A stretch of 64,000 nt of DNA, taken from assembly GCA_964385615.1 (NCBI GenBank), contig CAYLPP010000009.1, forward strand, positions 3,854 to 67,853, given 5' to 3'. Both the position numbers and the translations under genes were made by a program. Each line of letters opens with the position of its first letter. Position 1 is the stretch's first letter. Below the pieces are notes generated by a model that was not told the DNA's origin, made no database searches, and saw nothing but the letters and a program-made list of their open reading frames with translations. Of the stretch, positions 1 to 64,000 are shown piece by piece. Source of the DNA: an uncultured bacterium (lineage in GTDB: Bacteria > Omnitrophota > Omnitrophia > Omnitrophales > Aquincolibacteriaceae).

Positions 1-3000
1 CGCGGGGGATGTCAGTTCCGCTCTGCTTTTGACGGATGCCCAGTCGCTTGATTTTCACGATGCTCTCGATTTTGGTGAAGAGGCGGACCCCGCGCAGTTT
101 GAAGACCTTAAAGAAGCTTACCGGCTGGAAAAGTCGGTCAGCGGGTTTAATAGTAATGTGCTTGTCGAAATTGTTGGGAATGCCAAAACGCTTCTTTTAT
201 GGGAGCTGGAGTTCTTAGGAGCTACTGACATTCGAATTGTTAAAGATCCTGATAATCCAAAAGTTCACTATGTTTTCTTTAAATGGTCTTACGACGGGCG
301 GGAAGAAAGTAAAACGGAGCGGAAATTGAAGTACACCCAGGAGACGGTTCTCGCGAAGGCCGGGGCTTCATTGCCCTATCCCGTCAGTCAGCCGGTTTAC
401 CTGCGCAAGGCTGGGCATCTGTTCGGATTCCCTGATTTGCAATCGAAAGCTGTGGTGACCTTCAGTTCCGGAGTTCGCTTACCGGATTATAAGGCAGTTC
501 CGGGGGCGCAAATCTCGGGGTTCACTTCCGATGAAACGATTTTACCGTCCCAGAGAGATTATGTGAATCTCAAGAACGCGGTGGTGTGGGAAAAAGTCGA
601 AAAGAAAGGGATCTCTCGGGATAAAGTTAAAAATATGGTGGGTGAATGGCTCCGCAAACCCGCCATGCAGAATTTATTTCAGGCTAAAGACAAAGTTAAC
701 GGAACGGAAGCTCTCACGAACGCTATCGCGGCGCTTCTGGCAACGCCGGGGAAAACGCAATTGACGGAGCCTGAATTAGAAACCGTTTTAAACCAGCTGA
801 CTGTCCCGCACCGAAAGTTAGATAAAGGGAAAGTTAAATCCGCGCTGGGATACATCAACACCATTCTTTCCCGTTCGGAAGCCCGATCAGTGGATTTTAA
901 GGATTGGAATTGGCAAACGGGGCAGCCGATTGTTCGTAACGGCCGGGAAGACTTGCTTGTAACCCTGCCTTTGGAAGGGATCCGTGTTTCTTACGCCGAT
1001 CTTGAAAGGGCTGGAGGTTTAAGTTTAACGCTTGGAGCGGTCAGCCGCGCGGGTGCCGTTTTGAAAGTTGAGAATAACACGCTAACGGTCTCGCAGTCTG
1101 ACTCGACGGAGACTTTTCCGGCTCAGTTGTTTGTAGAGAATGATTCTGAAAACAAGGCTGTGATCTTAAAGGGAAGCAGAACGAAGCAGTTTGAGGTTTA
1201 TTTGTTTCAAAGTGATTTAACCCGGCTTCGTGACGCGGTTGAAACAGCTTTCGCGGTTGAGTTAAAAGATATTCCTGGAGCGGATATTCCGGAAATTGTT
1301 AAAAACGGTGAGGGTTTAAACCGCCTGCCTCAGGGGAGAGCGGTTCGGATTCCCTTGGCGGGTTTGAGAGAGCTTCGTTTAGCTGTTGGCGACATGACAG
1401 CCAGAGGATCCACACTGAAATACCTTCTGCTGGATTTAAATACCGGAAGAATCCGGTATTACGGCGTTCTTAAAGATGGAAAGCCGTCTCTTCTGACCTC
1501 CGGAGTGGCTAGTCTTGAGCAAGGAGCTCCTTCTATAGATGTAGTTCAGGCTGATCCGCTTTTTCAAGAAGCTCGGTCTGAACTGGCTTCGCCTGTGGCG
1601 TTAATGAACGCGGATATTGGAAATCCTCATCTTCGGATTCGCCGAGATCAAAGCGCCGTCTATGTGACTGACCTGTCGGAATCGGGGAGCTGGCTGTTTT
1701 CCTCCGATATTCAGACGGCTCTGTCGCGTTCTGAATCCAGAGCGGAACCGGTCGCTCCCGCCGACGCGAAAATTCTTATCGTGGAAGATGAAGTTGAAAT
1801 GGCGGAAGTAGTCATTGAAACGCTGGTGAGGGCCGGCGCTCTGCGTGAAAATATTAAACTGGTTACGTCGACCCGTGAATTTACTTCCGAAGCGGTTTCG
1901 GGAGGATATACGCTGATTATTCTTGATAATAATCTGGCATCGATTGGGATGTCCGGTCTGCAGGCCTTGAAGACCATGAAATCTTCTAAGGTGGAAATCG
2001 GAAAAGATTCCAAAGGGCCGGTGGTTATTTACAATTCTGATGAGAATGTTTCTGAAGGCCGGGCTTACGCGGATTTTGCTTTGGGGAAATTGGCGCGAAC
2101 CGCGGTTATCCAATCGCTTTTTAGCCAGGCTCTGAGAATTGCCGGTGAGCGCCGTTCAGAATTGCGGGTTGGTTCAGATGTTCTTGGGATTGAGGGCTGG
2201 CAAAAGAATGCCGCGGATCTGGTTTCGGAAAGCCGGGGCGCGCCTGTGTCTCGAGGTATTGGCGATTTGCAAATTATTGAAGAAATGAAAACAACGCTTC
2301 AGGTCTATGCGGCTGAGATTGAGCGAGAGGAAGGAAATAGCGGAGCGCCGATACAATTACTGACCGTTGGTTTAGGCCCGGGACATCTTGAAAAGGCCCT
2401 TCGGGGATCTTTCCCGGCTGAACGTTTTCCGATTACTGCGGTTGATCCCGCGTTGGATTCCGTGACTTCTGGAAAGATTACGGCTTCCGTGCCCGGCTTG
2501 GCGATTCTATCCAAACAAGCTGAACAGTTGGCTGTTTCTGACTTGCCGGCTACTCCGGCGGTTATTTACGGATCTTTCTTTCTGGAATATACGGACCGCG
2601 ACCGGACTCTCGAAGCATTAAAAAATATTTCGCCGCCCGGAGCCCGTTACGCGATTGTGCTCCACTACAAGAATTCTCCGGAAGCGCAATACCGCCGGGA
2701 ACTGGTAAGAGAAGAAGCTATTTATGTTCAGTTCCTTCAAGTTGCCTTGGAGATGCTCAAAAGTTCAAAATACAAATCGGCGTTGTATAACTCGATCCGG
2801 AAAGGAGAAATTACTTTCGAGAGGAGCAAAATCAAAAAGGATGTCCAAGAGGTGCTGGGAATGGTGGCTGGTAATGCGGGGGACAGATCCGCACTGCGAA
2901 AACAGCTGCCTGGCGACATTAAACGAGCTTTATCGAATTATATAAGGACTGTGGCGCAATACGCGCCTTTTCTCGCCGAGTCAGACCTTTATCTCCCTGA

Positions 3001-6000
3001 GGGTGTTTTGAGCGGCGACGAGCGAAGCCGCCTTCTTGCCCGTTTAGGAAAAGTTTTCGCGGATGAAGCGGAAGCCAAATCTTATTTTGAGGCACGGGGA
3101 TTCCTTAATGTTAAGGTCGAAAGACGCCAAGTGGGCGGAGAAGATTACTATTTCTTCGCGACTTTTCAAAATCCAGCGCGATCGGAAGTTCGGGCTTTGG
3201 AGCCTAGCCGGCGGGACGCTTTAATAACCGCCGCGGGTTTGGGTGCGTCGGCTCTTTTGACGGCTGTTTCGGGGGAAGCCGAAGGGGAAGAAATTAATTT
3301 GGGAGCCGAATGGGCCGGGGTGATTAAAAGCTTGCAGAGCGGAATCGAACTTCATCGAAACCGGTTTGGCGTGAACGGTCTTCTTGAAAATCAGATGGAG
3401 CCGGGGAGGGACAAGGATATCTCCTGGATCCGCGCGGGGGATATCGGTTTCAGCCTAAGTTCTCTAGTCATTCAGTATCTCAATGGAAATGAAACAGCCA
3501 AGACAGCGGCGCTTAAAATGATTCTTACGGCGCTTCAAACGCATGAACGTCTGGTTAAGGATTTCGGCCTGAAGATTGCCAAAGACGGGACCGCCGGGTA
3601 TGGCGCCGGCTTTGAGGGCGAACCGACAGGGTTACTGCCTGAAGTTTTGGGGCGCGACAAGACTTATTATAAAGCGGAGCCTGCCCGGGAGACAGGCATG
3701 ATCGAGTACGCGGCTTTTGACATGGCCCTGACGCATGAAAGGCTGATCACTTTGCAGGGAATTCTGGAAGATGAGTTAGCAAAAGTAAAAGGGAAGAGTC
3801 CGGCCCGGGAGAGATCTCTTGGCGAAATTCTGAAGGTTCTTAACAGGATTCTTGGCCAGGTTTCCTATCTTCCTTTCATAGACAAAGATGAAAAGCTTCA
3901 TCACAAAGTGCTGGTTTCTTCAAAAAAAGACAAAGAACCCAAGCTTACCGACGATTTAATTGACAACAAATACACGGAAGCCGTGGCGTTTCTCCCTTTG
4001 ATCGCTAGAGGGTATCTGGGGAAAAACGGTGAAAAAATTTGGGATGCCATGAAAGTCGAATGGCAGCTTCTTCCAGTGAGTGAATCGGAGAAAGTGCCGG
4101 TGATTAAAGGCGATAAAGAAGAAACCGCTTGGGCGGCTTTCTACGGGCATTTGCTGGGCGCGGCTAAATCGGCTCCCAAAACTTTAGGTTTGAGCGGTGA
4201 AAATTATACGCGCGCCGCGCTTTACGCCGCGAAAAAATACGGCCACAAAGCGGCGGGAAGCGCTCCTGGTACCGGATTGAAGGCGAATCAGTATCAGGCA
4301 TTTGGTATCCGCAACGCGGACTCGAACGATTTTTCGACGATTCCTTACGGGGTCTTTATGATGGCGCTTTCCGGCCGTGAAGGTGTGAAAAATTTAAAAG
4401 CGTTTTTGGCGGCCGTTAAAGCGGCGGGCGGGCTTTCCGCGCAGTACGGGCTTGTGGATTCTTACAATCCTAAAAATTTAAAACAGAATAACGGCAAGGT
4501 TATTTTGATGAATCAGGTTCTGATGCTGGAAGCTTTGAACGCGGAAAAACTCCGCCGTGAGACGCCTGCCGTGAAATTTACGGAAAAGAAACTGGCGGAA
4601 ACAGATGAGAAAAACCCTGTTCCCAAAAATCTGCTTCCCTCGAACGCCGCTCTTGTTGATTTAACAGCTGTCATTGTAAAAGAAAACAAGTCGGGCGCTC
4701 TGGGGGACGCGAAGCCTCCGGTGATTGAGGAGAAGAAAATGACCGTGAGCTTTTCCTCAGCGAAGGAAGGGGATTTGAGCGGCGCGTGGTTCGCGCTTCC
4801 GGCTTTCAAATTAGACGAAGGCCTCGCTGGACTTGAAGTTGCGCTGGCTGAAGGCGGAAAATTTCCGGCGGAATTAAAAATCGAATTCAAGGATGAAAAG
4901 AAAGCCGTTATTGGAGAAACGATTGTCACTTCTGACGAAATCAAAGCGGGAACCCTGAAGCTGGATATTACCAAAGTGATTCGGGCTTCAAAAGGTAAAA
5001 CCGTAAGCGAGGTTGTGATTTTTGTGACCAAGAAAGGCGAAGGTTCGTTTACGATCAATTCATTGAAGTTGACTCCGCGTTCGGAAGTGCGCACTCTTTC
5101 ATTAAGTGATGACGAACGCGAACTGCTTTTGAGCTTTTACCAGGATGTGCTTGCCAGAGCGCTGGAAATCGCGCGGGCAAAAACGGGGGACGCTTTCGCG
5201 GAAGCTTCCGCCGGAGTCTTTCAGAAGGCGATTAATTCTCTCGATGCGAAGAAAAACCAGCTGACTCGGACGGTTGGAACTTATTGGGCCATGCCGGATA
5301 TTGCACCTGAGGATCTTACGGATGCGGTCCGCGCGTCGGCGGGCAGTAGTAATGATCAGGCCGCGAACCAACTCTACGCGGCGGCTTATGAGATTTATGC
5401 CTCGGCTTACCGAGCGCTCGCCGATAAACGCCCGGTCTTCCGTTCTGAAGCCCGTATGGATTTTGCCCGCGTGGATGTCTTGATGAGGCAATTCGAAGAA
5501 AACGTCAGGGATGCGAGGCGGGCGGCGGAAGAAGGCCGTTTTGACGACGCCCGGAACGGTTTTGAAAAAGCGGCGGATGCTTATATTGAAGTTTCGAAAA
5601 TATTCAGCATGGGAAGGTTTTACGCCGACAAAGCCATGTTTCTGAACTGGCAGGAAAAAGTGGGCGGCACGCCTGTTTTTAATCCGGATCAGTTGAAGGA
5701 CTTTGATTTCAAATTTTCAAATGACCGAACCCGCGATCAGGATATTCGGCGGGTTCTGGTGAACGCGGCGCTTTTGTCCCTGGATGTCATTCGCAAACAG
5801 GGCGGCGGACTGGAGCTGACTGGACGGGTTTATGGCCAGGTCTCCGATGTCAGCGCCTTGAAGCCTGCTGATTTTTCCAGAATCGCGCGGGTCAGCAACG
5901 TGGCTTCGGACACTTACGAGTATCAGCATACACCGACCGGCGAAATTTATATCGTCAAGTTCCTCGGCCCCCGCGCCTTGCCGGAATTATTTGGGCAATG

Positions 6001-7642
6001 GCTGTTTCAGAGACTGGGTTTTTCAACCGTGGAAACGCATCTGCTGAATTTTAGCGGTCAGCCCGCCATCGTTATGAAAAAAATTCCGAATGTCGTGACG
6101 GTTTATGATTATCTGTACAGACAGCTTGGCGATCCCCGCATGTTTCAGAATGAGATTGTCGCAAACCGGCTCTTTCCCTCAGGGTACGCGAATATTTTAA
6201 AACAGTCCAAGCTCGCGGACATTCTAATCGGGTTGAAAGATGCTCATCTTCGCAACGTCCTGCTTCGGGTTGACGCCGAAGGGAATCTTCTTTCCGAAGC
6301 GCCGATTTTTATTGATAAAGAGCGGTCTCTCGGATATCAGACTGATTCAAGAACGGGGCAGGGCATACGGTTTGAACCCTACCAGCCGGCCGTAACACGG
6401 GAAAGGATCGATGCTGGTAACGATACGTTTAAACTGGGGCAGGGAGAACCTTTTTATTACCGGAACGCGAGAGTGAATGATCTAACGGAAACGGCGGAGA
6501 AAATCGCTCAGATTACCCCTGGGGAAGTTGACGCCGCAGTGCGGAAAATCACAGGAGATTTTGGGGGAGATAGGAATGATTTTCTCCCGGATCAGCTTCA
6601 GCCCGGAAAACTGGTGCCCGCTTTAAACACGGCGATCGCTTCCGTAAAGGCAATTTACGCTGTTCGTTCTGAAGTACGGCTGGCGCCGGCAGGAGGCGTT
6701 CAGGAAACAGCGGAAGAGGAAACGCTTCCCGGAATTCCTCTTAGATTTAGCGGTGTAGAATTGAAAGTCGGAATGGGATGGCTGGAAGCTCTTCTGGATG
6801 CCGGGAAAAAATGGCCGGCTGACACTCCGGTTATTTCCGTTTTGAGCGCCGGAATCGCTTATGCGGAAACACCTGCTGAATTGGAGCCGAAAGTTTTGAG
6901 GCTCGGAGATATCTGGATGAATTTGACGACGCCGGAGTCCGCGCAGGCGATTGCCGGTTTGGCCGCGCAGATGAAGGTTTCCGACACGCCTCTGGCGATG
7001 CTGACCGTGACGACGAATGAGCCCACGGATCTTCAGTCGCTTGCGGCCGCATCGATCTTGAATCCGAATTCATTTTCTGTCGTGATTTATCTTCTCCCTC
7101 AGGGAACCGCGCGCAGTGAAGTGCGCCGGGTTCAGGAAAAACTGGCGCCTGAAATTAAAAAAGTTCAGGCGTTTCAGACCACAAGCGGAATGATAGGAAA
7201 ACGCTTTCAGCTGATTGTGGCTCACCCGGCGGATGTGACCGGCCGTGTTCAGGAAGCTTCCCGGATGCTTTTCAGCCAGATGAAAAGTTCGGTCAAGGCG
7301 GTGCAGGACAGTGCGATGGATGCCTTTTTAGAGCGCTATTTCGTTCAGCTGATGATTGGTTCTGATTTGAATGTTTTGCAGGATTTAGTTCATCCCAAAG
7401 CAGCTCGGGTGCTTCGCTTGGAACTTGACGGAAAAGCTGCTGACGGCTCAAGGATGTCATCCGCCGCGATTGTGGTGCTGAGCAAGACAGGAACCGCGGA
7501 GGAGATCGACGCTGAAACCGCGGAGCTTCTCAATAAACGGGATCAGAAGCTGTTTGATATTATTCCAGATAAACTGCGGGCGTGGGAGAAAACGGTCGCA
7601 ATCGCGGTCGAGGCCGCGTTCAAGTTCGCGACCTCCGCTTAA
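1..7642 (+). CDS. Giant multidomain protein, 5' partial (frame open to window start; TTG at 29 is the first possible start). Contains a CheY-like receiver domain (aa ~575-700: ILIVEDE...LIILDNNL...PVVIYNS...GKL) and a PI3/PI4-kinase-like catalytic region (aa ~1965-2110: IVKF...GLKDAHLRNVLLRVDAEGNLL...IFIDKE). The remaining ~2000 aa have no recognisable domains.
   Basis: Continuous 7.6 kb ORF with no stop in frame 2 from nt 2. REC acidic-pocket and phospho-acceptor Asp pattern. Catalytic-loop-like D-x-H-x-x-N followed by LLxxDAEGNLL, close to the PI4K [22 protein letters not shown] block. Confidence 0.6.
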   Translation, partial: AGDVSSALLLTDAQSLDFHDALDFGEEADPAQFEDLKEAYRLEKSVSGFNSNVLVEIVGNAKTLLLWELEFLGATDIRIVKDPDNPKVHYVFFKWSYDGREESKTERKLKYTQETVLAKAGASLPYPVSQPVYLRKAGHLFGFPDLQSKAVVTFSSGVRLPDYKAVPGAQISGFTSDETILPSQRDYVNLKNAVVWEKVEKKGISRDKVKNMVGEWLRKPAMQNLFQAKDKVNGTEALTNAIAALLATPGKTQLTEPELETVLNQLTVPHRKLDKGKVKSALGYINTILSRSEARSVDFKDWNWQTGQPIVRNGREDLLVTLPLEGIRVSYADLERAGGLSLTLGAVSRAGAVLKVENNTLTVSQSDSTETFPAQLFVENDSENKAVILKGSRTKQFEVYLFQSDLTRLRDAVETAFAVELKDIPGADIPEIVKNGEGLNRLPQGRAVRIPLAGLRELRLAVGDMTARGSTLKYLLLDLNTGRIRYYGVLKDGKPSLLTSGVASLEQGAPSIDVVQADPLFQEARSELASPVALMNADIGNPHLRIRRDQSAVYVTDLSESGSWLFSSDIQTALSRSESRAEPVAPADAKILIVEDEVEMAEVVIETLVRAGALRENIKLVTSTREFTSEAVSGGYTLIILDNNLASIGMSGLQALKTMKSSKVEIGKDSKGPVVIYNSDENVSEGRAYADFALGKLARTAVIQSLFSQALRIAGERRSELRVGSDVLGIEGWQKNAADLVSESRGAPVSRGIGDLQIIEEMKTTLQVYAAEIEREEGNSGAPIQLLTVGLGPGHLEKALRGSFPAERFPITAVDPALDSVTSGKITASVPGLAILSKQAEQLAVSDLPATPAVIYGSFFLEYTDRDRTLEALKNISPPGARYAIVLHYKNSPEAQYRRELVREEAIYVQFLQVALEMLKSSKYKSALYNSIRKGEITFERSKIKKDVQEVLGMVAGNAGDRSALRKQLPGDIKRALSNYIRTVAQYAPFLAESDLYLPEGVLSGDERSRLLARLGKVFADEAEAKSYFEARGFLNVKVERRQVGGEDYYFFATFQNPARSEVRALEPSRRDALITAAGLGASALLTAVSGEAEGEEINLGAEWAGVIKSLQSGIELHRNRFGVNGLLENQMEPGRDKDISWIRAGDIGFSLSSLVIQYLNGNETAKTAALKMILTALQTHERLVKDFGLKIAKDGTAGYGAGFEGEPTGLLPEVLGRDKTYYKAEPARETGMIEYAAFDMALTHERLITLQGILEDELAKVKGKSPARERSLGEILKVLNRILGQVSYLPFIDKDEKLHHKVLVSSKKDKEPKLTDDLIDNKYTEAVAFLPLIARGYLGKNGEKIWDAMKVEWQLLPVSESEKVPVIKGDKEETAWAAFYGHLLGAAKSAPKTLGLSGENYTRAALYAAKKYGHKAAGSAPGTGLKANQYQAFGIRNADSNDFSTIPYGVFMMALSGREGVKNLKAFLAAVKAAGGLSAQYGLVDSYNPKNLKQNNGKVILMNQVLMLEALNAEKLRRETPAVKFTEKKLAETDEKNPVPKNLLPSNAALVDLTAVIVKENKSGALGDAKPPVIEEKKMTVSFSSAKEGDLSGAWFALPAFKLDEGLAGLEVALAEGGKFPAELKIEFKDEKKAVIGETIVTSDEIKAGTLKLDITKVIRASKGKTVSEVVIFVTKKGEGSFTINSLKLTPRSEVRTLSLSDDERELLLSFYQDVLARALEIARAKTGDAFAEASAGVFQKAINSLDAKKNQLTRTVGTYWAMPDIAPEDLTDAVRASAGSSNDQAANQLYAAAYEIYASAYRALADKRPVFRSEARMDFARVDVLMRQFEENVRDARRAAEEGRFDDARNGFEKAADAYIEVSKIFSMGRFYADKAMFLNWQEKVGGTPVFNPDQLKDFDFKFSNDRTRDQDIRRVLVNAALLSLDVIRKQGGGLELTGRVYGQVSDVSALKPADFSRIARVSNVASDTYEYQHTPTGEIYIVKFLGPRALPELFGQWLFQRLGFSTVETHLLNFSGQPAIVMKKIPNVVTVYDYLYRQLGDPRMFQNEIVANRLFPSGYANILKQSKLADILIGLKDAHLRNVLLRVDAEGNLLSEAPIFIDKERSLGYQTDSRTGQGIRFEPYQPAVTRERIDAGNDTFKLGQGEPFYYRNARVNDLTETAEKIAQITPGEVDAAVRKITGDFGGDRNDFLPDQLQPGKLVPALNTAIASVKAIYAVRSEVRLAPAGGVQETAEEETLPGIPLRFSGVELKVGMGWLEALLDAGKKWPADTPVISVLSAGIAYAETPAELEPKVLRLGDIWMNLTTPESAQAIAGLAAQMKVSDTPLAMLTVTTNEPTDLQSLAAASILNPNSFSVVIYLLPQGTARSEVRRVQEKLAPEIKKVQAFQTTSGMIGKRFQLIVAHPADVTGRVQEASRMLFSQMKSSVKAVQDSAMDAFLERYFVQLMIGSDLNVLQDLVHPKAARVLRLELDGKAADGSRMSSAAIVVLSKTGTAEEIDAETAELLNKRDQKLFDIIPDKLRAWEKTVAIAVEAAFKFATSA

Positions 7643-7649
7643 TCCTAGT

Positions 7650-8327
7650 TCAGGCCGGACTTTGCGGGTCCAGACTCCGCAGACGGGACTCCATTTTTTT
7701 CTGGGTCATCATGTCGCCTTTCTCTCCGGCAACTTTGATCCCGCGCTCATAAATTTCCCGCGCTTTTTTGAAATCACTGAGTGATTCTAGCGCTTGCCCG
7801 AGGCCGAAATAAGAAGAGGAGTGGCCCGGGTCAATTTCAATGGCCTTTCTGAAAGTTTCCAGAGCTTCACGCTTTTTACCGCACTCCTGATAAATCGTTC
7901 CCAAACTGAAATATCCCAGTACGTCGGCCGGATCCAGCTCGATCACTTCTTTGTAGCGCTGAATTTTTTCCTCATAATCCACTTTGGGCATTTCCTGCTT
8001 TTTGGCTTTGAGTTCCGATTTCCAGGTCAGGCGCCGTGCTTCGGCCTGTTCGTGTTCGGCTTCAAGGATCATGCCTTTGGCCACATAACAGCGCGATAAG
8101 TTAGTGTGCGCCATAATCGAATCCGGATTGACTTTGATCCACTTGCGGATCAAATCAATCGCTTCGTCGAATTTCTTTTCTTGGTGGAGGATCACGGCCA
8201 GGGCTTCATAACCGTCTTCAAAAGCGGGGGACAGTTCAAGGATTTCCCGCAATTTGCGGGCAGCTTCCGCGGGGCGTCCGTCGCGGTAATCGGTAAGAGC
8301 TTCGTGGTAAAGCGGGAGAGGGTCCAA
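7650..8327 (-). CDS. Tetratricopeptide (TPR) repeat protein
   Basis: Multiple 34-aa TPR-like repeats (YFGLGQALESLSDFKKAREIYERGIKV; GYFSLGTIYQECGKKREALETFRKAIEIDP). Start abuts the stop of the upstream DUF59 gene. Confidence 0.65.
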   Translation of the reverse strand: MDPLPLYHEALTDYRDGRPAEAARKLREILELSPAFEDGYEALAVILHQEKKFDEAIDLIRKWIKVNPDSIMAHTNLSRCYVAKGMILEAEHEQAEARRLTWKSELKAKKQEMPKVDYEEKIQRYKEVIELDPADVLGYFSLGTIYQECGKKREALETFRKAIEIDPGHSSSYFGLGQALESLSDFKKAREIYERGIKVAGEKGDMMTQKKMESRLRSLDPQSPA

Positions 8328-8630
8328 CTAAGCTTCGATTCCGAGCTTTCTTTTGCCGTCTTCGCTGATGCGTTCCGGTGTCCAGACCGGGTCAAAAACG
8401 ACTTCCACAGTGACTTCCGGGATATTGAGAGAGGTTTTGATCTTATTTTTAAGGTCATCCGGCATGGATTTCGCGGCAGGGCAGTGCTGGCTGGTCAGGC
8501 TCATGCGGATATTCACGGCCTGTTCCTTGACTTCAATATCGTAAATCAGCCCCAGATTCCAGATATCCACCGGAATTTCAGGGTCAAAGCAGGTTTTAGC
8601 GACTTCAATGACTTGATCTTTGGTTACCAT
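8328..8630 (-). CDS. DUF59 / SufT-like (MIP18 family) Fe-S cluster assembly protein
   Basis: 100 aa. DPEIPVDIWNLGLIYDI motif typical of the MIP18/DUF59 family. Confidence 0.65.
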   Translation of the reverse strand: MVTKDQVIEVAKTCFDPEIPVDIWNLGLIYDIEVKEQAVNIRMSLTSQHCPAAKSMPDDLKNKIKTSLNIPEVTVEVVFDPVWTPERISEDGKRKLGIEA

Positions 8631-8725
8631 GCAGGCATTTTAGCCGTAACCCCCGGCAGGGTCAAATAATAAGTCCTGTAATCACGAATGACAAAGAGGG
8701 ATAACTTGGTTAAAATCATGCGCTT

Positions 8726-9493
8726 ATGAAAGTTAAAAATAAAAATGTACCGTCGCTCATGGCGACTCTTCTGAACGGTTTCGCCTGGTTTCTGGCTTCT
8801 CTGGTCACTTTTGCTTATTCATCAATCGGGCTTCTGATCGTTCTCCCGATTTCCGCGATTTTTGATCATCAGCGGCGCATGATGCACATCGTGGCCATGC
8901 TTTGGGCCAAGAGTTTGATCGCGGGGCATCCGCTTTGGACTCTTGAACGTTCCGGCTTGAATTATCTGAACCGTAAAAAGTGTTATGTCATTGTCGCGAA
9001 TCATCAAAGCATTGTGGATATTCTGGTCGTGCTCGCGGCGCTCCCGACACAGTTCAAGTTTATCGCTAAGAAAGAACTTTTCAGCGTTCCCTGGCTGGGC
9101 TGGCATATGTGGGGAGCCGGGTATATCGCTTTAGACCGGGGCAGTAAGCAAAGCGGGAAGACTACGATTGATACCGCGAAAAAGTGGCTCGATGAAGGGA
9201 TCAGCGTGCTTTTCTTTCCTGAAGGAACACGCAGTGAAGACGGTCAGATTAAGGTTTTTAAAAACGGGGCTTTCAAGATCGCGGTGGAAAAAAGGATTCC
9301 GGTTCTTCCCGTCGTGCTGGATGGAACCGGAGCCACGTCACCCAAGAAAAGCAAAACGATCAGCAAGATCGCGTCTTTGCGGGTGCGGGTCTGCAAACCA
9401 GTTCAGCTTGCCGAAGACGAGACAGTGGAAAGCCTTCGCGACAGGGTTCGGGGAGCCATGACTGAAACGCTCGCCGAAATGCGCGGAGAATGA
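8726..9493 (+). CDS. plsC: 1-acyl-sn-glycerol-3-phosphate acyltransferase (lysophospholipid acyltransferase, PlsC family)
   Basis: HxxxxD acyltransferase motif (NHQSIVD) and FPEGTRS motif. N-terminal TM segment. Confidence 0.7.
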   Translation: MKVKNKNVPSLMATLLNGFAWFLASLVTFAYSSIGLLIVLPISAIFDHQRRMMHIVAMLWAKSLIAGHPLWTLERSGLNYLNRKKCYVIVANHQSIVDILVVLAALPTQFKFIAKKELFSVPWLGWHMWGAGYIALDRGSKQSGKTTIDTAKKWLDEGISVLFFPEGTRSEDGQIKVFKNGAFKIAVEKRIPVLPVVLDGTGATSPKKSKTISKIASLRVRVCKPVQLAEDETVESLRDRVRGAMTETLAEMRGE

Positions 9494-10248
9494 AAATTCT
9501 TTCTCTCAATACCTGGCAGGAGCGCGGGCCCTGGCAGGAAAGATGGAAAATTACTTTCCGGTGGCTTGAAGCGCATTCCCCCGACTTTTGCGCTTTTCAG
9601 GAAGTTTTTAAAGAATCCTGGGCGCGGGAGATTCAAAGGAAAACAGGAAATAAGTCCCTGGTGTTTTTTCCGGAGCCTTCCGGGCTGGCGATGGTTTCAC
9701 GGTACCCTGTAAAACGTTCGGAAATTTTAAAGTACCAAACTCAGTCTCCGATCGAAGATTATAAAAGGTTCGCGGTTTTTGCCGAATTTGAAACTCCGGC
9801 AGGAGCGGTGTACGGGTTTAACACGCATTTATCCTGGAAGCCCGCGGACTCAGCAACCCGGGCGGGGCAAATTCGTGAATTAATAGACTGGTCTCGCGAA
9901 AAGGCAAATGGAAATCCGGTTTTTGTAACCGGAGACTTTAACGCGTCACCGGAAACCGCTGAAGTCCGGCAGATGACGGAAGCCGGATTCATGGATACAT
10001 TTACGGCGATGAATCCCGGAAAACCGGGATTAACCTGGGACAATCAGAATCCTTACGCGGCAGGCGCCAGCGTGTTTCTCCCTGACCGCCGGATCGATTA
10101 TGTTTTTACCCGTGATTTTATGAAAATCGCGGACTTGGGCTCTTCGGAAGTTGTCCTGAAGGAGCCGAATGAAAACCGGGTTTTTGCGTCTGATCACTAT
10201 GGTGTTTTGAGCGAATTTAAACTCAGGAGGCAAGATGGACGCGGTTGA
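9490..10248 (+). CDS. Endonuclease/exonuclease/phosphatase (EEP) family protein
   Basis: ILSLNTW N-terminus and C-terminal SDHYGV motif of the EEP fold. 4-nt overlap with plsC. Confidence 0.65.
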   Translation: MKILSLNTWQERGPWQERWKITFRWLEAHSPDFCAFQEVFKESWAREIQRKTGNKSLVFFPEPSGLAMVSRYPVKRSEILKYQTQSPIEDYKRFAVFAEFETPAGAVYGFNTHLSWKPADSATRAGQIRELIDWSREKANGNPVFVTGDFNASPETAEVRQMTEAGFMDTFTAMNPGKPGLTWDNQNPYAAGASVFLPDRRIDYVFTRDFMKIADLGSSEVVLKEPNENRVFASDHYGVLSEFKLRRQDGRG

Positions 10249-11356
10249 ATATTCTCCGGAAAAAGCTAAGACATATCAACGTAAGCGTGAAATCCTGACT
10301 CTCCTGCATCTGGTCATTACGCCGGCATTGCTTGCCCTGGTTATCATGACGGGACTGTCCGCTTGGCTCAAAGAAACAGCTCAGGCGGTTTCTCCGTCGC
10401 CCTTTCTTGTTTTCGCGGTTTATTTTATTTTCTACTCGCTTTTTATGATGCTTGCGGAATTTCCGTTTTCGTTTTACAGCGGTTATGTGGTTGAGAAAAA
10501 ATTTTCACTTTCCAATCAAAGCTTCGCGGGCTGGCTTGGGGTGTACTTAAAAAAAACGGTGCTCTCTTTTGTATTTTCACTTTTTCTGATTGAGGGATTT
10601 TATTTTCTGGTCTGGAATTTCCCCAACCGCTGGTGGCTGGGCGCTTGGGGCGCCTTCGCGCTGATCAGTTATTTCATGGGGAAAATTTTCCCGGTTTTTA
10701 TCGTTCCGATGTTCTACAAATACGGGCTGGTTGAAAACCAGGAAGTCAAAGATCTGATTTTAAAACTTGCGGCGAGGTTTAAGATGCCGCTCTCGCAGGT
10801 TTATTCTCTCAACCTGAGTAAAACCACCAAGAAAGCCAATGCCGCTTTTATGGGGCTCGGCAAAACCCGCCGGGTGGTTTTGAGCGATACTTTGCTCGCG
10901 CATTTCACGCCGGAAGAAATTGAAGCAGTGGTGGGGCACGAGCTGGGGCATTGCGTTCACCAGGATATCTGGAAACAGCTAGCTTTGGGTTTAGTGACGT
11001 CATTTGCCGGATTCTGGCTGGTCTTCAAGATTCTGCCATCGGCCGCTCAGATTTTTGGTTTTTACGGTCCGGGCGATATCGCGAGTCTGCCTCTGTTTTT
11101 TTTAATGTTTTATGTCTTTTATCTGGTTTTGACGCCTCTTCAGAATGCTTTTTCACGGAAGGTGGAAAGGGAAGCGGACCGTTTCGCATTTGAGGCTTGC
11201 GCCAAACCGAAAATTCTCAGAGAGTGCCTGGAGAAGCTGGCGAGAGTCAATCTCTCGGATCCTGATCCCAATCCGGTTTTTGAGTGGTTTTTCTATGACC
11301 ATCCTTCTATCGGCAACCGTGTGCGTCTGATTCAGAAATGGGAGGCCGGGCAATGA
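10235..11356 (+). CDS. M48 family zinc metallopeptidase (Ste24/HtpX-like) integral membrane protein
   Basis: Multiple TM helices and a VVGHELGHCVH (HExxH) motif in the C-terminal half. Confidence 0.75.
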   Translation: MDAVEYSPEKAKTYQRKREILTLLHLVITPALLALVIMTGLSAWLKETAQAVSPSPFLVFAVYFIFYSLFMMLAEFPFSFYSGYVVEKKFSLSNQSFAGWLGVYLKKTVLSFVFSLFLIEGFYFLVWNFPNRWWLGAWGAFALISYFMGKIFPVFIVPMFYKYGLVENQEVKDLILKLAARFKMPLSQVYSLNLSKTTKKANAAFMGLGKTRRVVLSDTLLAHFTPEEIEAVVGHELGHCVHQDIWKQLALGLVTSFAGFWLVFKILPSAAQIFGFYGPGDIASLPLFFLMFYVFYLVLTPLQNAFSRKVEREADRFAFEACAKPKILRECLEKLARVNLSDPDPNPVFEWFFYDHPSIGNRVRLIQKWEAGQ

Positions 11357-12477
11357 CGAAGAACGTTTTCTCCGCTTTTCTCGCGATGGTTCTTTTTATT
11401 CATCCCGTTTGGGCGGGGGAGAAAGAAAAAACCAAAGCGGAAGAAATCATGGAGCGCCGTCAGAAAGTCGAAGTGATGGGGTTTTACCTTAAAGACCCGA
11501 AAGATTCCAAGCTTCCTGAGATTCCCATGTCGATTCAAAATTACAATCAGGCCGTCGAGTTTTTTCAGCATCAGGAATATGACCTGGCCCGCCAGGCGCT
11601 CAACGATGCTTTGAAGCAAGACCCCTCGAACTCATTTGCCTATGAACTTTTAGGGGATGTGGACAATATGCAGGAAAAACTTCAGGACGCGAAAAAGAAT
11701 TATGAAATTGCCTATAACCTGAGTCCCAAGGCTGATCTGAAAGAGAAACTCGAGAAATTAAGCGGGGATCAGAAGCTGTCCAAAAAACTTGCTACCTATA
11801 ATGAAGAGCATTTCGTGATTAAGTATTTCAAGAAATCGGATGAAGACAAAGGTTTCGAGCTCCGTGAACTTCTCCGCGCGACGTACGGGCAGATTTCCAA
11901 GGATTTTGCCTACTACTTCAAGAATCAGGTTGTGGTCCTTCTATATGACGAAGAGGATTTTAAAAAAATATCCGGTCTTCCGCACTGGGCCGGGGGGCTT
12001 TATGACGGAAAAGTCCGGATGCCGATGAACCGGAGCGGTTTCAGCGACCTTGATTTGAAGGCTTTGACCGCGCATGAAGTGACGCACGCGTTTATCGCGG
12101 GGATGTCCGGCTCGCGCGCCCCGGCTTGGATTAATGAAGGGCTGGCGCAGTATGAGGAAAATAAAATCCGCCCTATTGATATGATCGTTTTTGAGGCCGC
12201 GATTACAACCGATAATCTCATGCCCCTTCTGATTTTAATGCGTGAAGACGCGGTGCAAAGTCTGCAGGATTCCCTGCGCGTGAATCTTTTTTATCAGCAG
12301 TCTTTTCATTTAGTGGATTACCTGGTTCAGCGCTATGGGATGTTTATGGTTAAGCAGATGCTCGCGGAGTACGCGAAAGGCAAGGACTCTGAAGAAGTGG
12401 TGCTTGAAAAGCTTAAAATTTCAACGGAACGGCTGGAGAAAGAATGGAAAGCCACGTTTACCAACGATACGCTTTAA
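11353..12477 (+). CDS. Putative secreted metallopeptidase, MA-clan (Peptidase_MA_2-like) with TPR-like N-terminal region
   Basis: Signal-peptide-like N-terminus (MTKNVFSAFLAMVLFIHPVWAGE) after a GGGAGG RBS. HEVTH...EGLAQYEE resembles the HExxH...EGLAxY Peptidase_MA_2 signature. Confidence 0.45.
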   Translation: MTKNVFSAFLAMVLFIHPVWAGEKEKTKAEEIMERRQKVEVMGFYLKDPKDSKLPEIPMSIQNYNQAVEFFQHQEYDLARQALNDALKQDPSNSFAYELLGDVDNMQEKLQDAKKNYEIAYNLSPKADLKEKLEKLSGDQKLSKKLATYNEEHFVIKYFKKSDEDKGFELRELLRATYGQISKDFAYYFKNQVVVLLYDEEDFKKISGLPHWAGGLYDGKVRMPMNRSGFSDLDLKALTAHEVTHAFIAGMSGSRAPAWINEGLAQYEENKIRPIDMIVFEAAITTDNLMPLLILMREDAVQSLQDSLRVNLFYQQSFHLVDYLVQRYGMFMVKQMLAEYAKGKDSEEVVLEKLKISTERLEKEWKATFTNDTL

Positions 12478-13421
12478 AAGATATTTCCCCGGAATTCCCT
12501 TTTGCGTGCCGGTTTCAGGGCGACTTGACCGCGCTTAAGAATTCTTTGTCCCGTCACGGTCAGATCGCTCCGGTGGTGATTCTTGAGGAGACGGGAAAAA
12601 AGCCGGTGCTGATCGCCGGCCACGCGCGTTTTCAGGCCGCGAAGGAACTTGGTTGGAAAGAAATGGATGCCCGAGTGGTCCGGGAAAATAAAAAGCCCGC
12701 CGACTGGTTTTTCTTTTCGGTCCTGACGAACTGGAACCAGAACTGGACCGATCTGGACCGCTGTTTTGTTCTGGACCGCGCTCAGAAAACCGGAATTTCC
12801 GAGAAAGAAATTCTGGAGGAAATGCTTCCGGCTCTGGGACTGGCTTCCGAAAAGAGATATTTAGATGAATCGAAAACGATTATGTCGCTTTGCCCGGAAA
12901 TTCTCCAGGCGGTCGCGCAGTCACGCCTGCCATTTCGGGGAGCGGGGGAACTGGCCGTTTTCGCTCAGGCGGATCAACGGACTTTCGCGGCGCGCCTTGC
13001 CGGTCCGCTCGCGTTAACGAGCAATCAGGTGATGAAGAGCGCTGAATGGCTTTTTGATCTTGCGAAGGCGCGCGGTGAAAAGCTGGAAGTCCTTTTAGCG
13101 TTTCCGGACGTAGAAAGAATCATCAGCCACGAGCGCTGGAACCCCAGGCAGAAAGCCGAGCTTTTTTACCAGTGGCTTCGGGCACAGCGGTTTCCGGAGC
13201 AGGTTCGCCGGGAAGAAGCTTTTGTTTCCGCCGCGGACCGGCTGGCTCAGGAAGCCCGGCAGGAGAAAAGCGAGTTTAGTGTGGAGGCTCCGCCTTTCTT
13301 CGAGGCGGAGGGGATTACCTTCCGTGCCCGGCTTAAAGACCCCGAGTCTCTTGAACGTATTCTGGAGGTTATCCGGAAGAAGAGAAATTTGTTTAACTCG
13401 TTATTTGATATTGTGTTATGA
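12444..13421 (+). CDS. ParB/sulfiredoxin N-terminal-domain protein (ParB-like nuclease domain), function unknown
   Basis: GQIAPVVILEE...LIAGHARFQAAKELGWKEMDARVV matches the ParB N-terminal domain core. No obvious HTH follows. Confidence 0.45.
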   Translation: MESHVYQRYALKDISPEFPFACRFQGDLTALKNSLSRHGQIAPVVILEETGKKPVLIAGHARFQAAKELGWKEMDARVVRENKKPADWFFFSVLTNWNQNWTDLDRCFVLDRAQKTGISEKEILEEMLPALGLASEKRYLDESKTIMSLCPEILQAVAQSRLPFRGAGELAVFAQADQRTFAARLAGPLALTSNQVMKSAEWLFDLAKARGEKLEVLLAFPDVERIISHERWNPRQKAELFYQWLRAQRFPEQVRREEAFVSAADRLAQEARQEKSEFSVEAPPFFEAEGITFRARLKDPESLERILEVIRKKRNLFNSLFDIVL

Positions 13422-13499
13422 TGAACGCTTGATTTTTTCAAGCCTTCGATTCGGGCGCCGGCCTCAGGTCCGGAAAGCCCTTAAATTTTTTTGGAAGAA

Positions 13500-15419
13500 A
13501 TGACAAAAATTTCACGCTTTTCTTTATTTTTGGTTCTTCTGAGCCTATGCAGTGCTTTTTCTGTCCGCGCGGAGGATGTTCAAGTTAATTCCAGCTTGGA
13601 CAAGCGTTCGGTTTCCGTGGGCGAGGAAGTTCATCTGACCATCCGCATTAGCGGAGCGCAGGGAAATATTCAAGCGCCCCGTCTCGCCGCGATTAAGAAC
13701 TTCGACACTTACTACACCGGCCGTGCGTCACACCTGACTTTCATTAATGGAGAATCCAGTTCCAGCGTGGAGTTCAGTTATTCGCTTGTTCCCAGACAGG
13801 CTGGGAAATACACCTTGGCGCCTGTTGAGGTTTTTGTAAATTCTCAAAGATACACAACTCCCGCGGCTGAGATTGAAGTCAGCGGGGGAAATAATTCAGC
13901 GCAAAGCGCTTCGCCCTCTTCTTCCGCTCAGGCTCCTCAAATGGGATGGACTCCGCCTCCGCCTGCCGCTAATGCGCCGGCTGCGCAGGAACCCGCTTTG
14001 GGGTACAGACCCGAAGATGACAATATTTATATTAAAGCATGGGTCGACAAAACCTCCATTTATCCGAATGAGCAGGTGCTTCTCACTTATTCGCTCTACA
14101 CCCGTTATGACACACGTCTGGAAGGTTTTGAAGAAGAGCCCCAGGTCAGCGGTTTCTGGATTGAGGAATTTCCCATGGAGCGCGAAGTACGGCGCGAAAC
14201 TGTGCGCGTGGACGGCAAGCGTTATGTGAAAGCCGACGTCCGGAAAATGGCGCTTTTTCCGACGGCGCCCGCGGAATACACGATTCAGCCCGGCGTCCTG
14301 AAGGCCTCAATTCGTCAGGAAGCCCAGCAGAGCAGTGTCTTTGATGAATTTTTCGACGACAGTTTTTTTTCGGGCGGGAGCTTTTTTGCCCGGCGTGAAA
14401 ACCGTATTTTAAAACCGCCTCCGATTCATATTACGGTTAAGCCTTTTCCGGAAGAAGGAAAGCCTGAAAGTTTTCAGGGCGCGACCGGGAATTTCCGCAT
14501 CTCAGCCGGAATCGATAAAGCCGCCGTGAAGCAGAATGAGCCGGTGACTTTGAAGCTTACGATTGAAGGCGAGGGGAATATCGAAACTTTAAACCGGCCT
14601 AAAACGCCGGAAATTCCGGGCTTCAAAGTTTATGACGCGGACGCGACGTCCCAGCTTTTTAAAACCGGAAACGTCATCGGCGGACGGAAGACCTTTGAAA
14701 TCGTGTATGTGCCGTTGGAAGCTGGAAACCAGAAAATCCCATCGCTGGAGTTCAGTTTTTTCAATCCGATTCAGGCCAAGTACGTTACCCTGCGGACCAA
14801 TGAATTCAATCTGAATGTGGCGCCTTCCGAACAGAAATTCAAATTGCCGGAGGCTCTGACCCGCCAGGAAGTCTTGAAAAAGGAAGTCAAAGTTGAAGAC
14901 CGTGATATCCGCTTTATTCATGAACGGCTTCCGGCCGCAGGAAGCCGGCGCGCGTCTTCCCGGTTTTTTAATTTTCTGGTTGTTGCGGATATTTTCATGA
15001 CCTTGCTGGTCGCTTTTGGGATGATGCGCGACCGCCGTGAAAAGATTTTTGCCCGCGACGTTTCTCTTAAGCGCCGCTCCGCGGCCCGGTCCCGCGCGGA
15101 ATCCCGGATGCGTAAATTGAAAGCGTCGCGCGAAAACCCCGGTGTTTATTTCGAGGAAGTTGAAAAAATCATGACTCAGTATCTCGCGGATAAATTTAAC
15201 ATTTCAGCCTATGGAACGACGCGTTACGATTTGGAGCAAAAGCTTGAAACTTCATTGGGGGCTGAAGATCCGCTTTTGAAAGAAGTCCGTGATCTTTACA
15301 GTTTCTGCGAAGAGGCGAGGTTTGCCCGGGCTGAAGTTCCTGAGCATAACCAGGCGAAAGCGCTTAAAACTCTCCGGGATACGGTCGCCCGCATGGAAAG
15401 GCTGAAGCTTAAGGTATGA
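13500..15419 (+). CDS. batD: BatD-like (aerotolerance operon) membrane protein
   Basis: N-terminal signal peptide, large periplasmic beta-rich region, single C-terminal TM (FLVVADIFMTLLVAFGMM) and a cytoplasmic tail, typical of BatD. ATG at 13500 is preferred over TTG at 13491. Confidence 0.6.
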   Translation: MTKISRFSLFLVLLSLCSAFSVRAEDVQVNSSLDKRSVSVGEEVHLTIRISGAQGNIQAPRLAAIKNFDTYYTGRASHLTFINGESSSSVEFSYSLVPRQAGKYTLAPVEVFVNSQRYTTPAAEIEVSGGNNSAQSASPSSSAQAPQMGWTPPPPAANAPAAQEPALGYRPEDDNIYIKAWVDKTSIYPNEQVLLTYSLYTRYDTRLEGFEEEPQVSGFWIEEFPMEREVRRETVRVDGKRYVKADVRKMALFPTAPAEYTIQPGVLKASIRQEAQQSSVFDEFFDDSFFSGGSFFARRENRILKPPPIHITVKPFPEEGKPESFQGATGNFRISAGIDKAAVKQNEPVTLKLTIEGEGNIETLNRPKTPEIPGFKVYDADATSQLFKTGNVIGGRKTFEIVYVPLEAGNQKIPSLEFSFFNPIQAKYVTLRTNEFNLNVAPSEQKFKLPEALTRQEVLKKEVKVEDRDIRFIHERLPAAGSRRASSRFFNFLVVADIFMTLLVAFGMMRDRREKIFARDVSLKRRSAARSRAESRMRKLKASRENPGVYFEEVEKIMTQYLADKFNISAYGTTRYDLEQKLETSLGAEDPLLKEVRDLYSFCEEARFARAEVPEHNQAKALKTLRDTVARMERLKLKV

Positions 15420-16177
15420 AAAAAATCACGGGGATTCTTTTTTTAGCGGCGGTTTTGTTCGCGCCTTCCGTCTTCGCGATGAACGCGCAGGACGCGGATC
15501 TTTTTCAAAAAGCCAATCAGGCTTACCGGAAGGGTGATTTTAAGAATGCCGGTGACAGCTATGAGCTTTTAGCCGGAAAGTATCCGGATGAATCCGTGTT
15601 TTTTTACAATCTTGGAAATTCTCTCCAGCGGCAGGGGAAAATCGGGCCTACGCTCGTGGCTTACGAGCAGGCGCTGGCGCTTGACCCCAGAAATCAGGAT
15701 ATCCGCGCTAATTTGAAATATACGCGCGGACTGGTTCAGTACCGGGTTGAAGATAAAAGAAACTGGTACCTCAAGGCCGCTCAGGAAGCTCTGGATTATT
15801 TCACGGAAAGAGAAGTGGTTTCCGTGGTTTTACTGACCTATTTTCTTCTTGCGACGAGCTGGGCTTTTGTGCTGTTTTTTAAAAATGGCGCGGAGTGGGG
15901 ATTTAAGCGCCGGATTCTTCTTTTGATTTCAGCTGTTTTCTTTTTAATCGGTCTTGGTAAAAATATCGAGACTCATTTTATCCGTGACGCGATCGTGACG
16001 GCGAACGAAGCCGCGGTGCGCTACGGGCCTTCCGAAGCAGACAAAGTCGCTTTTCGTGTCGGGGAGGGGATTAAGGTTTACGTGGTGGACAAACGCGAAG
16101 AGTGGAGCCGTGTCCTGATGTGCAACGGCGGAAGCGGATGGATTCCCAATACCCAGATTACGGAGATCGCAAAATAA
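15416..16177 (+). CDS. BatE-like protein (TPR repeats + TM + C-terminal SH3b domain)
   Basis: Signal peptide, TPR repeats (YNLGNSLQRQGKIGPTLVAYEQALALDP), TM helices and a C-terminal SH3b-like segment. 4-nt overlap with batD. Confidence 0.55.
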   Translation: MKKITGILFLAAVLFAPSVFAMNAQDADLFQKANQAYRKGDFKNAGDSYELLAGKYPDESVFFYNLGNSLQRQGKIGPTLVAYEQALALDPRNQDIRANLKYTRGLVQYRVEDKRNWYLKAAQEALDYFTEREVVSVVLLTYFLLATSWAFVLFFKNGAEWGFKRRILLLISAVFFLIGLGKNIETHFIRDAIVTANEAAVRYGPSEADKVAFRVGEGIKVYVVDKREEWSRVLMCNGGSGWIPNTQITEIAK

Positions 16178-16186
16178 AGGCAGACT

Positions 16187-17377
16187 ATGAAGAAAAATAA
16201 ATCACTTCCGGATTCCAGCGGTCATTTCGGTCTTTACGGCGGGCGTTATGTTCCAGAGACTTTGATTAAAGCTTTGGACGAATTGACGGCTGCGTACGCC
16301 AAAATCCGCAAAGACAGGAAATTTAAAGAAGAGCTGACGCATTACCTGCGTGATTATGCCGGCCGGCCTACGCCGGTTTACGAAGCGAAGAATCTGACCC
16401 GTCATTTTGGGCGGGCGCGGATTTTTATCAAGCGCGAAGACCTTTGCCATACCGGCGCCCATAAAATCAACAACACACTCGCTCAGGGGCTTTTGGCTAA
16501 ACGGCTTGGAAAACCGCGCATTGTCGCGGAAACCGGCGCCGGACAGCATGGTGTCGCCAGCGCGACGGCAGCCTGTGTTTTTGGGCTGAAATGCACCGTC
16601 TACATGGGGGAAGAAGACATCCGCCGTCAGGCCTTGAACGTTTATAAAATGAAACTGCTCGGAGCTACGGTGGTTCCCGTGACTTCCGGCTCCAGAACTT
16701 TGAAAGACGCGACGAATGAAGCCATCCGTGACTGGGTTACCAATGTTCAGGATACGCACTACTTGATCGGTTCGGCTGTCGGTCCGCATCCTTATCCCAT
16801 GATGGTCCGCGATTTTCAGTCCGTGATCGGGCTGGAGACGCGTGAATATTTTTTAAAAGAGCAGGGCGGACTTCCCGACCGTTTGGTGGCGTGCGTGGGC
16901 GGAGGCAGTAACGCGATCGGATTTTTTCATCCGTTCCTCAAAGATAAAAAAGTTAAAATCACCGGTGTGGAAGCGGCGGGTGAGGGGCTGAACAAAAAAC
17001 ACGCGGCTTCCATGACGAAAGGCCGTCCGGGGATTCTGCACGGCATGAAAAGTTACCTGCTTCAGGATAAAACCGGGCAGGTAGAATTGGCGCATTCCAT
17101 TTCCGCGGGCCTGGATTATCCTTCGGTCGGGCCGGAACATTCTTATCTGAAAGACAGTCACCGCGTGAATTATGAAACCGCGACGGACAAGGACGCGCTG
17201 GAAGGTTTTCAGATGCTGACTCAGCTCGAAGGCATTATGCCCGCGCTTGAGCCGTCTCACGCTCTGGGTTATTTGAAAAAACTTATGCCCAAAACCGCAA
17301 AAAACGAGAAGGTCGTTCTTTGCCTTTCCGGCAGGGGCGATAAGGATATTCATACGGTGCAGGAGAAACTGAAATGA
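16187..17377 (+). CDS. trpB: Tryptophan synthase beta chain
   Basis: [16 protein letters not shown]-terminus, [12 protein letters not shown]-lysine motif and GGGSNAIG motif. Confidence 0.9.
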
Positions 17378-18162
17378 GCGGGCATGAACATACCGGAAAT
17401 TGCTGCGGCGGCGGGAAAATTTTCTGCGCGTTTCTGACTTTGGGCTATCCCAGCCTAAAGGCCACTGAAGAATTGATCTTGAAGTTTGAACGCGCGGGCG
17501 TGGACATTATCGAACTGGGGTTCCCGTTTTCAGACCCTCTGGCTGACGGCCCCACGATTCAGTATTCTTCCGAGCGCGCGATTGAAAACGGCGTGAAAAT
17601 CGAAGACGCCTTTAAGATGGTCGCGCGCTTGCGCGCGAGAGGCTGTCAGGTGCCGATTTTGTTTTTCACTTACCTCAACCCGATTTATTACTACGGACTT
17701 AAAGCTTTTGCTGCCGGCGCTTCGAAGGCGGGTTTTGACGGTGTGATTGTTCCGGACCTGCCTCCGGAAGAAGAAAGAGATTTTAATCTTGAATGCCGGA
17801 AAAATAAACTGGCTCAGGTTTACTTAGTGGCACCCACGACCGAACCCAAGCGCGCGGCGATGATTGCCCGTGAATCGCAGGGTTTTATCTATTATGTTTC
17901 GCTTCGCGGGGTCACCGGCGCGCGCAAGAGCGTGGCCGCGGATATTCAAAGAAATATTAAGCAGTTGAAGCGGTTTACCCGAAAACCCATTCTGATTGGT
18001 TTTGGCGTGTCTTCGCCGGAACAGGCCCGTAAACTTTCTTCTTTCAGTGAAGGCGTGATCGTCGGCAGCGCGATTGTTCAGGTCCTGCGCAAGTCCGGAG
18101 GTAAAACCGCTCCCGCAGTCCGCTTTGTCGAGCAGATGGTCCGAGCGGTCAAGGGCCGTTGA
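17374..18162 (+). CDS. trpA: Tryptophan synthase alpha chain
   Basis: [17 protein letters not shown] signature. ATGA overlap with trpB. Confidence 0.85.
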
Positions 18163-18590
18163 TGCCTTATCTGCTGGGGCTTGATTTCGGTCAGAAAAGA
18201 ATCGGTGTAGCGGTCAGCGATGAATCCGCAAGCATGGCTTTCCCTCACGGTATGATTCCTTTCAACAGCCGTAAGTCGGTTCTGCAGGAAATTCAGAAAA
18301 TTCTAAAAGATTATCCGGCGAAATTGATTGTGGTTGGACTTCCTATGACGCTTAAAGGCGAAATGGGGCCGGCAGCGTTGAAGATTAAGGAACATTTGAA
18401 CTGGTTTGAAGCCGAACTGAAAACTGTATCCTGGGTTCTTTGGGACGAACGGTTAACCACGAAAGAAGTGGAGCGGGTGCTTTTGGCCGCGGATGTCAGC
18501 CGGGATAAGCGTAAAGGGGTGCGTGATCAACTGGCCGCGCAGAGAATTCTGCAGAATTATATCGATTATCAAGGGAATAAGCCCTCATGA
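18159..18590 (+). CDS. ruvX: Putative pre-16S rRNA nuclease / Holliday-junction resolvase-like RuvX (YqgF)
   Basis: LLGLDFGQKRIGVAVSD N-terminus typical of YqgF. Confidence 0.85.
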   Translation: MMPYLLGLDFGQKRIGVAVSDESASMAFPHGMIPFNSRKSVLQEIQKILKDYPAKLIVVGLPMTLKGEMGPAALKIKEHLNWFEAELKTVSWVLWDERLTTKEVERVLLAADVSRDKRKGVRDQLAAQRILQNYIDYQGNKPS

Positions 18591-19864
18591 CCTGTGAAGT
18601 TACTGAATTAAAAAATGGTTTGAAAGCGGTTACGGTGCCTATGAAAGACCGTGAGTCGGCCGCGGTCGCGATTTGGGTCAAGACCGGCGCCCGGCTTGAA
18701 AGCGCGAAGCTTTCCGGGGTTTCTCATATTCTCGAGCATATGCTCTTTAAAGGAACCCGCCGGCGCACGACCCGTCAGATCAAGGAAGAAATTGAGGGGA
18801 AGGGCGGAATGCTGAACGCGTTTACGTCCGAAGAATCGACCTGTTATTTTGCCAAACTTTTGGTGCCCCATGTGCCTCAGGCGCTGGATGTGCTTTCTGA
18901 TATGGTCAATCACGCGCTGATTGAAAAAAGCGAACTCGAAAAAGAACGCACGGTCATTTTGGAAGAAATTAAAATGTACCGGGATCTTCCGTCGCACCAT
19001 GTGCACGATTTGCTCAGTGAACTGATGTGGCCGGATCAGCCGTTAGGCCGTCCGATCGCCGGAACGGCGGAAACCGTTTCCGCCTTGACCCGGCAGGACA
19101 TCGTGGATTATAAGAAACACTTCTACCGGCCCCGGAACCTGGTTGTAACGGTTTCCGGTCCCGTGAAACACCGGGACGTGGTTAAGTTTTGCGAGAAGGC
19201 CTTTGGAAGTCTGGAAGGCGGGCACAGTTCCGGTTTTGAAAAAGCGCGCGTGCATTTTGGCGGGCCTCAGTCGCGGATTCTGGAAAAGCAGAGCGAACAG
19301 ACACATCTGGTGATCGGCTTTCACGGAATTTCACGGTTTCATCATGACCGGTACAAATTGGGCGTGATGAATCTGATTTTGGGCGGAAATATGTCCAGCC
19401 GTCTATTTGAAGAAGTGCGTGAAAAAAGAGGCCTGGCCTATGAAGTTAAATCCGGCTTGAGCCTTTACCATGATACCGGCGCACTGAGTATTTCTGCGGG
19501 CGTGGAAGCTTCAAAAGCTCCCGGCGCGGTGGCGGTCATTCTTAAGGAGCTGAAAAAAATCAGCCGGAACGGCGTGACTGCCGGTGAATTGCGCAGGGCG
19601 AAAGATTTCTTTTTCGGTCAGTTGTGCATGGGGCTGGAAGATACCCTGGACCGCCTGCTGTGGGCGGGTGAAAAAATTCTAGACGGCGGGGAACTGCCGA
19701 ACGCGGAAAAAATTAAAAAAAGCGTCGAAGCGGTTACGCTTGCTGACGTGAGAGCGATGGCCCGGAAAATGTTTCAGCCCGAAGGGATGTATTTATCGCT
19801 GATCGGGCCTGTGGATTCGGGTTTACAGAAAAAAATTAAAACGGAGTTCGAATCGGGTTTATGA
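18587..19864 (+). CDS. M16 family (pitrilysin/insulinase-like) zinc peptidase
   Basis: Inverted zinc-binding motif HILEHMLFKGT (HxxEH) near the N-terminus. Confidence 0.8.
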   Translation: MTCEVTELKNGLKAVTVPMKDRESAAVAIWVKTGARLESAKLSGVSHILEHMLFKGTRRRTTRQIKEEIEGKGGMLNAFTSEESTCYFAKLLVPHVPQALDVLSDMVNHALIEKSELEKERTVILEEIKMYRDLPSHHVHDLLSELMWPDQPLGRPIAGTAETVSALTRQDIVDYKKHFYRPRNLVVTVSGPVKHRDVVKFCEKAFGSLEGGHSSGFEKARVHFGGPQSRILEKQSEQTHLVIGFHGISRFHHDRYKLGVMNLILGGNMSSRLFEEVREKRGLAYEVKSGLSLYHDTGALSISAGVEASKAPGAVAVILKELKKISRNGVTAGELRRAKDFFFGQLCMGLEDTLDRLLWAGEKILDGGELPNAEKIKKSVEAVTLADVRAMARKMFQPEGMYLSLIGPVDSGLQKKIKTEFESGL

Positions 19865-20502
19865 AGAAAATTAAAATCGCGCCCAGTATTCTTTCCGCGG
19901 ATTTTTCGCGTTTAGGCGAGGAAATTAGAGATGTCGAAAAGGCCGGCTGTGATTTAATTCATGTCGACGTTATGGACGGTCATTTTGTGCCGAACCTGAC
20001 GATTGGACCGCCTGTCATTAAAAGTTTCCGGAAGGTGACCCAGCTTCCTTTTGATGTTCACCTGATGATCGAAGATCCTCTTCGCTACATTGAAGCCTTC
20101 CGCAAAGCGGGAGCTGATTTAATCACGGTTCACGTGGAAGCTTCAAATAATGTCAGGGAAACCCTGGAAGCGATCGTGAGATCCGGCGCCAAACCCGGGC
20201 TTTCTCTTCGCCCCGGAACGCCGGTTTCAAAACTTGACCCGTATTTGGATAAGCTGGCTTTAATTCTGGTCATGACGGTTGAACCTGGTTTCGGCGGTCA
20301 ATCGTTTATGCCCCAGCAGACCGAGAAAATCGCTTATCTTCGTCCGCGTTTTAACGGCATGATTTCAGTCGATGGAGGAGTGAACGCTGAAACTGCTCCT
20401 CATTGCATTGAATCGGGCGCGGATATTCTTGTCGCGGGTACGGCTGTTTTCGGCCAGCCCGACCGCAAAAAAGCTATCGAGGCTTTGAGAGGAAACAAGT
20501 AA
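19861..20502 (+). CDS. rpe: Ribulose-phosphate 3-epimerase
   Basis: [15 protein letters not shown] and [11 protein letters not shown] motifs. Confidence 0.9.
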
Positions 20503-20507
20503 GTCTT

Positions 20508-22292
20508 ATGGATCCATCAAGAATCAGAAACTTTTCAATTATCGCGCATATCGATCACGGTAAATCCACGCTGGCTGACCGGTTATTACTGCACACAGGC
20601 GCTATTTCACAGCGCGAATTCCGCGACCAGATTTTGGATGATATGGATCTGGAGCGTGAACGCGGCATCACCATCAAGGCCCGGGCGGTACGCATTAAGT
20701 ACAAAGATTATATTTTGAATCTGATTGATACTCCGGGGCATGTGGATTTTACTTATGAAGTTTCCAAAAGTCTGGCGGCCTGTGAAGGTGTTCTGCTTCT
20801 GGTGGACGCGGGGCAGGGAATTCAGGCGCAGACAGTAAGTAATCTTTACCTGGCGATGGAACGCAACCTCGTTATTATTCCCGTGATTACCAAGATTGAT
20901 TTACCCACGGCCGAACCAGAAAAGGTCAAACTCGAAGTTTCGGATTTTCTTGGGATTGATCCGGATGAGATTATTCTGGCCAGCGCGAAATCCGGCGAAG
21001 GCGCGGAAGAAATTGTACAGGCGCTGATCAAGCGTATTCCTCCGCCCACGGGTGACAAAAATAAACCGCTCAAGGCGCTTATTTTTGATTCCAAGTATGA
21101 CAGTTATCAGGGGGTCGTTGCTTACGTCCGCGTGATGGACGGTGAAGTGAAAAAGGGCGATACGATTCTTATGATGGCGACGGGGAATCATCACGAAAGT
21201 GAAAATATGGGGATTTTTAACCCGAATCCCGAGCCCGTGGAATGTCTGGGAGTCGGAGAGGTCGGTTACATTGCGGCTAATATTAAAGATGTGGCGGATG
21301 TGCGCATCGGCGATACGGTGACTCTCGCGTCGAATCCTTCCCCTGAGGCGTTGGAAGGCTACCGGGATGTAAAGCCTATGGTTTTCTGCGGGCTGTATCC
21401 GATCAATACTTCGGATTTCGCGCCCCTTCGCGACGCACTTGGTAAACTTCGATTGAATGATTCTTCGATTGTGTACGAACCTGAAACTTCGGCTTCACTC
21501 GGCTTCGGCTTTCGCTGCGGGTTTCTGGGCCTGCTTCACATGGATATTGCCAAGGAAAGGCTGGAACGTGAATTTAATCTGGATCTCATTGTAACCGCGC
21601 CTAACGTGATTTATCAGGTAACGGATATGAAAGGAAATGTCACGGAGTTCGAAAATCCGTCGGATTTCCCCCCGGTGAACAATATCGAGAAGATTGAAGA
21701 ACCTTATATCCGCGCTCATGTCATGGTTCCGTCTGCCAATTTAGGGCCGATCATGCAGCTCTGCCAGGAACGCCGGGGAATTTATATCAGTACGGAGTAT
21801 CTTGACCCGACCCGCGCGATTCTGATATATGAAATGCCGTTCGCTGAAATCGTGATGGATTTCTATGATAAAATCAAGTCCATGACGTCCGGCTACGGCT
21901 CGCTGAATTACGATGTTATCGGTTTCCGGGAATCGGATCTGGTGAAGCTGGATATTTTGATTAATTCTGAACCGGTTGACGCGCTTTCCTCAATTGTCTT
22001 TCGTGACAACGCGCATACGCGGGGCAAGAAAATGGCGGAAAAACTCAAGGAAGTCATCCACCGCCAGATGTTTGAGGTCGTGATTCAGGCCGCGATCGGG
22101 AGTAAAATTGTGGCGCGTGAATCAATCAGCGCCATGCGTAAGGACGTGACGGCCAAGTGTTACGGCGGCGATATTTCACGTAAACGGAAGCTTCTTGAGA
22201 AACAAAAAGAAGGTAAGAAGAAGATGAAGAAAATCGGCACGGTTGATCTTCCGCAGGAAGCCTTTATTTCTGTCTTGAGGGTCGACGAATGA
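20508..22292 (+). CDS. lepA: Elongation factor 4 (LepA)
   Basis: [23 protein letters not shown]1 motif, DTPGHVDF motif and LepA-specific C-terminal domain. Confidence 0.95.
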
Positions 22293-22924
22293 TGCTCTGG
22301 ATTCCGCTGGCCGTTTTGGCTTTTGTGCTTCTCTATCGCCGTCAGATTGCAGAGGAATGGCATCAATTTTGCACGAACCGGACGGTTTGGTTCCATGATA
22401 AGTGGAAAAATTGGGGCGAGCCGTTTCTGGTGGCCGCAATCCTGGCTTTTGCCATCCGCACTTTCCTGCTTGGCCCTTATAAAATCCCGACCGGTTCCAT
22501 GAAACCGACTTTTATGGAAGGTGACCGGATTTTTGTGGATAAAATTTCTTACCGTTTTCACGCCCCGAAGCGCGGCGACATTATTGTTTTTAAATATCCG
22601 CTGGATAAGAAAAAAGATTTCGTTAAACGGCTTGCCGGTTTGCCGGGAGATCAAATCAAAATTGACCACGGCAAGCTGATGATTAACGGTGAAGTCATGG
22701 ATGACGCGCCTTTCGCGGAGCATTATTACTACAACCGTAATGATTGGCAGTTCGGTAAAGAAAATCAGGTTATCACGGTTCCTGACGGAAGCTATTTCGC
22801 GCTCGGCGACAATTCCGCCCAGTCTTCAGACAGCCGTTACTGGGGTTTTGTGCCGGACAAGAATATGGTCGGCAGGGCATTTTTTATCTGGTGGCCGCCT
22901 AAAAGAGTGAAGTTGGTGAAATGA
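22289..22924 (+). CDS. lepB: Signal peptidase I
   Basis: GSMKPTF catalytic serine box, [14 protein letters not shown] box. Conserved lepA-lepB synteny. Confidence 0.85.
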
Positions 22925-24201
22925 AGAATATCCCGCACTTTTTGTGGGGCACGTCAACCAGCTCCCATCAGGTTGAAGGCGGTAACAGTAACAACGACTG
23001 GTGGGAATGGGAAGTTCAGGGCAAGCTGATGGAACCCTCCGGCGTTGCCTGTGAACACTACACCCGTTATCCTGAAGATTTTGATATCGTAAAAAGTCTC
23101 GGACAGAACGCCCACCGTTTTTCTCTCGAATGGAGCCGGCTTGAGCCGGAAGATAATGTCTGGAATGAAGAAGCTTTCAGGCATTATGAAAAAGTTTTTC
23201 AGGCCCTGCACGAGCGGGGCATTGAGCCGATTGTAACCCTTCACCACTTCACCAGTCCGTTGTGGTTTACCCGCCAGGGCGGATGGCAGAATCCCAAAAC
23301 AGCGTTTTACTTCGGCCGTTTTACTCAGAAAGTAGTCGAGGCTTTCGGCCGGTATGTGCGCTACTGGGTGACGATTAACGAACCTTTAGTTTACCTTTAC
23401 CACAGCTTTTTCGCGGGGCTGTGGCCTCCAGGCATCAAATCCCATAAAGCTTCTATTCTGGTTTTCAGGCACCAGGTGCTGGCTCATATCGAGGCTTACA
23501 GGGTGATTCATGAATATTATAAAAATGAACTTCAGAAACAGGTTTGGGTTTCGATCGCTAAACACGTCTCTCATTTTACGCCGTGCAACCCGCATTCTTT
23601 CCGTGATCGTTTGGCCCTTTTTCTGCGGAATTGGTTTTTTAACGATTTGTTTGTGGATGCCTGCATCAAGGGGCGTTTGTTTTTCCCTGGGGTTTTCGCG
23701 GAAGTATTGCCGATGCGCGGAACTTTGGATTTTATCGGTTTGAACTACTACACGCGCGATTTTATCCGTTTCGGCGGAGCTCTGGTAGGGGAAAAGGGGA
23801 TTGGGGATTCCTGTGATAAGTCGCATCATCCGATTGAAACTGGCGAGAAGAATATGATGGGTTGGGAAGTCTACCCGGAAGGGCTGTATCACAGATTGAA
23901 GCATTTCAAGAAATACAATCTTCCGATTATGATTCTTGAAAATGGAATCGCGACGCTGGACGACAATCAGCGCAAGCGTTTTATTGAAAACCATCTCTCT
24001 GAAGTGGGCCGGGCTATGAAGGAAGGGGTTCATGTTCAGGGGTATTTTTACTGGTCATTGCTTGATAACTTCGAATGGGCATTTGGGTTCGGCCCTCGTT
24101 TCGGTATTGTGGAAGTCGACTACAGGACACAGCAAAGAAAAGTCAGAGAAAGTGCTCAGGTCCTGAGCGAGATGTGCCGAAATATTGAGGGAAGCTTATG
24201 A
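22921..24201 (+). CDS. Glycoside hydrolase family 1 beta-glucosidase
   Basis: FLWGTSTSSHQVEGG N-terminus, TLHHFTSPLW, and LENG nucleophile motif (ILENGIAT). Confidence 0.85.
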   Translation: MKNIPHFLWGTSTSSHQVEGGNSNNDWWEWEVQGKLMEPSGVACEHYTRYPEDFDIVKSLGQNAHRFSLEWSRLEPEDNVWNEEAFRHYEKVFQALHERGIEPIVTLHHFTSPLWFTRQGGWQNPKTAFYFGRFTQKVVEAFGRYVRYWVTINEPLVYLYHSFFAGLWPPGIKSHKASILVFRHQVLAHIEAYRVIHEYYKNELQKQVWVSIAKHVSHFTPCNPHSFRDRLALFLRNWFFNDLFVDACIKGRLFFPGVFAEVLPMRGTLDFIGLNYYTRDFIRFGGALVGEKGIGDSCDKSHHPIETGEKNMMGWEVYPEGLYHRLKHFKKYNLPIMILENGIATLDDNQRKRFIENHLSEVGRAMKEGVHVQGYFYWSLLDNFEWAFGFGPRFGIVEVDYRTQQRKVRESAQVLSEMCRNIEGSL

Positions 24202-24237
24202 ACTCTTTTTAAAAAATCGCCTTTCGGAGGATTTGCA

Positions 24238-24894
24238 ATGCAACGTGAACTTTTCGGCAGCGCTGCCGCAGCTGTTTCCCTTCCTGATTCCATGAACTCC
24301 CGTGTTTCCTTTCTGGACCGTTACCGGATGTCAATGCGCCTTGATCAGGCTTTGTTCCTTCTGATTGGGCTTCTGGTTATTTACGTTCTGGTTTTTTCCT
24401 TTGGGGTGGAAACCGGGAAACGGTACGCTCAGGATGAATTACGCTCAGAACGCCAGAAGCGCGAGCGTTTAACCGAAGAGCTGCGGGGGAAGGTTATTGC
24501 CAATATGGAAAGTGTCGCGGCCGCCGCGGGAGTTAAAAATACTCTTGGTGTCCAGCCGAAGAGCGAGATTAAGGCAGTCCAGCCTGTTTCTCCTGCTGTT
24601 CAGGCTCCGGCTGAGCCTGCAGCCGGCGTTCCGGCGGCGGGAGCTGTCTCTGAAAGCGTTACGGGGAAATACACCATCCAAATTCTGACTATTGGGTCTA
24701 AGACGGCGGCTGAAAAGGAAGTGGCTCGTCTCGTAGGGTTGGGGATGAAGGGTTTTATCCTGACTCGGGGGAAGATGAGTGAAGTGTGCGTCAATGGGTT
24801 TGCGACTCGCCAGGAGGCTGTTCAGAGCCTTAAGGAGCTTAAGACTCAAGGGGCAATTCCGGCTGACGCCTACGTCAGAAATCTCCCCGCCTGA
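24238..24894 (+). CDS. SPOR-domain protein (single TM + Pro/Ala-rich linker + C-terminal SPOR peptidoglycan-binding domain)
   Basis: C-terminal YTIQILTIGSKTAAEKEVARL...GFATRQEAVQSLKELK resembles the SPOR fold consensus. Confidence 0.5.
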   Translation: MQRELFGSAAAAVSLPDSMNSRVSFLDRYRMSMRLDQALFLLIGLLVIYVLVFSFGVETGKRYAQDELRSERQKRERLTEELRGKVIANMESVAAAAGVKNTLGVQPKSEIKAVQPVSPAVQAPAEPAAGVPAAGAVSESVTGKYTIQILTIGSKTAAEKEVARLVGLGMKGFILTRGKMSEVCVNGFATRQEAVQSLKELKTQGAIPADAYVRNLPA

Positions 24895-24954
24895 CCCGTT
24901 TCCGTTACTTATGGCAGGATCGGCAGATACAGCGCTAAAAATCCTCATTTTTAG

Positions 24955-24985
24955 ATAGTCAAGACAGGTAAATCCGGTTATAATC
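24955..24985 (+). promoter_or_regulatory. Candidate strong promoter for the small basic protein gene (TAGTCA -17- TATAAT)
   Basis: Perfect TATAAT at 24979-24984, ~36 nt upstream of the ATG; purine-rich RBS GAGAGAGG at 25007-25014. Confidence 0.4.
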
Positions 24986-25020
24986 CGTCATCTACATTTC
25001 GAAAGAGAGAGGTTACCCCA

Positions 25021-25314
25021 ATGTCACAGCATCCCAGTCTGCGTATTGATTCCGTCGGCGCCAAGCACCGCAATGTGTTGACCCGTCTTGAAAGAATCAA
25101 GAAGCTTCAGGAAGAAAACAAGTGGAACGAACGTCCTTCAGTGCTCGGCCTTCCTAAGGTCAAGTCTATGAAGATCAAAGTTAAGAAGGTTAAGGAAGCA
25201 CCTGCTGAAGCAGGGGCTGAGGGAGCAGCTGCCCCCGGCGCCACTGCCGCTAAGCCTGCCGCTGCTGCCGCTAAACCGGCTGCTGCCGCTGCCAAGCCCG
25301 CAGGAAAGAAGTAA
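25021..25314 (+). CDS. Small basic protein with histone-H1-like (AAKP)n C-terminal tail (nucleoid-associated protein candidate)
   Basis: 97 aa, very basic, C-terminal AAKPAAAAAKPAAAAAKPAGKK repeats. Preceded by a consensus TATAAT -10 and a GAGAGAGG RBS. Confidence 0.6.
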   Translation: MSQHPSLRIDSVGAKHRNVLTRLERIKKLQEENKWNERPSVLGLPKVKSMKIKVKKVKEAPAEAGAEGAAAPGATAAKPAAAAAKPAAAAAKPAGKK

Positions 25315-25814
25315 TGGTTTCAATTCGCCGATTCTGCCAAGATGACGAAAAGGCGGTGAAGGAACTCATTAATTCGGTCATGACAGATGAATTTCATGAC
25401 TCTGCGTCTGCTTATCCCACGGAAGATCTTGAAAATATCGTCAAAACTTACGGCGGTCTTGGAGAGGCTTTTTTTGTGGCGGTCGCGGATGGTTCTAAAA
25501 TTGTCGGAACTGTTGCTGTTAAGAAAGAAGACGGCCGCATTGCTTTGATGCGGCGTCTTTTTGTATCCCGCACTCACCGCAACCAGCAGATTGGCGTTAA
25601 GCTGATTGATCATGTTCTGACTTTTTGCGATGAAGTAGGCTACAAGGAAATTATTTTCAGAACGACATCCCGGATGGAAGGCGCGAATAAACTTTGCCAG
25701 AAAAAGGGTTTTGTTCAGCGCGCTAAACTAAATCTCGGATCGTTAGAACTGCTGAAGTTTTCTCATCACGTCGAGTCTTTAAAGGGAGCTAAAAGCGCCA
25801 ACGGCGCTCATTGA
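25314..25814 (+). CDS. GNAT family N-acetyltransferase
   Basis: Acetyl-CoA binding motif region RRLFVSRTHRNQQIGVKLIDHV...GYKEIIF. Confidence 0.7.
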   Translation: MVSIRRFCQDDEKAVKELINSVMTDEFHDSASAYPTEDLENIVKTYGGLGEAFFVAVADGSKIVGTVAVKKEDGRIALMRRLFVSRTHRNQQIGVKLIDHVLTFCDEVGYKEIIFRTTSRMEGANKLCQKKGFVQRAKLNLGSLELLKFSHHVESLKGAKSANGAH

Positions 25815-26878
25815 TTTTTATGAAGCTTTTCGGGGTAGGGAAAAAAGCCGGAGACCTAAAAACGCTTTCTGAAAAAGAAATTCAGGTAAAGCTTTATGGG
25901 CATCTGCGTTCTCCTCACTCGGGGGCCTCGCGGGACGGTGGAATAGCCACTCTTCCTAAGCCGGCTCAAACCGCTTCTAACGTTGCTCCTCAGACTTTTA
26001 CGCCGGCCGACCGTACTCAGGCTTCTTTTTCCCAGCCCGCCGGTGCTCAACCCGGCCCGGCCCGGCCCGCTTTTAACAGCACCAAACCCTCGTCGTCCGT
26101 CCTTTCTGAACCGGCTCCCCAAAAAGCATTTCAGCCGGCTCGGTCATCCGGTAAGTTTTTCTCTTCGGTTTTTTCTTTTTTAGCTTCGAAACTGCTTCCG
26201 GGAATTGTTAAAATTTTAAAAAGCGTGATTGTTTTTGCGGTTCAGCTTGTGGTTGCGGCGTTAGGCGCGGTCACTCAAATTTTTCTAAAAATTGATTTTA
26301 AGAATCCCCGTGTCCGCCGTACCTTTTACTGGACCTTTGGTGTTGGGATTCTCTTTTTCCTTTTCGCAGGGATTCACGTTCTTAATATGAAACGGGAATT
26401 CGCCATGCGTCATCCCAACCGCGCGGTTCCTATTAAGCCGAAGATCCAAAAGCCGGCCCAGCAAATCCCCGCGCAGGTGGCTAGCCAGACACTGCTTTCA
26501 GAAAGTTCGTCCGCTGAATCCGCTCACGAGGATGTGAAACCTCTTGCTCCGGCAACTGCGAGTGGATCTCCTGCAAAAACCGTGACGGCGGTTGAGTCTG
26601 CTTCGAGCGGGGCTGAGGACGTTTCCGCTATAAAAGGGCAGGTTATCCAGATAGCGACTTTTGCCACTTTGTCAGATGCTGAAAAACTTTGTGACCGTTT
26701 AAAAACAGACGGTTGGAAGTGTTTCGCGAAACCGCTTGTTCGTCCCGGCGGCCGCACTTATTACTGCGTATTCCTTGGGCCTTTTAAAACGTACCAGGAT
26801 GCGGAGGCGAAGCTGAATGCTTTTAAGAAAAAAGAAATAGCGAAGCCTTTTCAAGACGCTTTTATTCGCTCCTTGTAA
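25811..26878 (+). CDS. SPOR-domain membrane protein with Pro-rich low-complexity region
   Basis: Pro/Ala/Gln-rich N-terminal half, TM helices, and a C-terminal SPOR-like domain (VIQIATFATLSDAEKLCDRLKTDGWKCFAKP...YCVFLGPFKTYQDAEAKLNAFKK). Confidence 0.5.
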   Translation: MIFMKLFGVGKKAGDLKTLSEKEIQVKLYGHLRSPHSGASRDGGIATLPKPAQTASNVAPQTFTPADRTQASFSQPAGAQPGPARPAFNSTKPSSSVLSEPAPQKAFQPARSSGKFFSSVFSFLASKLLPGIVKILKSVIVFAVQLVVAALGAVTQIFLKIDFKNPRVRRTFYWTFGVGILFFLFAGIHVLNMKREFAMRHPNRAVPIKPKIQKPAQQIPAQVASQTLLSESSSAESAHEDVKPLAPATASGSPAKTVTAVESASSGAEDVSAIKGQVIQIATFATLSDAEKLCDRLKTDGWKCFAKPLVRPGGRTYYCVFLGPFKTYQDAEAKLNAFKKKEIAKPFQDAFIRSL

Positions 26879-26888
26879 CGGGGGATTT

Positions 26889-27266
26889 ATGTGGGACGGC
26901 TTTAATAAACGAAAATTTCCGCGTGTCGCGCTTCAGTGTGAAGTTACCATCCTTTCCGATCTTTCGGGAAAACCTGTTTTGACCCTGACTGAAAATGTCG
27001 GTGTCGGCGGGGTTTGCCTGATTTTGGATCATCCTCTTGACCGATTTTCAAAATGCCGTATCAAGCTGGAATTAGGTGATTCAAAAAATACGGTTGAGTG
27101 TGATGGCCGTGTCGTCTGGGCAGTACCGACTCAGAGCGGGAAATCCGGCCGGAAGCAATTTGATACAGGGATTGAATTTACCGGTTTAGAACCTGAAACT
27201 GTTAACCAGGTTCGCGGTTTTTTGGAAGCCGAAATAAAAAAATCCCCTTCATCCGTCCTTAAGTAA
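26889..27266 (+). CDS. PilZ domain protein (c-di-GMP receptor)
   Basis: RKFPR (RxxxR) followed by the NVGVGGVCL (D/NxSxxG-like) motif, at PilZ spacing. Confidence 0.6.
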   Translation: MWDGFNKRKFPRVALQCEVTILSDLSGKPVLTLTENVGVGGVCLILDHPLDRFSKCRIKLELGDSKNTVECDGRVVWAVPTQSGKSGRKQFDTGIEFTGLEPETVNQVRGFLEAEIKKSPSSVLK

Positions 27267-27268
27267 TA

Positions 27269-27766
27269 ATGCCCTCGCAGTTTTCATTCGATATTATTTC
27301 TGAAGTTCCCGTCCAGGAGTTGGATAATGCGGTTAATCAGGCTGTTAAGGAGCTTTCCACTCGCTTTGATTTTAAGGGAAGTAAGAGCTCCATTGAACTT
27401 TTGAAGGCTGAAAATAAAATCAAAATTGTCGCTGATGATGATTTAAAGCTTCGCAACCTTCAAGACATCCTTAAGGGGCGGGTTGTGGCCCGAAAAATCT
27501 CCATAAAGGCGCTTGATTTCGGTACCCCTGAAAAGGCGTTTGAGGGGACTTTGCGCCAGGAAGTCACAATTGTACAGGGGATTCCCCAGGATAAGGCCAA
27601 GGGGATTATTAAGGCCATTAAAGACGGGGGATTTAAGGTCCAGGCAGCTATACAGGATGAGCAGATTCGGGTGACTTCCAAGAGCAAGGATGAGCTTCAG
27701 GCGGTCATGCAGCTCCTTAGGACCTCTCCTCCGGACATCCCCCTCCAATTCACCAACTTCCGGTAG
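27269..27766 (+). CDS. yajQ: YajQ family (UPF0234) nucleotide / c-di-GMP-binding protein
   Basis: MPSQFSFDIISEV...LSTRFDFKGSKSSIEL N-terminus is characteristic of YajQ. Confidence 0.85.
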   Translation: MPSQFSFDIISEVPVQELDNAVNQAVKELSTRFDFKGSKSSIELLKAENKIKIVADDDLKLRNLQDILKGRVVARKISIKALDFGTPEKAFEGTLRQEVTIVQGIPQDKAKGIIKAIKDGGFKVQAAIQDEQIRVTSKSKDELQAVMQLLRTSPPDIPLQFTNFR

Positions 27767-27770
27767 TCAT

Positions 27771-27806
27771 AAGCCTTCCTGAGGGGAGGAAGGAGATTTT
27801 TTTTGT
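27771..27806 (+). terminator. Intrinsic terminator after yajQ (CCTTCCT...AGGAAGG stem + T8)
   Basis: 7-bp stem followed by TTTTTTTT directly after the yajQ stop. Confidence 0.65.
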
Positions 27807-27945
27807 CCGCCCCTTGTATTTCAAAAAGTCATGTGTTAGTCTTTTTTTGTTCCTGAAAAAAAGTCGGATTTTATTGTGTCCGCTTATTTTAAGACTTTTG
27901 AAAGTTATAGTTTTTTAACAAATGAAAATTGAGGGGAGGTGGCCC

Positions 27946-28341
27946 GTGGATAGTAAAGAACGTAGAAGGTTTAAACGCTTTGATGCTTACATGAGCGTGA
28001 AGTTTAAGGTTTCGGGTCAGGATGAGCTGAAAGGTGTCAGCCTGAGCCGTGACTTGTCCCGTGAAGGAATCTGCATTAATTCAAATGAAGATCTAAAAGA
28101 AGGGACTACTCTGGATATTGAAATTAATATTCCGGATGATCCCAAGCCTGTTTTTACTTCCGGTAAGGTAATGTGGTCGCATCCTTCCGAAGAAAAAAAA
28201 CAAGGTTACGATCAAGGAGTCCGTTTTCTTCTGATGGATCCTGTTGATAAGTTCCGCGTTTTAGATTATGCCTACAATCACTGGCTTGAAACAAAAGTCA
28301 ATGATTACGCGGATCCCGAAGAAATTTCCGAAACCGAATAA
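27946..28341 (+). CDS. PilZ domain protein (second copy)
   Basis: RRRFKRF RxxxR motif and DLSREGICI motif. GTG at 27946 has a strong GAGGGGAGG RBS 7 nt upstream; ATG at 27922 is the alternative start. Confidence 0.55.
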   Translation: MDSKERRRFKRFDAYMSVKFKVSGQDELKGVSLSRDLSREGICINSNEDLKEGTTLDIEINIPDDPKPVFTSGKVMWSHPSEEKKQGYDQGVRFLLMDPVDKFRVLDYAYNHWLETKVNDYADPEEISETE

Positions 28342-28355
28342 TTTCTGATTCTGAA

Positions 28356-29825
28356 ATGAAAGGCTTCCTGCTTGCGCTGGATCAGGGCACGACAGGAAGC
28401 CGGGCTCTTCTTTATGACCGCGCGGGGCATGTCGTCGGATCAGCCTACCGTGAATTTACCCAGTACTATCCTAAACCCGGCTGGGTCGAGCATGACCCCG
28501 AAGAGATTTGGAATTCCACCCGCCAAGTTATTCTTTCCGCGTTAAAAAAAGCCAAAGCTAAAACTTCCGAGGTTCGATGGATTGGGATTACCAACCAGAG
28601 AGAAACGGCAATTTTGTGGAGCCGGAAAACCGGAAAGCCTGTTCATCGCGCGATTGTCTGGCAGGACCGCCGGACGGCGGGATTGTGCGACAGTTTCAAA
28701 CGCCGCGGACTTGAAAAACTGATTCGTGATAAAACCGGTTTAGTTCTCGATCCCTACTTTTCCGCCACAAAAATTCATTGGATGCTTGAGCATGTGCCCG
28801 GTCTTAGAAAACGCGCTCGATCCGGAGAAATCTGTTTTGGAACGGTCGACACCTGGCTTTTGTGGAAACTGACTGCGGGAAAAGTTCACGCGACGGATTT
28901 TACCAATGCTTCGCGCACACTCCTCTTCAACATCAAAACCCGCAAGTGGGACCCTGATCTTTTACGGATATTTAAAATCCCTGCGTCTGTTCTCCCGAAA
29001 GTTTTTGATTCCGGCTCTGATTTTGGTCCGGCCGCGCCCGCGCTCCTTCCAAACGCGAGAATTCATGCCGTCATAGGTGATCAGCAGGCAGCCCTCTATG
29101 GACAATCCTGCTACAGCGCCGGTCAGGCTAAGAACACATACGGAACGGGTTGTTTTCTGCTGATGAATCTTGGAAAAAGTTTCCAGAAGCCTCCTTTCGG
29201 ACTTTTGACAACGCTTGCTTGCGACCGGAACGGTAAAAGCGTTTACGCTTTCGAAGGAGCGGTTTTTATCGCGGGGGCGGTCATGCAGTGGCTCCGTGAC
29301 GGGTTGCGCTTTTTTCGAAAAGCTTCAGAATCGGTCAGTCTGATTCACGGTCTTAAGGATACGGGCGGCGTGACTTTGATTCCTGCGTTTGTTGGATTGG
29401 GGTCGCCTTACTGGAATCCGCATGCCCGCGGAATGATTTCTGGAATCACGCGCGGTACCACTCGCGCTCATATTATCCGGGCCGCGCTTGAATCGATCGC
29501 TCAGCAAAGCGCGGATGTTTTGGAGGCCATGCAGAAGAATGGCCGTCATCATCTTCGTGAACTTAAAGTGGATGGGGGAGCGACCCGTAATGATTTTCTA
29601 ATGCAGTATCAGGCGGATCTTATGGGAATACCTGTTCTGGTTTGCGATGTTTCAGAATCCACGGCCTGGGGTGCCGCCAAGCTGGCGGGGTATACTTCCG
29701 GTTTCTGGGGGCGTGCCCAGGAAACTCCGGCCAGCCGTAAATTTAGGCCTCGAATATCACGCCGTGAGGCCGAATCGCTTCGGCAGGTTTGGAAGCGCGA
29801 AATAAACAGAATTTCATTCATTTAA
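28356..29825 (+). CDS. glpK: Glycerol kinase
   Basis: FGGY kinase N-terminus LALDQGTTGSRALLYD and conserved GlpK blocks (AILWSRKTGKP, GTVDTWLLWKLT). Confidence 0.9.
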   Translation: MKGFLLALDQGTTGSRALLYDRAGHVVGSAYREFTQYYPKPGWVEHDPEEIWNSTRQVILSALKKAKAKTSEVRWIGITNQRETAILWSRKTGKPVHRAIVWQDRRTAGLCDSFKRRGLEKLIRDKTGLVLDPYFSATKIHWMLEHVPGLRKRARSGEICFGTVDTWLLWKLTAGKVHATDFTNASRTLLFNIKTRKWDPDLLRIFKIPASVLPKVFDSGSDFGPAAPALLPNARIHAVIGDQQAALYGQSCYSAGQAKNTYGTGCFLLMNLGKSFQKPPFGLLTTLACDRNGKSVYAFEGAVFIAGAVMQWLRDGLRFFRKASESVSLIHGLKDTGGVTLIPAFVGLGSPYWNPHARGMISGITRGTTRAHIIRAALESIAQQSADVLEAMQKNGRHHLRELKVDGGATRNDFLMQYQADLMGIPVLVCDVSESTAWGAAKLAGYTSGFWGRAQETPASRKFRPRISRREAESLRQVWKREINRISFI

Positions 29826-29880
29826 AAACTTTTTTGCCCCTCTCCTGAAATTCACTCTTCCGGCCGATATATAGGTCGCT

Positions 29881-31905
29881 ATGTCTTTCTTCAATTTTGG
29901 CCGAAAACTGGATCCCGCTAAGGAGTATTCGCTCTCCGATATTCCTGTCTTTTCCTCATTAACCCTTGCTGAGCAGAAGCTCATTGAGAAAAAAGCGCGC
30001 ATTGTTGAGTTTAAACGCGGAGACATCGTTTATCAGGAAGGGACGCCTTCGGATGCCTTCTATGTGGTTATTTCCGGCCGTTTCCGGCTCTTCCTGAAAG
30101 CCAAGTCCGGAATTCCTGAAAAAACGGTTATTTACTTCTACCGAGGTGATCACTTCGGCGAAGCTTCGATGCTGACCGGACGTCCGCATAGCGCTACGGT
30201 TGAAGCCAAACGTGACGGTCTAATCCTGCGTATTGATCGAGAGGATTTCCTGGAACTGATTAAGCATATTCCCGGGATATCCCAGCAGTTGAACCGTTCC
30301 ATGGGGATACGGCTTGGTAAAATCGAGAATTCCAGCCGCCAGGAAGTTCGGATTGCCGCGCTTTACGGCAATCAGGAAACTCCCGCGGTTTTCCAGTTCT
30401 GGGCGGATATGGCGGATGAGTTGACCCGGGAAACCAAGCGCAAGGTTATTGTCCTGGATTTTGTTTCGCCGTTTCATCCCTCAGCGGGTAAGGAACTTCA
30501 GATCAATGCCCCCTCGACGTTTGATCTGAGTAAGCACGATCCCACCAGCGATGCTGATTTGAAAAGTACTGTGATCAAGCATCCGCGGGGTTTCAGTTAT
30601 CTGCACGTGAATCATTCTCAGGAAAATTCGGGAGATGAAAAACGTCTTTTCGCTTTGATGACGTTTTTAACTTACCGCTACGATTATTTGCTTTTGAGAA
30701 TGCCCCAAAATATTTCAGATTTCAGTTTTAAAGTCATTAAGCACGCTGACCTGGTTTACGTTTACGCGGGTTCTCGGGTCTCCGATCTTCAAGGGTGCGC
30801 GGACGCGGTCAGAGAGTTTACGGAGCATTTTGCTTTCAATAAAAACGAACTCCGGATTGTTGTTCCGAGTGATCAGGAAACGCATGAAGCTTTTGAGAAG
30901 AAAGAGGAAGTTATCGGCACCCGTATTTTTTCGGTCTTACCGCCGAAGTCAACTCAAGCTGAGCGTTATCAGGGCGCGATCCGCTATCTGGCTAAGGAAT
31001 TCTCCGGGCGTCTCTTGGGTCTGGCGCTTGGAAGCGGTGCGGCTTATGGTTTGGCGCACGTGGGGGTTTTAAAGGTTTTGGAGCGGGAGGGGATTTTCCC
31101 GGATATTATCGCGGGGTCAAGTATCGGCGCTTTGGTAGGAGGTATCTGGGGCGCCGGATACAACGCGGATGAAATTGAGAAAATCGCGAAAAGCATCGAC
31201 AAAAAAACCGGCTTTTTCAAAATTCTAGGTTTTCGTGATATGTCGATCGCTCACCGCGGATTTTTTAAAGGCAATCAGGTGGTCCGGTTCATTGACAGCT
31301 TTTTGGATAATAAAACTTTCCAGGATTTAAGAATCCCGGTCAAGATTGTCGCCGCGAATCTTTTCACGTCCGAAGAAGTGGTTATGGATACCGGGAAAGT
31401 TTCAGAAGCCATTCGCGCCAGTATTTCGATCCCGGGCATTTTTAGGCCGTTTGCCTGGCAGGGAAAGCAGCTGATTGACGGCGGAGTCATTGATCCGCTT
31501 CCGGTTGAGCTTTTGCATAACCTTGGCGTTAAGAAGGTGATCGCCGTGAATGTTCTCCCGGGGCCAAAAGACCGGGTGGAAAAAAACCGGATTCGCGAAG
31601 AAGATACTCAAAGGCAATTGCGTGAGGCCGCGTCGCGCGGAATGCTTCAAAAAGCTTTGGCTTCGTCAATGCACAAAGTCTATGACCGCTATGCCGTGAA
31701 CATTTTTAACGTCATCATGAATACCATCCAGTTTCTGGAGTATGAGATTGCCAAATCTTCCGGGATGCAGGCCGATGTCATGATCCACGCGATCGTCCGG
31801 GACGCCCACTGGGCGGAGTTTTACTCCCCGGAAAAGTTCATCAAGGTAGGGGAGGAAAAGGCCCAGGAACACCTTGAGGAAATTAAGCGGCTCCTGGCCG
31901 AATAA
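29881..31905 (+). CDS. Cyclic-nucleotide-binding domain protein fused to patatin-like phospholipase
   Basis: N-terminal cNMP-binding (CAP-like) domain (FYVVISGRFRLF...GEASMLTG). C-terminal patatin with GLALGSGAAYG oxyanion motif, GSSIG (GxSxG) nucleophile elbow and DGG catalytic Asp motif. Confidence 0.8.
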   Translation: MSFFNFGRKLDPAKEYSLSDIPVFSSLTLAEQKLIEKKARIVEFKRGDIVYQEGTPSDAFYVVISGRFRLFLKAKSGIPEKTVIYFYRGDHFGEASMLTGRPHSATVEAKRDGLILRIDREDFLELIKHIPGISQQLNRSMGIRLGKIENSSRQEVRIAALYGNQETPAVFQFWADMADELTRETKRKVIVLDFVSPFHPSAGKELQINAPSTFDLSKHDPTSDADLKSTVIKHPRGFSYLHVNHSQENSGDEKRLFALMTFLTYRYDYLLLRMPQNISDFSFKVIKHADLVYVYAGSRVSDLQGCADAVREFTEHFAFNKNELRIVVPSDQETHEAFEKKEEVIGTRIFSVLPPKSTQAERYQGAIRYLAKEFSGRLLGLALGSGAAYGLAHVGVLKVLEREGIFPDIIAGSSIGALVGGIWGAGYNADEIEKIAKSIDKKTGFFKILGFRDMSIAHRGFFKGNQVVRFIDSFLDNKTFQDLRIPVKIVAANLFTSEEVVMDTGKVSEAIRASISIPGIFRPFAWQGKQLIDGGVIDPLPVELLHNLGVKKVIAVNVLPGPKDRVEKNRIREEDTQRQLREAASRGMLQKALASSMHKVYDRYAVNIFNVIMNTIQFLEYEIAKSSGMQADVMIHAIVRDAHWAEFYSPEKFIKVGEEKAQEHLEEIKRLLAE

Positions 31906-32006
31906 GCTTCCTAGGGGGTTTGATTGAAATTGTTAGCGTATATGCTATTATTGTTATGGATTTTTAAAAGTACTCATTTCTCCAACCACTAACCGTTGAG
32001 GATCTT

Positions 32007-33197
32007 ATGACGGACATCGTAATCGCGGGTGGAGTGCGCACGCCTCAGGGAAATCTGGGCGGAGCGTTGAAAGAATTTACCAATCATCAGCTGGGCAGTC
32101 TTACGGTCAAGGCTCTCCTTGAGAAAACCAAACTTCCTGTTACCGAAATTGATGAAGTTATTTTCGGCTGTGTCGGCCAGCAGTCAGACGCGGCCAATGT
32201 GGCGCGAGTGATTTCTCTCATGTCAGGCATTCCGAAAGAAGTTACGGCGTATACGGTCGCCCGCAACTGCGCTTCCGGTCTTCAGGCGATTACCAGCGCG
32301 TGTCAGGCCATTAAGGCCGGCGATGCAGAGTTGATCGTCGCGGGCGGTGCGGAGGTTATGTCCTCGTCTCCATTTGTGAACCGCGATCTTCGTTTTGGAA
32401 AGCGCCTGCGTAATTCCGCGCTGATCGATACGATCTGGGAAGGTTTAACGGATCCGATTACGGGATTGATCATGGGGCAAACGGCAGAAAATCTTGTAAC
32501 TGAGTTTGGAATTACCCGCCAGGCGCAAGATGAATTTTCAGTGTTATCCCACCAGCGCGCATTCCGCGCGACTCGTGAAGGTAAATTTAAGGACGAAACA
32601 TTTAAAATTATGATTCCGAAAAAGTTTTACGGCAAGGAACTCCCGCCGGAGACTTTTGTGAATGATGAAGGAATCAATCCAGCTTTGAACGTACAGACTC
32701 TTTCTCAATATCCGCCTATTTTTAAACAGGACGGTTCGGTGACGGCTGGGAATTCCTGTCCAATCTCCGACGGCGCGGCCGCGGTGATCGTGACGACAAG
32801 AGAAAAAGCGCAGAAGCTCAATCTCGAGATTCTAGGCACGGTCCGTGGATACAGCTACGCGGGTGTGGAGCCGGAGCGTATGGGCATTGGCCCCGCTCAC
32901 GCGGCCCCTCTGGCTTTTAAAAAGGCCGGGGTTACGCTGAAGGATATTCAGTTAATTGAAATCAACGAAGCTTTTGCCGCTCAATATCTGGCGGTTGAAA
33001 AGAAACTGGAGCTTAATCGCGATATCGTTAACGTGAACGGCGGCGCGATTGCTTTAGGGCACCCGGTCGGGGCGACGGGAGCGAGAATTGTAGTCACCCT
33101 TCTTTACGAAATGAAACGCAGAAACCTATCCCTGGGTCTTGCTTCCATGTGCGTCGGCGGCGGGCTTGGCGGAGCCATTATTTTAGAGAGAAAATAA
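32007..33197 (+). CDS. Acetyl-CoA C-acyltransferase (thiolase)
   Basis: NCASGLQAI active-site Cys block and C-terminal [10 protein letters not shown] block. Confidence 0.9.
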
Positions 33198-34415
33198 ATG
33201 TATATTTATAAAGCAGGTGTGGTGGGTGCTGGAACTATGGGCGCGGAAATCGCGCAAGTCATTACTTACGCGGGATTGCCCGTAGTTTTAAAAGACAATA
33301 CGGAAGAGCTGGTCCAGAAAGGGATCGGGAAAATCCGCGCGATTTATCAGCGCCGTGTCGACAAGGGTAAAATGACGCAGGGGGACATGGAGAGCAAGAT
33401 GGCTCTCGTGATGCCGACCACGAAGTACGAGGATTTAAAAGACGTAGATATCATTATTGAGGCGGTTCCTGAAAAAATGGAAATTAAACGGAAGGTTTTT
33501 CAGGAGCTTGACGCGATCATGCCGGAGAGCGCGATTTTCGCGAGCAATACCTCCGCTCTTTCGATCTCTGAAATGGGCGCGGCCACAAAGCGCGCGGGAA
33601 AAGTAATCGGAATGCATTTCTTTTATCCGGCGTCGGTGATGAAGCTTGTTGAGGTGATTCCCGGCCTTGCGACCTCCGATGAAACTGTGGATGACGTTAA
33701 CAGCTTTACGGAATCGCTGCGTAAAATTCCGGTGAAGGTCAATGAATGCGCCGGATTTTTGGTTAACCGGCTTCTGATGCCCTATTTGAACGAAGCGGCT
33801 TTTTGTTTGCAGGAAGGTTCCGCGTCGCGCGAGCAGATTGACGAAGCGGTGCGCGGATTCGGACTCCCGATGGGCCCCTTTGTGCTGGTCGATCAGCTTG
33901 GTATTGATGTTTGCCTGGATGCGACCAAAGTGCTTCTGGATTCCTACGGAAACCGTATGAAGCCCGCGGAAATCTGGCAGGCCTACTATGACGCGAAATA
34001 TTACGGCGCCAAGACCGGCGCGGGTTTTTATTCCTACGACAGTGCCAAACCGGACATTACCCCGAAATTGATTACCGATATCCAGGCAAAAACCGGTAAA
34101 AAAGGAACAGCCTTTTCGATTGAGCGCATTATTTATCCGATGATTAACGAAGCGGCCTACTGTCTGGAAGAAAATGTAGCCAAGGCGGCGGATATTGATA
34201 TCTCGATGCTGGCCGGTGTCGGTTTTCCTCAGGATAAAGGAGGCCCCTTGAAATTAGCGGATGAACTGGGCCTGGATCATGTTCTTGAAGTGCTCGAGAA
34301 ACTTTGCAAAGAGCACGGTGACCGTTTCTGGCCCGCGCCCCGGCTTAAACGAATGGTGCGCGCAAATTTTCTGGGCAAGAAAAGCGGACGCGGATTTTTT
34401 GAGTACACAGCTTAA
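33198..34415 (+). CDS. 3-hydroxyacyl-CoA dehydrogenase
   Basis: N-terminal Rossmann motif KAGVVGAGTMGAEIAQV and C-terminal 3HCDH domains. Confidence 0.85.
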   Translation: MYIYKAGVVGAGTMGAEIAQVITYAGLPVVLKDNTEELVQKGIGKIRAIYQRRVDKGKMTQGDMESKMALVMPTTKYEDLKDVDIIIEAVPEKMEIKRKVFQELDAIMPESAIFASNTSALSISEMGAATKRAGKVIGMHFFYPASVMKLVEVIPGLATSDETVDDVNSFTESLRKIPVKVNECAGFLVNRLLMPYLNEAAFCLQEGSASREQIDEAVRGFGLPMGPFVLVDQLGIDVCLDATKVLLDSYGNRMKPAEIWQAYYDAKYYGAKTGAGFYSYDSAKPDITPKLITDIQAKTGKKGTAFSIERIIYPMINEAAYCLEENVAKAADIDISMLAGVGFPQDKGGPLKLADELGLDHVLEVLEKLCKEHGDRFWPAPRLKRMVRANFLGKKSGRGFFEYTA

Positions 34416-34427
34416 CAAGGAGGATTT

Positions 34428-35219
34428 ATGACGGATACCCAGACGCAGTTTCTGAAAGTCAAAGTTGAAGATCAGATTGCCGTCCTGACGTTTGATAATC
34501 CTCCCGTTAATATTTTGACCCCGCCGGCTCTTAAAGAAATTGACGATACGTTTACTTCTCTCGAAGGTAGAGATGACGTGAAGGTCATTGTTTTTACGAC
34601 GGCCGGAACGAACGCGTTTATTGCCGGCGCGGATATTAAGGTAATCGGTTCTATTTCTTCTTCAAAACAGGCAATGGAGCTTGCGCTCAGTGGTCAGTCC
34701 GTGCTTAACAGGATTGAAAATTCCAAAAAAGTCACGATCGCGGCCATTCAAAGCGTCTGCGTGGGCGGGGGGAATGAATTGGCTATGGCGTTTCATATGC
34801 GAATTGCTTCTGAGCGCGCAAAATTCGGTCAGCCTGAAATCAATCTGGGGATTATCCCCGGTTTTGGCGGAACCCAGCGTCTAGCGCGTATTGTCGGTCT
34901 TGCTAAAGCCCGTGAGTTAAACTTAACCGGAGACATGATCACGGCTCAGGAAGCTTACCGTATAGGGCTCGTGAATCGTCTGGTCCCGGATGGTGAATTG
35001 ATCAAACAAACAATGGGACTTGCCAAAAAAATCGCCATGAAAAGCCGCGTCGCGCTGGAAGCCGCGGAAGCGGCAATGAAGAAGGGGATTACGATGAGTC
35101 TTCCTGATGGGTTGAAATGGGAAGCGGAAATGTTTTCAAAATTAGCAGAAACGCAGGATATGAAAGAGGGTGTCCGCGCGTTTCTTGAGAAACGTCAGGC
35201 TAAATTTCAGGATAAATAG
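34428..35219 (+). CDS. Enoyl-CoA hydratase (crotonase family)
   Basis: Crotonase fold with FIAGADI oxyanion-hole region and GGGNELAM block. Confidence 0.85.
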   Translation: MTDTQTQFLKVKVEDQIAVLTFDNPPVNILTPPALKEIDDTFTSLEGRDDVKVIVFTTAGTNAFIAGADIKVIGSISSSKQAMELALSGQSVLNRIENSKKVTIAAIQSVCVGGGNELAMAFHMRIASERAKFGQPEINLGIIPGFGGTQRLARIVGLAKARELNLTGDMITAQEAYRIGLVNRLVPDGELIKQTMGLAKKIAMKSRVALEAAEAAMKKGITMSLPDGLKWEAEMFSKLAETQDMKEGVRAFLEKRQAKFQDK

Positions 35220-35222
35220 AAG

Positions 35223-35798
35223 ATGATAAAAGGACGCGCGCTGTATTTAAAGGTTGCTGGCGGAATGGTGACAGCTTCGCTTTTACTTGCGGTTCCGCCT
35301 CTTTTCGCGGAAGCTCAGCCTCAAGCGAAGACCTGGTTTGGTTTTGGAAAAGGCCAGAGTTCAGAAGCGGGTTCTCCTAAAGAAAATGAATCCGCGGCTG
35401 TGAGCGCTAAAGGCGGGAGTAATTCCAATTCCGCTCAGCTTGCGAAAATGAGTCCGGCTGAGAAAAATTTGATCCGCGTTCAGCAGATTCAGCAGGCTGA
35501 ACAGGCTAAAAAGATTCAGGACACCAACCGCGCGGTTTCCAACGTGATGAGAGTGTCTTCCGCAGCAAATGCCGCCAGTTTGAGTCAGTCTGCCGACGTG
35601 CTCAGGATTTCAGAGCAAGCCCGGACGCAGAACCGTATTATGGCGAATCTTGAAGCTTCAAAAAACACAGTGCCGCCGGTCAAAAAGACATCGGTCGATG
35701 AAATTTTGAAGCAGGAAAAAATCCGCCAGCACCGCCAAACCGCCGAGCAGAGCCGCCGCGCGATTGAGGCGATTGAAAAAAACTCGAATCTCAGATAA
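35223..35798 (+). CDS. Hypothetical secreted Gln/Ala-rich coiled-coil protein
   Basis: Signal peptide (VTASLLLAVPPLFAEA) with a low-complexity Q/A-rich remainder. Embedded in the fatty-acid operon. Confidence 0.35.
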   Translation: MIKGRALYLKVAGGMVTASLLLAVPPLFAEAQPQAKTWFGFGKGQSSEAGSPKENESAAVSAKGGSNSNSAQLAKMSPAEKNLIRVQQIQQAEQAKKIQDTNRAVSNVMRVSSAANAASLSQSADVLRISEQARTQNRIMANLEASKNTVPPVKKTSVDEILKQEKIRQHRQTAEQSRRAIEAIEKNSNLR

Positions 35799-35808
35799 GG
35801 CAGGCTTA

Positions 35809-37632
35809 ATGCCAAAGAGCGAGTTGGATCAAAATCTGGTGCAGCTTTACCTCGACCGGGTTTCCCGCTATCAAAATCGTCCCGCCCTCTATTTTAAAGA
35901 TAAAACCCGTACTAATGCTTATATCCCGATCAGCTGGACGAATTGGTCCATCCGGGTCCGGGATACAGCGCTGGCTTTAAGGGCCTTTGGCGCCTCAAAA
36001 GGCGCGCGTATCGGTATTCTTTCGGAAAACAGGCCGGAATGGACTTGTGCGGATCTTGGGATTTTGAGTCTGGGATGTATGAATGTTCCGGTTTATCCCA
36101 CCTCGTCCTGTCAGGATTTAGCGTATTACATTGAAAACTCCGAAATGGAATTTTTCTTCGTCTCCTCGCAAGAGCAGTATCAAAGAGTTCGTGACGTGCT
36201 GATCAACAGCCCCTTGCGGAAGATTATCACTTTCGATCCCGTCGCTGAAAAGCATGACAAGGTTATTTCATTTTCAGATTTTTTGGAGGCAGGGAAGGCG
36301 GAGCATAAACGGCTTCCGGATTTTTTCCAGCAAAGCGTGAATTCGGTTAATCCTGATGATCCCGCGACAATCATCTACACGTCAGGAACCACCGGAGCGC
36401 CGAAAGGCGTGGTTTTGACTCATCGGAATTTTGTCGCCAATTATCTGGGGTCCAAAGAATGGATTAAGATTTCCGATGCCGATATTGCCCTTTCTTTTCT
36501 TCCGCTTAATCATGTTTTTGAGCGTCTGGCCGGTTATTACTTCATGACTTTTCATGGAGCCGCGATTGCCTACGCTGAGAGTATGCAGACGGTAGCGCAG
36601 GATATGGCTTTGGTGCGGCCCACGGTAGCGGCCGCGGTCCCGAGGTTTTATGAAAAAGTTTATGCCGGAATCCTTGAAAAGGTGCAGACCGCCTCGCCTC
36701 TGCAGAAAAAGATTTTTTATTGGGCCGTCGGAACGGGGAAAAAAAGATACGCGGACCGTTTGACAGGCCGGCGCGGTTTCGGGGACGAATTCCAATACAC
36801 CCTCGCCAAACTCCTGGTCTTTAATAAAATTAAAAAGAAATTGGGCGGTAGACTGAGATTTTTTATCTCCGGCGGGGCTCCGCTCTCAAAAGAACTCGCG
36901 GAGTTTTTCTATGCCGCAGACATTCTGATTTTGGAAGGTTACGGCCTGACGGAAACTTCGCCCGTCATCGCTGTGAATACCGCGCGCGATTTCAGGTTTG
37001 GAACCGTGGGCCGTCCTATTCCAAACATTGAGGTTAAAATCGCGGAAGACGGTGAAATTTTGACGAAGGGCCTCTGCGTGATGGCCGGCTATTATAGGAA
37101 TCCGGAGGCGACCCGTGAAGTGATGAGCGGCGGCTGGTTTCACACGGGGGATATCGGAGTTATCGAAAAAGATGGTTTCCTCAGAATTACGGACCGGAAG
37201 AAAGATATTATCGCGACTTCCGGAGGAAAAAAGGTCTCTCCGCAGAATATTGAAAATCTGATTCAGATGGACCCGCTTTTTTCGATGGTTGTGGTTGTGG
37301 GGGACCGGCGGAATTATCTGACCGCGCTGATTGTGCCAAACCGGGCTGAGGTGATGCGTAAGGCTGAGGAGCTGGGCTGCGCTGACCGGGCCTGGGAATT
37401 GATTCTGGCGGATCCGCGGATTTATGAATGGGCGGATCAAAGGCTCCAGGAGAAGATGCGGGGAATGGCTTCTTATGAGCAGATTAAGTATTTCACGTTT
37501 CTTCCAGCGGATTTGAGTCTGCAGAATGGGGAATTGACGCCGACCATGAAGGTTAAGAGGAAGGTTGTGATCCAGAAATACGCCGATTTAATTGACGCGA
37601 TGTATCGCCGTGGGGCGGGGCAGCCGGCATGA
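35809..37632 (+). CDS. Long-chain fatty-acid--CoA ligase (AMP-binding family)
   Basis: AMP-binding signature IIYTSGTTGAPKGV. Start set at the ATG at 35809 to avoid overlap with the upstream ORF. Confidence 0.85.
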   Translation: MPKSELDQNLVQLYLDRVSRYQNRPALYFKDKTRTNAYIPISWTNWSIRVRDTALALRAFGASKGARIGILSENRPEWTCADLGILSLGCMNVPVYPTSSCQDLAYYIENSEMEFFFVSSQEQYQRVRDVLINSPLRKIITFDPVAEKHDKVISFSDFLEAGKAEHKRLPDFFQQSVNSVNPDDPATIIYTSGTTGAPKGVVLTHRNFVANYLGSKEWIKISDADIALSFLPLNHVFERLAGYYFMTFHGAAIAYAESMQTVAQDMALVRPTVAAAVPRFYEKVYAGILEKVQTASPLQKKIFYWAVGTGKKRYADRLTGRRGFGDEFQYTLAKLLVFNKIKKKLGGRLRFFISGGAPLSKELAEFFYAADILILEGYGLTETSPVIAVNTARDFRFGTVGRPIPNIEVKIAEDGEILTKGLCVMAGYYRNPEATREVMSGGWFHTGDIGVIEKDGFLRITDRKKDIIATSGGKKVSPQNIENLIQMDPLFSMVVVVGDRRNYLTALIVPNRAEVMRKAEELGCADRAWELILADPRIYEWADQRLQEKMRGMASYEQIKYFTFLPADLSLQNGELTPTMKVKRKVVIQKYADLIDAMYRRGAGQPA

Positions 37633-38474
37633 TGGATGACTTTTTTAAAAGCGGTTCCAACCGTCTCCACTACCGCTACTACCCGGTCGAGGGGCACCGC
37701 GGGGTTTGCGTTAGCCTGCACGGTCACGGGGAACACGCGGGGCGGTTTGAAAAAATGCAGAAGATGCTGGAGTCTGAAAAAGTTTCGTTCGCGATTTTTG
37801 AGTATCGCGGGCAGGGGCGGTCGGAAGGCCAGGATGTTTACGTTCAGACTTTAAATGACTACGTGGAAGATATGATCGCCTTCCGGAATTTTCTTGAAAC
37901 CCGCTTTCAGGTCCGCGAAAAAATTATCCTTCATGGAAATAGTTTGGGAGGCCTGGTGGGGGTTTATTGGGCCCTGAAATATCCAGAAAAAATCCGGGGG
38001 ATGATTCTTTCCTCGCCTTGTCTGGGAATGCGCCTTCCGCCGTTTCTGATGAAAGTGAATCAATTCATGAACCGCACGGCTCCGCGGTTTATTTACCGCA
38101 ATCCTGTTTATCCTCCTCATTTAACTCACAGTCAGGAAGAAATGGAAATTTATAAAAGTGATCCGCTTATCAAGAGGCGGATTTCAGCGCGCCTTGTGCA
38201 TGAAATGGTTTACCGCGGGCACGATCTCGAATCTTATGACGAGTTTGACTTCCCGTTTCCGGTTTACATGATGCTTGCGGAGCTGGAGAAGGTTGTGGAC
38301 GCGGAGAAGGCCAAGCTGTTTTTCCAGAAGGTGAACGCGCCGGATAAAAAGCTCCGTACTTTCCCGGACTTTTATCACGAGCTGTTCCATGAGCTCGGGC
38401 AGGACCAGGCATTTGAAACCTTCCGGGAATACCTGAAGCTGATCCTCAGTTCAACCCAGCCGGGCTCTTTGTAA
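37629..38474 (+). CDS. Alpha/beta hydrolase (lysophospholipase / monoacylglycerol-lipase-like)
   Basis: HGHGEH N-terminal box and GNSLGG (GxSxG) nucleophile elbow. Confidence 0.75.
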   Translation: MMDDFFKSGSNRLHYRYYPVEGHRGVCVSLHGHGEHAGRFEKMQKMLESEKVSFAIFEYRGQGRSEGQDVYVQTLNDYVEDMIAFRNFLETRFQVREKIILHGNSLGGLVGVYWALKYPEKIRGMILSSPCLGMRLPPFLMKVNQFMNRTAPRFIYRNPVYPPHLTHSQEEMEIYKSDPLIKRRISARLVHEMVYRGHDLESYDEFDFPFPVYMMLAELEKVVDAEKAKLFFQKVNAPDKKLRTFPDFYHELFHELGQDQAFETFREYLKLILSSTQPGSL

Positions 38475-38637
38475 AAAATACTACCATCCGGCTTTTCCTG
38501 CGATTATAATGTCGCTTCGTTTTACCTATCTTTTATATTTAAAATTTTTTGGTCCCGTCCTAAAGGACGGCGGAGTTTATAAGTGGGCTTCTTGGCGTTT
38601 TTTGCCGGATGACCTGTCATCTCTATAAAAAGTTTTT

Positions 38638-38710
38638 GGGCCCGTAGCTCAGCTGGGAGAGCGCTACAATCGCACTGTAGAGGCCGGGAGTTCGATCCTC
38701 CCCGGGTCCA
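38638..38710 (+). tRNA. tRNA-Ala (anticodon CGC)
   Basis: Hand-folded cloverleaf: 7-bp acceptor stem with G3:U70 (the Ala identity pair), D-arm GCTC/GAGC, anticodon stem CTACA/TGTAG, loop AUCGCAC with U33 and A37, T-arm GGGAG-TTCGATC-CTCCC, discriminator A73. CCA is not encoded. Confidence 0.9.
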
Positions 38711-38801
38711 TTTCCACGCCTGCTGGAGACTTTCAAAGTCTACGCGGCATTACCCGCGCATGAGCGCGGGTGCCCGGGTCCATTCGCTACGCCTAAGCGC
38801 C

Positions 38802-38845
38802 TCGCCGTTGCGTGGTTGAAAACCGCCAACGGCGAAGGCATTTTC
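38802..38845 (+). terminator. Putative intrinsic terminator downstream of tRNA-Ala (9-bp perfect inverted repeat TCGCCGTTG...CAACGGCGA followed by a short T-run)
   Basis: Inverted repeat read directly; TTTT follows 6 nt after the stem. Confidence 0.45.
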
Positions 38846-38896
38846 CCCTCAATTTCTTCCTGTTATCCGTCCAGTATTTCTCTATAATAGTCGCCC

Positions 38897-40552
38897 ATGA
38901 AAAAAATCCGCTTTGCCATGGCTCAGATGAACCCTACTGTGGGAGATTACGAGGCCAACTCCGAAAAAATTCTGGAATGGATTCGTCAGGCAGAGCTTAA
39001 ATCCGCGGACCTGATTGTTTTCCCGGAACTTGCCTTATGCGGGTACCCAGTGTGGGACCTTGCGGTTCGAAAGCCCTTTATTCGCCAAGGCTTAAAATAC
39101 TTGGAGAAAATCGCGGCTGCCACAAAGCGGATGAATGTGACGGTTGCAATTGGCTATATCGATACGCCCAAATCCGGCTCCCGAAGCTTAAACGCTATGG
39201 CCTGGATTTCGCGCGGAAAAATGATCGGGCGCGCCGTGAAAAGGCTTCTTCCCACCTATGACGTTTTTCTGGAACAAATTTTCTTTGAGCCCGGCAAGCA
39301 GAGCGATATTGTAAAGACTCCGCATTTCAAGGCGGGACCTCTTATTTGCGAAGACCTGTGGGATGCCGGCTATGAACATAAACCGATTGAAGATCTGGCC
39401 CGCAAATGTCCGGATTTTATTGTCAGCATTTCGGCCTCGCCTTTTTACCGGGGTGTGGCCGGAGTCCGTGACCAGCTGGTAAAATCTCACGCGAAAAAGT
39501 ACCGGCTTCCGCTTCTCTACCTGAATCAGGTTGGGGGACAGGATGATCTGATTTTTGACGGGCGTAGTTTTTTTGCCGATGCCTCGGGCAAAATTCTTTT
39601 TCGGGCTCCCGCTTTTCAGGAAGGGTTGTTCTTTTTCGATTGGGATCCATCCGGCGCGGTGAGGGAAGCTCCGCCGGCCGTTTACCGGGATGCTCCCGAA
39701 GAGATTTATAAAGCGCTGGTTCTTGGTATCCAGGACTATTGCCGGAAAAATCAGTTTAAAAAAGTCGTGATTGGATTGTCAGGAGGCATCGATTCAGCCC
39801 TTGTCGCGGCGCTCGCTGTTGACGCGCTTGGCGCGGCCGCGGTCACGGGTGTGACCATGCCCGGCCCCCATTCTTCTTCCGGCAGTTGGGAAGATTCGGA
39901 GGAACTGGCGGCGCGGCTCAAAATAGAATTTCGAACCCACTCTATTTCTGAAGATTATGAATTCTTCATGACCCATTACGCGCAAGACCGCAAAAAAGCG
40001 GGTGCTAAACCTGACTACAAGCAGATCAATCTCGCCATGGAAAATCTTCAGGCCCGCCTTCGCGGTTTGAAGCTCATGTTTATCTCCAATGATGAAAACC
40101 GCCTGGTCCTGACGACCGGGAATAAATCCGAACTTGCGATGGGCTACTGCACCCTTTACGGCGACATGGCCGGCGGTCTTGCTGTGATTGGAGATGTTTA
40201 TAAAACCGATGTTTACCGGCTGGCGGAATACCGTAACAGTATTTCAAAGGTCATTCCTGAAAAAATTATCCGTAAAGCACCGTCGGCTGAACTGCGCCCG
40301 AATCAGAAAGATCAGGATTCTCTTCCTCCTTACGAAATGCTCGACAAGGTTCTCTATCATTACATCGAAAAAAATCTAGGTCTTCAGGATATCGTCCAAA
40401 AAGTGAAGATGCCGTCTGCCCGGATCGCGGAGATTCTCCGCGGTGTCGATAGAAATGAATACAAAAGGCGCCAGACACCTCCGATCCTGCGCGTGACTGA
40501 AAAAGCCTGGTTCGGCCGGCGCATGCCGATCACTAACCGCTTTATTGATTAA
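38897..40552 (+). CDS. nadE: Glutamine-dependent NAD+ synthetase (nitrilase/CN-hydrolase domain + NAD synthase domain)
   Basis: N-terminal CN hydrolase domain (FPELALCGYP) and C-terminal PP-loop GLSGGIDSALVAALA. Confidence 0.9.
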   Translation: MKKIRFAMAQMNPTVGDYEANSEKILEWIRQAELKSADLIVFPELALCGYPVWDLAVRKPFIRQGLKYLEKIAAATKRMNVTVAIGYIDTPKSGSRSLNAMAWISRGKMIGRAVKRLLPTYDVFLEQIFFEPGKQSDIVKTPHFKAGPLICEDLWDAGYEHKPIEDLARKCPDFIVSISASPFYRGVAGVRDQLVKSHAKKYRLPLLYLNQVGGQDDLIFDGRSFFADASGKILFRAPAFQEGLFFFDWDPSGAVREAPPAVYRDAPEEIYKALVLGIQDYCRKNQFKKVVIGLSGGIDSALVAALAVDALGAAAVTGVTMPGPHSSSGSWEDSEELAARLKIEFRTHSISEDYEFFMTHYAQDRKKAGAKPDYKQINLAMENLQARLRGLKLMFISNDENRLVLTTGNKSELAMGYCTLYGDMAGGLAVIGDVYKTDVYRLAEYRNSISKVIPEKIIRKAPSAELRPNQKDQDSLPPYEMLDKVLYHYIEKNLGLQDIVQKVKMPSARIAEILRGVDRNEYKRRQTPPILRVTEKAWFGRRMPITNRFID

Positions 40553-41676
40553 TGCTCACCCTAGGCATTCCGAAAGAAATCAAACCCTTTGAAAACCGTG
40601 TGGGCCTGACGCCCTCCTGCGCCCGCGTGCTGAGCGAAAAAGGCGTCAGGGTTTTTGTAGAAACCCGGGCTGGGGAAAAGTCAGGATTTAAAGATTCGGA
40701 TTATCAGAAAGCCGGGGCTGAAGTGCTGGGTTCCGCGGATCAAGTCTACGCGCGGGCGGAGATGATTCAGAAAGTCAAAGAGCCTCAGGAAGCGGAATTT
40801 CACAGGTTGGGCAGGGAACAAGTTCTGTTCTGCTATCTGCATTTGGCTTCGCCTGAAAATTGCAAGTTGGTTAAGACCCTCGTTGAAAAAGGGATTACCG
40901 CTGTGGGTTTTGAGACTCTGGAAACCGGCGGAGCTTTGCCTTTGCTAGCACCTATGAGTGAAATTGCCGGGAGTCTTTCAGCGGCTTATGCCTCTTTCTT
41001 TAAGAATAATCCGGAAGCGCAATGGAATCTGAGCTCGCTTGAGAGGGTTGCGGCTCAATTCCCGGATCTTTATCAAACAGGTTCGCCGGGCCGTGCCGTG
41101 ATTTGGGGCGGGGGAACCGCGGGGCAGGCGGCGCTACGGACGGTTTTGCGTTTAGGCGGAAAACCGGCGGTTATCGAGAAAAATCCGGAACGCCGGGAAA
41201 TTCTCAAGACTTGGACGCCGGACGTTTTTGATCCGGCTGAAGTTCCCGAAGACAAGCTACGGGAAGCGGACGTTTTTATCGGATCGGTTCATGTCCGGGG
41301 CGCGCGCGCGTTTCAGGTGCTGACTCCTGAAAAGTTGGCGGATTACAGCCGGGAAGTTAAAAAAATCCTGATGGATATTTCAATCGATCAGGGCGGAAAT
41401 TTTCCGGACAGCCGTCCCACGACTTATGAACGTCCGGTTTACCGTGACACGGCAGGAAATCTTCGGTTTTGTGTCCCGAACATTCCTTCTTTGGGCGGTC
41501 AGGCAGCTTCGGAGATGCTTTCCCGCGCCGCTTTGCCGTATACACTCGAGTTTTTGCAGGGGATTAAAGCCGCGTTTAAGAATCCGGATTTGAAGCGGGC
41601 CGTAAATGTGCGGGGCGGTGAAATTCTGATTCCCGAAGTCGCCCGGGCGCATGATGAAAAAACAGCTGAAGCTTGA
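40552..41676 (+). CDS. ald: Alanine dehydrogenase
   Basis: Blocks GALPLLAPMSEIAG and IDQGGNFPDSRPTTYERP closely match conserved AlaDH segments. 1-nt overlap (TAATG) with nadE. Confidence 0.8.
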   Translation: MLTLGIPKEIKPFENRVGLTPSCARVLSEKGVRVFVETRAGEKSGFKDSDYQKAGAEVLGSADQVYARAEMIQKVKEPQEAEFHRLGREQVLFCYLHLASPENCKLVKTLVEKGITAVGFETLETGGALPLLAPMSEIAGSLSAAYASFFKNNPEAQWNLSSLERVAAQFPDLYQTGSPGRAVIWGGGTAGQAALRTVLRLGGKPAVIEKNPERREILKTWTPDVFDPAEVPEDKLREADVFIGSVHVRGARAFQVLTPEKLADYSREVKKILMDISIDQGGNFPDSRPTTYERPVYRDTAGNLRFCVPNIPSLGGQAASEMLSRAALPYTLEFLQGIKAAFKNPDLKRAVNVRGGEILIPEVARAHDEKTAEA

Positions 41677-41708
41677 AGCTATCAAGGGTATAATACGCCC
41701 TTCAAAAA

Positions 41709-42065
41709 TTGATAAGCAAAGGAACTGCAAGGTTGCACGCTAAAAAAATTGCCCTCCTGGCCCGTGAGGCCGCGGAAGATAAACAAGCTGAAGAACCGGT
41801 TGTGCTGGACGTCGGGAAACTGACCAGTCTGGCCCATTACTTTTTGGTCATGCACGGGAATTCAGACCGGCATGTCCGTGCGATTGCCCAGAACATTATT
41901 GATGTGATGCGGGAGCACAAGGTTAAGCTCTGGCATCAGGAAGGCGTTCAAAGCGGGCAGTGGGTGCTTCTGGATTTCGGCCCCGTGATCATTCATATCT
42001 TCTACAAGGAAATCCGCGAGTTCTATAACCTCGAACGGCTCTGGGGCGACGCCCCCAAGTTATGA
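41709..42065 (+). CDS. rsfS: Ribosomal silencing factor RsfS (Iojap family)
   Basis: HYFLVMHGNSDRHVRAIA...GQWVLLDFGPVIIHIF...REFYNLERLW matches the RsfS consensus. Confidence 0.8.
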   Translation: MISKGTARLHAKKIALLAREAAEDKQAEEPVVLDVGKLTSLAHYFLVMHGNSDRHVRAIAQNIIDVMREHKVKLWHQEGVQSGQWVLLDFGPVIIHIFYKEIREFYNLERLWGDAPKL

Positions 42066-43720
42066 ACGAAAGTTTAATTCAGCTTATTCAGGCGGGTTCG
42101 GCGAAATACGCCGAAGCTAATGCCTTAGAGCTTCCTTCCGATTTTCAGGTTGACCTTGTCGTGACCAAAGACTCCGCGCATGGCGATCTGGCTTCAAATG
42201 TCGCTTTCAAACTTTCCAAGCTTGCCCGTAAAAAACCTTTTGAAGTGGCGCAGGCTCTTCTTCCTCATATTGAAAAGGCGGCTTCCGCGACCGGCGCGGT
42301 AGAAAAAATGGAAATTGCCGGAGGCGGATTCATCAATTTCTTTTTGACAAAAAAATCTTTGGGTCAGGTTCTGCTGGATGTTCAGGCCCAGGATAAAAAT
42401 TACGGCCGTTCCGAAGCGGGCAAAGGGCGCAAAGTCCTTTTGGAATTCGTCAGCGCCAATCCGACCGGTCCGCTTACGATCGCGCACGGCCGTCAAGCCG
42501 TGATCGGCGACACGCTGGCGCGTATTTTGAAAGCCACCGGCCATGACGCCAAAGCTGAATATTATTTGAATGACGCGGGACGCCAGATGCGCCTGCTGGG
42601 TGCCAGCCTTTACGCGCGCTATTGCACGCTGTTGGGGAAGGAAACGCCTCTGCCTGAAGATGGATATCAGGGAGACTACCTGATTGAGATCGCGCGGGAT
42701 TTGAAGAATCAAAAAGGGGATGCCCTTTTAAAAGAGGCTGAAGATAAGGCTAAGGATTTCTGCCGGAAGTTCGCCGGCGATACCATCATGAAGGGAATTA
42801 TCGAAGATCAAAATTCCATTGATGTGAAATTTGACACGTATTTTAACGAGACCTCACTTTACGAATCAAATGAAGTGGAGGCGACTCTGGAATTTTTAAA
42901 AAAGAAGGGCCACCTGTTTGAAGAGGATGGTGCCCTTTGGTTCCGTTCCACCGCTTTTGGCGATGATAAGGACCGGGTCGTTAAAAAATCGACCGGCGAG
43001 TTTACTTACCTGGCGCCGGATATCGCTTATCACCGGAAAAAATTTGAACGCGGATTTGATATGCTGGTCAACTTTTTAGGGCCGGACCACCACGGCTATA
43101 TCGTCCGCTTGAAAGCGGCTTGTCAGGCGCTGGGTTACAACGCGGATCAGATTGAAGTCCGAATCGTTCAGCTGACGACTTTATACCGCAAAGGCGAGCC
43201 GGTGCGTATGTCCACCCGGGCGGGAGAATTCATTACCTTGCGTGAGCTGGTCCAAGAAGTAGGCGCGGACGCGACCCGCTGCTTCTTTGTGATGCGCAAA
43301 ATTGAAAGCCATCTGGATTTCGATTTAGATCTCGCGAAGGAAAAGTCTCAGGAAAACCCCGTTTTCTACCTTCAGTATGGGCACGCACGGATTGCAAGCT
43401 TGCTGAAATTTTCAGGGCGTCCCGTGAACCTCAAGGCCAGTCTGGAGCGCCTCGTTTCGGAAGAAGAGAAAGATTTGATCCGCCGGATCAGCGAATTTCC
43501 GAAAGTGCTGGTCAAGGCGAGTGAACTGCTTGAGCCTTACCGGTTGGCGGACTACCTGCGCGATCTGGCCGCGGGCTTTCATAAATTTTATTCCCAGCAC
43601 CGCATTGTGACTGAAGATATCGAATTGACCGACTCACGCCTTCTGCTGGCGGATTGCGCCCGCATCACGCTTCGAAACGGTCTAGCTCTCTTAGGGATCT
43701 CTCAGCCCGAGTCGATGTGA
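42062..43720 (+). CDS. argS: Arginine--tRNA ligase
   Basis: Class-I HIGH-like motif FVSANPTGPLTIAHGR and ArgS N-terminal Add-1 domain. Confidence 0.95.
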   Translation: MNESLIQLIQAGSAKYAEANALELPSDFQVDLVVTKDSAHGDLASNVAFKLSKLARKKPFEVAQALLPHIEKAASATGAVEKMEIAGGGFINFFLTKKSLGQVLLDVQAQDKNYGRSEAGKGRKVLLEFVSANPTGPLTIAHGRQAVIGDTLARILKATGHDAKAEYYLNDAGRQMRLLGASLYARYCTLLGKETPLPEDGYQGDYLIEIARDLKNQKGDALLKEAEDKAKDFCRKFAGDTIMKGIIEDQNSIDVKFDTYFNETSLYESNEVEATLEFLKKKGHLFEEDGALWFRSTAFGDDKDRVVKKSTGEFTYLAPDIAYHRKKFERGFDMLVNFLGPDHHGYIVRLKAACQALGYNADQIEVRIVQLTTLYRKGEPVRMSTRAGEFITLRELVQEVGADATRCFFVMRKIESHLDFDLDLAKEKSQENPVFYLQYGHARIASLLKFSGRPVNLKASLERLVSEEEKDLIRRISEFPKVLVKASELLEPYRLADYLRDLAAGFHKFYSQHRIVTEDIELTDSRLLLADCARITLRNGLALLGISQPESM

Positions 43721-44640
43721 AACCGCTCGTCCTTTTTATCGTCGGGCCGACGGCATCCGGAAAATCCGCGGCCGCGGTTGAACTCGCGCGCCTGATACAC
43801 GGTGAAATTATTTCCGCCGATTCCATGCAGGTTTATCAGAGAATGGATATCGGCACCGCCAAACCCGCATTGCGTGAGCGGAAAAAAATTCCTCATTACC
43901 TTTTGGATGAAATTCCGCCATCGTGCTCCTTTTCTGTTTTTGATTTTTACCGCCGGGCGCTCAAAGCCATTAAGCTGATTCATCGTAAAGGAAAAATTCC
44001 CATTGTGGCCGGCGGTACGGGTTTGTATGTCCGCAGTTTGCTTCAAGGCTTTGAGCCTGGACCTTCCGCTAACCCGGCGCTGCGGAAAAAGCTTTCGAAA
44101 ATTGCTGAGAAAAAGGGGAGCCCTTATCTCCATCAGCAGCTTCAAAAAAAGAATCCCGCGCGGGCAGCTCAGCTAAATCCGAATGATTTAAAGCGGATTA
44201 TCCGGGCTTTGGAAATTCTGGAAACTCCGGTGAAAGCGGGAAAGAAAACCTGTCACTCACTCGAGTCTCTGGGGTTTGAGGTTCGGGCCGCGGGTTTGCA
44301 GTGTGACCGCCAGGAGCTCTATGGCCGGATTAACCGCCGGGTGGATGCCATGTTCCGGAAGGGGTTGGTCCGGGAGGCAAAAAGCCTTCTCCGGAGCCGG
44401 ATTTCACCCACAGCAAGCCAGGCTTTGGGCTATAAAGAGGTCTGGGAGGCCTTGAAAGCCGGTCAAGGCCTGGATACGGCCCGGGAAGCCGTAAAGCTAA
44501 GGACACGCCATTTTGCCAAGCGGCAGATGACCTGGTTTCGCCGGGAACCGGGTATCCGGTGGGTTGAGATTCCTTCAGGCATTACGCCCAGGAAAGCCGC
44601 TGTAATGATTGCCCGCACTTTTGGATTAACAAGTATTTGA
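43717..44640 (+). CDS. miaA: tRNA dimethylallyltransferase
   Basis: P-loop GPTASGKS and ISADSMQVYQRMDIGTAKP signature. GTG at 43717 gives a GTGA overlap with the argS stop. Confidence 0.9.
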   Translation: MKPLVLFIVGPTASGKSAAAVELARLIHGEIISADSMQVYQRMDIGTAKPALRERKKIPHYLLDEIPPSCSFSVFDFYRRALKAIKLIHRKGKIPIVAGGTGLYVRSLLQGFEPGPSANPALRKKLSKIAEKKGSPYLHQQLQKKNPARAAQLNPNDLKRIIRALEILETPVKAGKKTCHSLESLGFEVRAAGLQCDRQELYGRINRRVDAMFRKGLVREAKSLLRSRISPTASQALGYKEVWEALKAGQGLDTAREAVKLRTRHFAKRQMTWFRREPGIRWVEIPSGITPRKAAVMIARTFGLTSI

Positions 44641-44740
44641 CAGCTCCGGAAATTCTCGTGTATTATTTTTGCGAAGTATGAACACGAGTGGTTTTAAGCA
44701 CAGCCGAAAGGCTGCGGTTCAATCTATGAAGTGAAGGGAA

Positions 44741-44777
44741 AAGCCGTAATCGGTTTCGTCCGATGACGGCTTTTTTA
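44741..44777 (+). terminator. Intrinsic terminator after miaA (AAGCCGT...ACGGCTT stem + TTTTTT)
   Basis: 7-bp stem followed by a T-run, read directly from sequence. Confidence 0.6.
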
Positions 44778-44818
44778 CTTTTTAGGCCCGGCAAGGTCTC
44801 AAGAAAGGAAACAACAAA

Positions 44819-45046
44819 ATGGCTAAAGGTACAGTGAAGTGGTTCAGCAATCAAAAAGGTTACGGGTTTATCACCCCTGAAAATGGAAAAGATGTTTTCG
44901 TCCATTTCAGCGCGATTCAGGGAGATGGTTACAAATCTCTGAACGAAGGCGAGACGGTGGAGTTTGAAATCGCCAATGGTCCGAAGGGTGAACAGGCTGT
45001 GAACGTGACCCGTTCCGGCAGTGGACAGGCCCAGAGCAGGCATTAA
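44819..45046 (+). CDS. csp: Cold-shock protein (CspA family)
   Basis: [20 protein letters not shown]... has canonical RNP1/RNP2 motifs. Long 5' UTR upstream. Confidence 0.9.
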
Positions 45047-45072
45047 GCCTTTTTTGAGACCTTAAAAAAGTA

Positions 45073-45108
45073 GGGCCTGCTCCGAAAGGGCAGGCCTTAT
45101 TTTTTTTG
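45073..45108 (+). terminator. Intrinsic terminator after csp (GGCCTGC...GCAGGCC stem + T8)
   Basis: GC-rich stem immediately followed by TTTTTTTT. Confidence 0.7.
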
Positions 45109-45127
45109 GGGGGGATCTCGAAAAAAA

Positions 45128-45649
45128 ATGAGAATGTGTTATCTTTTTAGCAGTATGAGAAAAATCCTGCTTTTAAGTTTTTTGTTTTCTTTTTTATTTT
45201 CGTTCAATCTATTTGGGTTCAGTATTGATTCTGCCAGAAGTTCGGAAAGCAGTGCTTCTTCGAGCGCTTCAACGGGAACTCAGACTCAATCCACATCAAC
45301 GGCAGCTTCTTCTACAGCTTCTGCTAATTCTCAGGGAACGGTGGTCGGCGGGACGGTGACTTACTTAAAGTCGTCTTCTTTTGGTACCGCGAATTTCACC
45401 TCGTTAGGGGCAACCTCCACGATGTCCACTTCCGCGGCGACCGGAACAGCTCCGACAACAACCCAGAGTACCCCCTTTGCCCTTGGGAGCAGCTCTACCA
45501 GCACCAGCCCTTCTGCAACAGGCACCACCGGAACCTCTTCAGGAACCTCAACCGGGAGCACGACTTCTTCGCTTTCTGGCGGGTTTAAAATGGGGCAGGT
45601 AAGCTCCTTCAGTTCTCCTTCGACCTCTGTTTCTACAGAGACCAGCTAA
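45128..45649 (+). CDS. Hypothetical Ser/Thr-rich secreted protein (mucin-like low complexity)
   Basis: Hydrophobic N-terminus (LLLSFLFSFLFSF) followed by ~140 aa of S/T/A/G-rich sequence. Could be a real surface protein or a spurious ORF. Confidence 0.3.
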   Translation: MRMCYLFSSMRKILLLSFLFSFLFSFNLFGFSIDSARSSESSASSSASTGTQTQSTSTAASSTASANSQGTVVGGTVTYLKSSSFGTANFTSLGATSTMSTSAATGTAPTTTQSTPFALGSSSTSTSPSATGTTGTSSGTSTGSTTSSLSGGFKMGQVSSFSSPSTSVSTETS

Positions 45650-45782
45650 GCCTAAAATTCACTTAAAATACTTTCCCCAGTTTTTTGCAATCCCCTAAAC
45701 CGCCGGGTATACTTCGGTTAGTAACAAAACTGACATATAAAACAAAGATCACCACTGGGGCGGGCAGGGAACCGCGAATTTT

Positions 45783-46391
45783 ATGGACCCAAAAACTCAG
45801 AAACTCTATACGACTCACGAAGTGGCAAAACTTCTTGGAGTGACTCCTATTACCGTGATCCGCTGGATTGAAAGCGGAAAATTCAAGTGCTTTACCACGG
45901 TGGGCGGTCACCGCCGGATCGGCCATGAAGAGCTCGTTAAATTCGCGAAAGCCTACAACCTGCCCTGGAGGGGAGACGAGGAAGTGGAAAAACGTCAGGA
46001 ATATGTGGTTCTTACGGTGGATGACGAACCGGACATGCTGGAAATGGAACAGGATATGCTTTCGGGTATCACGGATTTGAAGCTCATTTCGGTGAGTAAC
46101 GGATTCACAGCCGGAGCTAAATTAGTCGAGGAACGGCCGGATCTGGTGCTTCTGGATTTTTTAATGCCTGAACTGGATGGGTTTGAGTTTTGCCGTTTTG
46201 TCCGCGAAGATCCTCGTTTCAAAGACCTTCCGATTGTCGCGGTGACAGGCCTGAAGAACGACCTGGACATCCGGAAAATCAGGGAAGCGGGAGTCACGGA
46301 ACTTCTGTCGAAGCCGTTTACGGCGCAGGTATTGATCGACAAAGTCGAACATTTCCGCAACTTGAAGAAGACCGGGCGCTCGGCGGCCTGA
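45783..46391 (+). CDS. Response regulator with N-terminal excisionase/MerR-type HTH domain and C-terminal receiver domain
   Basis: HTH_17-like TTHEVAKLLGVTPITVIRWIESGK. REC domain VLTVDDEPDML...LVLLDFLMPELDG...PIVAVTGLKND...KPF. Confidence 0.7.
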   Translation: MDPKTQKLYTTHEVAKLLGVTPITVIRWIESGKFKCFTTVGGHRRIGHEELVKFAKAYNLPWRGDEEVEKRQEYVVLTVDDEPDMLEMEQDMLSGITDLKLISVSNGFTAGAKLVEERPDLVLLDFLMPELDGFEFCRFVREDPRFKDLPIVAVTGLKNDLDIRKIREAGVTELLSKPFTAQVLIDKVEHFRNLKKTGRSAA

Positions 46392-46405
46392 AAGGCGGTC
46401 AGACC

Positions 46406-47500
46406 ATGAGCACGGATTCGGGTATCCTGAGTCCCGGCAGCGCGCATTTAATCGGCAACGGATTAACAGCCCTTCTCTATCTTCTCTGCTTTCTCTCGAC
46501 GATTCGCATCATGGCCATGAAGGCCGGAACCCGCAATGCTTTTGTCGGCTCTATCGCTTTTCTCTTTCTTGTTTTTACCTGGATGTTCTCGGTTCACGCT
46601 TTTATGGCTCCGCAGTGGAAAAGTTTTCCGATGGAATGTGTATGGCTGGTCACCTCAAGTATTCCGGCCGTGATTTTTCTTTTCGGGCGCGGGCAGTTTT
46701 CCGTTATTTCGCGTGTTGAGGCGATGGCTTCGGCGGAAAAGTTCAATCAGATGAAGGAGGAATTTTTGTCTGTGGCTTCTCACGAGCTCCGGACGCCTCT
46801 TTCCGTGATTACCGGGTTCGCGGAGATTCTGGTCCGTGAAAAGCTCGGTCCGCTCAATGACGAACAAAAGCGCCGGGTCAGAAAAATCCTGATGCAGGGC
46901 CAGCGGCTTAACCGGATTGTGGATGAACTCCTGGATTTGTCGAGAATCCGCTCAGGAAAAGTGGAAGTCCGCCATGAGGTTTTTGACTTGGTGCCGGTGC
47001 TTAAAGCCTGTCTTGATGACCATCAAGTGGTTTGTGAACAGCAAAAATTAAAGTTAATTGACGCGGTTCCAGATATCCTTCATGACGTATCGGGTGATTT
47101 GGAGCGGGTCACTCAAATTACGGTAAATTTACTGAATAACGCGATTAAATACACGGGCGGAGGGGGAACGGTAACCCTGAGCGCGGTCGAAGATAAAATG
47201 GCAGGGGAAGTCCGCATTGAAATCCGCGATACCGGCATTGGAATTGATCCCAAAGAACAGCCCCGTGTATTCGAGGAATTTTTCAGATGTTCCGACGCCA
47301 ATGCCCGCAAATTTTCCGGCAGCGGTCTCGGGCTTGCGATCGTTAAACAGCTGGTAGAAGCCCAGAAAGGCCGGGTCGGTTTGAGCAGTGAAGGACTCGG
47401 CAAGGGGACGGTCTTTTATTTCACCATTCCGATGGCGCGGCGCACCGCGACCAAGAATGCCGAAATTTTCTGCGCGGTTCCAAAACGCCAAGCCTCCTGA
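46406..47500 (+). CDS. Membrane-anchored sensor histidine kinase
   Basis: Four to five TM helices, H-box FLSVASHELRTPLSVI, and N/G1/G2 boxes (LLNNAIKYT, DTGIGI, GSGLGLAIV). Confidence 0.8.
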   Translation: MSTDSGILSPGSAHLIGNGLTALLYLLCFLSTIRIMAMKAGTRNAFVGSIAFLFLVFTWMFSVHAFMAPQWKSFPMECVWLVTSSIPAVIFLFGRGQFSVISRVEAMASAEKFNQMKEEFLSVASHELRTPLSVITGFAEILVREKLGPLNDEQKRRVRKILMQGQRLNRIVDELLDLSRIRSGKVEVRHEVFDLVPVLKACLDDHQVVCEQQKLKLIDAVPDILHDVSGDLERVTQITVNLLNNAIKYTGGGGTVTLSAVEDKMAGEVRIEIRDTGIGIDPKEQPRVFEEFFRCSDANARKFSGSGLGLAIVKQLVEAQKGRVGLSSEGLGKGTVFYFTIPMARRTATKNAEIFCAVPKRQAS

Positions 47501-47535
47501 ATTTTAATAATTCTTCGTGAAAAATCCCTGAAATT

Positions 47536-49779
47536 TTGGTATGGTGGTATCACTTTCGCAACCGGCCTTCATCTTTAGGGATTCTGGCAGTGATTGAAAT
47601 TGAAAGAACACTCAGAAAAATCGTTTCGAATTTCTGGTTCGAATGGAATTCCGATGTCCATCTTCTCTTCCGGAGTATTAATCTCTATTCCTGGAGTCTT
47701 TTCCGCCGTAACCTCTACCGTTTCCTGAAAATTCAGGATGAAAATCCGCTGGAATACCGCCGCCGTCTGGCTGAGCTTTTGACCGACCCTGATTTCCTTA
47801 ATCTGGTCCGCAAAGTTGAAACGGATTTTAAATCCTATATGCAGCCTTCGGAGACTCCCGTCAGCCGGCGCTTTCCTGAGCTGAAGGACCAGCAGGTGGC
47901 TTATTTTTCGATGGAGTACGGGATTGATATTCTCAAAATTTATTCCGGTGGCTTGGGAATTCTCTCCGGCGACCATTTGCGGGGCGCCAGCGATATGGGG
48001 CTGAAGATGACAGGTGTCGGGCTTTTTTACCTGCACGGCTATTATGAGCAGAGGGTGAAGCGCGGCGGTGTGATGAAGGTTGTGTACGACCCCATCGTTC
48101 TTCCGACAAAACGGGTCCGTGATGTTCTGCCGTTGGAACCCGCGAAAAAGGCGGGAACTTCCGAAGATCTTTTCGTGAAGGTTAATATGCCGGGGCGCGA
48201 GGTTCTGCTTCGAGTGTGGCGCGCGAAAATCGGCCGGGTCGATCTTTTGCTTTTGGATTCCAACCTGCGGGAAAACCGCGTGCATGACCGGCATATCACG
48301 CGCCGTCTCTATGCGTCGCAGAAATATTACGAAGAAGAGCGTAAGCGCCGTCTTGAGCAGGAAATTATTCTCGGAATCGGCGGAGTCAAAGCGTTGGAAG
48401 GCGCCGGCATTACGGATCCGGTTTATCATTTAAATGAAGGCCACGTTGCTTTTGCCGCTTTTGAAATTCTCCGCAAGATGATGCAGAAACAGAATCTTAC
48501 TTTCCTGGAAGCTCAAAAGAGACTGGCAGGCATTATCGGGTTCACCACGCATACGCCGGTTCCCGAAGGTAACGAGCGCTTTGACGAAAAGCTTGTCCGC
48601 CATTATCTCCAGCCTTATCTGGATGAATTTTTACGGCCTGACGAGCGCGAAACTCTTTTTAATTGCGCGAGAAACCGGGAAGACCAGTTTGATATGACCA
48701 AGCTTTCCATGATGTTGTCGGGCTACCGCAACGGTGTTTCCGCGCTTCACGGCGAGGTTTGCCGTAAAATGTGGGGATATGCCTGGAATAATTTTGACCC
48801 CGAAGGTAAAGGTGTCGCGATCGATTCGATTACGAACTCCGTTCACGTTCCTTATTGGCAGAAGCCCGTGCTTCGAAGCCTGATTGAAAAATCCGGCGGA
48901 GTTGAAAAGGTTATGGAAATTCCGGATGAGGAAATTTGGAAGCTTCATCTGGAGTTTAAGGTAAAGCTGATTGCCAAGGTCCGTGAGAGGGTGGCTCTTC
49001 AGCTTCTTCATGAAGAGGCTTCGCCGGAAGAAATTTTGGACCGGGCGCAAAACCTTTTGGATGTGGATTCATTTATTATCGGTTTTGCGCGGCGCTTCGC
49101 GGATTACAAGCGGGTCACGATGTTGGTGGATGATGAAGAAAGGCTTTTCACCTTTCTTGAAAATGTTTACAAAAAATATAAAAAACCGGTTCATATTTTA
49201 TACGCGGGAAAACCTCACCCCAATAATGCTTCAGGCCGTGACCGCATACGGCAAATTGCCGAAACTTCTGCCCGTCTTCAGCAGCGTGCTCAGGAAAGAG
49301 GTTTCCGGGGTCAACTGTGGTTTATTGAAGGCTACGACATTGATTTGGCCCGGTACCTGGAAGCCGGGGTAGATATCTGGCTCAACAACCCTGTGCGCCC
49401 GCAGGAAGCCAGCGGTACCAGCGGAATGAAAGCGGGTATGAACGGCGTGCTCAATGTTTCCATTTCTGACGGCTGGGTGCCGGAAGGGATTGTTCAGGGA
49501 GAGAACGGATGGATGTTCGGCCAGGGGCATTATGAAGCGACGAATTCTGACAGGGACGAGCTTTTCCAGCTTCTGGAAAAAACGATTCTTCCTATTTATT
49601 TCGAACGCGCCAAGCCGGGAGACGCTTTTTCAAGCCGGTGGGTGACCATGATGAAGAAATCCATTCAGTCCATGACCCGTCAATTTAATACAGACCGCAT
49701 GCTTACGGAGTACATTGAAAAAATGTATCTGCCGCTCGCGCGTACAAACCAGAAATTTCAAAGCGTTCAGCATTCCTGA
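47536..49779 (+). CDS. glgP: Alpha-glucan (glycogen) phosphorylase, GT35 family
   Basis: FSMEYGIDILKIYSGGLGILSGDHLRGASDMG and PLP-lysine region EASGTSGMKAGMNG. The true start may be the GTG at 47590. Confidence 0.85.
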   Translation: MVWWYHFRNRPSSLGILAVIEIERTLRKIVSNFWFEWNSDVHLLFRSINLYSWSLFRRNLYRFLKIQDENPLEYRRRLAELLTDPDFLNLVRKVETDFKSYMQPSETPVSRRFPELKDQQVAYFSMEYGIDILKIYSGGLGILSGDHLRGASDMGLKMTGVGLFYLHGYYEQRVKRGGVMKVVYDPIVLPTKRVRDVLPLEPAKKAGTSEDLFVKVNMPGREVLLRVWRAKIGRVDLLLLDSNLRENRVHDRHITRRLYASQKYYEEERKRRLEQEIILGIGGVKALEGAGITDPVYHLNEGHVAFAAFEILRKMMQKQNLTFLEAQKRLAGIIGFTTHTPVPEGNERFDEKLVRHYLQPYLDEFLRPDERETLFNCARNREDQFDMTKLSMMLSGYRNGVSALHGEVCRKMWGYAWNNFDPEGKGVAIDSITNSVHVPYWQKPVLRSLIEKSGGVEKVMEIPDEEIWKLHLEFKVKLIAKVRERVALQLLHEEASPEEILDRAQNLLDVDSFIIGFARRFADYKRVTMLVDDEERLFTFLENVYKKYKKPVHILYAGKPHPNNASGRDRIRQIAETSARLQQRAQERGFRGQLWFIEGYDIDLARYLEAGVDIWLNNPVRPQEASGTSGMKAGMNGVLNVSISDGWVPEGIVQGENGWMFGQGHYEATNSDRDELFQLLEKTILPIYFERAKPGDAFSSRWVTMMKKSIQSMTRQFNTDRMLTEYIEKMYLPLARTNQKFQSVQHS

Positions 49780-49798
49780 CCCGGAGGAAAAAGAGAGG

Positions 49799-52618
49799 AT
49801 GAGTCCCATGATGCAGTCCCTTCCCACAGTCGATCTTTTTGAAGCAGGCCAGAGCCCATGGCTTGATTTTATCAGCCGCGAAATCCTGAACAGCGGAGAG
49901 CTTCGGAATTTGATTGAGGAAAAGGGGTTGAAGGGCGTGACATCCAATCCCTCTATTTTTGAAAAAGCCATGAGCCAGGCTGACGGCGGTTATGACGCGG
50001 ACATTAAGCGTCTTTCCGCGAAAGGCCTCTCCGCTTTTAAAATTTACGATACTCTGGCGATCGCTGACATTCAGCGCGCTTGTGACCTGTTTCTGCCGGT
50101 TTTTGAAGAAACTCAGGGGCAGCATGGGTTTGTCAGTCTTGAAGTGGAGCCGGGGCTGGCCCGCAAGACGGAAGAGACTTTAAAAGAAGCCCGCCGGCTT
50201 TTTAAAGCGGTCAACCGCCCGAACGTGATGATCAAGATTCCGGCGACCGCGGAAGGTATTCCTGCCATTGAAGCCGCTATTTCTGAAGGCATTAACGTGA
50301 ATATTACTCTGATGTTCACGCTCCGCCATTATCAGGAAGTCGCGTTTGCCTACATTCGCGGGCTGAAGAAACTGCGCGCGAAAAAAGGCGATTTGAAGAA
50401 GGTTCATTCCGTTGCCAGTGTTTTTGTCAGCCGGATTGATACCTTGGTAGATAAAAAACTTGAAGCGCTCGCGCAGGGAGACCGTGAAATCCTTGAGCTC
50501 CGCGGTAAAGCCGCGGTGGCCAACTCCAAATTGATTTACCAGGAATTTCTGCGGATTTTTGAGTCTTATGAATTTGAATCGCTCAAAATGGCGGGTGCCA
50601 ATGTCCAGCCTGTTCTATGGGGAAGTACCAGCACCAAGAACCCCACGTATTGCGATTTGATCTATGTCCAGCCTCTGGTTGGGCGTTACACCGTGAACAC
50701 CATGCCGCAAAATACTCTCGAAGCGCTTTTGGATCATGGGCGCGTCCGCCCCGGTACGGTTGAAGAAGGTGTTGAAGAAGCGCGCCGTTTGACCGGGAAA
50801 CTTAAAGCGCTGGGTCTGGATCTCGCGGAGATTGGTGAGAAACTTCAAAAAGACGGGGTTCAGCAATTCGCGGACGCCTTTGACGGTCTGCTGAAAGTCA
50901 TTGAGCTTAAAAAAATGCAGACGGCGCTCAGCACCCGCGCCAGCTACGGTTCTTTTTCTTACAGCGTTCCCGCCGGAGTGGAACAAGCTTTCTGGCAGAA
51001 AGCCGCTGAATTGCAGAAGAAAAATTTTCTTCCCAGACTTCTTCAAAAAGACGCTTCCATCTGGAAAAATGATCCCGCGCATAAAGCTGTGATTGATAAC
51101 CGGCTGGGCTGGCTTCGCGCTCATGAATGGATTTGCGGGAAGCTTCACGAAATTGATTCTCTCGCTTCTGAAGTTAAAAAAGAAGGCGTGCGGAATCTGG
51201 TACTGCTGGGAATGGGCGGTTCAAGTCTGGCTCCGGAAGTGATGAGCCTCATTTGCGGCGGAAAATCCGCGGGCGCCCCGGCTTTTTATATGCTGGACAC
51301 TACCGACCCGGATTCGATCCTGAAGGTTGAAAAGAAAATCAGTCTGAAATCGACTCTGTTTATTGTGGCCAGTAAGTCAGGCGGAACGGTTGAAACCGCG
51401 TCGCAGTACCGGTATTTCTATGACCGGGTAGCCAAAGCCTACGGTTCGCAGGGAAGCGCGGAAGAAATTGGCCGTCACTTTGTTGCCATTACCGATTCAG
51501 GCAGTGGTTTGCAGAAGAACGCGGAAGAGAAGAAGTTCCGGAAAATTTTTATTAACCCCACGGACATCGGCGGGCGTTATTCAGCGCTGTCTTTTTTTGG
51601 TCTGGTGCCCGCGGCTCTGATCGGGATTAATATCCGCGCGATTCTTAAATCCGCCAATGATTTATTTACGGCTTTCGCGAATGAACGTGATTTGCACCGC
51701 AATCCTGCTGTTGCCCCCGGAATCTTAATGGCGGTGCTGGCTAAGGCGGGAATGGATAAACTGACGCTGGCCGGCGATCCCAAATTAGGTTCTTTCGGTG
51801 CCTGGCTGGAACAGTTAATCGCGGAAAGTACCGGTAAGGAAGGCAAGGGAGTTATTCCGGTTGATACCGAGATTCTAAGCAATCCTGAGACCTACGGTAA
51901 AGACCGCGCGTTTCTGTTTTTGGGTTCCGCACCGGAGCTTCAAGGGTTTAAGAAATCCGGGCTTCCTGTTTTGAAAATGGATTGGCCCGTTCCTTCGTCG
52001 ATTGGCGCGGAATTTTTGCGCTGGGAAATCGCGACGGCGGTCGCGGGAGCGGTTCTGGGAATCAATCCTTTCGATGAGCCGAATGTTAAGGAAAGTAAAG
52101 ACGCCACCGCTCGTTTTCTGGAACAGTTGAAGAAAACAGGAAAACTGACCGCTGCCGCTTCAGCCCCTGAAAAAGCCAACCTCAAAGGGTTTTTGGAAAA
52201 ACTTCCCCAAAAAGGCTACATCGTGCTTCTGCCTTATACGGAAAGGTCGGCCGCCGTTCAGAAAGCGTTTGATAAAATCAGAAGCGTGACGGCTGAAAAG
52301 CTTCAATGCCCGGTGCTTTTGGGATTCGGCCCTCGATATCTTCATTCGATCGGACAGCTTTATAAAGGCGGACCCAAAACCGGTATTTTTATTGAATTTT
52401 TTAATTCTTCAAAGGCGGACCGGAAGGTTCCCGGAGAGTTTTACACTTTCGCGGAACTGAAAAAAGCCCAGGCTCTTGGAGACCGCAAAGCCCTTGAAAA
52501 TAAGGGGTTGCCGGTGCTTTGCGTGGATTTAGGATCCAATATTCTGCCGGCAATCAAGGTTTTCGAACAGCGGGTGCTCAGACTCCTTGAGAATGCTTCA
52601 GAAAAAAGAAAAAAATAA
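49799..52618 (+). CDS. Bifunctional transaldolase / glucose-6-phosphate isomerase
   Basis: N-terminal transaldolase (SPWLDFISRE...VTSNPSIFEKA, IKIPAT) and C-terminal PGI (LVLLGMGGSSLAPEV, VASKSGGTVET). Start at the ATG at 49799 with an AGGAAAAAGAGAGG RBS. Confidence 0.85.
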   Translation: MSPMMQSLPTVDLFEAGQSPWLDFISREILNSGELRNLIEEKGLKGVTSNPSIFEKAMSQADGGYDADIKRLSAKGLSAFKIYDTLAIADIQRACDLFLPVFEETQGQHGFVSLEVEPGLARKTEETLKEARRLFKAVNRPNVMIKIPATAEGIPAIEAAISEGINVNITLMFTLRHYQEVAFAYIRGLKKLRAKKGDLKKVHSVASVFVSRIDTLVDKKLEALAQGDREILELRGKAAVANSKLIYQEFLRIFESYEFESLKMAGANVQPVLWGSTSTKNPTYCDLIYVQPLVGRYTVNTMPQNTLEALLDHGRVRPGTVEEGVEEARRLTGKLKALGLDLAEIGEKLQKDGVQQFADAFDGLLKVIELKKMQTALSTRASYGSFSYSVPAGVEQAFWQKAAELQKKNFLPRLLQKDASIWKNDPAHKAVIDNRLGWLRAHEWICGKLHEIDSLASEVKKEGVRNLVLLGMGGSSLAPEVMSLICGGKSAGAPAFYMLDTTDPDSILKVEKKISLKSTLFIVASKSGGTVETASQYRYFYDRVAKAYGSQGSAEEIGRHFVAITDSGSGLQKNAEEKKFRKIFINPTDIGGRYSALSFFGLVPAALIGINIRAILKSANDLFTAFANERDLHRNPAVAPGILMAVLAKAGMDKLTLAGDPKLGSFGAWLEQLIAESTGKEGKGVIPVDTEILSNPETYGKDRAFLFLGSAPELQGFKKSGLPVLKMDWPVPSSIGAEFLRWEIATAVAGAVLGINPFDEPNVKESKDATARFLEQLKKTGKLTAAASAPEKANLKGFLEKLPQKGYIVLLPYTERSAAVQKAFDKIRSVTAEKLQCPVLLGFGPRYLHSIGQLYKGGPKTGIFIEFFNSSKADRKVPGEFYTFAELKKAQALGDRKALENKGLPVLCVDLGSNILPAIKVFEQRVLRLLENASEKRKK

Positions 52619-53303
52619 TCTTCGCCCTCTCCTGATTCTTCTCTCGGCCGGCCTTTTTTTGTTTACGGCCTCAGCCGTTGGGCAGGCTTTTTGGGGAATC
52701 GCCGAAAAAGTTGAAACCCGGGGGAGTGAAAGCGGTTCTTACCGGGTTTATTACGCTCAGACCGGTGATTTGGAAGAGAAGCCGGAAGTCGGTTTTGGAA
52801 AGTTCCGCAGACTTGATTATAAAGTAGTCTACGAAGGCGATTGGAAAGCCAATGCCAGCCGGGTTTTTAAAGTTTCGTTTCTCGATGCTGAAGGCTATGA
52901 AGTTTTAGGGGAAACCCGGCCAGATAGTGATCTCAGTCCGCGCGGAGAATATTACGGTTCCCTCTGGATTAAAGATGGCCAGTGGAAAAAAATAAAGTCG
53001 GTCCGGGTTAAAGAGCTTTTTCCTTGGAGGAAAAAGAGAAAAAAGAAGAATAAAAACCTTGCGGCTCAATCGGAATCGGAGGAGGTCTCAAACCAGGAGG
53101 AACCTCCGAAGGACAATAAGCCCAAAGGTCTTTTTAATTTTGGGAAGACTGTTTATACCGATGAAATGATCCGCAAAGAGCTCGAAAAAAGAAAAGTTGC
53201 GTTACAGCCTGCCGATGGTGAGGCCGGAACGGAGCCGGAAGAGAAGCCTGATGAAGAAGAAGTTCAGGCTGAGGTTACGGATACTGAAATTGAAGAAGCC
53301 TAA
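52593..53303 (+). CDS. Hypothetical secreted protein with Lys/Glu-rich C-terminus
   Basis: Signal peptide LLILLSAGLFLFTASAVGQA. No recognisable domain. Confidence 0.4.
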   Translation: MLQKKEKNNLRPLLILLSAGLFLFTASAVGQAFWGIAEKVETRGSESGSYRVYYAQTGDLEEKPEVGFGKFRRLDYKVVYEGDWKANASRVFKVSFLDAEGYEVLGETRPDSDLSPRGEYYGSLWIKDGQWKKIKSVRVKELFPWRKKRKKKNKNLAAQSESEEVSNQEEPPKDNKPKGLFNFGKTVYTDEMIRKELEKRKVALQPADGEAGTEPEEKPDEEEVQAEVTDTEIEEA

Positions 53304-53350
53304 AGTAAATTCACTTTTGGGCGTAAAATTACAACCATGGAGCGCGTCTA

Positions 53351-54133
53351 GTGCCTAGAAATTCTATGATTCGATTGGAGTGGATCTTTTTGGGAGTATT
53401 TGCCGGAGTCCTGGTTTCGGGATGTGCTGGTCCTTCCAAGACGATGCCAAGCTCTGGGATGGGCCCCATGACTTCCGTCACGGCTTCAACCGGCTTCGCG
53501 GGGGTTCCCCGCGATATGTACCACGTTGTCGGCCCCTCTGAAACACTCTGGCGTATCGCTAAAACTTACGATGTCGACATGGACACGCTTTTGCACGCCA
53601 ACCGTTTGGATGATCCGACCAAGATTAAAAAGGGGATGAAGCTTCTCATTCCCAACACGCTGGGCCCCCGCCCTGTCATTCCGCTTTATCCGGCCAGCCG
53701 GTGGAAGTATATCGTTATCCACCACACGGCTACGGAAGAGGGAGATGCTTTTACTATCGATCAGCTTCATCACAAACGCGGGTTCTGGAACGGTTTGGGA
53801 TACCATTTTCTTATTGATAACGGAACCGAAGGGAAAACGGACGGTCAGATTCAGGTGGGACCCCGGTGGATCAAACAGCAAGATGGCGCTCATGCGAACG
53901 CCGCGGGGATGAATGAGAAGGGGATCGGGATCGTCATTGTAGGGAATTTCAGTCAGACGCGCGTTACGGAGCGTGAACTCGACAGCTTGGCTTTTCTTGT
54001 TAAAACACTCATGAGTTACTATAAAATTCCCGCTTCAAACGTTATCCGCCATCGGGATGTTCCGGGGAAGAACACAGAGTGCCCGGGCAATCTCTTTCCC
54101 TGGACGGAATTTAAACACCGCCTCAACAGTTAA
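53351..54133 (+). CDS. LysM-domain N-acetylmuramoyl-L-alanine amidase (Amidase_2 / PGRP fold)
   Basis: LysM (YHVVGPSETLWRIAKTYDVDMDTLLHANRL) followed by the amidase_2 core (IVIHHTAT...GYHFLIDNG...HRDV...CPG). Confidence 0.8.
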   Translation: MPRNSMIRLEWIFLGVFAGVLVSGCAGPSKTMPSSGMGPMTSVTASTGFAGVPRDMYHVVGPSETLWRIAKTYDVDMDTLLHANRLDDPTKIKKGMKLLIPNTLGPRPVIPLYPASRWKYIVIHHTATEEGDAFTIDQLHHKRGFWNGLGYHFLIDNGTEGKTDGQIQVGPRWIKQQDGAHANAAGMNEKGIGIVIVGNFSQTRVTERELDSLAFLVKTLMSYYKIPASNVIRHRDVPGKNTECPGNLFPWTEFKHRLNS

Positions 54134-54134
54134 T

Positions 54135-55193
54135 TTATTCCTTCGATAAAATAATTTTGTAAAATTTAACGCCTGGGTTTGGCGCCGTGACGCGGAGAAG
54201 GTGCGGCCCTTGGTTGAGTGTGTTTAAAACATCATAAAGGGAATCAAAGCGAACTAAGACATAAGTTTTTCCTGCCTGACGGATTAAATCTCTTCCCCTG
54301 AGTTTCTTGTCGCCGACCGGCTGCCCATCCACGGTGATTTCAAGCGGAACAGGTGTTTCGCGGTCGACGCCTGCCAAAAGGCTGAGCGGCTGACCATTCC
54401 AATAGAATTCCAGAGACTCGCCTCCGTTCACATTCGTCGCGTAATCTTCCGCGAATTTCCATTTTCCACTCAGATAGAAATAGCCTTCTTTCTTTTCATC
54501 CGGCACTTTGAAGGTTTTTGGAATTTCCGCCAGGACCTGCTGAACGGGGTTTCCCAGGCGGAGAATTTGCTTATAACCCAGTGTTACGATTTCAAGTTGA
54601 GGAAGGCGGAGTTGAGGGTATTTTTCAATCGCTTCCGCGAGTTCCGGTTCGACTTCTTTTAAGATAAACCTCAGTTTTTGCTCTTGTTCCGGGAAAGTTT
54701 CTGATTCCGGCGGGGCGTATCGGATCCGGCCTCGCTTCCCGATGAAATAAACCCAGACCCCTTCAGGCGGATTATACGCTCTGAAAGTGAGGCCCTCACG
54801 GTCTTCACCAACGGGAAAAAGAAGCTTTAGTTTTCGGAATTTTTGTTTAAAAGCGACCAGGTCCTTTTCGAATTCATATTCGGGAGTAATCAGGGCAACA
54901 ACGCGTACACCGTCGGCGAAATACTTTTTATGCCACTCCGTCAGGATTTTAAATTTGAGCCAGGTTCTGGGGTCCGAGGGGCGGATAAAGGCCAAAATCG
55001 TCGTGTATCCGGTCAGTGAATCCCGGGTTGGGGGAGTTCCCCTCCAGTTCTCGATCCCCAGAAATTCCGCCATGCTTTCCCGGGTGTGAAGGGCGGTGTA
55101 CCCGGGCGAGGGTGTCAGGAGTACGGACAAAATAGCGAAGGCTGAAAATATTTTTTTCATTTTTTTATATTCGGCTAACCGGGGCTGATCCAT
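54135..55193 (-). CDS. Hypothetical secreted protein
   Basis: 352-aa ORF. The internal Met at 55160 gives a classical signal peptide (MKKIFSAFAILSVLLTPSPGYTA). No recognisable catalytic motif. Confidence 0.5.
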   Translation of the reverse strand: MDQPRLAEYKKMKKIFSAFAILSVLLTPSPGYTALHTRESMAEFLGIENWRGTPPTRDSLTGYTTILAFIRPSDPRTWLKFKILTEWHKKYFADGVRVVALITPEYEFEKDLVAFKQKFRKLKLLFPVGEDREGLTFRAYNPPEGVWVYFIGKRGRIRYAPPESETFPEQEQKLRFILKEVEPELAEAIEKYPQLRLPQLEIVTLGYKQILRLGNPVQQVLAEIPKTFKVPDEKKEGYFYLSGKWKFAEDYATNVNGGESLEFYWNGQPLSLLAGVDRETPVPLEITVDGQPVGDKKLRGRDLIRQAGKTYVLVRFDSLYDVLNTLNQGPHLLRVTAPNPGVKFYKIILSKE

Positions 55194-55235
55194 AGACTTA
55201 CGCTATCGAGGAAGCCTGTTCCCGGGGTTCGTTCA

Positions 55236-55265
55236 GTTGACAGCATTGAAAAACGTGATAAATTA
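55236..55265 (+). promoter_or_regulatory. Candidate sigma70-type promoter (TTGACA ... GATAAAT) in a 340-nt intergenic region
   Basis: TTGACA hexamer followed ~16 nt later by a TAAAT-containing -10-like element. Confidence 0.3.
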
Positions 55266-55474
55266 CCTACTGTTATGACGACACAAACGCTTAAAAACTC
55301 AATGAAGTCCATGAAAAAAGCTGTCTGCCGTATTCCGGCCGGCAAGGACATTCGTCCTATGTCCGCCGCCGTATGGCATGCCGCGCACGCGCTTTTTTAT
55401 TGCCGCGACATGGGCTTGAGGGGGATTTTAACGGTCTCATAACCGAAAATTCTAAACCAGTAACACCCGAAAAG

Positions 55475-55506
55475 CCCATGACTGCAATAGCGGTCATGGG
55501 TTTTTT
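55475..55506 (+). terminator. Strong intrinsic terminator (CCCATGACTG...CGGTCATGGG stem + TTTTTT)
   Basis: 10-bp stem (one mismatch) immediately followed by T6. It lies before the RBS of the next ORF, so it ends a separate upstream transcript. Confidence 0.65.
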
Positions 55507-55535
55507 GCTTTTAAAACCAAAAAGGAGGAAGACAA

Positions 55536-55768
55536 TGCAGTCCAGAACGGAAACAAGAAGGTTCGACAGAGAAAGGCCGGGGTTGTTCAGGGCCAACAGG
55601 GATCCAGTCAAGCTGACCGCCCTGCTGTACCTGAAAGAATGCCTGCTCAGAGAGCAGTACGAGGAATGCGCGGAAATCGTCCAGATTGCCCGGGAATTCG
55701 GGGCTTTGCCGGTAGAGATCCGCAGTGTTCTGGAGAACCCGGGCGGAGCCCTGGGTTTTAAGCGGTGA
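55536..55768 (+). CDS. Hypothetical small protein (77 aa)
   Basis: ATG preceded by an AAAAGGAGGAAG RBS 6 nt upstream. Its stop overlaps the GTG start of the next ORF. No recognised motif. Confidence 0.35.
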
Positions 55769-56280
55769 GCCGGGACCGAATGACTTCCTTTACGTGGAGG
55801 GCCGAAATGCTTAGAATGCCGTCTATGCGAAGCGGAAGTTATTCTGGTCTTGCGCTCGGGGCCTTGATGCTTGCAGGCGCCTGCGTTTGTCTGCACGCGG
55901 ACTTGGAACGTGTGGACGTGCGGGTGCAGTCGATTCGTGTGCAGCCTGGACGTCCCAGCGCGGACCAGCCGATCTCCGTTTACGCGCTGCTGCGTAACGC
56001 GGGAAGCGCGCAAGCTGGGAATATTTATATCACCGTGGAAATTCGCCGGGGAGAAGAGGTTGTCCGGAAAATTTCGGATATTCCCGTGCTTTCGGAGCTT
56101 CCGCGTTCCGGCATTGGTCTGTCAGTGCCGTTATCGGTTGGACAGCTTCCTGAAGGGGATTACAGGATTCGGGTCTGGGTAACGCCGTCTGAAGATGAAG
56201 GCGAGAATCGCGGAGCGTCTGTTCATTTACATGTTTTTGAAAAATCCAAAAGTTCGAGTACCGTTTATGGAAGCTATTAA
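55765..56280 (+). CDS. Hypothetical exported protein with CARDB-like beta-sandwich region
   Basis: Hydrophobic N-terminal segment (LALGALMLAGACVC), then DLERVDVRVQSIRVQPGRPSADQPISVYALLRNAGSAQAGNIYITVE resembling CARDB/Ig-like domains. Confidence 0.4.
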   Translation: MSRDRMTSFTWRAEMLRMPSMRSGSYSGLALGALMLAGACVCLHADLERVDVRVQSIRVQPGRPSADQPISVYALLRNAGSAQAGNIYITVEIRRGEEVVRKISDIPVLSELPRSGIGLSVPLSVGQLPEGDYRIRVWVTPSEDEGENRGASVHLHVFEKSKSSSTVYGSY

Positions 56281-56617
56281 AATTTTATCTTTATTCTGCG
56301 CAATTCACATGGTTCTGATTTCTCCGGCATTTTCAGCCGAGGAACAGAATAAAAAATCTTCCACACAGCAAATCGGAGGCCTTCTCTTTGATGTTGATGA
56401 GGGCGTTAAAGTGGAGCAGGGGCCGGGCGGAAGTGTTTACATGAAATCCAACCGGGAATATATGCAGTCAAAATTTAATGAGATTGAAGAACGCTTCAAA
56501 GATTTAGAACAGAGAATCTCTCTTCTTGAAGCCCAAAGCGGTTCACAGGGCGGTAAAACAGTTTCAGAGCCCGCTCCTCCTGCTGATAATTCCGGCCGTA
56601 AGGTGCTTCAGTCGTGA
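56264..56617 (+). CDS. Hypothetical small secreted coiled-coil protein
   Basis: Signal peptide MEAIKILSLFCAIHMVLISPAFSA and a coiled-coil segment. Start chosen at the internal Met. Confidence 0.35.
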   Translation, partial: FMEAIKILSLFCAIHMVLISPAFSAEEQNKKSSTQQIGGLLFDVDEGVKVEQGPGGSVYMKSNREYMQSKFNEIEERFKDLEQRISLLEAQSGSQGGKTVSEPAPPADNSGRKVLQS

Positions 56618-56940
56618 AGCTTACGGATATTCGCCCGGTCGGTGAAACGGAAATCCTGCTTAGCTGGGAAGACGGGCACCGCAGTCTTTATCCTTACCGG
56701 CTTCTGCGTTTTTTATGCCCCTGTGCCGGATGCGTGGATGAACATACAGGCCAGCGCACCATTCGAAAAGAAACGATTGCCGAAACCATCCGCATTTCTG
56801 ATTTTGCGCCGGTAGGACTTTACGGAATCAAGTTCCGCTGGAATGACGGCCATCAAACCGGGATTTACAGTTTTGATTATCTGCGGAAAATCTGTCCATG
56901 TGAAACCTGCAGTTCCGCTATCTTGAAGGAGATTTCATGA
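56614..56940 (+). CDS. DUF971 (gamma-butyrobetaine hydroxylase-like N-terminal domain) protein
   Basis: LSWEDGHRSLYPYRLLRFLCPCAGC ... RWNDGHQTGIYSFDYLRKICPCETC: duplicated CPCxxC halves typical of DUF971. Confidence 0.65.
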   Translation: MKLTDIRPVGETEILLSWEDGHRSLYPYRLLRFLCPCAGCVDEHTGQRTIRKETIAETIRISDFAPVGLYGIKFRWNDGHQTGIYSFDYLRKICPCETCSSAILKEIS

Positions 56941-57665
56941 AAATTCTTTACGCCGGAGACAGCCCGGTCGGCGGAGCCGCGAACTATCTCCTGGGTGTTC
57001 TTGGTTCGATGAAGGCTCGAGTGACGCATCTTCCGCCTTCCGAAAAATTGACGCGGAAAATATTAAGCGAACGCTTTGACGCCATTCTTCTCAGTGATTT
57101 TTCCCGTAAAAATCTTCCGGCTGACGCGGAAAAGCTTCTGGTGAAACAGGTGCAGTCCGGGACAGGGTTGATGATGATCGGTGGTTGGGGATCTTTCTCC
57201 GGTCCTTTCGGCGGTTGGAAGGGGAGCCAAGTTGAAAAGCTTCTTCCCGTCTCCTGTTTAAACCGGGATGACCGCACGAATTTTACGGGAGGAGCTTCCG
57301 CCGGATTAGTTTCGCCCCATCCTTCCGTCAAAGGAGTTTCTTTCTCGCAGGCGCCGGTTATTTGCGGTATGAATCTCGTCCTTCCCAAAAAAAATAGCAA
57401 GTTAGTCCTCGCGGCGCGGCGAATTCTCTCTGATGGGAAAAAGGCCAGGCTGGAAAGTAAGGCGTTTCCGCTTTTAGTCACGGGCAACGCCGGCGGGCGG
57501 ACCGCCGCGTTTACCACTGATTTCGCGCCCCACTGGTGCGGGGGGCTTGTGGATTGGGGCGGAGACACTCAAACCCTTCCGGTGAACTCAAAAATCCGCA
57601 TTCAGGTTGGAAAACGGTATGTTCAGCTGATAACCTCTCTCGTGAGCTGGCTCGCTGGCCGGTAA
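56937..57665 (+). CDS. Hypothetical protein, possibly class-I glutamine-amidotransferase-like fold
   Basis: KILYAGDSPVGGAANYL ... FDAILLSDF ... GLMMIGGWGSF pattern resembles GATase1-like/ThuA-like proteins. No catalytic Cys identified. Confidence 0.35.
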   Translation: MKILYAGDSPVGGAANYLLGVLGSMKARVTHLPPSEKLTRKILSERFDAILLSDFSRKNLPADAEKLLVKQVQSGTGLMMIGGWGSFSGPFGGWKGSQVEKLLPVSCLNRDDRTNFTGGASAGLVSPHPSVKGVSFSQAPVICGMNLVLPKKNSKLVLAARRILSDGKKARLESKAFPLLVTGNAGGRTAAFTTDFAPHWCGGLVDWGGDTQTLPVNSKIRIQVGKRYVQLITSLVSWLAGR

Positions 57666-57721
57666 TTTGACTCAAGTTTTCCTCTCTTTTTTCGATACAT
57701 CATCTAAGAAAGAGAGGCGTT

Positions 57722-57934
57722 ATGATTAACAACATGGTTTTATCCACCGAAATCGAGTGGATCGGTTACGAAAGTAAAAACCGTATGCTTCAAGTTGAGT
57801 TTATCGAAGGTCAAACCTACCAGTATCAGAATGTTCCGGAAACCGTTTATGAGCACTTTTTAAGCGCGGATTCTCATTGCGTTTACTTTGATTCGGAAAT
57901 CAAAGGGAGATACGCTTACCGCCGTATCCGTTAA
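57722..57934 (+). CDS. KTSC domain protein
   Basis: 70 aa; IEWIGYESKNRMLQVEFIEGQTYQYQNVPETVYEHFLSADS...GRYAYRRIR matches the KTSC domain consensus. Confidence 0.65.
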   Translation: MINNMVLSTEIEWIGYESKNRMLQVEFIEGQTYQYQNVPETVYEHFLSADSHCVYFDSEIKGRYAYRRIR

Positions 57935-57983
57935 ATTTTAATTTAAAGTTGATTGGGCCATGGTTTGAAGATAGAATTCAGCC

Positions 57984-58544
57984 ATGGCCCTTCTTCATTC
58001 CGATCCGCTCAAACCCGGCACGCCGGCGCCTTTTTTTGAACTCCCCTCAGTTGACGAAAAAAAATACTCGCTTCATGATTTTAAGGGGAAGCCTCTCGCT
58101 GTTCTTTTTATCTGCAATCATTGTCCTTACGTAAAGGCTGTTGAAGACCGCATTCTTCAGTTAGTTCGCGATTATGAAAAGCGGGGAGTGGCCTTTGCCG
58201 CGATTTGTTCGAATGATCCCACGGATTATCCAGACGACAGCCCTGCAAGTCTTAAAGCCCGTTGGCTTGAAAAAAAATACGGCTTTCCGTATTTGATTGA
58301 TGCTTCTCAGGATACGGCGCGCGCTTTCGGCGCGGTCTGCACTCCTGATATTTTTGTTTACGATAAGGATCATACTTTGGCTTACCGGGGCCAGATCGAC
58401 AATAGCTGGAAAGACCCTCTTCAAGTCACCCGCCATGATCTTCGTGAAGCTCTTGACGCTTTGCTTGCGGGCAATAAGCCTTCCCCTCAGCAAATTCCCT
58501 CCATGGGTTGTTCGATCAAGTGGTCCAAAACTAGCAAGAATTAG
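57984..58544 (+). CDS. Thioredoxin-fold protein (AhpC/TSA-like thiol-disulfide oxidoreductase)
   Basis: APFFELPSVDEKKYSLHDFKGKPLAVLFICNHCPYVK, with a CxxC-type motif (CNHC) in a redoxin context. Confidence 0.65.
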   Translation: MALLHSDPLKPGTPAPFFELPSVDEKKYSLHDFKGKPLAVLFICNHCPYVKAVEDRILQLVRDYEKRGVAFAAICSNDPTDYPDDSPASLKARWLEKKYGFPYLIDASQDTARAFGAVCTPDIFVYDKDHTLAYRGQIDNSWKDPLQVTRHDLREALDALLAGNKPSPQQIPSMGCSIKWSKTSKN

Positions 58545-58696
58545 CATTTCTAGTATTAAGTAGCCTTTTCTAGCATTTTCCTCGTAGTTCTCTCTATAGA
58601 CTTGACCTCGTGTTATACTTTTATAAAAAGATTTAAAAAGTTTTCAACCAAATAGAAAACGACTCAAACATTGAGCGGAGCGGACGGCAAAATCCA

Positions 58697-61600
58697 ATGA
58701 AGAACAGATATCTCATCCGCGTGATTGCGGTGGGAACTCTTTTGACTTTTTGCTCTACCGGCGCAGGCTGGGGGGAACCCGCTCCCTCTGTCGAAGGTCC
58801 GCCGATTCCCGCGTTTGATATTTCAAAATTTCACGTTCCCTCCGAAATTGCCAATCTTCAGCAAGTCCATTCAGCCGGCGCCAAACGCACGGTGATTTAT
58901 GTTCAGGACGCGCATGGAGTTTTAGACGCTCAGCAAAACATTCAAAAGCTGATTCAGTTATTTCAAGATGATTATGGAATCAGGGTTTTCGGGCTGGAGG
59001 GGAGCAAAGAAGATCTTGATCCGCTAATCCTTCGGGCCTTTCCTGATGCTTTCATCCGTGACAAAGTTTTACGCCAATACCTAGACCGCGGAGAATTGAC
59101 CGGTGCGGATTTTGCCGCGATTACCAATCCGGCCAAGTCGGTGTTTCACGGTTTAGAAGATTGGAATCTTTATCAGGAAAACTATCTGGCTTACCTGCAA
59201 GCGTCGGAATTGAAAGCCAAAATTCTGGAGAAAATCGAAATTGTCCGGGCGGATCTCGCGAAAGAGCGTGTTCGGATTTACTCGCCGCAATTCAACCGCT
59301 TTCACGAAAGTGTTGAATCTTTCGAGGATGAAAAGATAGGTCTCCTCGAGCTTCTTAAATTTCTGGGTGAATGCGAATCCGAGCTTCGCCCTGAAGACCG
59401 GAAAATTACTAAAACCGCCGCGCCTCATTTGTTCGGCTTGATGAACGCGGTTTTTAGCTCTAAGTCGGGAGAGGGTGAAATCAACGCGGAAGTGGGGAAG
59501 GTGGCCGAAAAGTTTCAAAATATTTTCCGTTTTAAGCCTAATCTGCAGAAGGCACAGGAGTTTAATACCCGCTATCAGGGGTTTAGAACCGGAGCCGAAG
59601 ACGCCGGAACTTTTTTGAAGTTTCTTGTGGATGCCGGCAAAGAGATCGGGTATGTGCCGGACTTGAGTTTTTCCATGAAGCAACTATTGGGCGAAGCGGA
59701 GACGCTTTCCATGATCAAGGGAACGCTTTTATTTGACGAGTTGGATCAGGTTATCCGCGATTACCGGAATTATTACGCTGTGACTCCGGAAGAGAAAGCA
59801 TTGTCACTAAAGTACGAACGGCTCAGGATTGTTAAAACAATGGCTTCCCTCGAATTAACCCGGGATCAGATGGATGAATTTGAGAAAGAACCTGAGGCCT
59901 ACCTGACGCTTTTTGACCAGGAAGAGGAGTGGATGCAGCCCGCGCTCCGGTTTTATGACGCCGCGCTGAGACGTGATGACGCGTTTCTTAGAAAAATTGA
60001 TTCCATGTTTGAAAAGGAAAAAACGGATGTCATTGTTGTTTTGACTGGGGGCTTTCACTCAGGCGGTCTCGAGCGCAACCTTGAGAAAAACGGCTATAAC
60101 TTCGCGGTACTGACTCCCAAGATGGACTCTCTCAACGGTCAGGAAAATTATCAAAAGGTCATGAGCGGTGACCTCTCTTACAAAGAATTCCTGAATAAAA
60201 GTTTCTATGACGCGTTTGTGAGTCACTCCACCCTTGCTTTGGCCAGAGAGCTCAGCAAACCGGACTTTTTTCAGGCTTTAAAACAATGGCGGGACCAGGT
60301 GATTCGGGAGCTGGCGAATGAAGGCCGGCTGACGCAAGCCGGAGATTACAGCGTCTACATTGACAGGCTCGTTTCTGTTTATAAGGAAAGATATGGAGAC
60401 ACGGAAAAAATTTCAAGAACCGAAAATGAAATTCTCAGGGATATCGAAACTGTTCTCGCGAATTTTAACGAGCGTCTGAAGATTAAAATTCGGGACCGTT
60501 TTCAATCGGAGTTCCGGGATTTCCGTGCTGGGGCTGAACAATTTCGCCAAGCGGGCACCCTGAATTCCGAAAATCTGCAGACACTCTCCGCGCAAATTGA
60601 TGCCCGCAAAGCCGGAGTCAATACGATCCTTCCTCTTGGGAATAAGGAATATGATCCGGTGACCGCTTATATTTCCGGAAAAGTAAATTTGACGGAAGCT
60701 CAGGAAAGGTTAACTCAGACGGCGAAATCTGAGCTCCGCTCTGACGCGGAGTCGCGTCTTTCACGCTTGGTGGGTGCCGTGCGCAAACCGCAGGTACCGC
60801 GTTCCGAAGCCCCCTTGTCTGTCGTAAGCCCGGAACTTGATCCATTGCCTGAAAGTACTTCGACTGAAGCGAAAAGTGCCGCACTTTTTAACTCATTAAC
60901 AACCGGTTCAACAATCACAGAACTTGTTCCCGCTTTTAAAAATATCGGGATTACGGTCCGCGACCCAAAAGATTTGAGGCCTGGTTTCGCCGCGCTCTAC
61001 TTTGAACTGCTTGATGAGTCGGGTGCTCCGATTAGAACGGATTATCGGGGCCTGACGGTTAACGCCCATGTTTTTATTGAGGGGAGTCTGGCAGAAGACA
61101 GTGTTCACATTACCGCCGCGACGCTTGGAGCTCCGAAGAGCCGCGAGCGTGTTCTTATCTCGCTTGAGCTGATGCGTATCAGCACGCGCTATGTTTCGAG
61201 ATTAGGCCGTTGGAAGAACCTGGAATTGACCGCCTTGAATCCGCAAAGCCGGAAATTTCTCAGTGAAAATCTACAGGCACTTATGAAACCTGGTTATACG
61301 ATTCAAATCCCGGAAGACGCTGAAAATTACAAAATTCCGTTTGAGAACATGAATCTCGATGAGCCGATCGCCGTGGCGCGTTCTGAACAGCGGGGTTTGT
61401 CTCTGGAAGACCGTCAGGCTAATGCTGAAGCAGCGCTTCGGACAATCGCGATTGTCGCGACTTCGTCAGAAGGTTCTGGAATCGGAGAAGTTTCTCGCCG
61501 GGCCAGCCAGTATTTGGGGATGCTGGCAAACGCGCCGAATGATGCCGTAAGGCTAAAAGTTTTACCTGGGATTGAAGCTTGGCTTCGTGAACAAAGAGTC

Positions 61601-63172
61601 CAGAATCAGCCCCGGTCCATTCGTGAAGCGCTGATCTTTTTAGGCGGATCCTCAGATCAAAGAGTTACCGGTCTCAACCGTCTTATTGAATGGATTCGCA
61701 TTGACCCCGTTACCCGCCAAGTGAACGCGGGGGTTGAACAGAACCTGCAGGGAATTGAGACAGAAGTCGGCGGGCGGCTGCTGGATATCCTTCTGGAATC
61801 GGTTAATAATCCTGACGTTTTCCCCGCGGGCGATTTGATTCGGGTGCTGGCGGTACTTGATACTTTGCCGCAGTTTCGCAATGCTTTTGCCCAAGATTCC
61901 GCCCGGCTTGATGATATTGCTCAGCAATTGGCGGACGCTTCTTTTGATGGAAATGAAAACGCGCAGATTTTAGCCGTAGCCTTTTCAAAACTGATTTTGT
62001 TCACGGATGCTTTTAACAAACAGAGATCCATCTTTGAAACCATGCTCAAAGTTCCAGCTCAGGATGTTCTTATTAAAAAAACAGGTTCAGACGTCCTCAC
62101 CAATTTGGATGCCCGCGCGAGGTCCGAAGTTCGTCAGGGAACACCTGTGATTGAGCCCTCTGCTTCTCCGGTCTCTTTGTCGCGCTTGCTCGAGGCCCCC
62201 GCGGTACAGAATCTTCTTCGGGAAGGGGATGTCGACGGCGCCCTGCAGAGGGTTGAGACCGCGGGAAATGAGACGGTTGATGGGGTCACTCAGACACTCG
62301 AAGCTCGTACGCGGAGAATCGTCGACGCACTTCGCCAGTCCGGAAACTCCACGGCGGTCATTGGCAATGATAGTTTCCCGGAAACGCTCGCGAGTGAATA
62401 CGGTCCGGTTGTCGAATCAGGGGATATTGACGGTCTGACAGCGGAGATTCGATTAACGCCATATCTCAAATTTACAGCCTCGTTGCAGTCTGAAACGGCT
62501 GTGCCGGTGGATTCAAAGAAAGTAGCGGACTTCAGAGCCCGTCTTTATGCCTATGCCGCGGCAACGCTTAACAAAGATGAAACTCTGGTCATGAATATCA
62601 GCGATAAATCCGACGTTGAGCCCGCTGCCAACGCTCTGAAAAATCTTGCGGCTCCCGAAGTCGGAGTTTTGGGCCGCCTGGTTATTATTTATGACAGCAA
62701 TGTTCCTTTAAAACAAAAACTCTGGAGCTTTATTCCTAACCGGAGCTTTGTTCCCGTAAAAACCGGCAGTGAAGTGGAAACAGTGGCTGAAACCGCGAGA
62801 CGGGAAAAGGGGATGGCCGGAGAGAATGTGCCCATTGTCCTGACGAGTCTTATCGATTTGGAAAAACTGACGGATCCGGCGGTTCGTGAGCTTCTGGCCA
62901 CGCTTTTAAGCTCTCTAAACAGCGGGGATATGAAGCAACTTTTGGTAGAGACTGCGGTTGTTATCGCGATGCGGGTTAAACAGCTCTCTGCCGAGGAACG
63001 GCGCAACTTCAGGGAAGACCCCAAGGCTTTTGCCGGCTTCCTGCGAAAAGAGGGGTTTGAGGACGCGATTGCCGATAGCATCGGCTTCGGCGACAAGGGC
63101 TTCCTCTCGATTCAGATCGGCAAGTTCGTCACGGCCTTCCGCTCAGAGATCCGGGCCGCCCAGTCCGCGTAA
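58697..63172 (+). CDS. Giant secreted hypothetical protein (1491 aa). N-terminal ~450 aa may have a TIKI/TraB/ChaN-like fold.
   Basis: Signal peptide (IRVIAVGTLLTFCSTGAGWG). Two GxxH-type motifs (VIYVQDAHGV; DVIVVLTGGFHSGG) with spacing reminiscent of the TraB/GumN/ChaN superfamily. The remaining ~1000 aa are unrecognised. Confidence 0.55.
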   Translation: MKNRYLIRVIAVGTLLTFCSTGAGWGEPAPSVEGPPIPAFDISKFHVPSEIANLQQVHSAGAKRTVIYVQDAHGVLDAQQNIQKLIQLFQDDYGIRVFGLEGSKEDLDPLILRAFPDAFIRDKVLRQYLDRGELTGADFAAITNPAKSVFHGLEDWNLYQENYLAYLQASELKAKILEKIEIVRADLAKERVRIYSPQFNRFHESVESFEDEKIGLLELLKFLGECESELRPEDRKITKTAAPHLFGLMNAVFSSKSGEGEINAEVGKVAEKFQNIFRFKPNLQKAQEFNTRYQGFRTGAEDAGTFLKFLVDAGKEIGYVPDLSFSMKQLLGEAETLSMIKGTLLFDELDQVIRDYRNYYAVTPEEKALSLKYERLRIVKTMASLELTRDQMDEFEKEPEAYLTLFDQEEEWMQPALRFYDAALRRDDAFLRKIDSMFEKEKTDVIVVLTGGFHSGGLERNLEKNGYNFAVLTPKMDSLNGQENYQKVMSGDLSYKEFLNKSFYDAFVSHSTLALARELSKPDFFQALKQWRDQVIRELANEGRLTQAGDYSVYIDRLVSVYKERYGDTEKISRTENEILRDIETVLANFNERLKIKIRDRFQSEFRDFRAGAEQFRQAGTLNSENLQTLSAQIDARKAGVNTILPLGNKEYDPVTAYISGKVNLTEAQERLTQTAKSELRSDAESRLSRLVGAVRKPQVPRSEAPLSVVSPELDPLPESTSTEAKSAALFNSLTTGSTITELVPAFKNIGITVRDPKDLRPGFAALYFELLDESGAPIRTDYRGLTVNAHVFIEGSLAEDSVHITAATLGAPKSRERVLISLELMRISTRYVSRLGRWKNLELTALNPQSRKFLSENLQALMKPGYTIQIPEDAENYKIPFENMNLDEPIAVARSEQRGLSLEDRQANAEAALRTIAIVATSSEGSGIGEVSRRASQYLGMLANAPNDAVRLKVLPGIEAWLREQRVQNQPRSIREALIFLGGSSDQRVTGLNRLIEWIRIDPVTRQVNAGVEQNLQGIETEVGGRLLDILLESVNNPDVFPAGDLIRVLAVLDTLPQFRNAFAQDSARLDDIAQQLADASFDGNENAQILAVAFSKLILFTDAFNKQRSIFETMLKVPAQDVLIKKTGSDVLTNLDARARSEVRQGTPVIEPSASPVSLSRLLEAPAVQNLLREGDVDGALQRVETAGNETVDGVTQTLEARTRRIVDALRQSGNSTAVIGNDSFPETLASEYGPVVESGDIDGLTAEIRLTPYLKFTASLQSETAVPVDSKKVADFRARLYAYAAATLNKDETLVMNISDKSDVEPAANALKNLAAPEVGVLGRLVIIYDSNVPLKQKLWSFIPNRSFVPVKTGSEVETVAETARREKGMAGENVPIVLTSLIDLEKLTDPAVRELLATLLSSLNSGDMKQLLVETAVVIAMRVKQLSAEERRNFREDPKAFAGFLRKEGFEDAIADSIGFGDKGFLSIQIGKFVTAFRSEIRAAQSA

Positions 63173-63267
63173 GCTCGTAATAAATTCTTTGACTGGAAAT
63201 TTCTTTTCCTTTACACTCCAAACACTAAAATTTATTTTTTTAACCCTCAATTTGAGAGTGTAAAACC

Positions 63268-64000
63268 ATGAGCCGTTTTAAGACCCCCTTAACCATTTTT
63301 GCCATTCTCGCGGGCACCGGAATTCTTCTGGCGCTTGCCTCGTTTACTCCCAAGCAGATTATCGCGACCCTGATTTTCCTGACCATTATCTGCGGAACGC
63401 TCTTCTATTGGAAATTCCGGCTCTCCTTCGCGTTCGCGGGGCTGGCAATCCTATTGGGCGCTAATCTTCTTGATCTTCCTCACGTGATTGAGTTCGCGGG
63501 GCTGGATATCATCCTGTTTTTAGTCGGCATGATGACCATTATCGGATTTTTGGAAGAGAACCATTTCTTTGAGTATTTAGTAGCCAAGGTGGTGGATGCT
63601 GTCGGCGAAAAGCCTTACCTGCTGATGGGGATTCTGATGGTTCTTTCCACTTTCTTCGCGGCTCTTGTGGATGAGGTGACTTCAATTCTTTTCATGATGT
63701 CGACCATGTTCCATATCACCAAGCGCTACAAGGTTAACCCTGTGCCGTTCCTGCTTATGATTGTTTTCGCGACGAATATCGGAAGCAGCGCGACCGCGGT
63801 GGGTAACCCCATCGGCGTTATGATTGCCCTGCGCGCCGGGCTGACTTTCGCGGATTTCCTCCGCTGGGCTGCTCCGATCTCCGTTGTCGCTCTGATTCTG
63901 ACCATCATCCTTTGCTTTATTCTTTTCCGGGCTCAGTTTACTGAATTGAAAGAACGGATGGCCAAGAAGGGGAATGAACCCCATGAATTGGCTCATGTTC
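63268..64000 (+). CDS. Ion transporter of the ArsB/NhaD (CitMHS) permease superfamily, 3' partial
   Basis: Multiple TM helices; LFMMSTMFHITKRYKVNPVPFLLMIVFATNIGSSATAVGNPIGVMIA is typical of ArsB/NhaD-family permeases. The ORF runs off the window end. Confidence 0.7.
   Translation, partial: MSRFKTPLTIFAILAGTGILLALASFTPKQIIATLIFLTIICGTLFYWKFRLSFAFAGLAILLGANLLDLPHVIEFAGLDIILFLVGMMTIIGFLEENHFFEYLVAKVVDAVGEKPYLLMGILMVLSTFFAALVDEVTSILFMMSTMFHITKRYKVNPVPFLLMIVFATNIGSSATAVGNPIGVMIALRAGLTFADFLRWAAPISVVALILTIILCFILFRAQFTELKERMAKKGNEPHELAHV

Follow-up and report, generated by a model that had tools for sequence, protein, structure and literature searches.

Two large open reading frames (ORFs) of one protein family lie on the + strand of the window, i.e., the whole stretch of 64,000 nucleotides of DNA analysed here. 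The first is already open at the edge of the window, its frame being free of stop codons from nt 2 (the ORF list enters it as 29-7642, in the same frame), and its N-terminus lies upstream, off the window. The features of this giant ORF, hereafter described by modules, are as follows:

nt 2-7642, + strand: giant ORF, C-terminal 2,546 codons, ending in ...KFATSA and a stop
nt 872-886, + strand: junction motif RSEAR, ending module A
nt 1727-1741, + strand: variant junction motif RSESR, directly 5' of the receiver domain
nt 1772-2035, + strand: response-regulator receiver-like domain (Pfam PF00072, E 3.9e-6 on the isolated module, below gathering score)
nt 2153-2167, + strand: variant junction motif RSELR, directly 3' of the receiver domain
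nt 2168-3178, + strand: methyltransferase-like module (weak match to Methyltransf_23, E 0.024)
nt 3179-3193, + strand: junction motif RSEVR, 5' of module C, in a region of pLDDT <50
nt 3194-3286, + strand: twin-arginine-signal-like segment SRRDALITAAGLGASALLTAVSG, adjoining the motif at its 3' side
nt 3293-5077, + strand: folded body of module C, in the AlphaFold model an (alpha/alpha)6 barrel like those of beta-1,2-glucanases, then a CBM-like beta-sandwich (nt 4691-5077)
nt 5078-5092, + strand: junction motif RSEVR, adjoining the last strand of the beta-sandwich
nt 5093-5440, + strand: module D, short and helical, 116 aa, without family match
nt 5441-5455, + strand: junction motif RSEAR, read from the sequence
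nt 5456-6664, + strand: module E, a helical region and a kinase-like domain (HipA_C, faintly matched at E 0.068)
nt 6665-6679, + strand: junction motif RSEVR, 5' of the terminal module, aligned with RSEVR at aa 5810 of the family protein P0001
nt 6680-7639, + strand: terminal module, a homolog of the last 340 aa of P0001 at 30% identity, ending in ...TSA
nt 7112-7126, + strand: motif RSEVR within the terminal module, read from the sequence

The second large ORF is complete and carries three motifs in all:

nt 58697-63172, + strand: second family member, 1,491 aa, with a hydrophobic helix at its N-terminus and, besides the conserved N-terminal domain, further modules, ending in FRSEIRAAQSA and a stop
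nt 58697-60397, + strand: conserved N-terminal domain (aa 1-567), with TraB/TIKI-like signatures and an alpha/beta core split by a large helical insert
nt 60725-60739, + strand: near-motif KSELR, which fails the R-x-E-x-R core
nt 61379-61393, + strand: junction motif RSEQR, read from the sequence
nt 62120-62134, + strand: junction motif RSEVR, read from the sequence
nt 63140-63154, + strand: RSEIR, six residues from the C-terminus, forming a motif with a short tail ending in Ala

An earlier note on this DNA had reported six near-identical RSE[VA]R peptides along the giant ORF, and inspection of the sequence places all of them, namely two RSEAR and four RSEVR, in a single reading frame, which also holds the two variants that the note had missed (RSESR and RSELR). 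From the composition of the protein itself, 0.008 RSE[VA]R would be expected for the 6 seen (Poisson tail ~3e-16) and ~0.04 for the 8 sites together, and the four copies of RSEVR exceeded the top 5-mer count in 300 of 300 residue shuffles. In a six-frame scan of the 64 kb, RSE[VA]R appears just twice outside the giant ORF, i.e., at nt 62120, within the second family member, and at nt 8840, in a non-coding minus frame. No RSE.R (0.24 expected) is present in the other 39 plausible proteins encoded in the window (14,487 aa), where the frequency of plain RSE is that of chance (5 seen vs 3.9 expected). Comparison of the giant protein with itself by BLASTP revealed no repeats within it, which makes the motifs isolated elements outside any duplicated domain; the lack of duplicated flanks agrees with the argument of the note against recent DNA duplication as their source. 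The DNA of the six sites differs as had been stated, Ser being encoded by TCG, TCT or AGT and Arg by CGT, CGA, CGC or CGG. An internal ribosome-binding or RNA signal was dropped as an explanation because a fixed DNA word is absent, and a phage origin because the neighbours are housekeeping genes.

Relatives of these proteins were recovered by an exhaustive homology search, namely 27 proteins mostly of 2,000-7,400 aa with up to 18 motifs each vs ~0.1 expected (16, 18, 9, 7 and 7 motifs in five of them, for ~0.1 apiece); the failure of word-indexed protein searches to return any match for the whole giant protein or for module C alone is thus a limit of sensitivity. A genome scan turned up 109 relatives, nearly all from Omnitrophota metagenome-assembled genomes (MAGs), where they occur as several paralogs per genome; a scan that used the first 824 aa of the giant protein as its query gave no match. 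In 90 family ORFs the motif was seen 461 times vs 25 expected; the same loci hold 303 unrelated ORFs, with 16 motifs vs 12.9 expected. Unrelated proteins, be it the 39 of the window or those 303 ORFs, consequently show no enrichment comparable to that of the family, and in relatives the motif is conserved rather than absent or variable, two points on which the earlier note had made its proposal depend. Exact-sequence look-up of two window proteins returned no record, a literature search on the peptide strings gave noise only, and none of the papers found mentions the motif; this large family of Omnitrophota giant proteins is undescribed so far.

Its members follow a common plan, in order (i) an N-terminal hydrophobic helix, (ii) a conserved domain of ~500 aa, (iii) variable modules with a median length of 332 aa, separated by R-[STAP]-E-x-R, and (iv) a C-terminus whose last residue is nearly always Ala. 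The N-terminal domain is present in 11 of 11 complete motif-bearing proteins, and also in P0016 and P0020, from which the motif is absent. Internal motifs are followed by acidic, Pro/Thr-rich linkers and terminal copies by just 3-5 residues ending in Ala, some whole-protein C-termini resembling a motif with a short tail (RSEVRKAA, RAEVRKAA and, in the window, the RSEIRAAQSA listed above, each before a stop codon). An iterated search for a shared C-terminal domain found the terminal module of the giant protein alike in P0001 only, the family-wide likeness of the C-termini being restricted to the last helix and the terminal Ala.

The supposition that the motifs fall at domain boundaries is borne out by homology-block ends, Pfam and structure prediction alike. 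Of the ends of BLAST homology blocks, 25-37% lie no more than 10 aa from a motif (5% for random positions), and only 31 of 271 blocks cross a motif. RSESR and RSELR stand on either side of the receiver domain, the sole and weak result of whole-protein sequence searches in Pfam, NCBIfam and the PDB. In the AlphaFold model of module C, the fold is confident as far as the last residue ahead of the motif and gives way to disorder beyond it, pLDDT falling from ~90 to <50. In at least nine proteins of 26-50% identity, a motif stands at the projected ends of module C; the RSEVR of nt 5078 is kept at the same place in P0001, P0002, P0004, P0010, P0013 and P0014, and as RPEVR in P0008. The order of modules differs between the window protein and P0001, and the boundary motif is kept even where the same module occupies another place in a different protein. 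The last ~95 aa of module A match a segment of P0001 whose end is likewise a motif (RSELR), and homologs of module E are present in at least 10 other proteins. Within the terminal module, the positions of the sites differ between the window protein and P0001, the RSEVR of nt 7112 having no counterpart at the aligned place in P0001, which bears an RSEAR elsewhere in this module. The flanks of the motif have the composition of linkers, i.e., Pro/Ser/Ala/Thr- and acid-rich, and are predicted to be disordered. Placement of a scissile bond by the N-end rule proved uninformative, hydrophobic residues being depleted at all flanking positions, and the layout of C-terminal sorting signals (LPXTG, PEP-CTERM, GlyGly-CTERM), i.e., motif, hydrophobic helix and basic tail, was not found at the motif. 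As such, the motif is real, family-specific, located at module boundaries and conserved throughout the phylum while its flanks and neighbouring modules change, and one short consensus borders independently folding units, as in a polyprotein.

RSE[VA]R is itself a local dialect of R-[STAP]-E-x-R. The residues at its positions 2 and 4 are specific to the protein, e.g., RTEMR seven times, RAExR ten times (protein L072) or RSELR seven times, and position 4 is more uniform within one protein than among paralogs of the same genome (the observed value was reached in 2 of 5000 shuffles). Ser at position 2 is replaced throughout some proteins, by Ala in L072 and by Pro (RPExR) in L038 and L040; Ser-dependent autoproteolysis or phosphorylation was therefore dropped, and neither Ser phosphorylation nor other Ser-dependent chemistry can be the general mechanism.

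Module C differs from its surroundings in bearing a signal. Its model matches 8xuj (E 1.4e-13), 5gzk and the CBM11 domain 1v0a, and its homologs bear RRxF(L) signals at the place of SRRDALITAAGLGASALLTAVSG; Pfam TAT_signal is reached below threshold in 3 of 7 of these homologs and gives no match to the window copy. A twin-arginine-like signal directly after a motif is found in the window protein, P0001, P0002, P0010, P0014, P0015 and P0021. In the giant ORF, module C is flanked on both sides by cytoplasmic-type modules, among which module E displays, by eye, the pattern LKDAHLRNVLL...IDKERSLG.

The motif most likely marks where the giant proteins are cut into separate enzymes. Following the N-terminal domain, each protein consists of a string of unrelated, interchangeable modules with a motif in the disordered linker after each; those in the window are of receiver, methyltransferase-like and kinase-like type, alongside a beta-1,2-glucanase-like enzyme that bears a signal and a carbohydrate-binding domain. 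A site-specific endopeptidase would recognise the motif and release the modules to different destinations, and the best candidate for this enzyme would be the TraB/TIKI-like domain at the N-terminus of the protein itself. Taken as a whole, namely RSE[VA]R as the junction motif of giant paralogous polyproteins and the recognition site of an endopeptidase possibly residing in the N-terminal domain, we hold this reading to be somewhat better than evenly probable. The signal-bearing module between cytoplasmic-type modules argues for separate fates of the modules, the C-termini resembling a motif with a short tail argue for processing, and the protein-specific positions 2 and 4, together with the N-terminal domain in every complete motif-bearing protein, argue for a reader encoded in cis. 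Against processing count the two proteins with the N-terminal domain and without the motif, the sites of the terminal module that are not positionally conserved with P0001, and the signal-like segment of the window falling below Pfam TAT_signal. An internal twin-arginine segment can also function uncleaved, e.g., in actinobacterial Rieske proteins.

The candidate enzyme was examined in an alignment of 12 N-terminal domains, where H73, E101, R426 and H454 are invariant and residue 71 is usually Asp (N, T or E in 3 of the 12). The conserved signatures, D71-A-H73, E101, R426-D427 and G451-G-F-H454, follow the order His...Glu...Arg...His characteristic of TraB/TIKI proteins, and are in register with GTAH / LE / ERD / GQAH of PrgY (hhalign probability 30%, against a single PrgY sequence). 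Against a TraB profile, hhalign gave a probability of 66% (E 5.5e-5, 52 columns), and Pfam ChaN / Cofac_haem_bdg, of the Tiki superfamily, matched 5 of the 10 cores from which the insert had been deleted, with E values of 0.001-0.12 and none reaching the gathering score. The AlphaFold model of the domain (pLDDT 85) comprises six strands, flanking helices and a large helical insert; Foldseek returned no significant match to it, the weak ones including the Tiki-superfamily protein Bcr135 (3b55 at rank 5, probability 0.18; 2rad at rank 11, 0.08), and PDB profile searches with and without the insert gave spurious matches only. Each single test thus lies below accepted thresholds, and the domain is best called TraB/TIKI-like. 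It resembles the TraB/PrgY/TIKI group (TraB PF01963, ChaN PF04187; TIKI1/2, RRSP, erythromycin esterases) in its predicted alpha/beta core and four signature motifs, with two xxxH motifs, a Glu 28 residues past the first His and an Arg-Asp pair, and is unlike it in that the core is split by a helical insertion of ~280 residues and that the domain stays below the threshold of every curated model. Fusion to kilobases of cargo has, to our knowledge, not been described for TraB proteins, and we know of no protease with R-S-E-x-R specificity. The TraB/TIKI superfamily also holds esterases and haem-binding proteins. Sequence-specific endopeptidases using 2His/2Glu are nonetheless among TIKI proteins, and the His-to-Glu spacing of the N-terminal domain is the same as that of H3902/E3930 in RRSP (PMC6254334). 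The domain may thus be a protease acting on the motif, against which it counts that the N-terminal hydrophobic helix could place it across the membrane from some modules.

A broader version of the processing reading, in which each Omnitrophota lineage would have dozens of self-processing multi-effector polyproteins cut in cis at R-small-E-x-R, with dialects co-evolving with the protease and a common C-terminal tag on the products, appears rather unlikely as a whole. The released, shuffled cargo would include kinase-like, methyltransferase-like and Nudix-like modules and a signal-bearing beta-1,2-glucanase possibly reaching the periplasm, in organisms thought to be host-dependent or predatory nanobacteria.

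Alternatively, the motif may never be cut and serve for docking or modification, a partner sitting on every linker of a single beads-on-a-string chain; this partner could be a component of secretion or a chaperone, a modifying enzyme or the N-terminal domain. A strict five-residue pattern in disordered linkers suits any sequence-specific reader, protein-specific dialects suit co-evolution with any reader encoded in cis, and the tandem 21-aa linker repeats of protein L021, with RTEMR in each, would make such binding multivalent. Docking, however, leaves unexplained both the exported, signal-bearing enzyme amid cytoplasmic-type modules and the C-termini mimicking a motif with its short tail, and the replacement of Ser in L072, L038 and L040 bars modification by a general Ser-dependent chemistry, which makes it, in our estimate, a minority possibility.

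More improbable is that the motif serves mainly as a recombination junction, i.e., as microhomology for module swaps between paralogs, the peptide having little function. Modules are clearly shuffled at the motif, and a bias exists at the nucleotide level, the Arg codon of position 1 being CGY in 80% of cases family-wide vs 42% in the background and the Ser codon of position 2 TCN in 96% vs 68%. The stretch is, however, only 15 nt long, its fourth codon varies freely, the codons of Glu and of the last Arg follow background use, and the six window sites have no fixed DNA word. The earlier claim of selection at the protein level stands with one qualification: given the codon bias of positions 1-2, the signal is not purely one of protein. 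The persistence of the same amino acids in relatives of 26-50% identity, across lineages with different codons and dialects, requires selection on the peptide. Exchange at the motif is in any case compatible with cleavage and need not replace it.

A passive structural linker, e.g., a helix cap or salt-bridged turn reused as a good domain separator, would account for the location at domain edges and the linker-type composition, but is very improbable given that Arg, Glu and Arg are invariant phylum-wide amid varying surroundings, that the region is predicted to be disordered, and that the motif is missing from the 39 other window proteins and not enriched in the 303 unrelated ORFs. Chance or amino-acid composition, whose only support is that R, S and E are abundant in general, is refuted by the counts, i.e., 6 seen for 0.008 expected, a number never reached by shuffling, none in the rest of the window proteome and an 18-fold excess family-wide, and retains practically no probability.

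Compared with known systems, the motif recalls the borders of polymorphic toxins (VENN of CdiA, DPxGL of Rhs), where a short conserved peptide also stands at the border of exchanged variable modules, and the DPxGL border of Rhs doubles as an autoproteolytic site. Polymorphic toxins differ in that each protein has a single border, at which a constant body meets one toxin tip, as against up to 18 borders and many modules in the Omnitrophota family, where no immunity gene pattern of their kind was seen.

Toxins of the MARTX type (multifunctional autoprocessing repeats-in-toxin), e.g., RtxA1 of Vibrio, resemble the family in architecture, each being one very large (and secreted) polypeptide with conserved ends and, between them, unrelated modules whose set varies from strain to strain; the Omnitrophota proteins are likewise mosaics of modules, conserved in the N-terminal domain and in the C-terminal tail. 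In MARTX toxins, the linkers are cut after Leu and are not known to have a fixed five-residue motif, unlike the strict R-small-E-x-R of the Omnitrophota junctions. The candidate protease in Omnitrophota is an N-terminal TraB/TIKI-like domain instead of the cysteine protease domain (CPD) of MARTX toxins, activated by inositol hexakisphosphate, the hosts are other than Vibrio and its relatives, and cleavage itself would be by analogy. RTX or glycine-rich repeats were found in neither window protein by Pfam and NCBIfam scans, nor was Peptidase_C80 or another protease family found in them by Pfam (for the giant protein, in its in-window part). Each MARTX module is released by a protease domain of the same polypeptide, which cuts the linkers between effectors (PMC6315884), and a TIKI-superfamily endopeptidase, RRSP, can also be borne (PMC6254334).

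Within the same phylum, very long ORFs are also known from the Archaeovorin- and Dockerin-type giants (West-Roberts et al., 2023, 10.1101/2023.11.21.568195), which exceed 30,000 aa and for which C39 and S8 domains were proposed as proteases; the authors suspect post-translational cleavage into several products and state that whether and where these giants are cut is unknown. The motif is unmentioned both there and in a 2026 Omnitrophota preprint (10.64898/2026.06.07.730766). Very long proteins being a hallmark of Omnitrophota, a strict, phylum-wide junction motif offers a testable cutting rule: it permits annotation and structure prediction of giants module by module, specifies the exact peptide ends to be expected in proteomics, and comes with a named candidate protease of which four residues are open to mutation. 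If cleavage is true, it would represent a widespread cellular polyprotein strategy with interchangeable cargo, and the TraB/TIKI superfamily, little understood in bacteria, would gain a new substrate specificity; if false, no better marker than the motif is available for the borders and the exchange of modules in the family.

Viral polyproteins offer the last parallel, a recurrent short consensus there bordering the unrelated products of one ORF, such as Q/E-G/S for the picornavirus 3C protease, or the sites of phage prohead proteases, which cut after x-x-E. Omnitrophota loci differ from them in being part of a cellular chromosome with housekeeping neighbours, in having many paralogs per genome with shuffled modules and in the sequence of the site. 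A protease in the same ORF and a consensus that varies among lineages and co-varies with the protease count as further likeness, the protease and the co-variation being putative in Omnitrophota. If the self-processing reading were true, bacteria would have a polyprotein system matching those of RNA viruses in generality, and the cleavage rule so far missing for the Omnitrophota giants would be supplied.

The giant ORF, stop-free in frame 2 from nt 2 to nt 7642, encodes a family member; the window begins inside it, and its start falls further upstream. Its translation contains all six RSE[VA]R sites listed in the earlier note, as well as two variants in the same frame, and a second member of the family is encoded 51 kb downstream. 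The features concerned are:

872 and 5441, forward strand: RSEAR in the giant-ORF translation
3179, 5078, 6665 and 7112, forward strand: RSEVR in the giant-ORF translation
1727, forward strand: RSESR variant, same frame of the giant ORF
2153, forward strand: RSELR variant, same frame of the giant ORF
3194-5077, forward strand: module C, i.e., twin-arginine-signal-like segment, beta-1,2-glucanase-like barrel and CBM11-like sandwich
58697-63172, forward strand: second family member, complete, 1,491 aa, with N-terminal domain, motifs and C-terminal tail
7622-7639 and 63140-63169, forward strand: C-termini examined in the window, alongside those of P0001-P0022 (relatives from the protein search) and of the scanned loci

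Given the composition of the giant protein, 0.008 RSE[VA]R would be expected, and the four RSEVR exceed the top 5-mer count in 300 of 300 shuffles. Self-BLAST found no internal repeats in the giant protein, so these are isolated short motifs. A six-frame search of the 64 kb turned up just two RSE[VA]R outside the giant ORF, one being a match in a non-coding minus frame and the other, at nt 62120, belonging to the second member, which carries RSEQR, RSEVR and RSEIR and whose size makes it the most practical experimental construct. RSE.R is absent from the 39 other plausible window proteins (14,487 aa), which correspond to usual bacterial housekeeping genes (e.g., TrpBA, ArgRS, MiaA, NadE, PlsC); genome composition thus does not account for the motif, and the artefact considered in the earlier note can be set aside.

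As for the window itself, nearly all long ORFs in 1-54000 lie on the forward strand, and GC skew stays positive across the window with a steadily climbing cumulative curve, which suggests one replichore with strong gene co-orientation. Several peptidase genes (M48, an MA-clan peptidase with TPR repeats, and M16) lie downstream of the giant gene at 10235-12477 and 18587-19864, forward strand, and a single 967-aa ORF at 49715-52618, forward strand, combines a transaldolase domain with a phosphoglucose isomerase domain.

Word-indexed protein searches with the giant protein sequence recovered no relatives; HMMER, run exhaustively with aa 1040-2239 as query, returned 27 cluster representatives, the majority of giant size (6,150, 7,439, 7,111, 4,675, 4,465, 3,718 aa, etc.). 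These match module-wise, over query residues ~10-650 or ~780-1180, and the ends of both ranges fall at motif sites of the query. Where about 0.1 motifs are expected per relative, 16 were counted in P0001, 18 in P0007, 9 in P0014 and 7 in both P0009 and P0010. A scan with the N-terminal domain, considering one genome per species, gave 109 relatives, with 39-43% identity between the window domain and its best matches, which makes an Omnitrophota origin of the window very probable; the 80 loci kept come almost all from MAGs that are either Omnitrophota or unclassified, and one genome can hold as many as five paralogs. The 90 ORFs bearing this domain (245,058 aa) hold 461 motifs vs 25 expected, at a median spacing of 332 aa, and the 303 other ORFs of the same loci 16 vs 12.9 expected; the few other ORFs with at least two motifs are mostly N-truncated family members ending in -SA or -AA.

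Across the family, the invariant core is R-x-E-x-R, with a small residue at position 2 (S 344, A 74, P 27, T 16) and a mainly aliphatic one at position 4 (L 125, M 82, V 79, A 51, T 37, etc.); RSE[VA]R is the dialect of the window's genome. Dialects are also protein-specific, e.g., RTEMR seven times at locus L021, RAExR ten times at L072 and RSELR seven times at L039, and position 4 is less variable inside one protein than between the paralogs that a genome encodes (same-residue pairs: 104 vs 80.9 when shuffled, with 104 reached in 2 of 5000 shuffles). A Ser-dependent chemistry was ruled out as a general mechanism, Ala or Pro replacing Ser in whole proteins. Complete members share an N-terminal hydrophobic helix, a conserved domain of ~500 aa and then a variable run of modules. 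Ala is the last residue in 19 of the 23 complete members encoded at the loci (-AA in 13, -SA in 5), in both window proteins and in all complete proteins of the search, and this terminal Ala could be part of a recognition tail; in six complete members the motif plus a short tail forms the C-terminus, e.g., RSEVRKAA* and, for the 1,491-aa member, RSEIRAAQSA*. P0016 and P0020, which combine the family N-terminal domain with a kinase-like module and many hydrophobic segments, contain no junction motif and may represent an unprocessed or differently processed branch.

The motif is a family-specific, phylum-wide junction at the borders of exchangeable modules. Module C occurs in relatives of 26-50% identity, placed very differently along each protein, and in many of them the motif stands at its projected ends, exactly or a few residues off: on both sides in P0001, P0002 and P0014, on the C-terminal side in P0004, P0008 (as RPEVR), P0010, P0011 and P0013, and on the N-terminal side in P0015 (as RAETR). 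Family-wide, 25% of BLAST block starts and 37% of block ends have a motif within 10 aa, vs 5% of random positions, and only 31 of 271 blocks cross one. The giant protein and P0001, its closest relative, have three blocks in common in a different order, each terminating at a motif, and the receiver domain is bracketed by RSESR and RSELR. In an AlphaFold model of module C and its flanks (11-sequence alignment, pLDDT 81), residues 60-654 are folded, R655-S-E-V-R659 directly follows the last strand, and confidence drops below 50 beyond it, with the upstream motif likewise in a stretch of low confidence. On its N-terminal side the motif is flanked by an excess of Pro, Ser, Ala and Thr, and on its C-terminal side by one of Ser, Thr and Ala, then of acidic residues. 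Projected positions, block ends, receiver bracketing and model all bear out the location at domain boundaries proposed in the earlier note.

On balance, we lean slightly towards the giant proteins of this family being polyproteins cut at the motif, whereby modules with different destinations would be able to separate. In the L021:9965 ORF, tandem 21-aa linker repeats (aa 1834-1855 and 2308-2371; PVTDV[AT]GLHKxFxSLDRTEMR) carry RTEMR at the end of every copy, and cutting there would release 21-residue peptides. That the motif instead serves uncut, as a docking or modification site, seems rather unlikely.

Selection at the protein level, also put forward earlier, holds, though not as the whole signal: the use of both Ser codon families and the variable position 4 place selection on the peptide, but over 262 RSExR sites Arg1 is encoded by CGY in 80% vs 42% in the rest of these proteins, and Ser by TCN in 96% vs 68%, with Glu and Arg5 at background use. 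A role mainly as recombination junction, compatible with cleavage, is improbable, and a passive linker is very improbable.

As for the modules supposedly released by cutting, the barrel of module C is an (alpha/alpha)6 fold resembling beta-1,2-glucanases (8xuj, E 1.4e-13; 5gzk), followed by the CBM11-like sandwich. Immediately after the upstream motif comes the twin-arginine-signal-like segment, to which Pfam TAT_signal gives no match in the window copy; the same place holds a clearer RRxFL, hydrophobic stretch and AxA in P0001, P0002, P0010, P0014, P0015 and P0021, with TAT_signal slightly sub-threshold in 3 of 7 homologs. Elsewhere, the giant protein contains the receiver domain, a weak methyltransferase-like region, a kinase-like region and three modules without family match. 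Having its own signal while the others are of cytoplasmic type, module C would thus be an exported enzyme embedded between cytoplasmic-type modules. Gram-negative bacteria have beta-1,2-glucans in their periplasm, and, speculatively, such a module would fit an attack on the envelope of another cell.

The cutting protease might be the N-terminal domain of the protein itself, a weaker and rather doubtful proposal. In a 12-sequence alignment, no variation occurs at H73, E101, R426 and G451-G-F-H454, and position 71 is mostly Asp; the model (pLDDT 85) exhibits an alpha/beta core interrupted by a helical insert of ~280 residues. Foldseek found nothing significant, the weak matches including Bcr135 of the Tiki superfamily (3b55, 2rad), and, once the insert is deleted, the Pfam ChaN model of that superfamily matches 5 of 10 members, all sub-threshold. 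By hhalign, all four signatures line up in register with those of PrgY from pCF10, which its record assigns to the TraB/GumN family (probability 30%), and the C-terminal half matches a TraB alignment (66%, E 5.5e-5). The TIKI superfamily contains sequence-specific endopeptidases using 2His/2Glu, and in RRSP a Glu lies 28 residues past the first His (PMC6254334), a spacing identical in the N-terminal domain. Membership of this superfamily is likely, though not established, and protease activity hypothetical.

Authors writing on the giant proteins of Omnitrophota suspect that these are cleaved, say that the cutting positions are not known and do not mention the junction motif. In its proposed mode of action, the family has its closest known analogue in the MARTX toxin, whose linkers between effectors are cleaved by the toxin's own protease (PMC6315884). 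It is not a MARTX member, since neither the defining RTX repeats nor the cysteine protease domain turned up in profile scans of the window proteins.

What the first reader, a model, noticed from the sequence alone, without database searches (positions are those of the whole stretch)
26889..28341. Compact c-di-GMP effector cluster: PilZ - YajQ - PilZ
Two stand-alone PilZ-domain proteins flank a YajQ-family protein, and YajQ proteins are established c-di-GMP/nucleotide binders in other bacteria. That gives three putative second-messenger receptors in 1.5 kb, with an intrinsic terminator after yajQ and a strong GAGGGGAGG RBS on the second PilZ. No GGDEF/EAL/HD-GYP enzyme lies in this window, so the cognate cyclase is elsewhere. 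Immediately downstream are glpK and a cNMP-binding patatin phospholipase, giving a region rich in nucleotide-second-messenger effectors tied to lipid and glycerol metabolism.
Basis: partly seen in the sequence, partly recalled or inferred. Interest (0 to 1): 0.55.

Follow-up and report, generated by a model that had tools for sequence, protein, structure and literature searches.

The report
PilZ–YajQ–PilZ genes in Omnitrophota
Two small PilZ-type c-di-GMP receptor genes do flank a yajQ gene in this uncultivated Omnitrophota genome. All three belong to known families, but small PilZ genes recur beside yajQ in several unrelated arrangements, a modest new clue that the poorly understood YajQ works with c-di-GMP signalling.

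Summary
PilZ1 (26889-27266), YajQ (27269-27766) and PilZ2 (27946-28341, GTG start behind the GAGGGGAGG ribosome-binding site) all pass curated HMM cut-offs. Both PilZ models fold as a six-stranded barrel plus C-terminal helix and match solved PilZ domains.

PilZ2 has invariant RxxxR and DLSxxG motifs. PilZ1 has RxxxR but a family-wide NxGxGG, with Gly where the ligand-contacting Ser sits. YajQ carries K36/K140/D141 where Salmonella STM0435 needs R33/R137/D138, so c-di-GMP binding by YajQ is open.

The window is from a Candidatus Omnitrophota MAG. The "cluster" is two units:
- PilZ1-yajQ, median 8 nt apart in 27 loci.
- PilZ2, which has its own conserved promoter and heads a glpK / cNMP-patatin / beta-oxidation gene row.

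The whole roughly 15-gene block is syntenic in this clade, so that conservation alone proves little. More telling, unrelated PilZ genes sit beside yajQ in other Omnitrophota-like lineages and in Kiloniellaceae. PilZ density is 46 per 100 kb within 500 nt of yajQ against about 0.5 further out.

No GGDEF, EAL or HD-GYP gene lies in the window. These are new members of known families with a suggestive, undescribed neighbourhood. Interest is modest.

The parts
25811..26878 (+). SPOR-domain membrane protein. It lies immediately upstream, 10 nt before PilZ1, and is probably in the same operon.
   Evidence: Pfam SPOR 35.1 bits. Conserved directly upstream of PilZ1 in the clade.
26889..27266 (+). PilZ1: a 125-aa single-domain PilZ protein with RKFPR (R8-R12) and the variant second motif N36-V-G38-V-G-G41.
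   Evidence: PF07238 44.9 bits. AF2 pLDDT 79, six strands plus C-terminal helix. Foldseek top hits are MotI, YcgR, Alg44 and MrkH PilZ domains. R8, R12, G38, G40 and G41 are invariant in 75 homologues.
27269..27766 (+). YajQ-family protein (165 aa). It starts 2 nt after the PilZ1 stop codon.
   Evidence: PF04461 208.5 bits; NF003819 202.9 bits against a cut-off of 146. PDB XC_3703, HI1034 and STM0435 match at E about 1e-33. The PilZ1-yajQ gap is -1 to 23 nt, median 8, in 27 distinct loci.
27774..27804 (+). Intrinsic terminator: stem-loop CCTTCCT-GAGGGG-AGGAAGG followed by T8.
   Evidence: A strict hairpin + T-run scan finds the like in only 2 of 25 distinct orthologous spacers, so it is not a conserved feature.
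27814..27842 (+). Conserved promoter for PilZ2: -35 TTGTAT (27814-27819), a 17-nt spacer ending TGT, and -10 TAGTCT (27837-27842).
   Evidence: The motif CTTGTAA-N17(..TGTGy)-TATAkT is found in 20 of 25 distinct yajQ-PilZ2 spacers, 90-174 nt before the start codon. The promoter role is inferred from conservation.
27874..27906 (+). Second conserved element in the PilZ2 leader (TTGTGTCCGCTTATTTTAAGACTTTTGAAAGTT), with a palindromic core sTTA-N3-TAAs. It could be an operator or a second promoter; its function is unknown.
   Evidence: Alignment of 20 leaders. RNAalifold finds no consensus structure and Rfam has no match.
27931..27939 (+). Shine-Dalgarno element GAGGGGAGG, 6 nt before GTG 27946.
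   Evidence: Sequence. Homologues are 130-131 aa, which agrees with the GTG start.
27946..28341 (+). PilZ2: a 131-aa single-domain PilZ protein with R7-x-x-x-R11 and D36-L-S38-R-E-G41, and a strongly conserved C-terminal helix (MDPVDKFRVLDYAYNHWLE).
   Evidence: PF07238 54.7 bits. Both motifs are invariant in 120 homologues. AF2 pLDDT 74, six strands plus helix. Foldseek hits are MotI, PP4397, YcgR and Alg44. The family is narrow: 447 hits in 5.8e9 proteins, the best 120 at 71% identity or more.
28356..29825 (+). Glycerol kinase GlpK, 14 nt after PilZ2.
   Evidence: TIGR01311 643.5 bits against a cut-off of 590. Follows PilZ2 in most relatives and is absent in some.
29881..31905 (+). Phospholipase with a cyclic-nucleotide-binding domain and a patatin domain.
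   Evidence: cNMP_binding 75.5 bits, Patatin 118.6 bits. It follows PilZ2 (with or without glpK) wherever enough downstream DNA is held: 23 of the loci listed; in four others the DNA ends within glpK.
32007..38474 (+). Same-strand lipid-catabolism genes: thiolase, 3-hydroxyacyl-CoA dehydrogenase, enoyl-CoA hydratase, a 191-aa protein of unknown function, acyl-CoA synthetase and an alpha/beta hydrolase (Hydrolase_4).
   Evidence: Pfam. Partly conserved downstream of the patatin gene in relatives.

Best explanation
This is a conserved stretch of a Candidatus Omnitrophota chromosome in which two c-di-GMP-related units lie side by side.

Unit 1 is the tail of an operon (SPOR protein, PilZ1, YajQ). 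PilZ1 and YajQ are made together: their genes are 2 nt apart here and almost abut in every relative. They most likely act as a pair, with a small PilZ adaptor working with, or on, the two-RRM-domain nucleotide-binding protein YajQ.

Unit 2 starts at its own conserved promoter. PilZ2 is a canonical c-di-GMP receptor and the first gene of a row encoding glycerol kinase, a cNMP-regulated patatin lipase and beta-oxidation enzymes. c-di-GMP made by cyclases encoded elsewhere would bind PilZ2. PilZ2 would then use its invariant C-terminal helix to dock on a partner, by analogy with known single-domain PilZ adaptors. This would tie glycerol and lipid breakdown to the c-di-GMP state.

Shown here: family membership, folds, motifs, gene order, its conservation, and the recurrence of PilZ next to yajQ. 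Inferred: ligand binding, the PilZ1-YajQ partnership, PilZ2's partner and the metabolic output.
For: - Family and fold.
- Motifs: PilZ2 RxxxR and DLSxxG are invariant in 120 sequences. PilZ1 RxxxR is invariant.
- Coupling: the PilZ1-yajQ gap has a median of 8 nt in 27 loci.
- Conservation in the clade: PilZ1 is present in 23 of 25 species-representative loci, and PilZ2 in 22 of the 23 with enough DNA.
- Independent recurrence with PilZ genes sharing 34% identity or less:
  - L037: YajQ-PilZ-PilZ, then REC-GGDEF.
  - L090 and L092: YajQ, one gene, then PilZ-PilZ.
  - L102 and L106-L110: PilZ 7-50 nt upstream of yajQ. Sister loci L107 and L113 have the same flanks but no PilZ.
  - Four Kiloniellaceae genomes: PilZ transcribed divergently from yajQ.
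- Density: PilZ ORFs are 46 per 100 kb within 500 nt of yajQ, against 0.7 and 0.4 per 100 kb further out. A rough event-level binomial gives P about 3e-4.
- Unit 2: PilZ2 has its own conserved promoter, is always followed by glpK and/or cNMP-patatin, and is missing together with them in L030.
- Literature: single-domain PilZ proteins act as trans-acting adaptors, mostly through the C-terminal helix (10.1101/814665, 10.1101/2020.02.11.943704, PMC11250160). [quoted passage not shown]
Against: - The whole block (lepA lepB GH1 SPOR sbp GNAT SPOR PilZ1 YajQ PilZ2 glpK patatin) is syntenic in this clade. Conservation of the trio there may be plain inheritance.
- PilZ1 is absent in L023 and L027, and PilZ2 in L030, so neither is obligatory for YajQ.
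- 21 of the 29 L037-like loci, and all non-Omnitrophota loci except the Kiloniellaceae, show no PilZ near yajQ.
- PilZ1 lacks the ligand-contacting Ser.
- YajQ has Lys where STM0435 needs Arg, and only some YajQ proteins bind c-di-GMP (PMC4199771).
- No LysR-type partner like that of XC_3703 and no GGDEF/EAL/HD-GYP gene lies in the window.
- No binding or interaction data exist for any of these proteins.
- The loci sampled were chosen by YajQ similarity. They are not a random census.
Confidence: 0.55

Rival explanations
1. Neighbours by descent only. The three genes are functionally unrelated. YajQ is a housekeeping nucleotide- or RNA-binding protein, and the PilZ genes act on other targets. 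The order persists only because this Omnitrophota clade keeps the whole 15-gene block.
For: The entire block from lepA to the acyl-CoA synthetase is syntenic. PilZ1 or PilZ2 can be lost singly. In the 50 other non-Omnitrophota loci yajQ sits beside RodZ-like, YchF or RimO genes, not PilZ. The E. coli, Clostridium and B. cereus YajQ proteins prefer ATP/GTP (PMC4199771). YajQ was among candidates from an E. coli RNA-interactome pull-down that were tested for RNA binding (PMC10201417).
Against: Unrelated PilZ genes lie next to yajQ in at least four other arrangements, including a second phylum. One insertion sits exactly in front of yajQ in L109 and L110 but not in L107 or L113. PilZ density near yajQ is strongly skewed. 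PilZ1 and yajQ nearly abut.
Confidence: 0.25
2. Triple receptor cluster. PilZ1, YajQ and PilZ2 each bind c-di-GMP on their own and act as three parallel receptors.
For: The NCBIfam model name and score. XC_3703, a proven binder, also has Lys at the position of STM0435 R33. Basic residues are kept at both positions in the clade. Gly at the Ser position occurs in 5 of 102 diverse single-domain PilZ clusters, so it is a tolerated variant.
Against: Only a sub-group of YajQ proteins binds c-di-GMP (PMC4199771). R137 of STM0435 is Lys here, while XC_3703 keeps Arg. The Ser of [D/N]hSxxG contacts the ligand (MapZ Ser37; 10.1101/814665) and is never present in PilZ1.
Confidence: 0.15
3. The PilZ1-YajQ pair does not depend on c-di-GMP. 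PilZ1 would be a ligand-blind adaptor, like the PilZ of type IV pili (PA2960, XC1028), that merely escorts YajQ. Only PilZ2 senses c-di-GMP.
For: The Ser-to-Gly change is invariant in PilZ1. Large groups of single-domain PilZ proteins are predicted non-binders (10.1101/2020.02.11.943704).
Against: RxxxR, the Asn, the hydrophobic residue and the final Gly of the second motif are all strictly kept in PilZ1, unlike known ligand-blind PilZ proteins that lose both motifs. The PilZ genes beside yajQ in other lineages have fully canonical motifs.
Confidence: 0.15

Closest known systems
Single-domain PilZ adaptor proteins (MapZ/PA4608 of P. aeruginosa; Xanthomonas single-domain PilZ adaptors; the PilZ domains of MotI/DgrA and YcgR)
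   Same: Size of 113-131 aa. Six-stranded barrel plus C-terminal helix. RxxxR motif, and for PilZ2 the full [D/N]hSxxG motif. The best structural matches are these proteins.
   Different: Sequence identity to any solved PilZ is 12-22%. PilZ2 forms a narrow family seen only in Omnitrophota-type sequences: only 3 clusters at E of 1e-30 or better among 1.84e9 representatives. It is unusually conserved, at 71-88% identity. PilZ1 has Gly in place of the ligand-contacting Ser. The partners are unknown, and no chemotaxis or flagellar genes lie nearby.
YajQ-family c-di-GMP effectors (XC_3703 of X. campestris, CdgL of Lysobacter, PA4395, Smlt4090, STM0435 of Salmonella)
   Same: Full-length match to the family models above curated cut-offs. 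E about 1e-33 to the solved structures 5b7w, 1in0 and 8k4i. D141 matches STM0435 D138, and K36 matches the Lys of XC_3703.
   Different: K140 replaces the Arg (R137) needed in STM0435 and kept in XC_3703. No LysR-type partner gene lies in the window. The organism is an Omnitrophota MAG, not a gammaproteobacterium. Here, unlike in any described case found in the literature searches, the gene is flanked by PilZ genes.
NTE/RssA-like patatin phospholipases with cyclic-nucleotide-binding domains
   Same: The downstream 674-aa protein has cNMP_binding and Patatin domains, and its best NCBIfam match is RssA.
   Different: The match is below the RssA cut-off (143.9 bits against 272). A stretch of about 230 residues between the two domains has no family match. 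The conserved pairing with a PilZ gene did not come up in the papers searched or read here.

Membership tests
PilZ domain (PF07238), canonical c-di-GMP-binding type: PilZ2 | Match to the Pfam model above the gathering score | tested here: met
   54.7 bits against 22.5.
PilZ domain (PF07238), canonical c-di-GMP-binding type: PilZ2 | Six-stranded beta-barrel followed by a C-terminal alpha-helix | tested here: met
   AF2 model with strands 16-22, 28-34, 41-46, 55-61, 69-80 and 88-96 and helix 99-120. Foldseek hits are PilZ domains.
PilZ domain (PF07238), canonical c-di-GMP-binding type: PilZ2 | [quoted passage not shown] | tested here: met
   R7-R-F-K-R11 and D36-L-S38-R-E-G41. R7, R11, D36, L37 and G41 occur in 120 of 120 homologues and S38 in 119 of 120.
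PilZ domain (PF07238), canonical c-di-GMP-binding type: PilZ2 | Binds c-di-GMP | not testable with these tools
   Needs DRaCALA, ITC or SPR.
PilZ domain (PF07238), canonical c-di-GMP-binding type: PilZ1 | Match to the Pfam model above the gathering score, and the barrel + helix fold | tested here: met
   44.9 bits. AF2 gives six strands plus helix 102-118, pLDDT 79. Foldseek hits are MotI, YcgR, Alg44 and MrkH. hhalign to the PilZ2 family gives probability 96%.
PilZ domain (PF07238), canonical c-di-GMP-binding type: PilZ1 | RxxxR motif | tested here: met
   R8-K-F-P-R12. R8 and R12 are invariant in 75 sequences.
PilZ domain (PF07238), canonical c-di-GMP-binding type: PilZ1 | [D/N]hSxxG motif with the ligand-contacting Ser | tested here: not met
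   N36-V-G38-V-G-G41. G38 is invariant in 75 sequences. Gly at this position occurs in 5 of 102 diverse single-domain PilZ clusters.
YajQ / UPF0234 family (PF04461, NF003819) | Full-length match above the curated cut-offs | tested here: met
   PF04461 208.5 bits; NF003819 202.9 bits against 146. PDB matches at E about 1e-33 over residues 6-165.
c-di-GMP-binding sub-group of YajQ (XC_3703 / STM0435 type) | Residues shown to be needed for c-di-GMP binding in STM0435 (R33, R137, D138) | tested here: inconclusive
   The window protein has K36, K140 and D141. XC_3703, a binder, has K, R and D. Basic residues are kept at both positions in 20 relatives.
c-di-GMP-binding sub-group of YajQ (XC_3703 / STM0435 type) | Works through a LysR-family transcription factor partner | tested here: not met
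   No LysR-type domain was found in any main ORF of 110 aa or more in the window. A partner elsewhere in the genome cannot be excluded.
c-di-GMP-binding sub-group of YajQ (XC_3703 / STM0435 type) | Binds c-di-GMP in preference to ATP/GTP | not testable with these tools
   An et al. 2014 (PMC4199771) show this differs between family members.

The most novel reading that the evidence does not exclude
PilZ and YajQ form a previously undescribed two-protein c-di-GMP signalling module. A small PilZ adaptor, made together with YajQ, would confer or tune c-di-GMP responsiveness of YajQ, or pass the signal on to it. The module would have been assembled repeatedly, in several Omnitrophota lineages and in Kiloniellaceae. 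In this clade it would be joined to a second PilZ that puts glycerol and lipid catabolism under c-di-GMP control in these very small, possibly host-dependent bacteria.
Probability: 0.3. Interest if true: 0.55.

Novelty: new member of a known kind. Interest (0 to 1): 0.35.

Why it matters
YajQ is present in a very large share of bacteria, yet its core role is unsettled. It has been reported as an ATP/GTP binder, an RNA-binding candidate, a phage phi6 transcription factor, and a c-di-GMP effector in a few gammaproteobacteria.

Repeated placement of unrelated PilZ genes directly beside yajQ is independent genomic evidence that YajQ is wired into c-di-GMP signalling well outside the proteobacteria studied so far. 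It names a concrete partner to test.

It also points to a possible link between c-di-GMP, a cNMP-regulated lipase and glycerol/fatty-acid breakdown in Omnitrophota, a phylum without routine cultures.

If the pairing is only inherited gene order, the locus is ordinary.

Tried and rejected
- **Riboswitch in the yajQ-PilZ2 spacer.** Rfam at gathering score over the window found only a tRNA. A permissive scan of 26500-28500 gave only chance-level hits with E above 1. Rejected.
- **Conserved RNA structure in the PilZ2 leader.** RNAalifold on 20 leaders gave no structure, energy 0.0. The conserved blocks are better read as a promoter plus a DNA site.
- **Exact-sequence look-up of the window YajQ.** It returned nothing, although a 100% identical protein is in the protein collection. 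Context came from relatives instead.
- **Pfam scan of 134 neighbour ORFs of non-Omnitrophota yajQ loci.** PilZ was not among the 25 families listed. This turned out to be an undercount, because my longest-ORF choice in high-GC DNA hid three Kiloniellaceae PilZ genes. They were recovered with a custom HMM and confirmed by Pfam.
- **Terminator conservation.** A strict hairpin + T-run scan found one in only 2 of 25 spacers, so the terminator is not a conserved part of the design.
- **A cyclase or phosphodiesterase in the window.** None was found.
- **Orthology between PilZ genes of the different arrangements.** Identity is 34% or less, so they are treated as separate sub-families.
Full report
**What is there.** On the + strand, three short ORFs lie at 26889-27266, 27269-27766 and 27922/27946-28341.
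- The outer two match Pfam PilZ (PF07238) at 44.9 and 54.7 bits, against a gathering score of 22.5.
- The middle one matches DUF520/YajQ (PF04461) at 208.5 bits. It also matches NCBIfam NF003819 'YajQ family cyclic di-GMP-binding protein' at 202.9 bits, against a cut-off of 146.
- glpK (28356-29825) and a 674-aa cNMP_binding + patatin protein (29881-31905) follow.
- The stem-loop 27774-27793 plus T8 after yajQ is found by the terminator scan.
- GAGGGGAGG (27931-27939) lies 6 nt before GTG 27946. Homologues are 130-131 aa, so PilZ2 starts at 27946, not at ATG 27922.

**Source.** The nearest YajQ, PilZ1 and PilZ2 proteins come from metagenome-assembled genomes named Candidatus Omnitrophota/Omnitrophica. 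A 100% identical copy of each sits on a 106,617-bp NCBI contig. A TIGR04137 'small basic protein' at 25021-25314 scores 71.3 bits against a cut-off of 50. Two large ORFs without any Pfam domain (2537 and 1491 aa) fit that phylum, which is known for giant genes (10.1101/2023.11.21.568195).

**Motifs and folds.** Canonical PilZ domains bind c-di-GMP through RxxxR and [D/N]hSxxG. In MapZ the contacts are Arg9, Arg13, Asp35 and Ser37 (10.1101/814665).
- PilZ2 has R7-R-F-K-R11 and D36-L-S38-R-E-G41. Across 120 homologues these residues are invariant, apart from one Cys at S38.
- PilZ1 has R8-K-F-P-R12 but N36-V-G38-V-G-G41. G38 is invariant across 75 homologues, so the Ser is never present.
- Among 102 diverse single-domain PilZ clusters, that position is Ser in 87 and Gly in 5. 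The variant is uncommon but not unique.
- AlphaFold2 models (pLDDT 79 and 74) both give six strands and a C-terminal helix.
- Their best PDB matches are PilZ domains of MotI, YcgR, Alg44, MrkH, PlzA and PP4397.
- The two families are distant paralogues: hhalign probability 96%, 21% identity.

PilZ2 is strikingly conserved, at 71-88% identity. This includes an invariant C-terminal helix, MDPVDKFRVLDYAYNHWLE. Its family is narrow. Only 3 clusters reach E of 1e-30 or better among 1.84 billion representatives, before the scores fall into generic PilZ.

**YajQ.** It aligns over its full length with the solved XC_3703, HI1034 and STM0435 proteins at E about 1e-33. STM0435 needs R33, R137 and D138 to bind c-di-GMP (PMC10978029). 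The window protein has K36, K140 and D141, while XC_3703 (Kd 2 uM; PMC4199771) has K, R and D. Basic residues are kept at both positions in relatives. An et al. found that only some YajQ proteins prefer c-di-GMP, and that those of E. coli, Clostridium and B. cereus prefer ATP/GTP. Binding by this YajQ is therefore open.

**Operon layout.**
- The SPOR-domain gene ends 10 nt before PilZ1.
- PilZ1 ends 2 nt before yajQ. In 27 distinct loci this gap is -1 to 23 nt, median 8.
- After yajQ comes a spacer of 148-340 nt. In 20 of 25 distinct spacers it carries CTTGTAA-N17(..TGTGy)-TATAkT, 90-174 nt before the PilZ2 start. In the window this is -35 at 27814-27819 and -10 at 27837-27842.
- A second conserved block with a palindromic core lies at about 27874-27906.
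- No Rfam family and no conserved RNA fold were found.
- The terminator is not conserved under a strict scan, appearing in 2 of 25 spacers.
- PilZ2 is followed after 14 nt by glpK.

The 'cluster' is therefore two units: SPOR-PilZ1-YajQ, and PilZ2-glpK-cNMP-patatin with thiolase, 3-hydroxyacyl-CoA dehydrogenase, enoyl-CoA hydratase, acyl-CoA synthetase and an alpha/beta hydrolase behind it.

**Conservation.** Look-ups and a scan of one genome per species gave 25 Omnitrophota loci with YajQ 63-84% identical to the window protein.
- PilZ1 is directly upstream in 23. It is absent in L023 and L027, where the SPOR gene abuts yajQ.
- PilZ2 is downstream in 22 of the 23 loci with enough DNA. It is absent in L030.
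- However, the whole block (lepA lepB GH1 SPOR sbp GNAT SPOR PilZ1 YajQ PilZ2 (glpK) cNMP-patatin) is syntenic. This conservation cannot separate function from inheritance.
- In L030, PilZ2 is missing together with glpK and patatin. That places PilZ2 with the downstream genes.

**Independent recurrence.** This is the more informative result.
- L037 is a divergent Omnitrophota genome (YajQ 53% identical). Its yajQ is followed directly by two other PilZ genes and, after a reverse-strand gene, a REC-GGDEF gene.
- A metagenome scan with that YajQ found the same PilZ pair one gene further downstream in L090 and L092.
- It also found a PilZ gene 7-50 nt upstream of yajQ in L102 and in L106, L108, L109 and L110.
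- The sister loci L107 and L113 have identical flanks but no PilZ.
- In four Kiloniellaceae (Alphaproteobacteria) genomes, a 115-119-aa PilZ gene is transcribed divergently 170-480 nt from yajQ.

All of these pass the Pfam cut-off. All carry RxxxR plus [D/N]xSxxG, except L037:932-1288, which has DIGGRG. Between arrangement types they share 34% identity or less.

Across all fetched loci, PilZ ORFs number 75 within 500 nt of yajQ (46 per 100 kb). At 0.5-2 kb and 2-4 kb there are only 3 and 2 (0.7 and 0.4 per 100 kb). Counting arrangement types as events, 6 of 8 fall in the nearest bin, with binomial P about 3e-4. This figure is rough, because independence is assumed.

**Limits.**
- The loci were picked by YajQ similarity.
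- 21 of the 29 L037-like loci, and 50 of the 54 non-Omnitrophota genome loci, have no PilZ nearby. There yajQ sits by RodZ-like, YchF or RimO genes.
- My PilZ HMM may miss divergent domains.

**Rest of the window.** No GGDEF, EAL or HD-GYP domain and no LysR-type regulator occurs in any main ORF of 110 aa or more. Omnitrophota do encode GGDEF proteins, as shown by L037 and by giant proteins described in 10.1101/2023.11.21.568195. A cyclase elsewhere in the genome is therefore plausible.

**Most likely working.**
- PilZ2 is a bona fide c-di-GMP receptor. It probably acts as a trans-acting adaptor through its invariant C-terminal helix, as described for single-domain PilZ proteins (10.1101/814665, 10.1101/2020.02.11.943704, PMC11250160). 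Its partner is probably encoded in the glpK/patatin row.
- PilZ1 and YajQ are made together and probably act as a pair.
- Whether PilZ1 (Ser replaced by Gly) or YajQ (Arg replaced by Lys) binds c-di-GMP is undecided.
- All binding and interaction steps are inferred.

**Known or new.** The proteins are new members of known families. I found no paper describing a PilZ-yajQ neighbourhood. The recurrent pairing is a small new comparative observation and a testable lead on YajQ function. No new kind of system is shown. I score interest at 0.35. The module reading has a probability of about 0.3, and would deserve about 0.55 if true.

Noticed in passing
window 27814-27906: The yajQ-PilZ2 spacer holds a promoter-like motif (CTTGTAA-N17-TATAkT) conserved in 20 of 25 relatives. 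About 35 nt downstream is a second conserved block with a palindromic core (sTTA-N3-TAAs) ending in AAAGTC. This could be an operator for the glpK/lipase/beta-oxidation row. No RNA structure was found.
   Followed up: partly
window 29-7642 and 58697-63172: Two very large ORFs (2537 and 1491 aa) have no Pfam match at E of 1e-4 or better. A preprint reports giant genes in Omnitrophota, often followed by small pilZ genes. The PilZ genes studied here are not adjacent to either ORF.
   Followed up: no
window 25021-25314: A 97-aa protein matches TIGR04137 'small basic protein' (Chlam_Ver_rRNA, 71.3 bits against a cut-off of 50). It has an Ala/Lys/Pro-rich tail (AAKPAAAAAKPAAAAAKPAGKK). It is conserved in the block between two SPOR-domain genes and is followed by a GNAT acetyltransferase.
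   Followed up: partly
L109:3644-3985 and L110:3643-3984, compared with L107 and L113: Sister metagenome loci share the same flanks: a V-ATPase K-like subunit upstream, and a deoxyhypusine-synthase-like gene and an agmatinase-like gene downstream. They differ by a PilZ gene inserted 49-50 nt in front of yajQ. This looks like a gain or loss event exactly at yajQ.
   Followed up: partly
L064:1671-2018(-), L072:1394-1741(-), L077:3189-3536(-), L080:3159-3518(-): Four Kiloniellaceae/Pelagibius (Alphaproteobacteria) genomes carry a 115-119-aa canonical PilZ gene (RRSLR..DVSIGG) transcribed divergently from yajQ. This is a second-phylum instance of the pairing.
   Followed up: partly
L037:2378-3628; L092:7729-8493: A REC-GGDEF gene (a putative response-regulator diguanylate cyclase) lies three genes after yajQ in the L037-type arrangement, YajQ-PilZ-PilZ-LysE(-)-REC-GGDEF. 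The GGDEF match covers only profile positions 3-93 of 161. L092 has the same N-terminus, but the held DNA ends before any GGDEF region and it was not scanned.
   Followed up: partly
L032-L088 (non-Omnitrophota loci): In Oligoflexia, Eremiobacterota/Vulcanimicrobiota and many Alphaproteobacteria, yajQ's neighbours are repeatedly a RodZ-like protein (HTH_25 + RodZ_C), YchF GTPase and RimO/MiaB-type radical SAM enzymes. In Omnitrophota the upstream neighbour is a SPOR-domain membrane protein of similar topology to RodZ or FtsN.
   Followed up: no
window 49715-52618: A 967-aa ORF combines transaldolase (TAL_FSA) and phosphoglucose isomerase (PGI) domains. It overlaps the preceding glycogen-phosphorylase-like ORF by 65 nt, so the real start is probably later.
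   Followed up: no
window 45783-47500: A two-component pair: an HTH_17 + receiver-domain regulator and a HisKA/HATPase_c kinase. The ORFs overlap by about 200 nt as called. It is the only other signalling system seen in the window.
   Followed up: no
window 38637-38711: A single tRNA-Ala (anticodon CGC) lies between the lipid-catabolism row and the NAD synthase gene.
   Followed up: no
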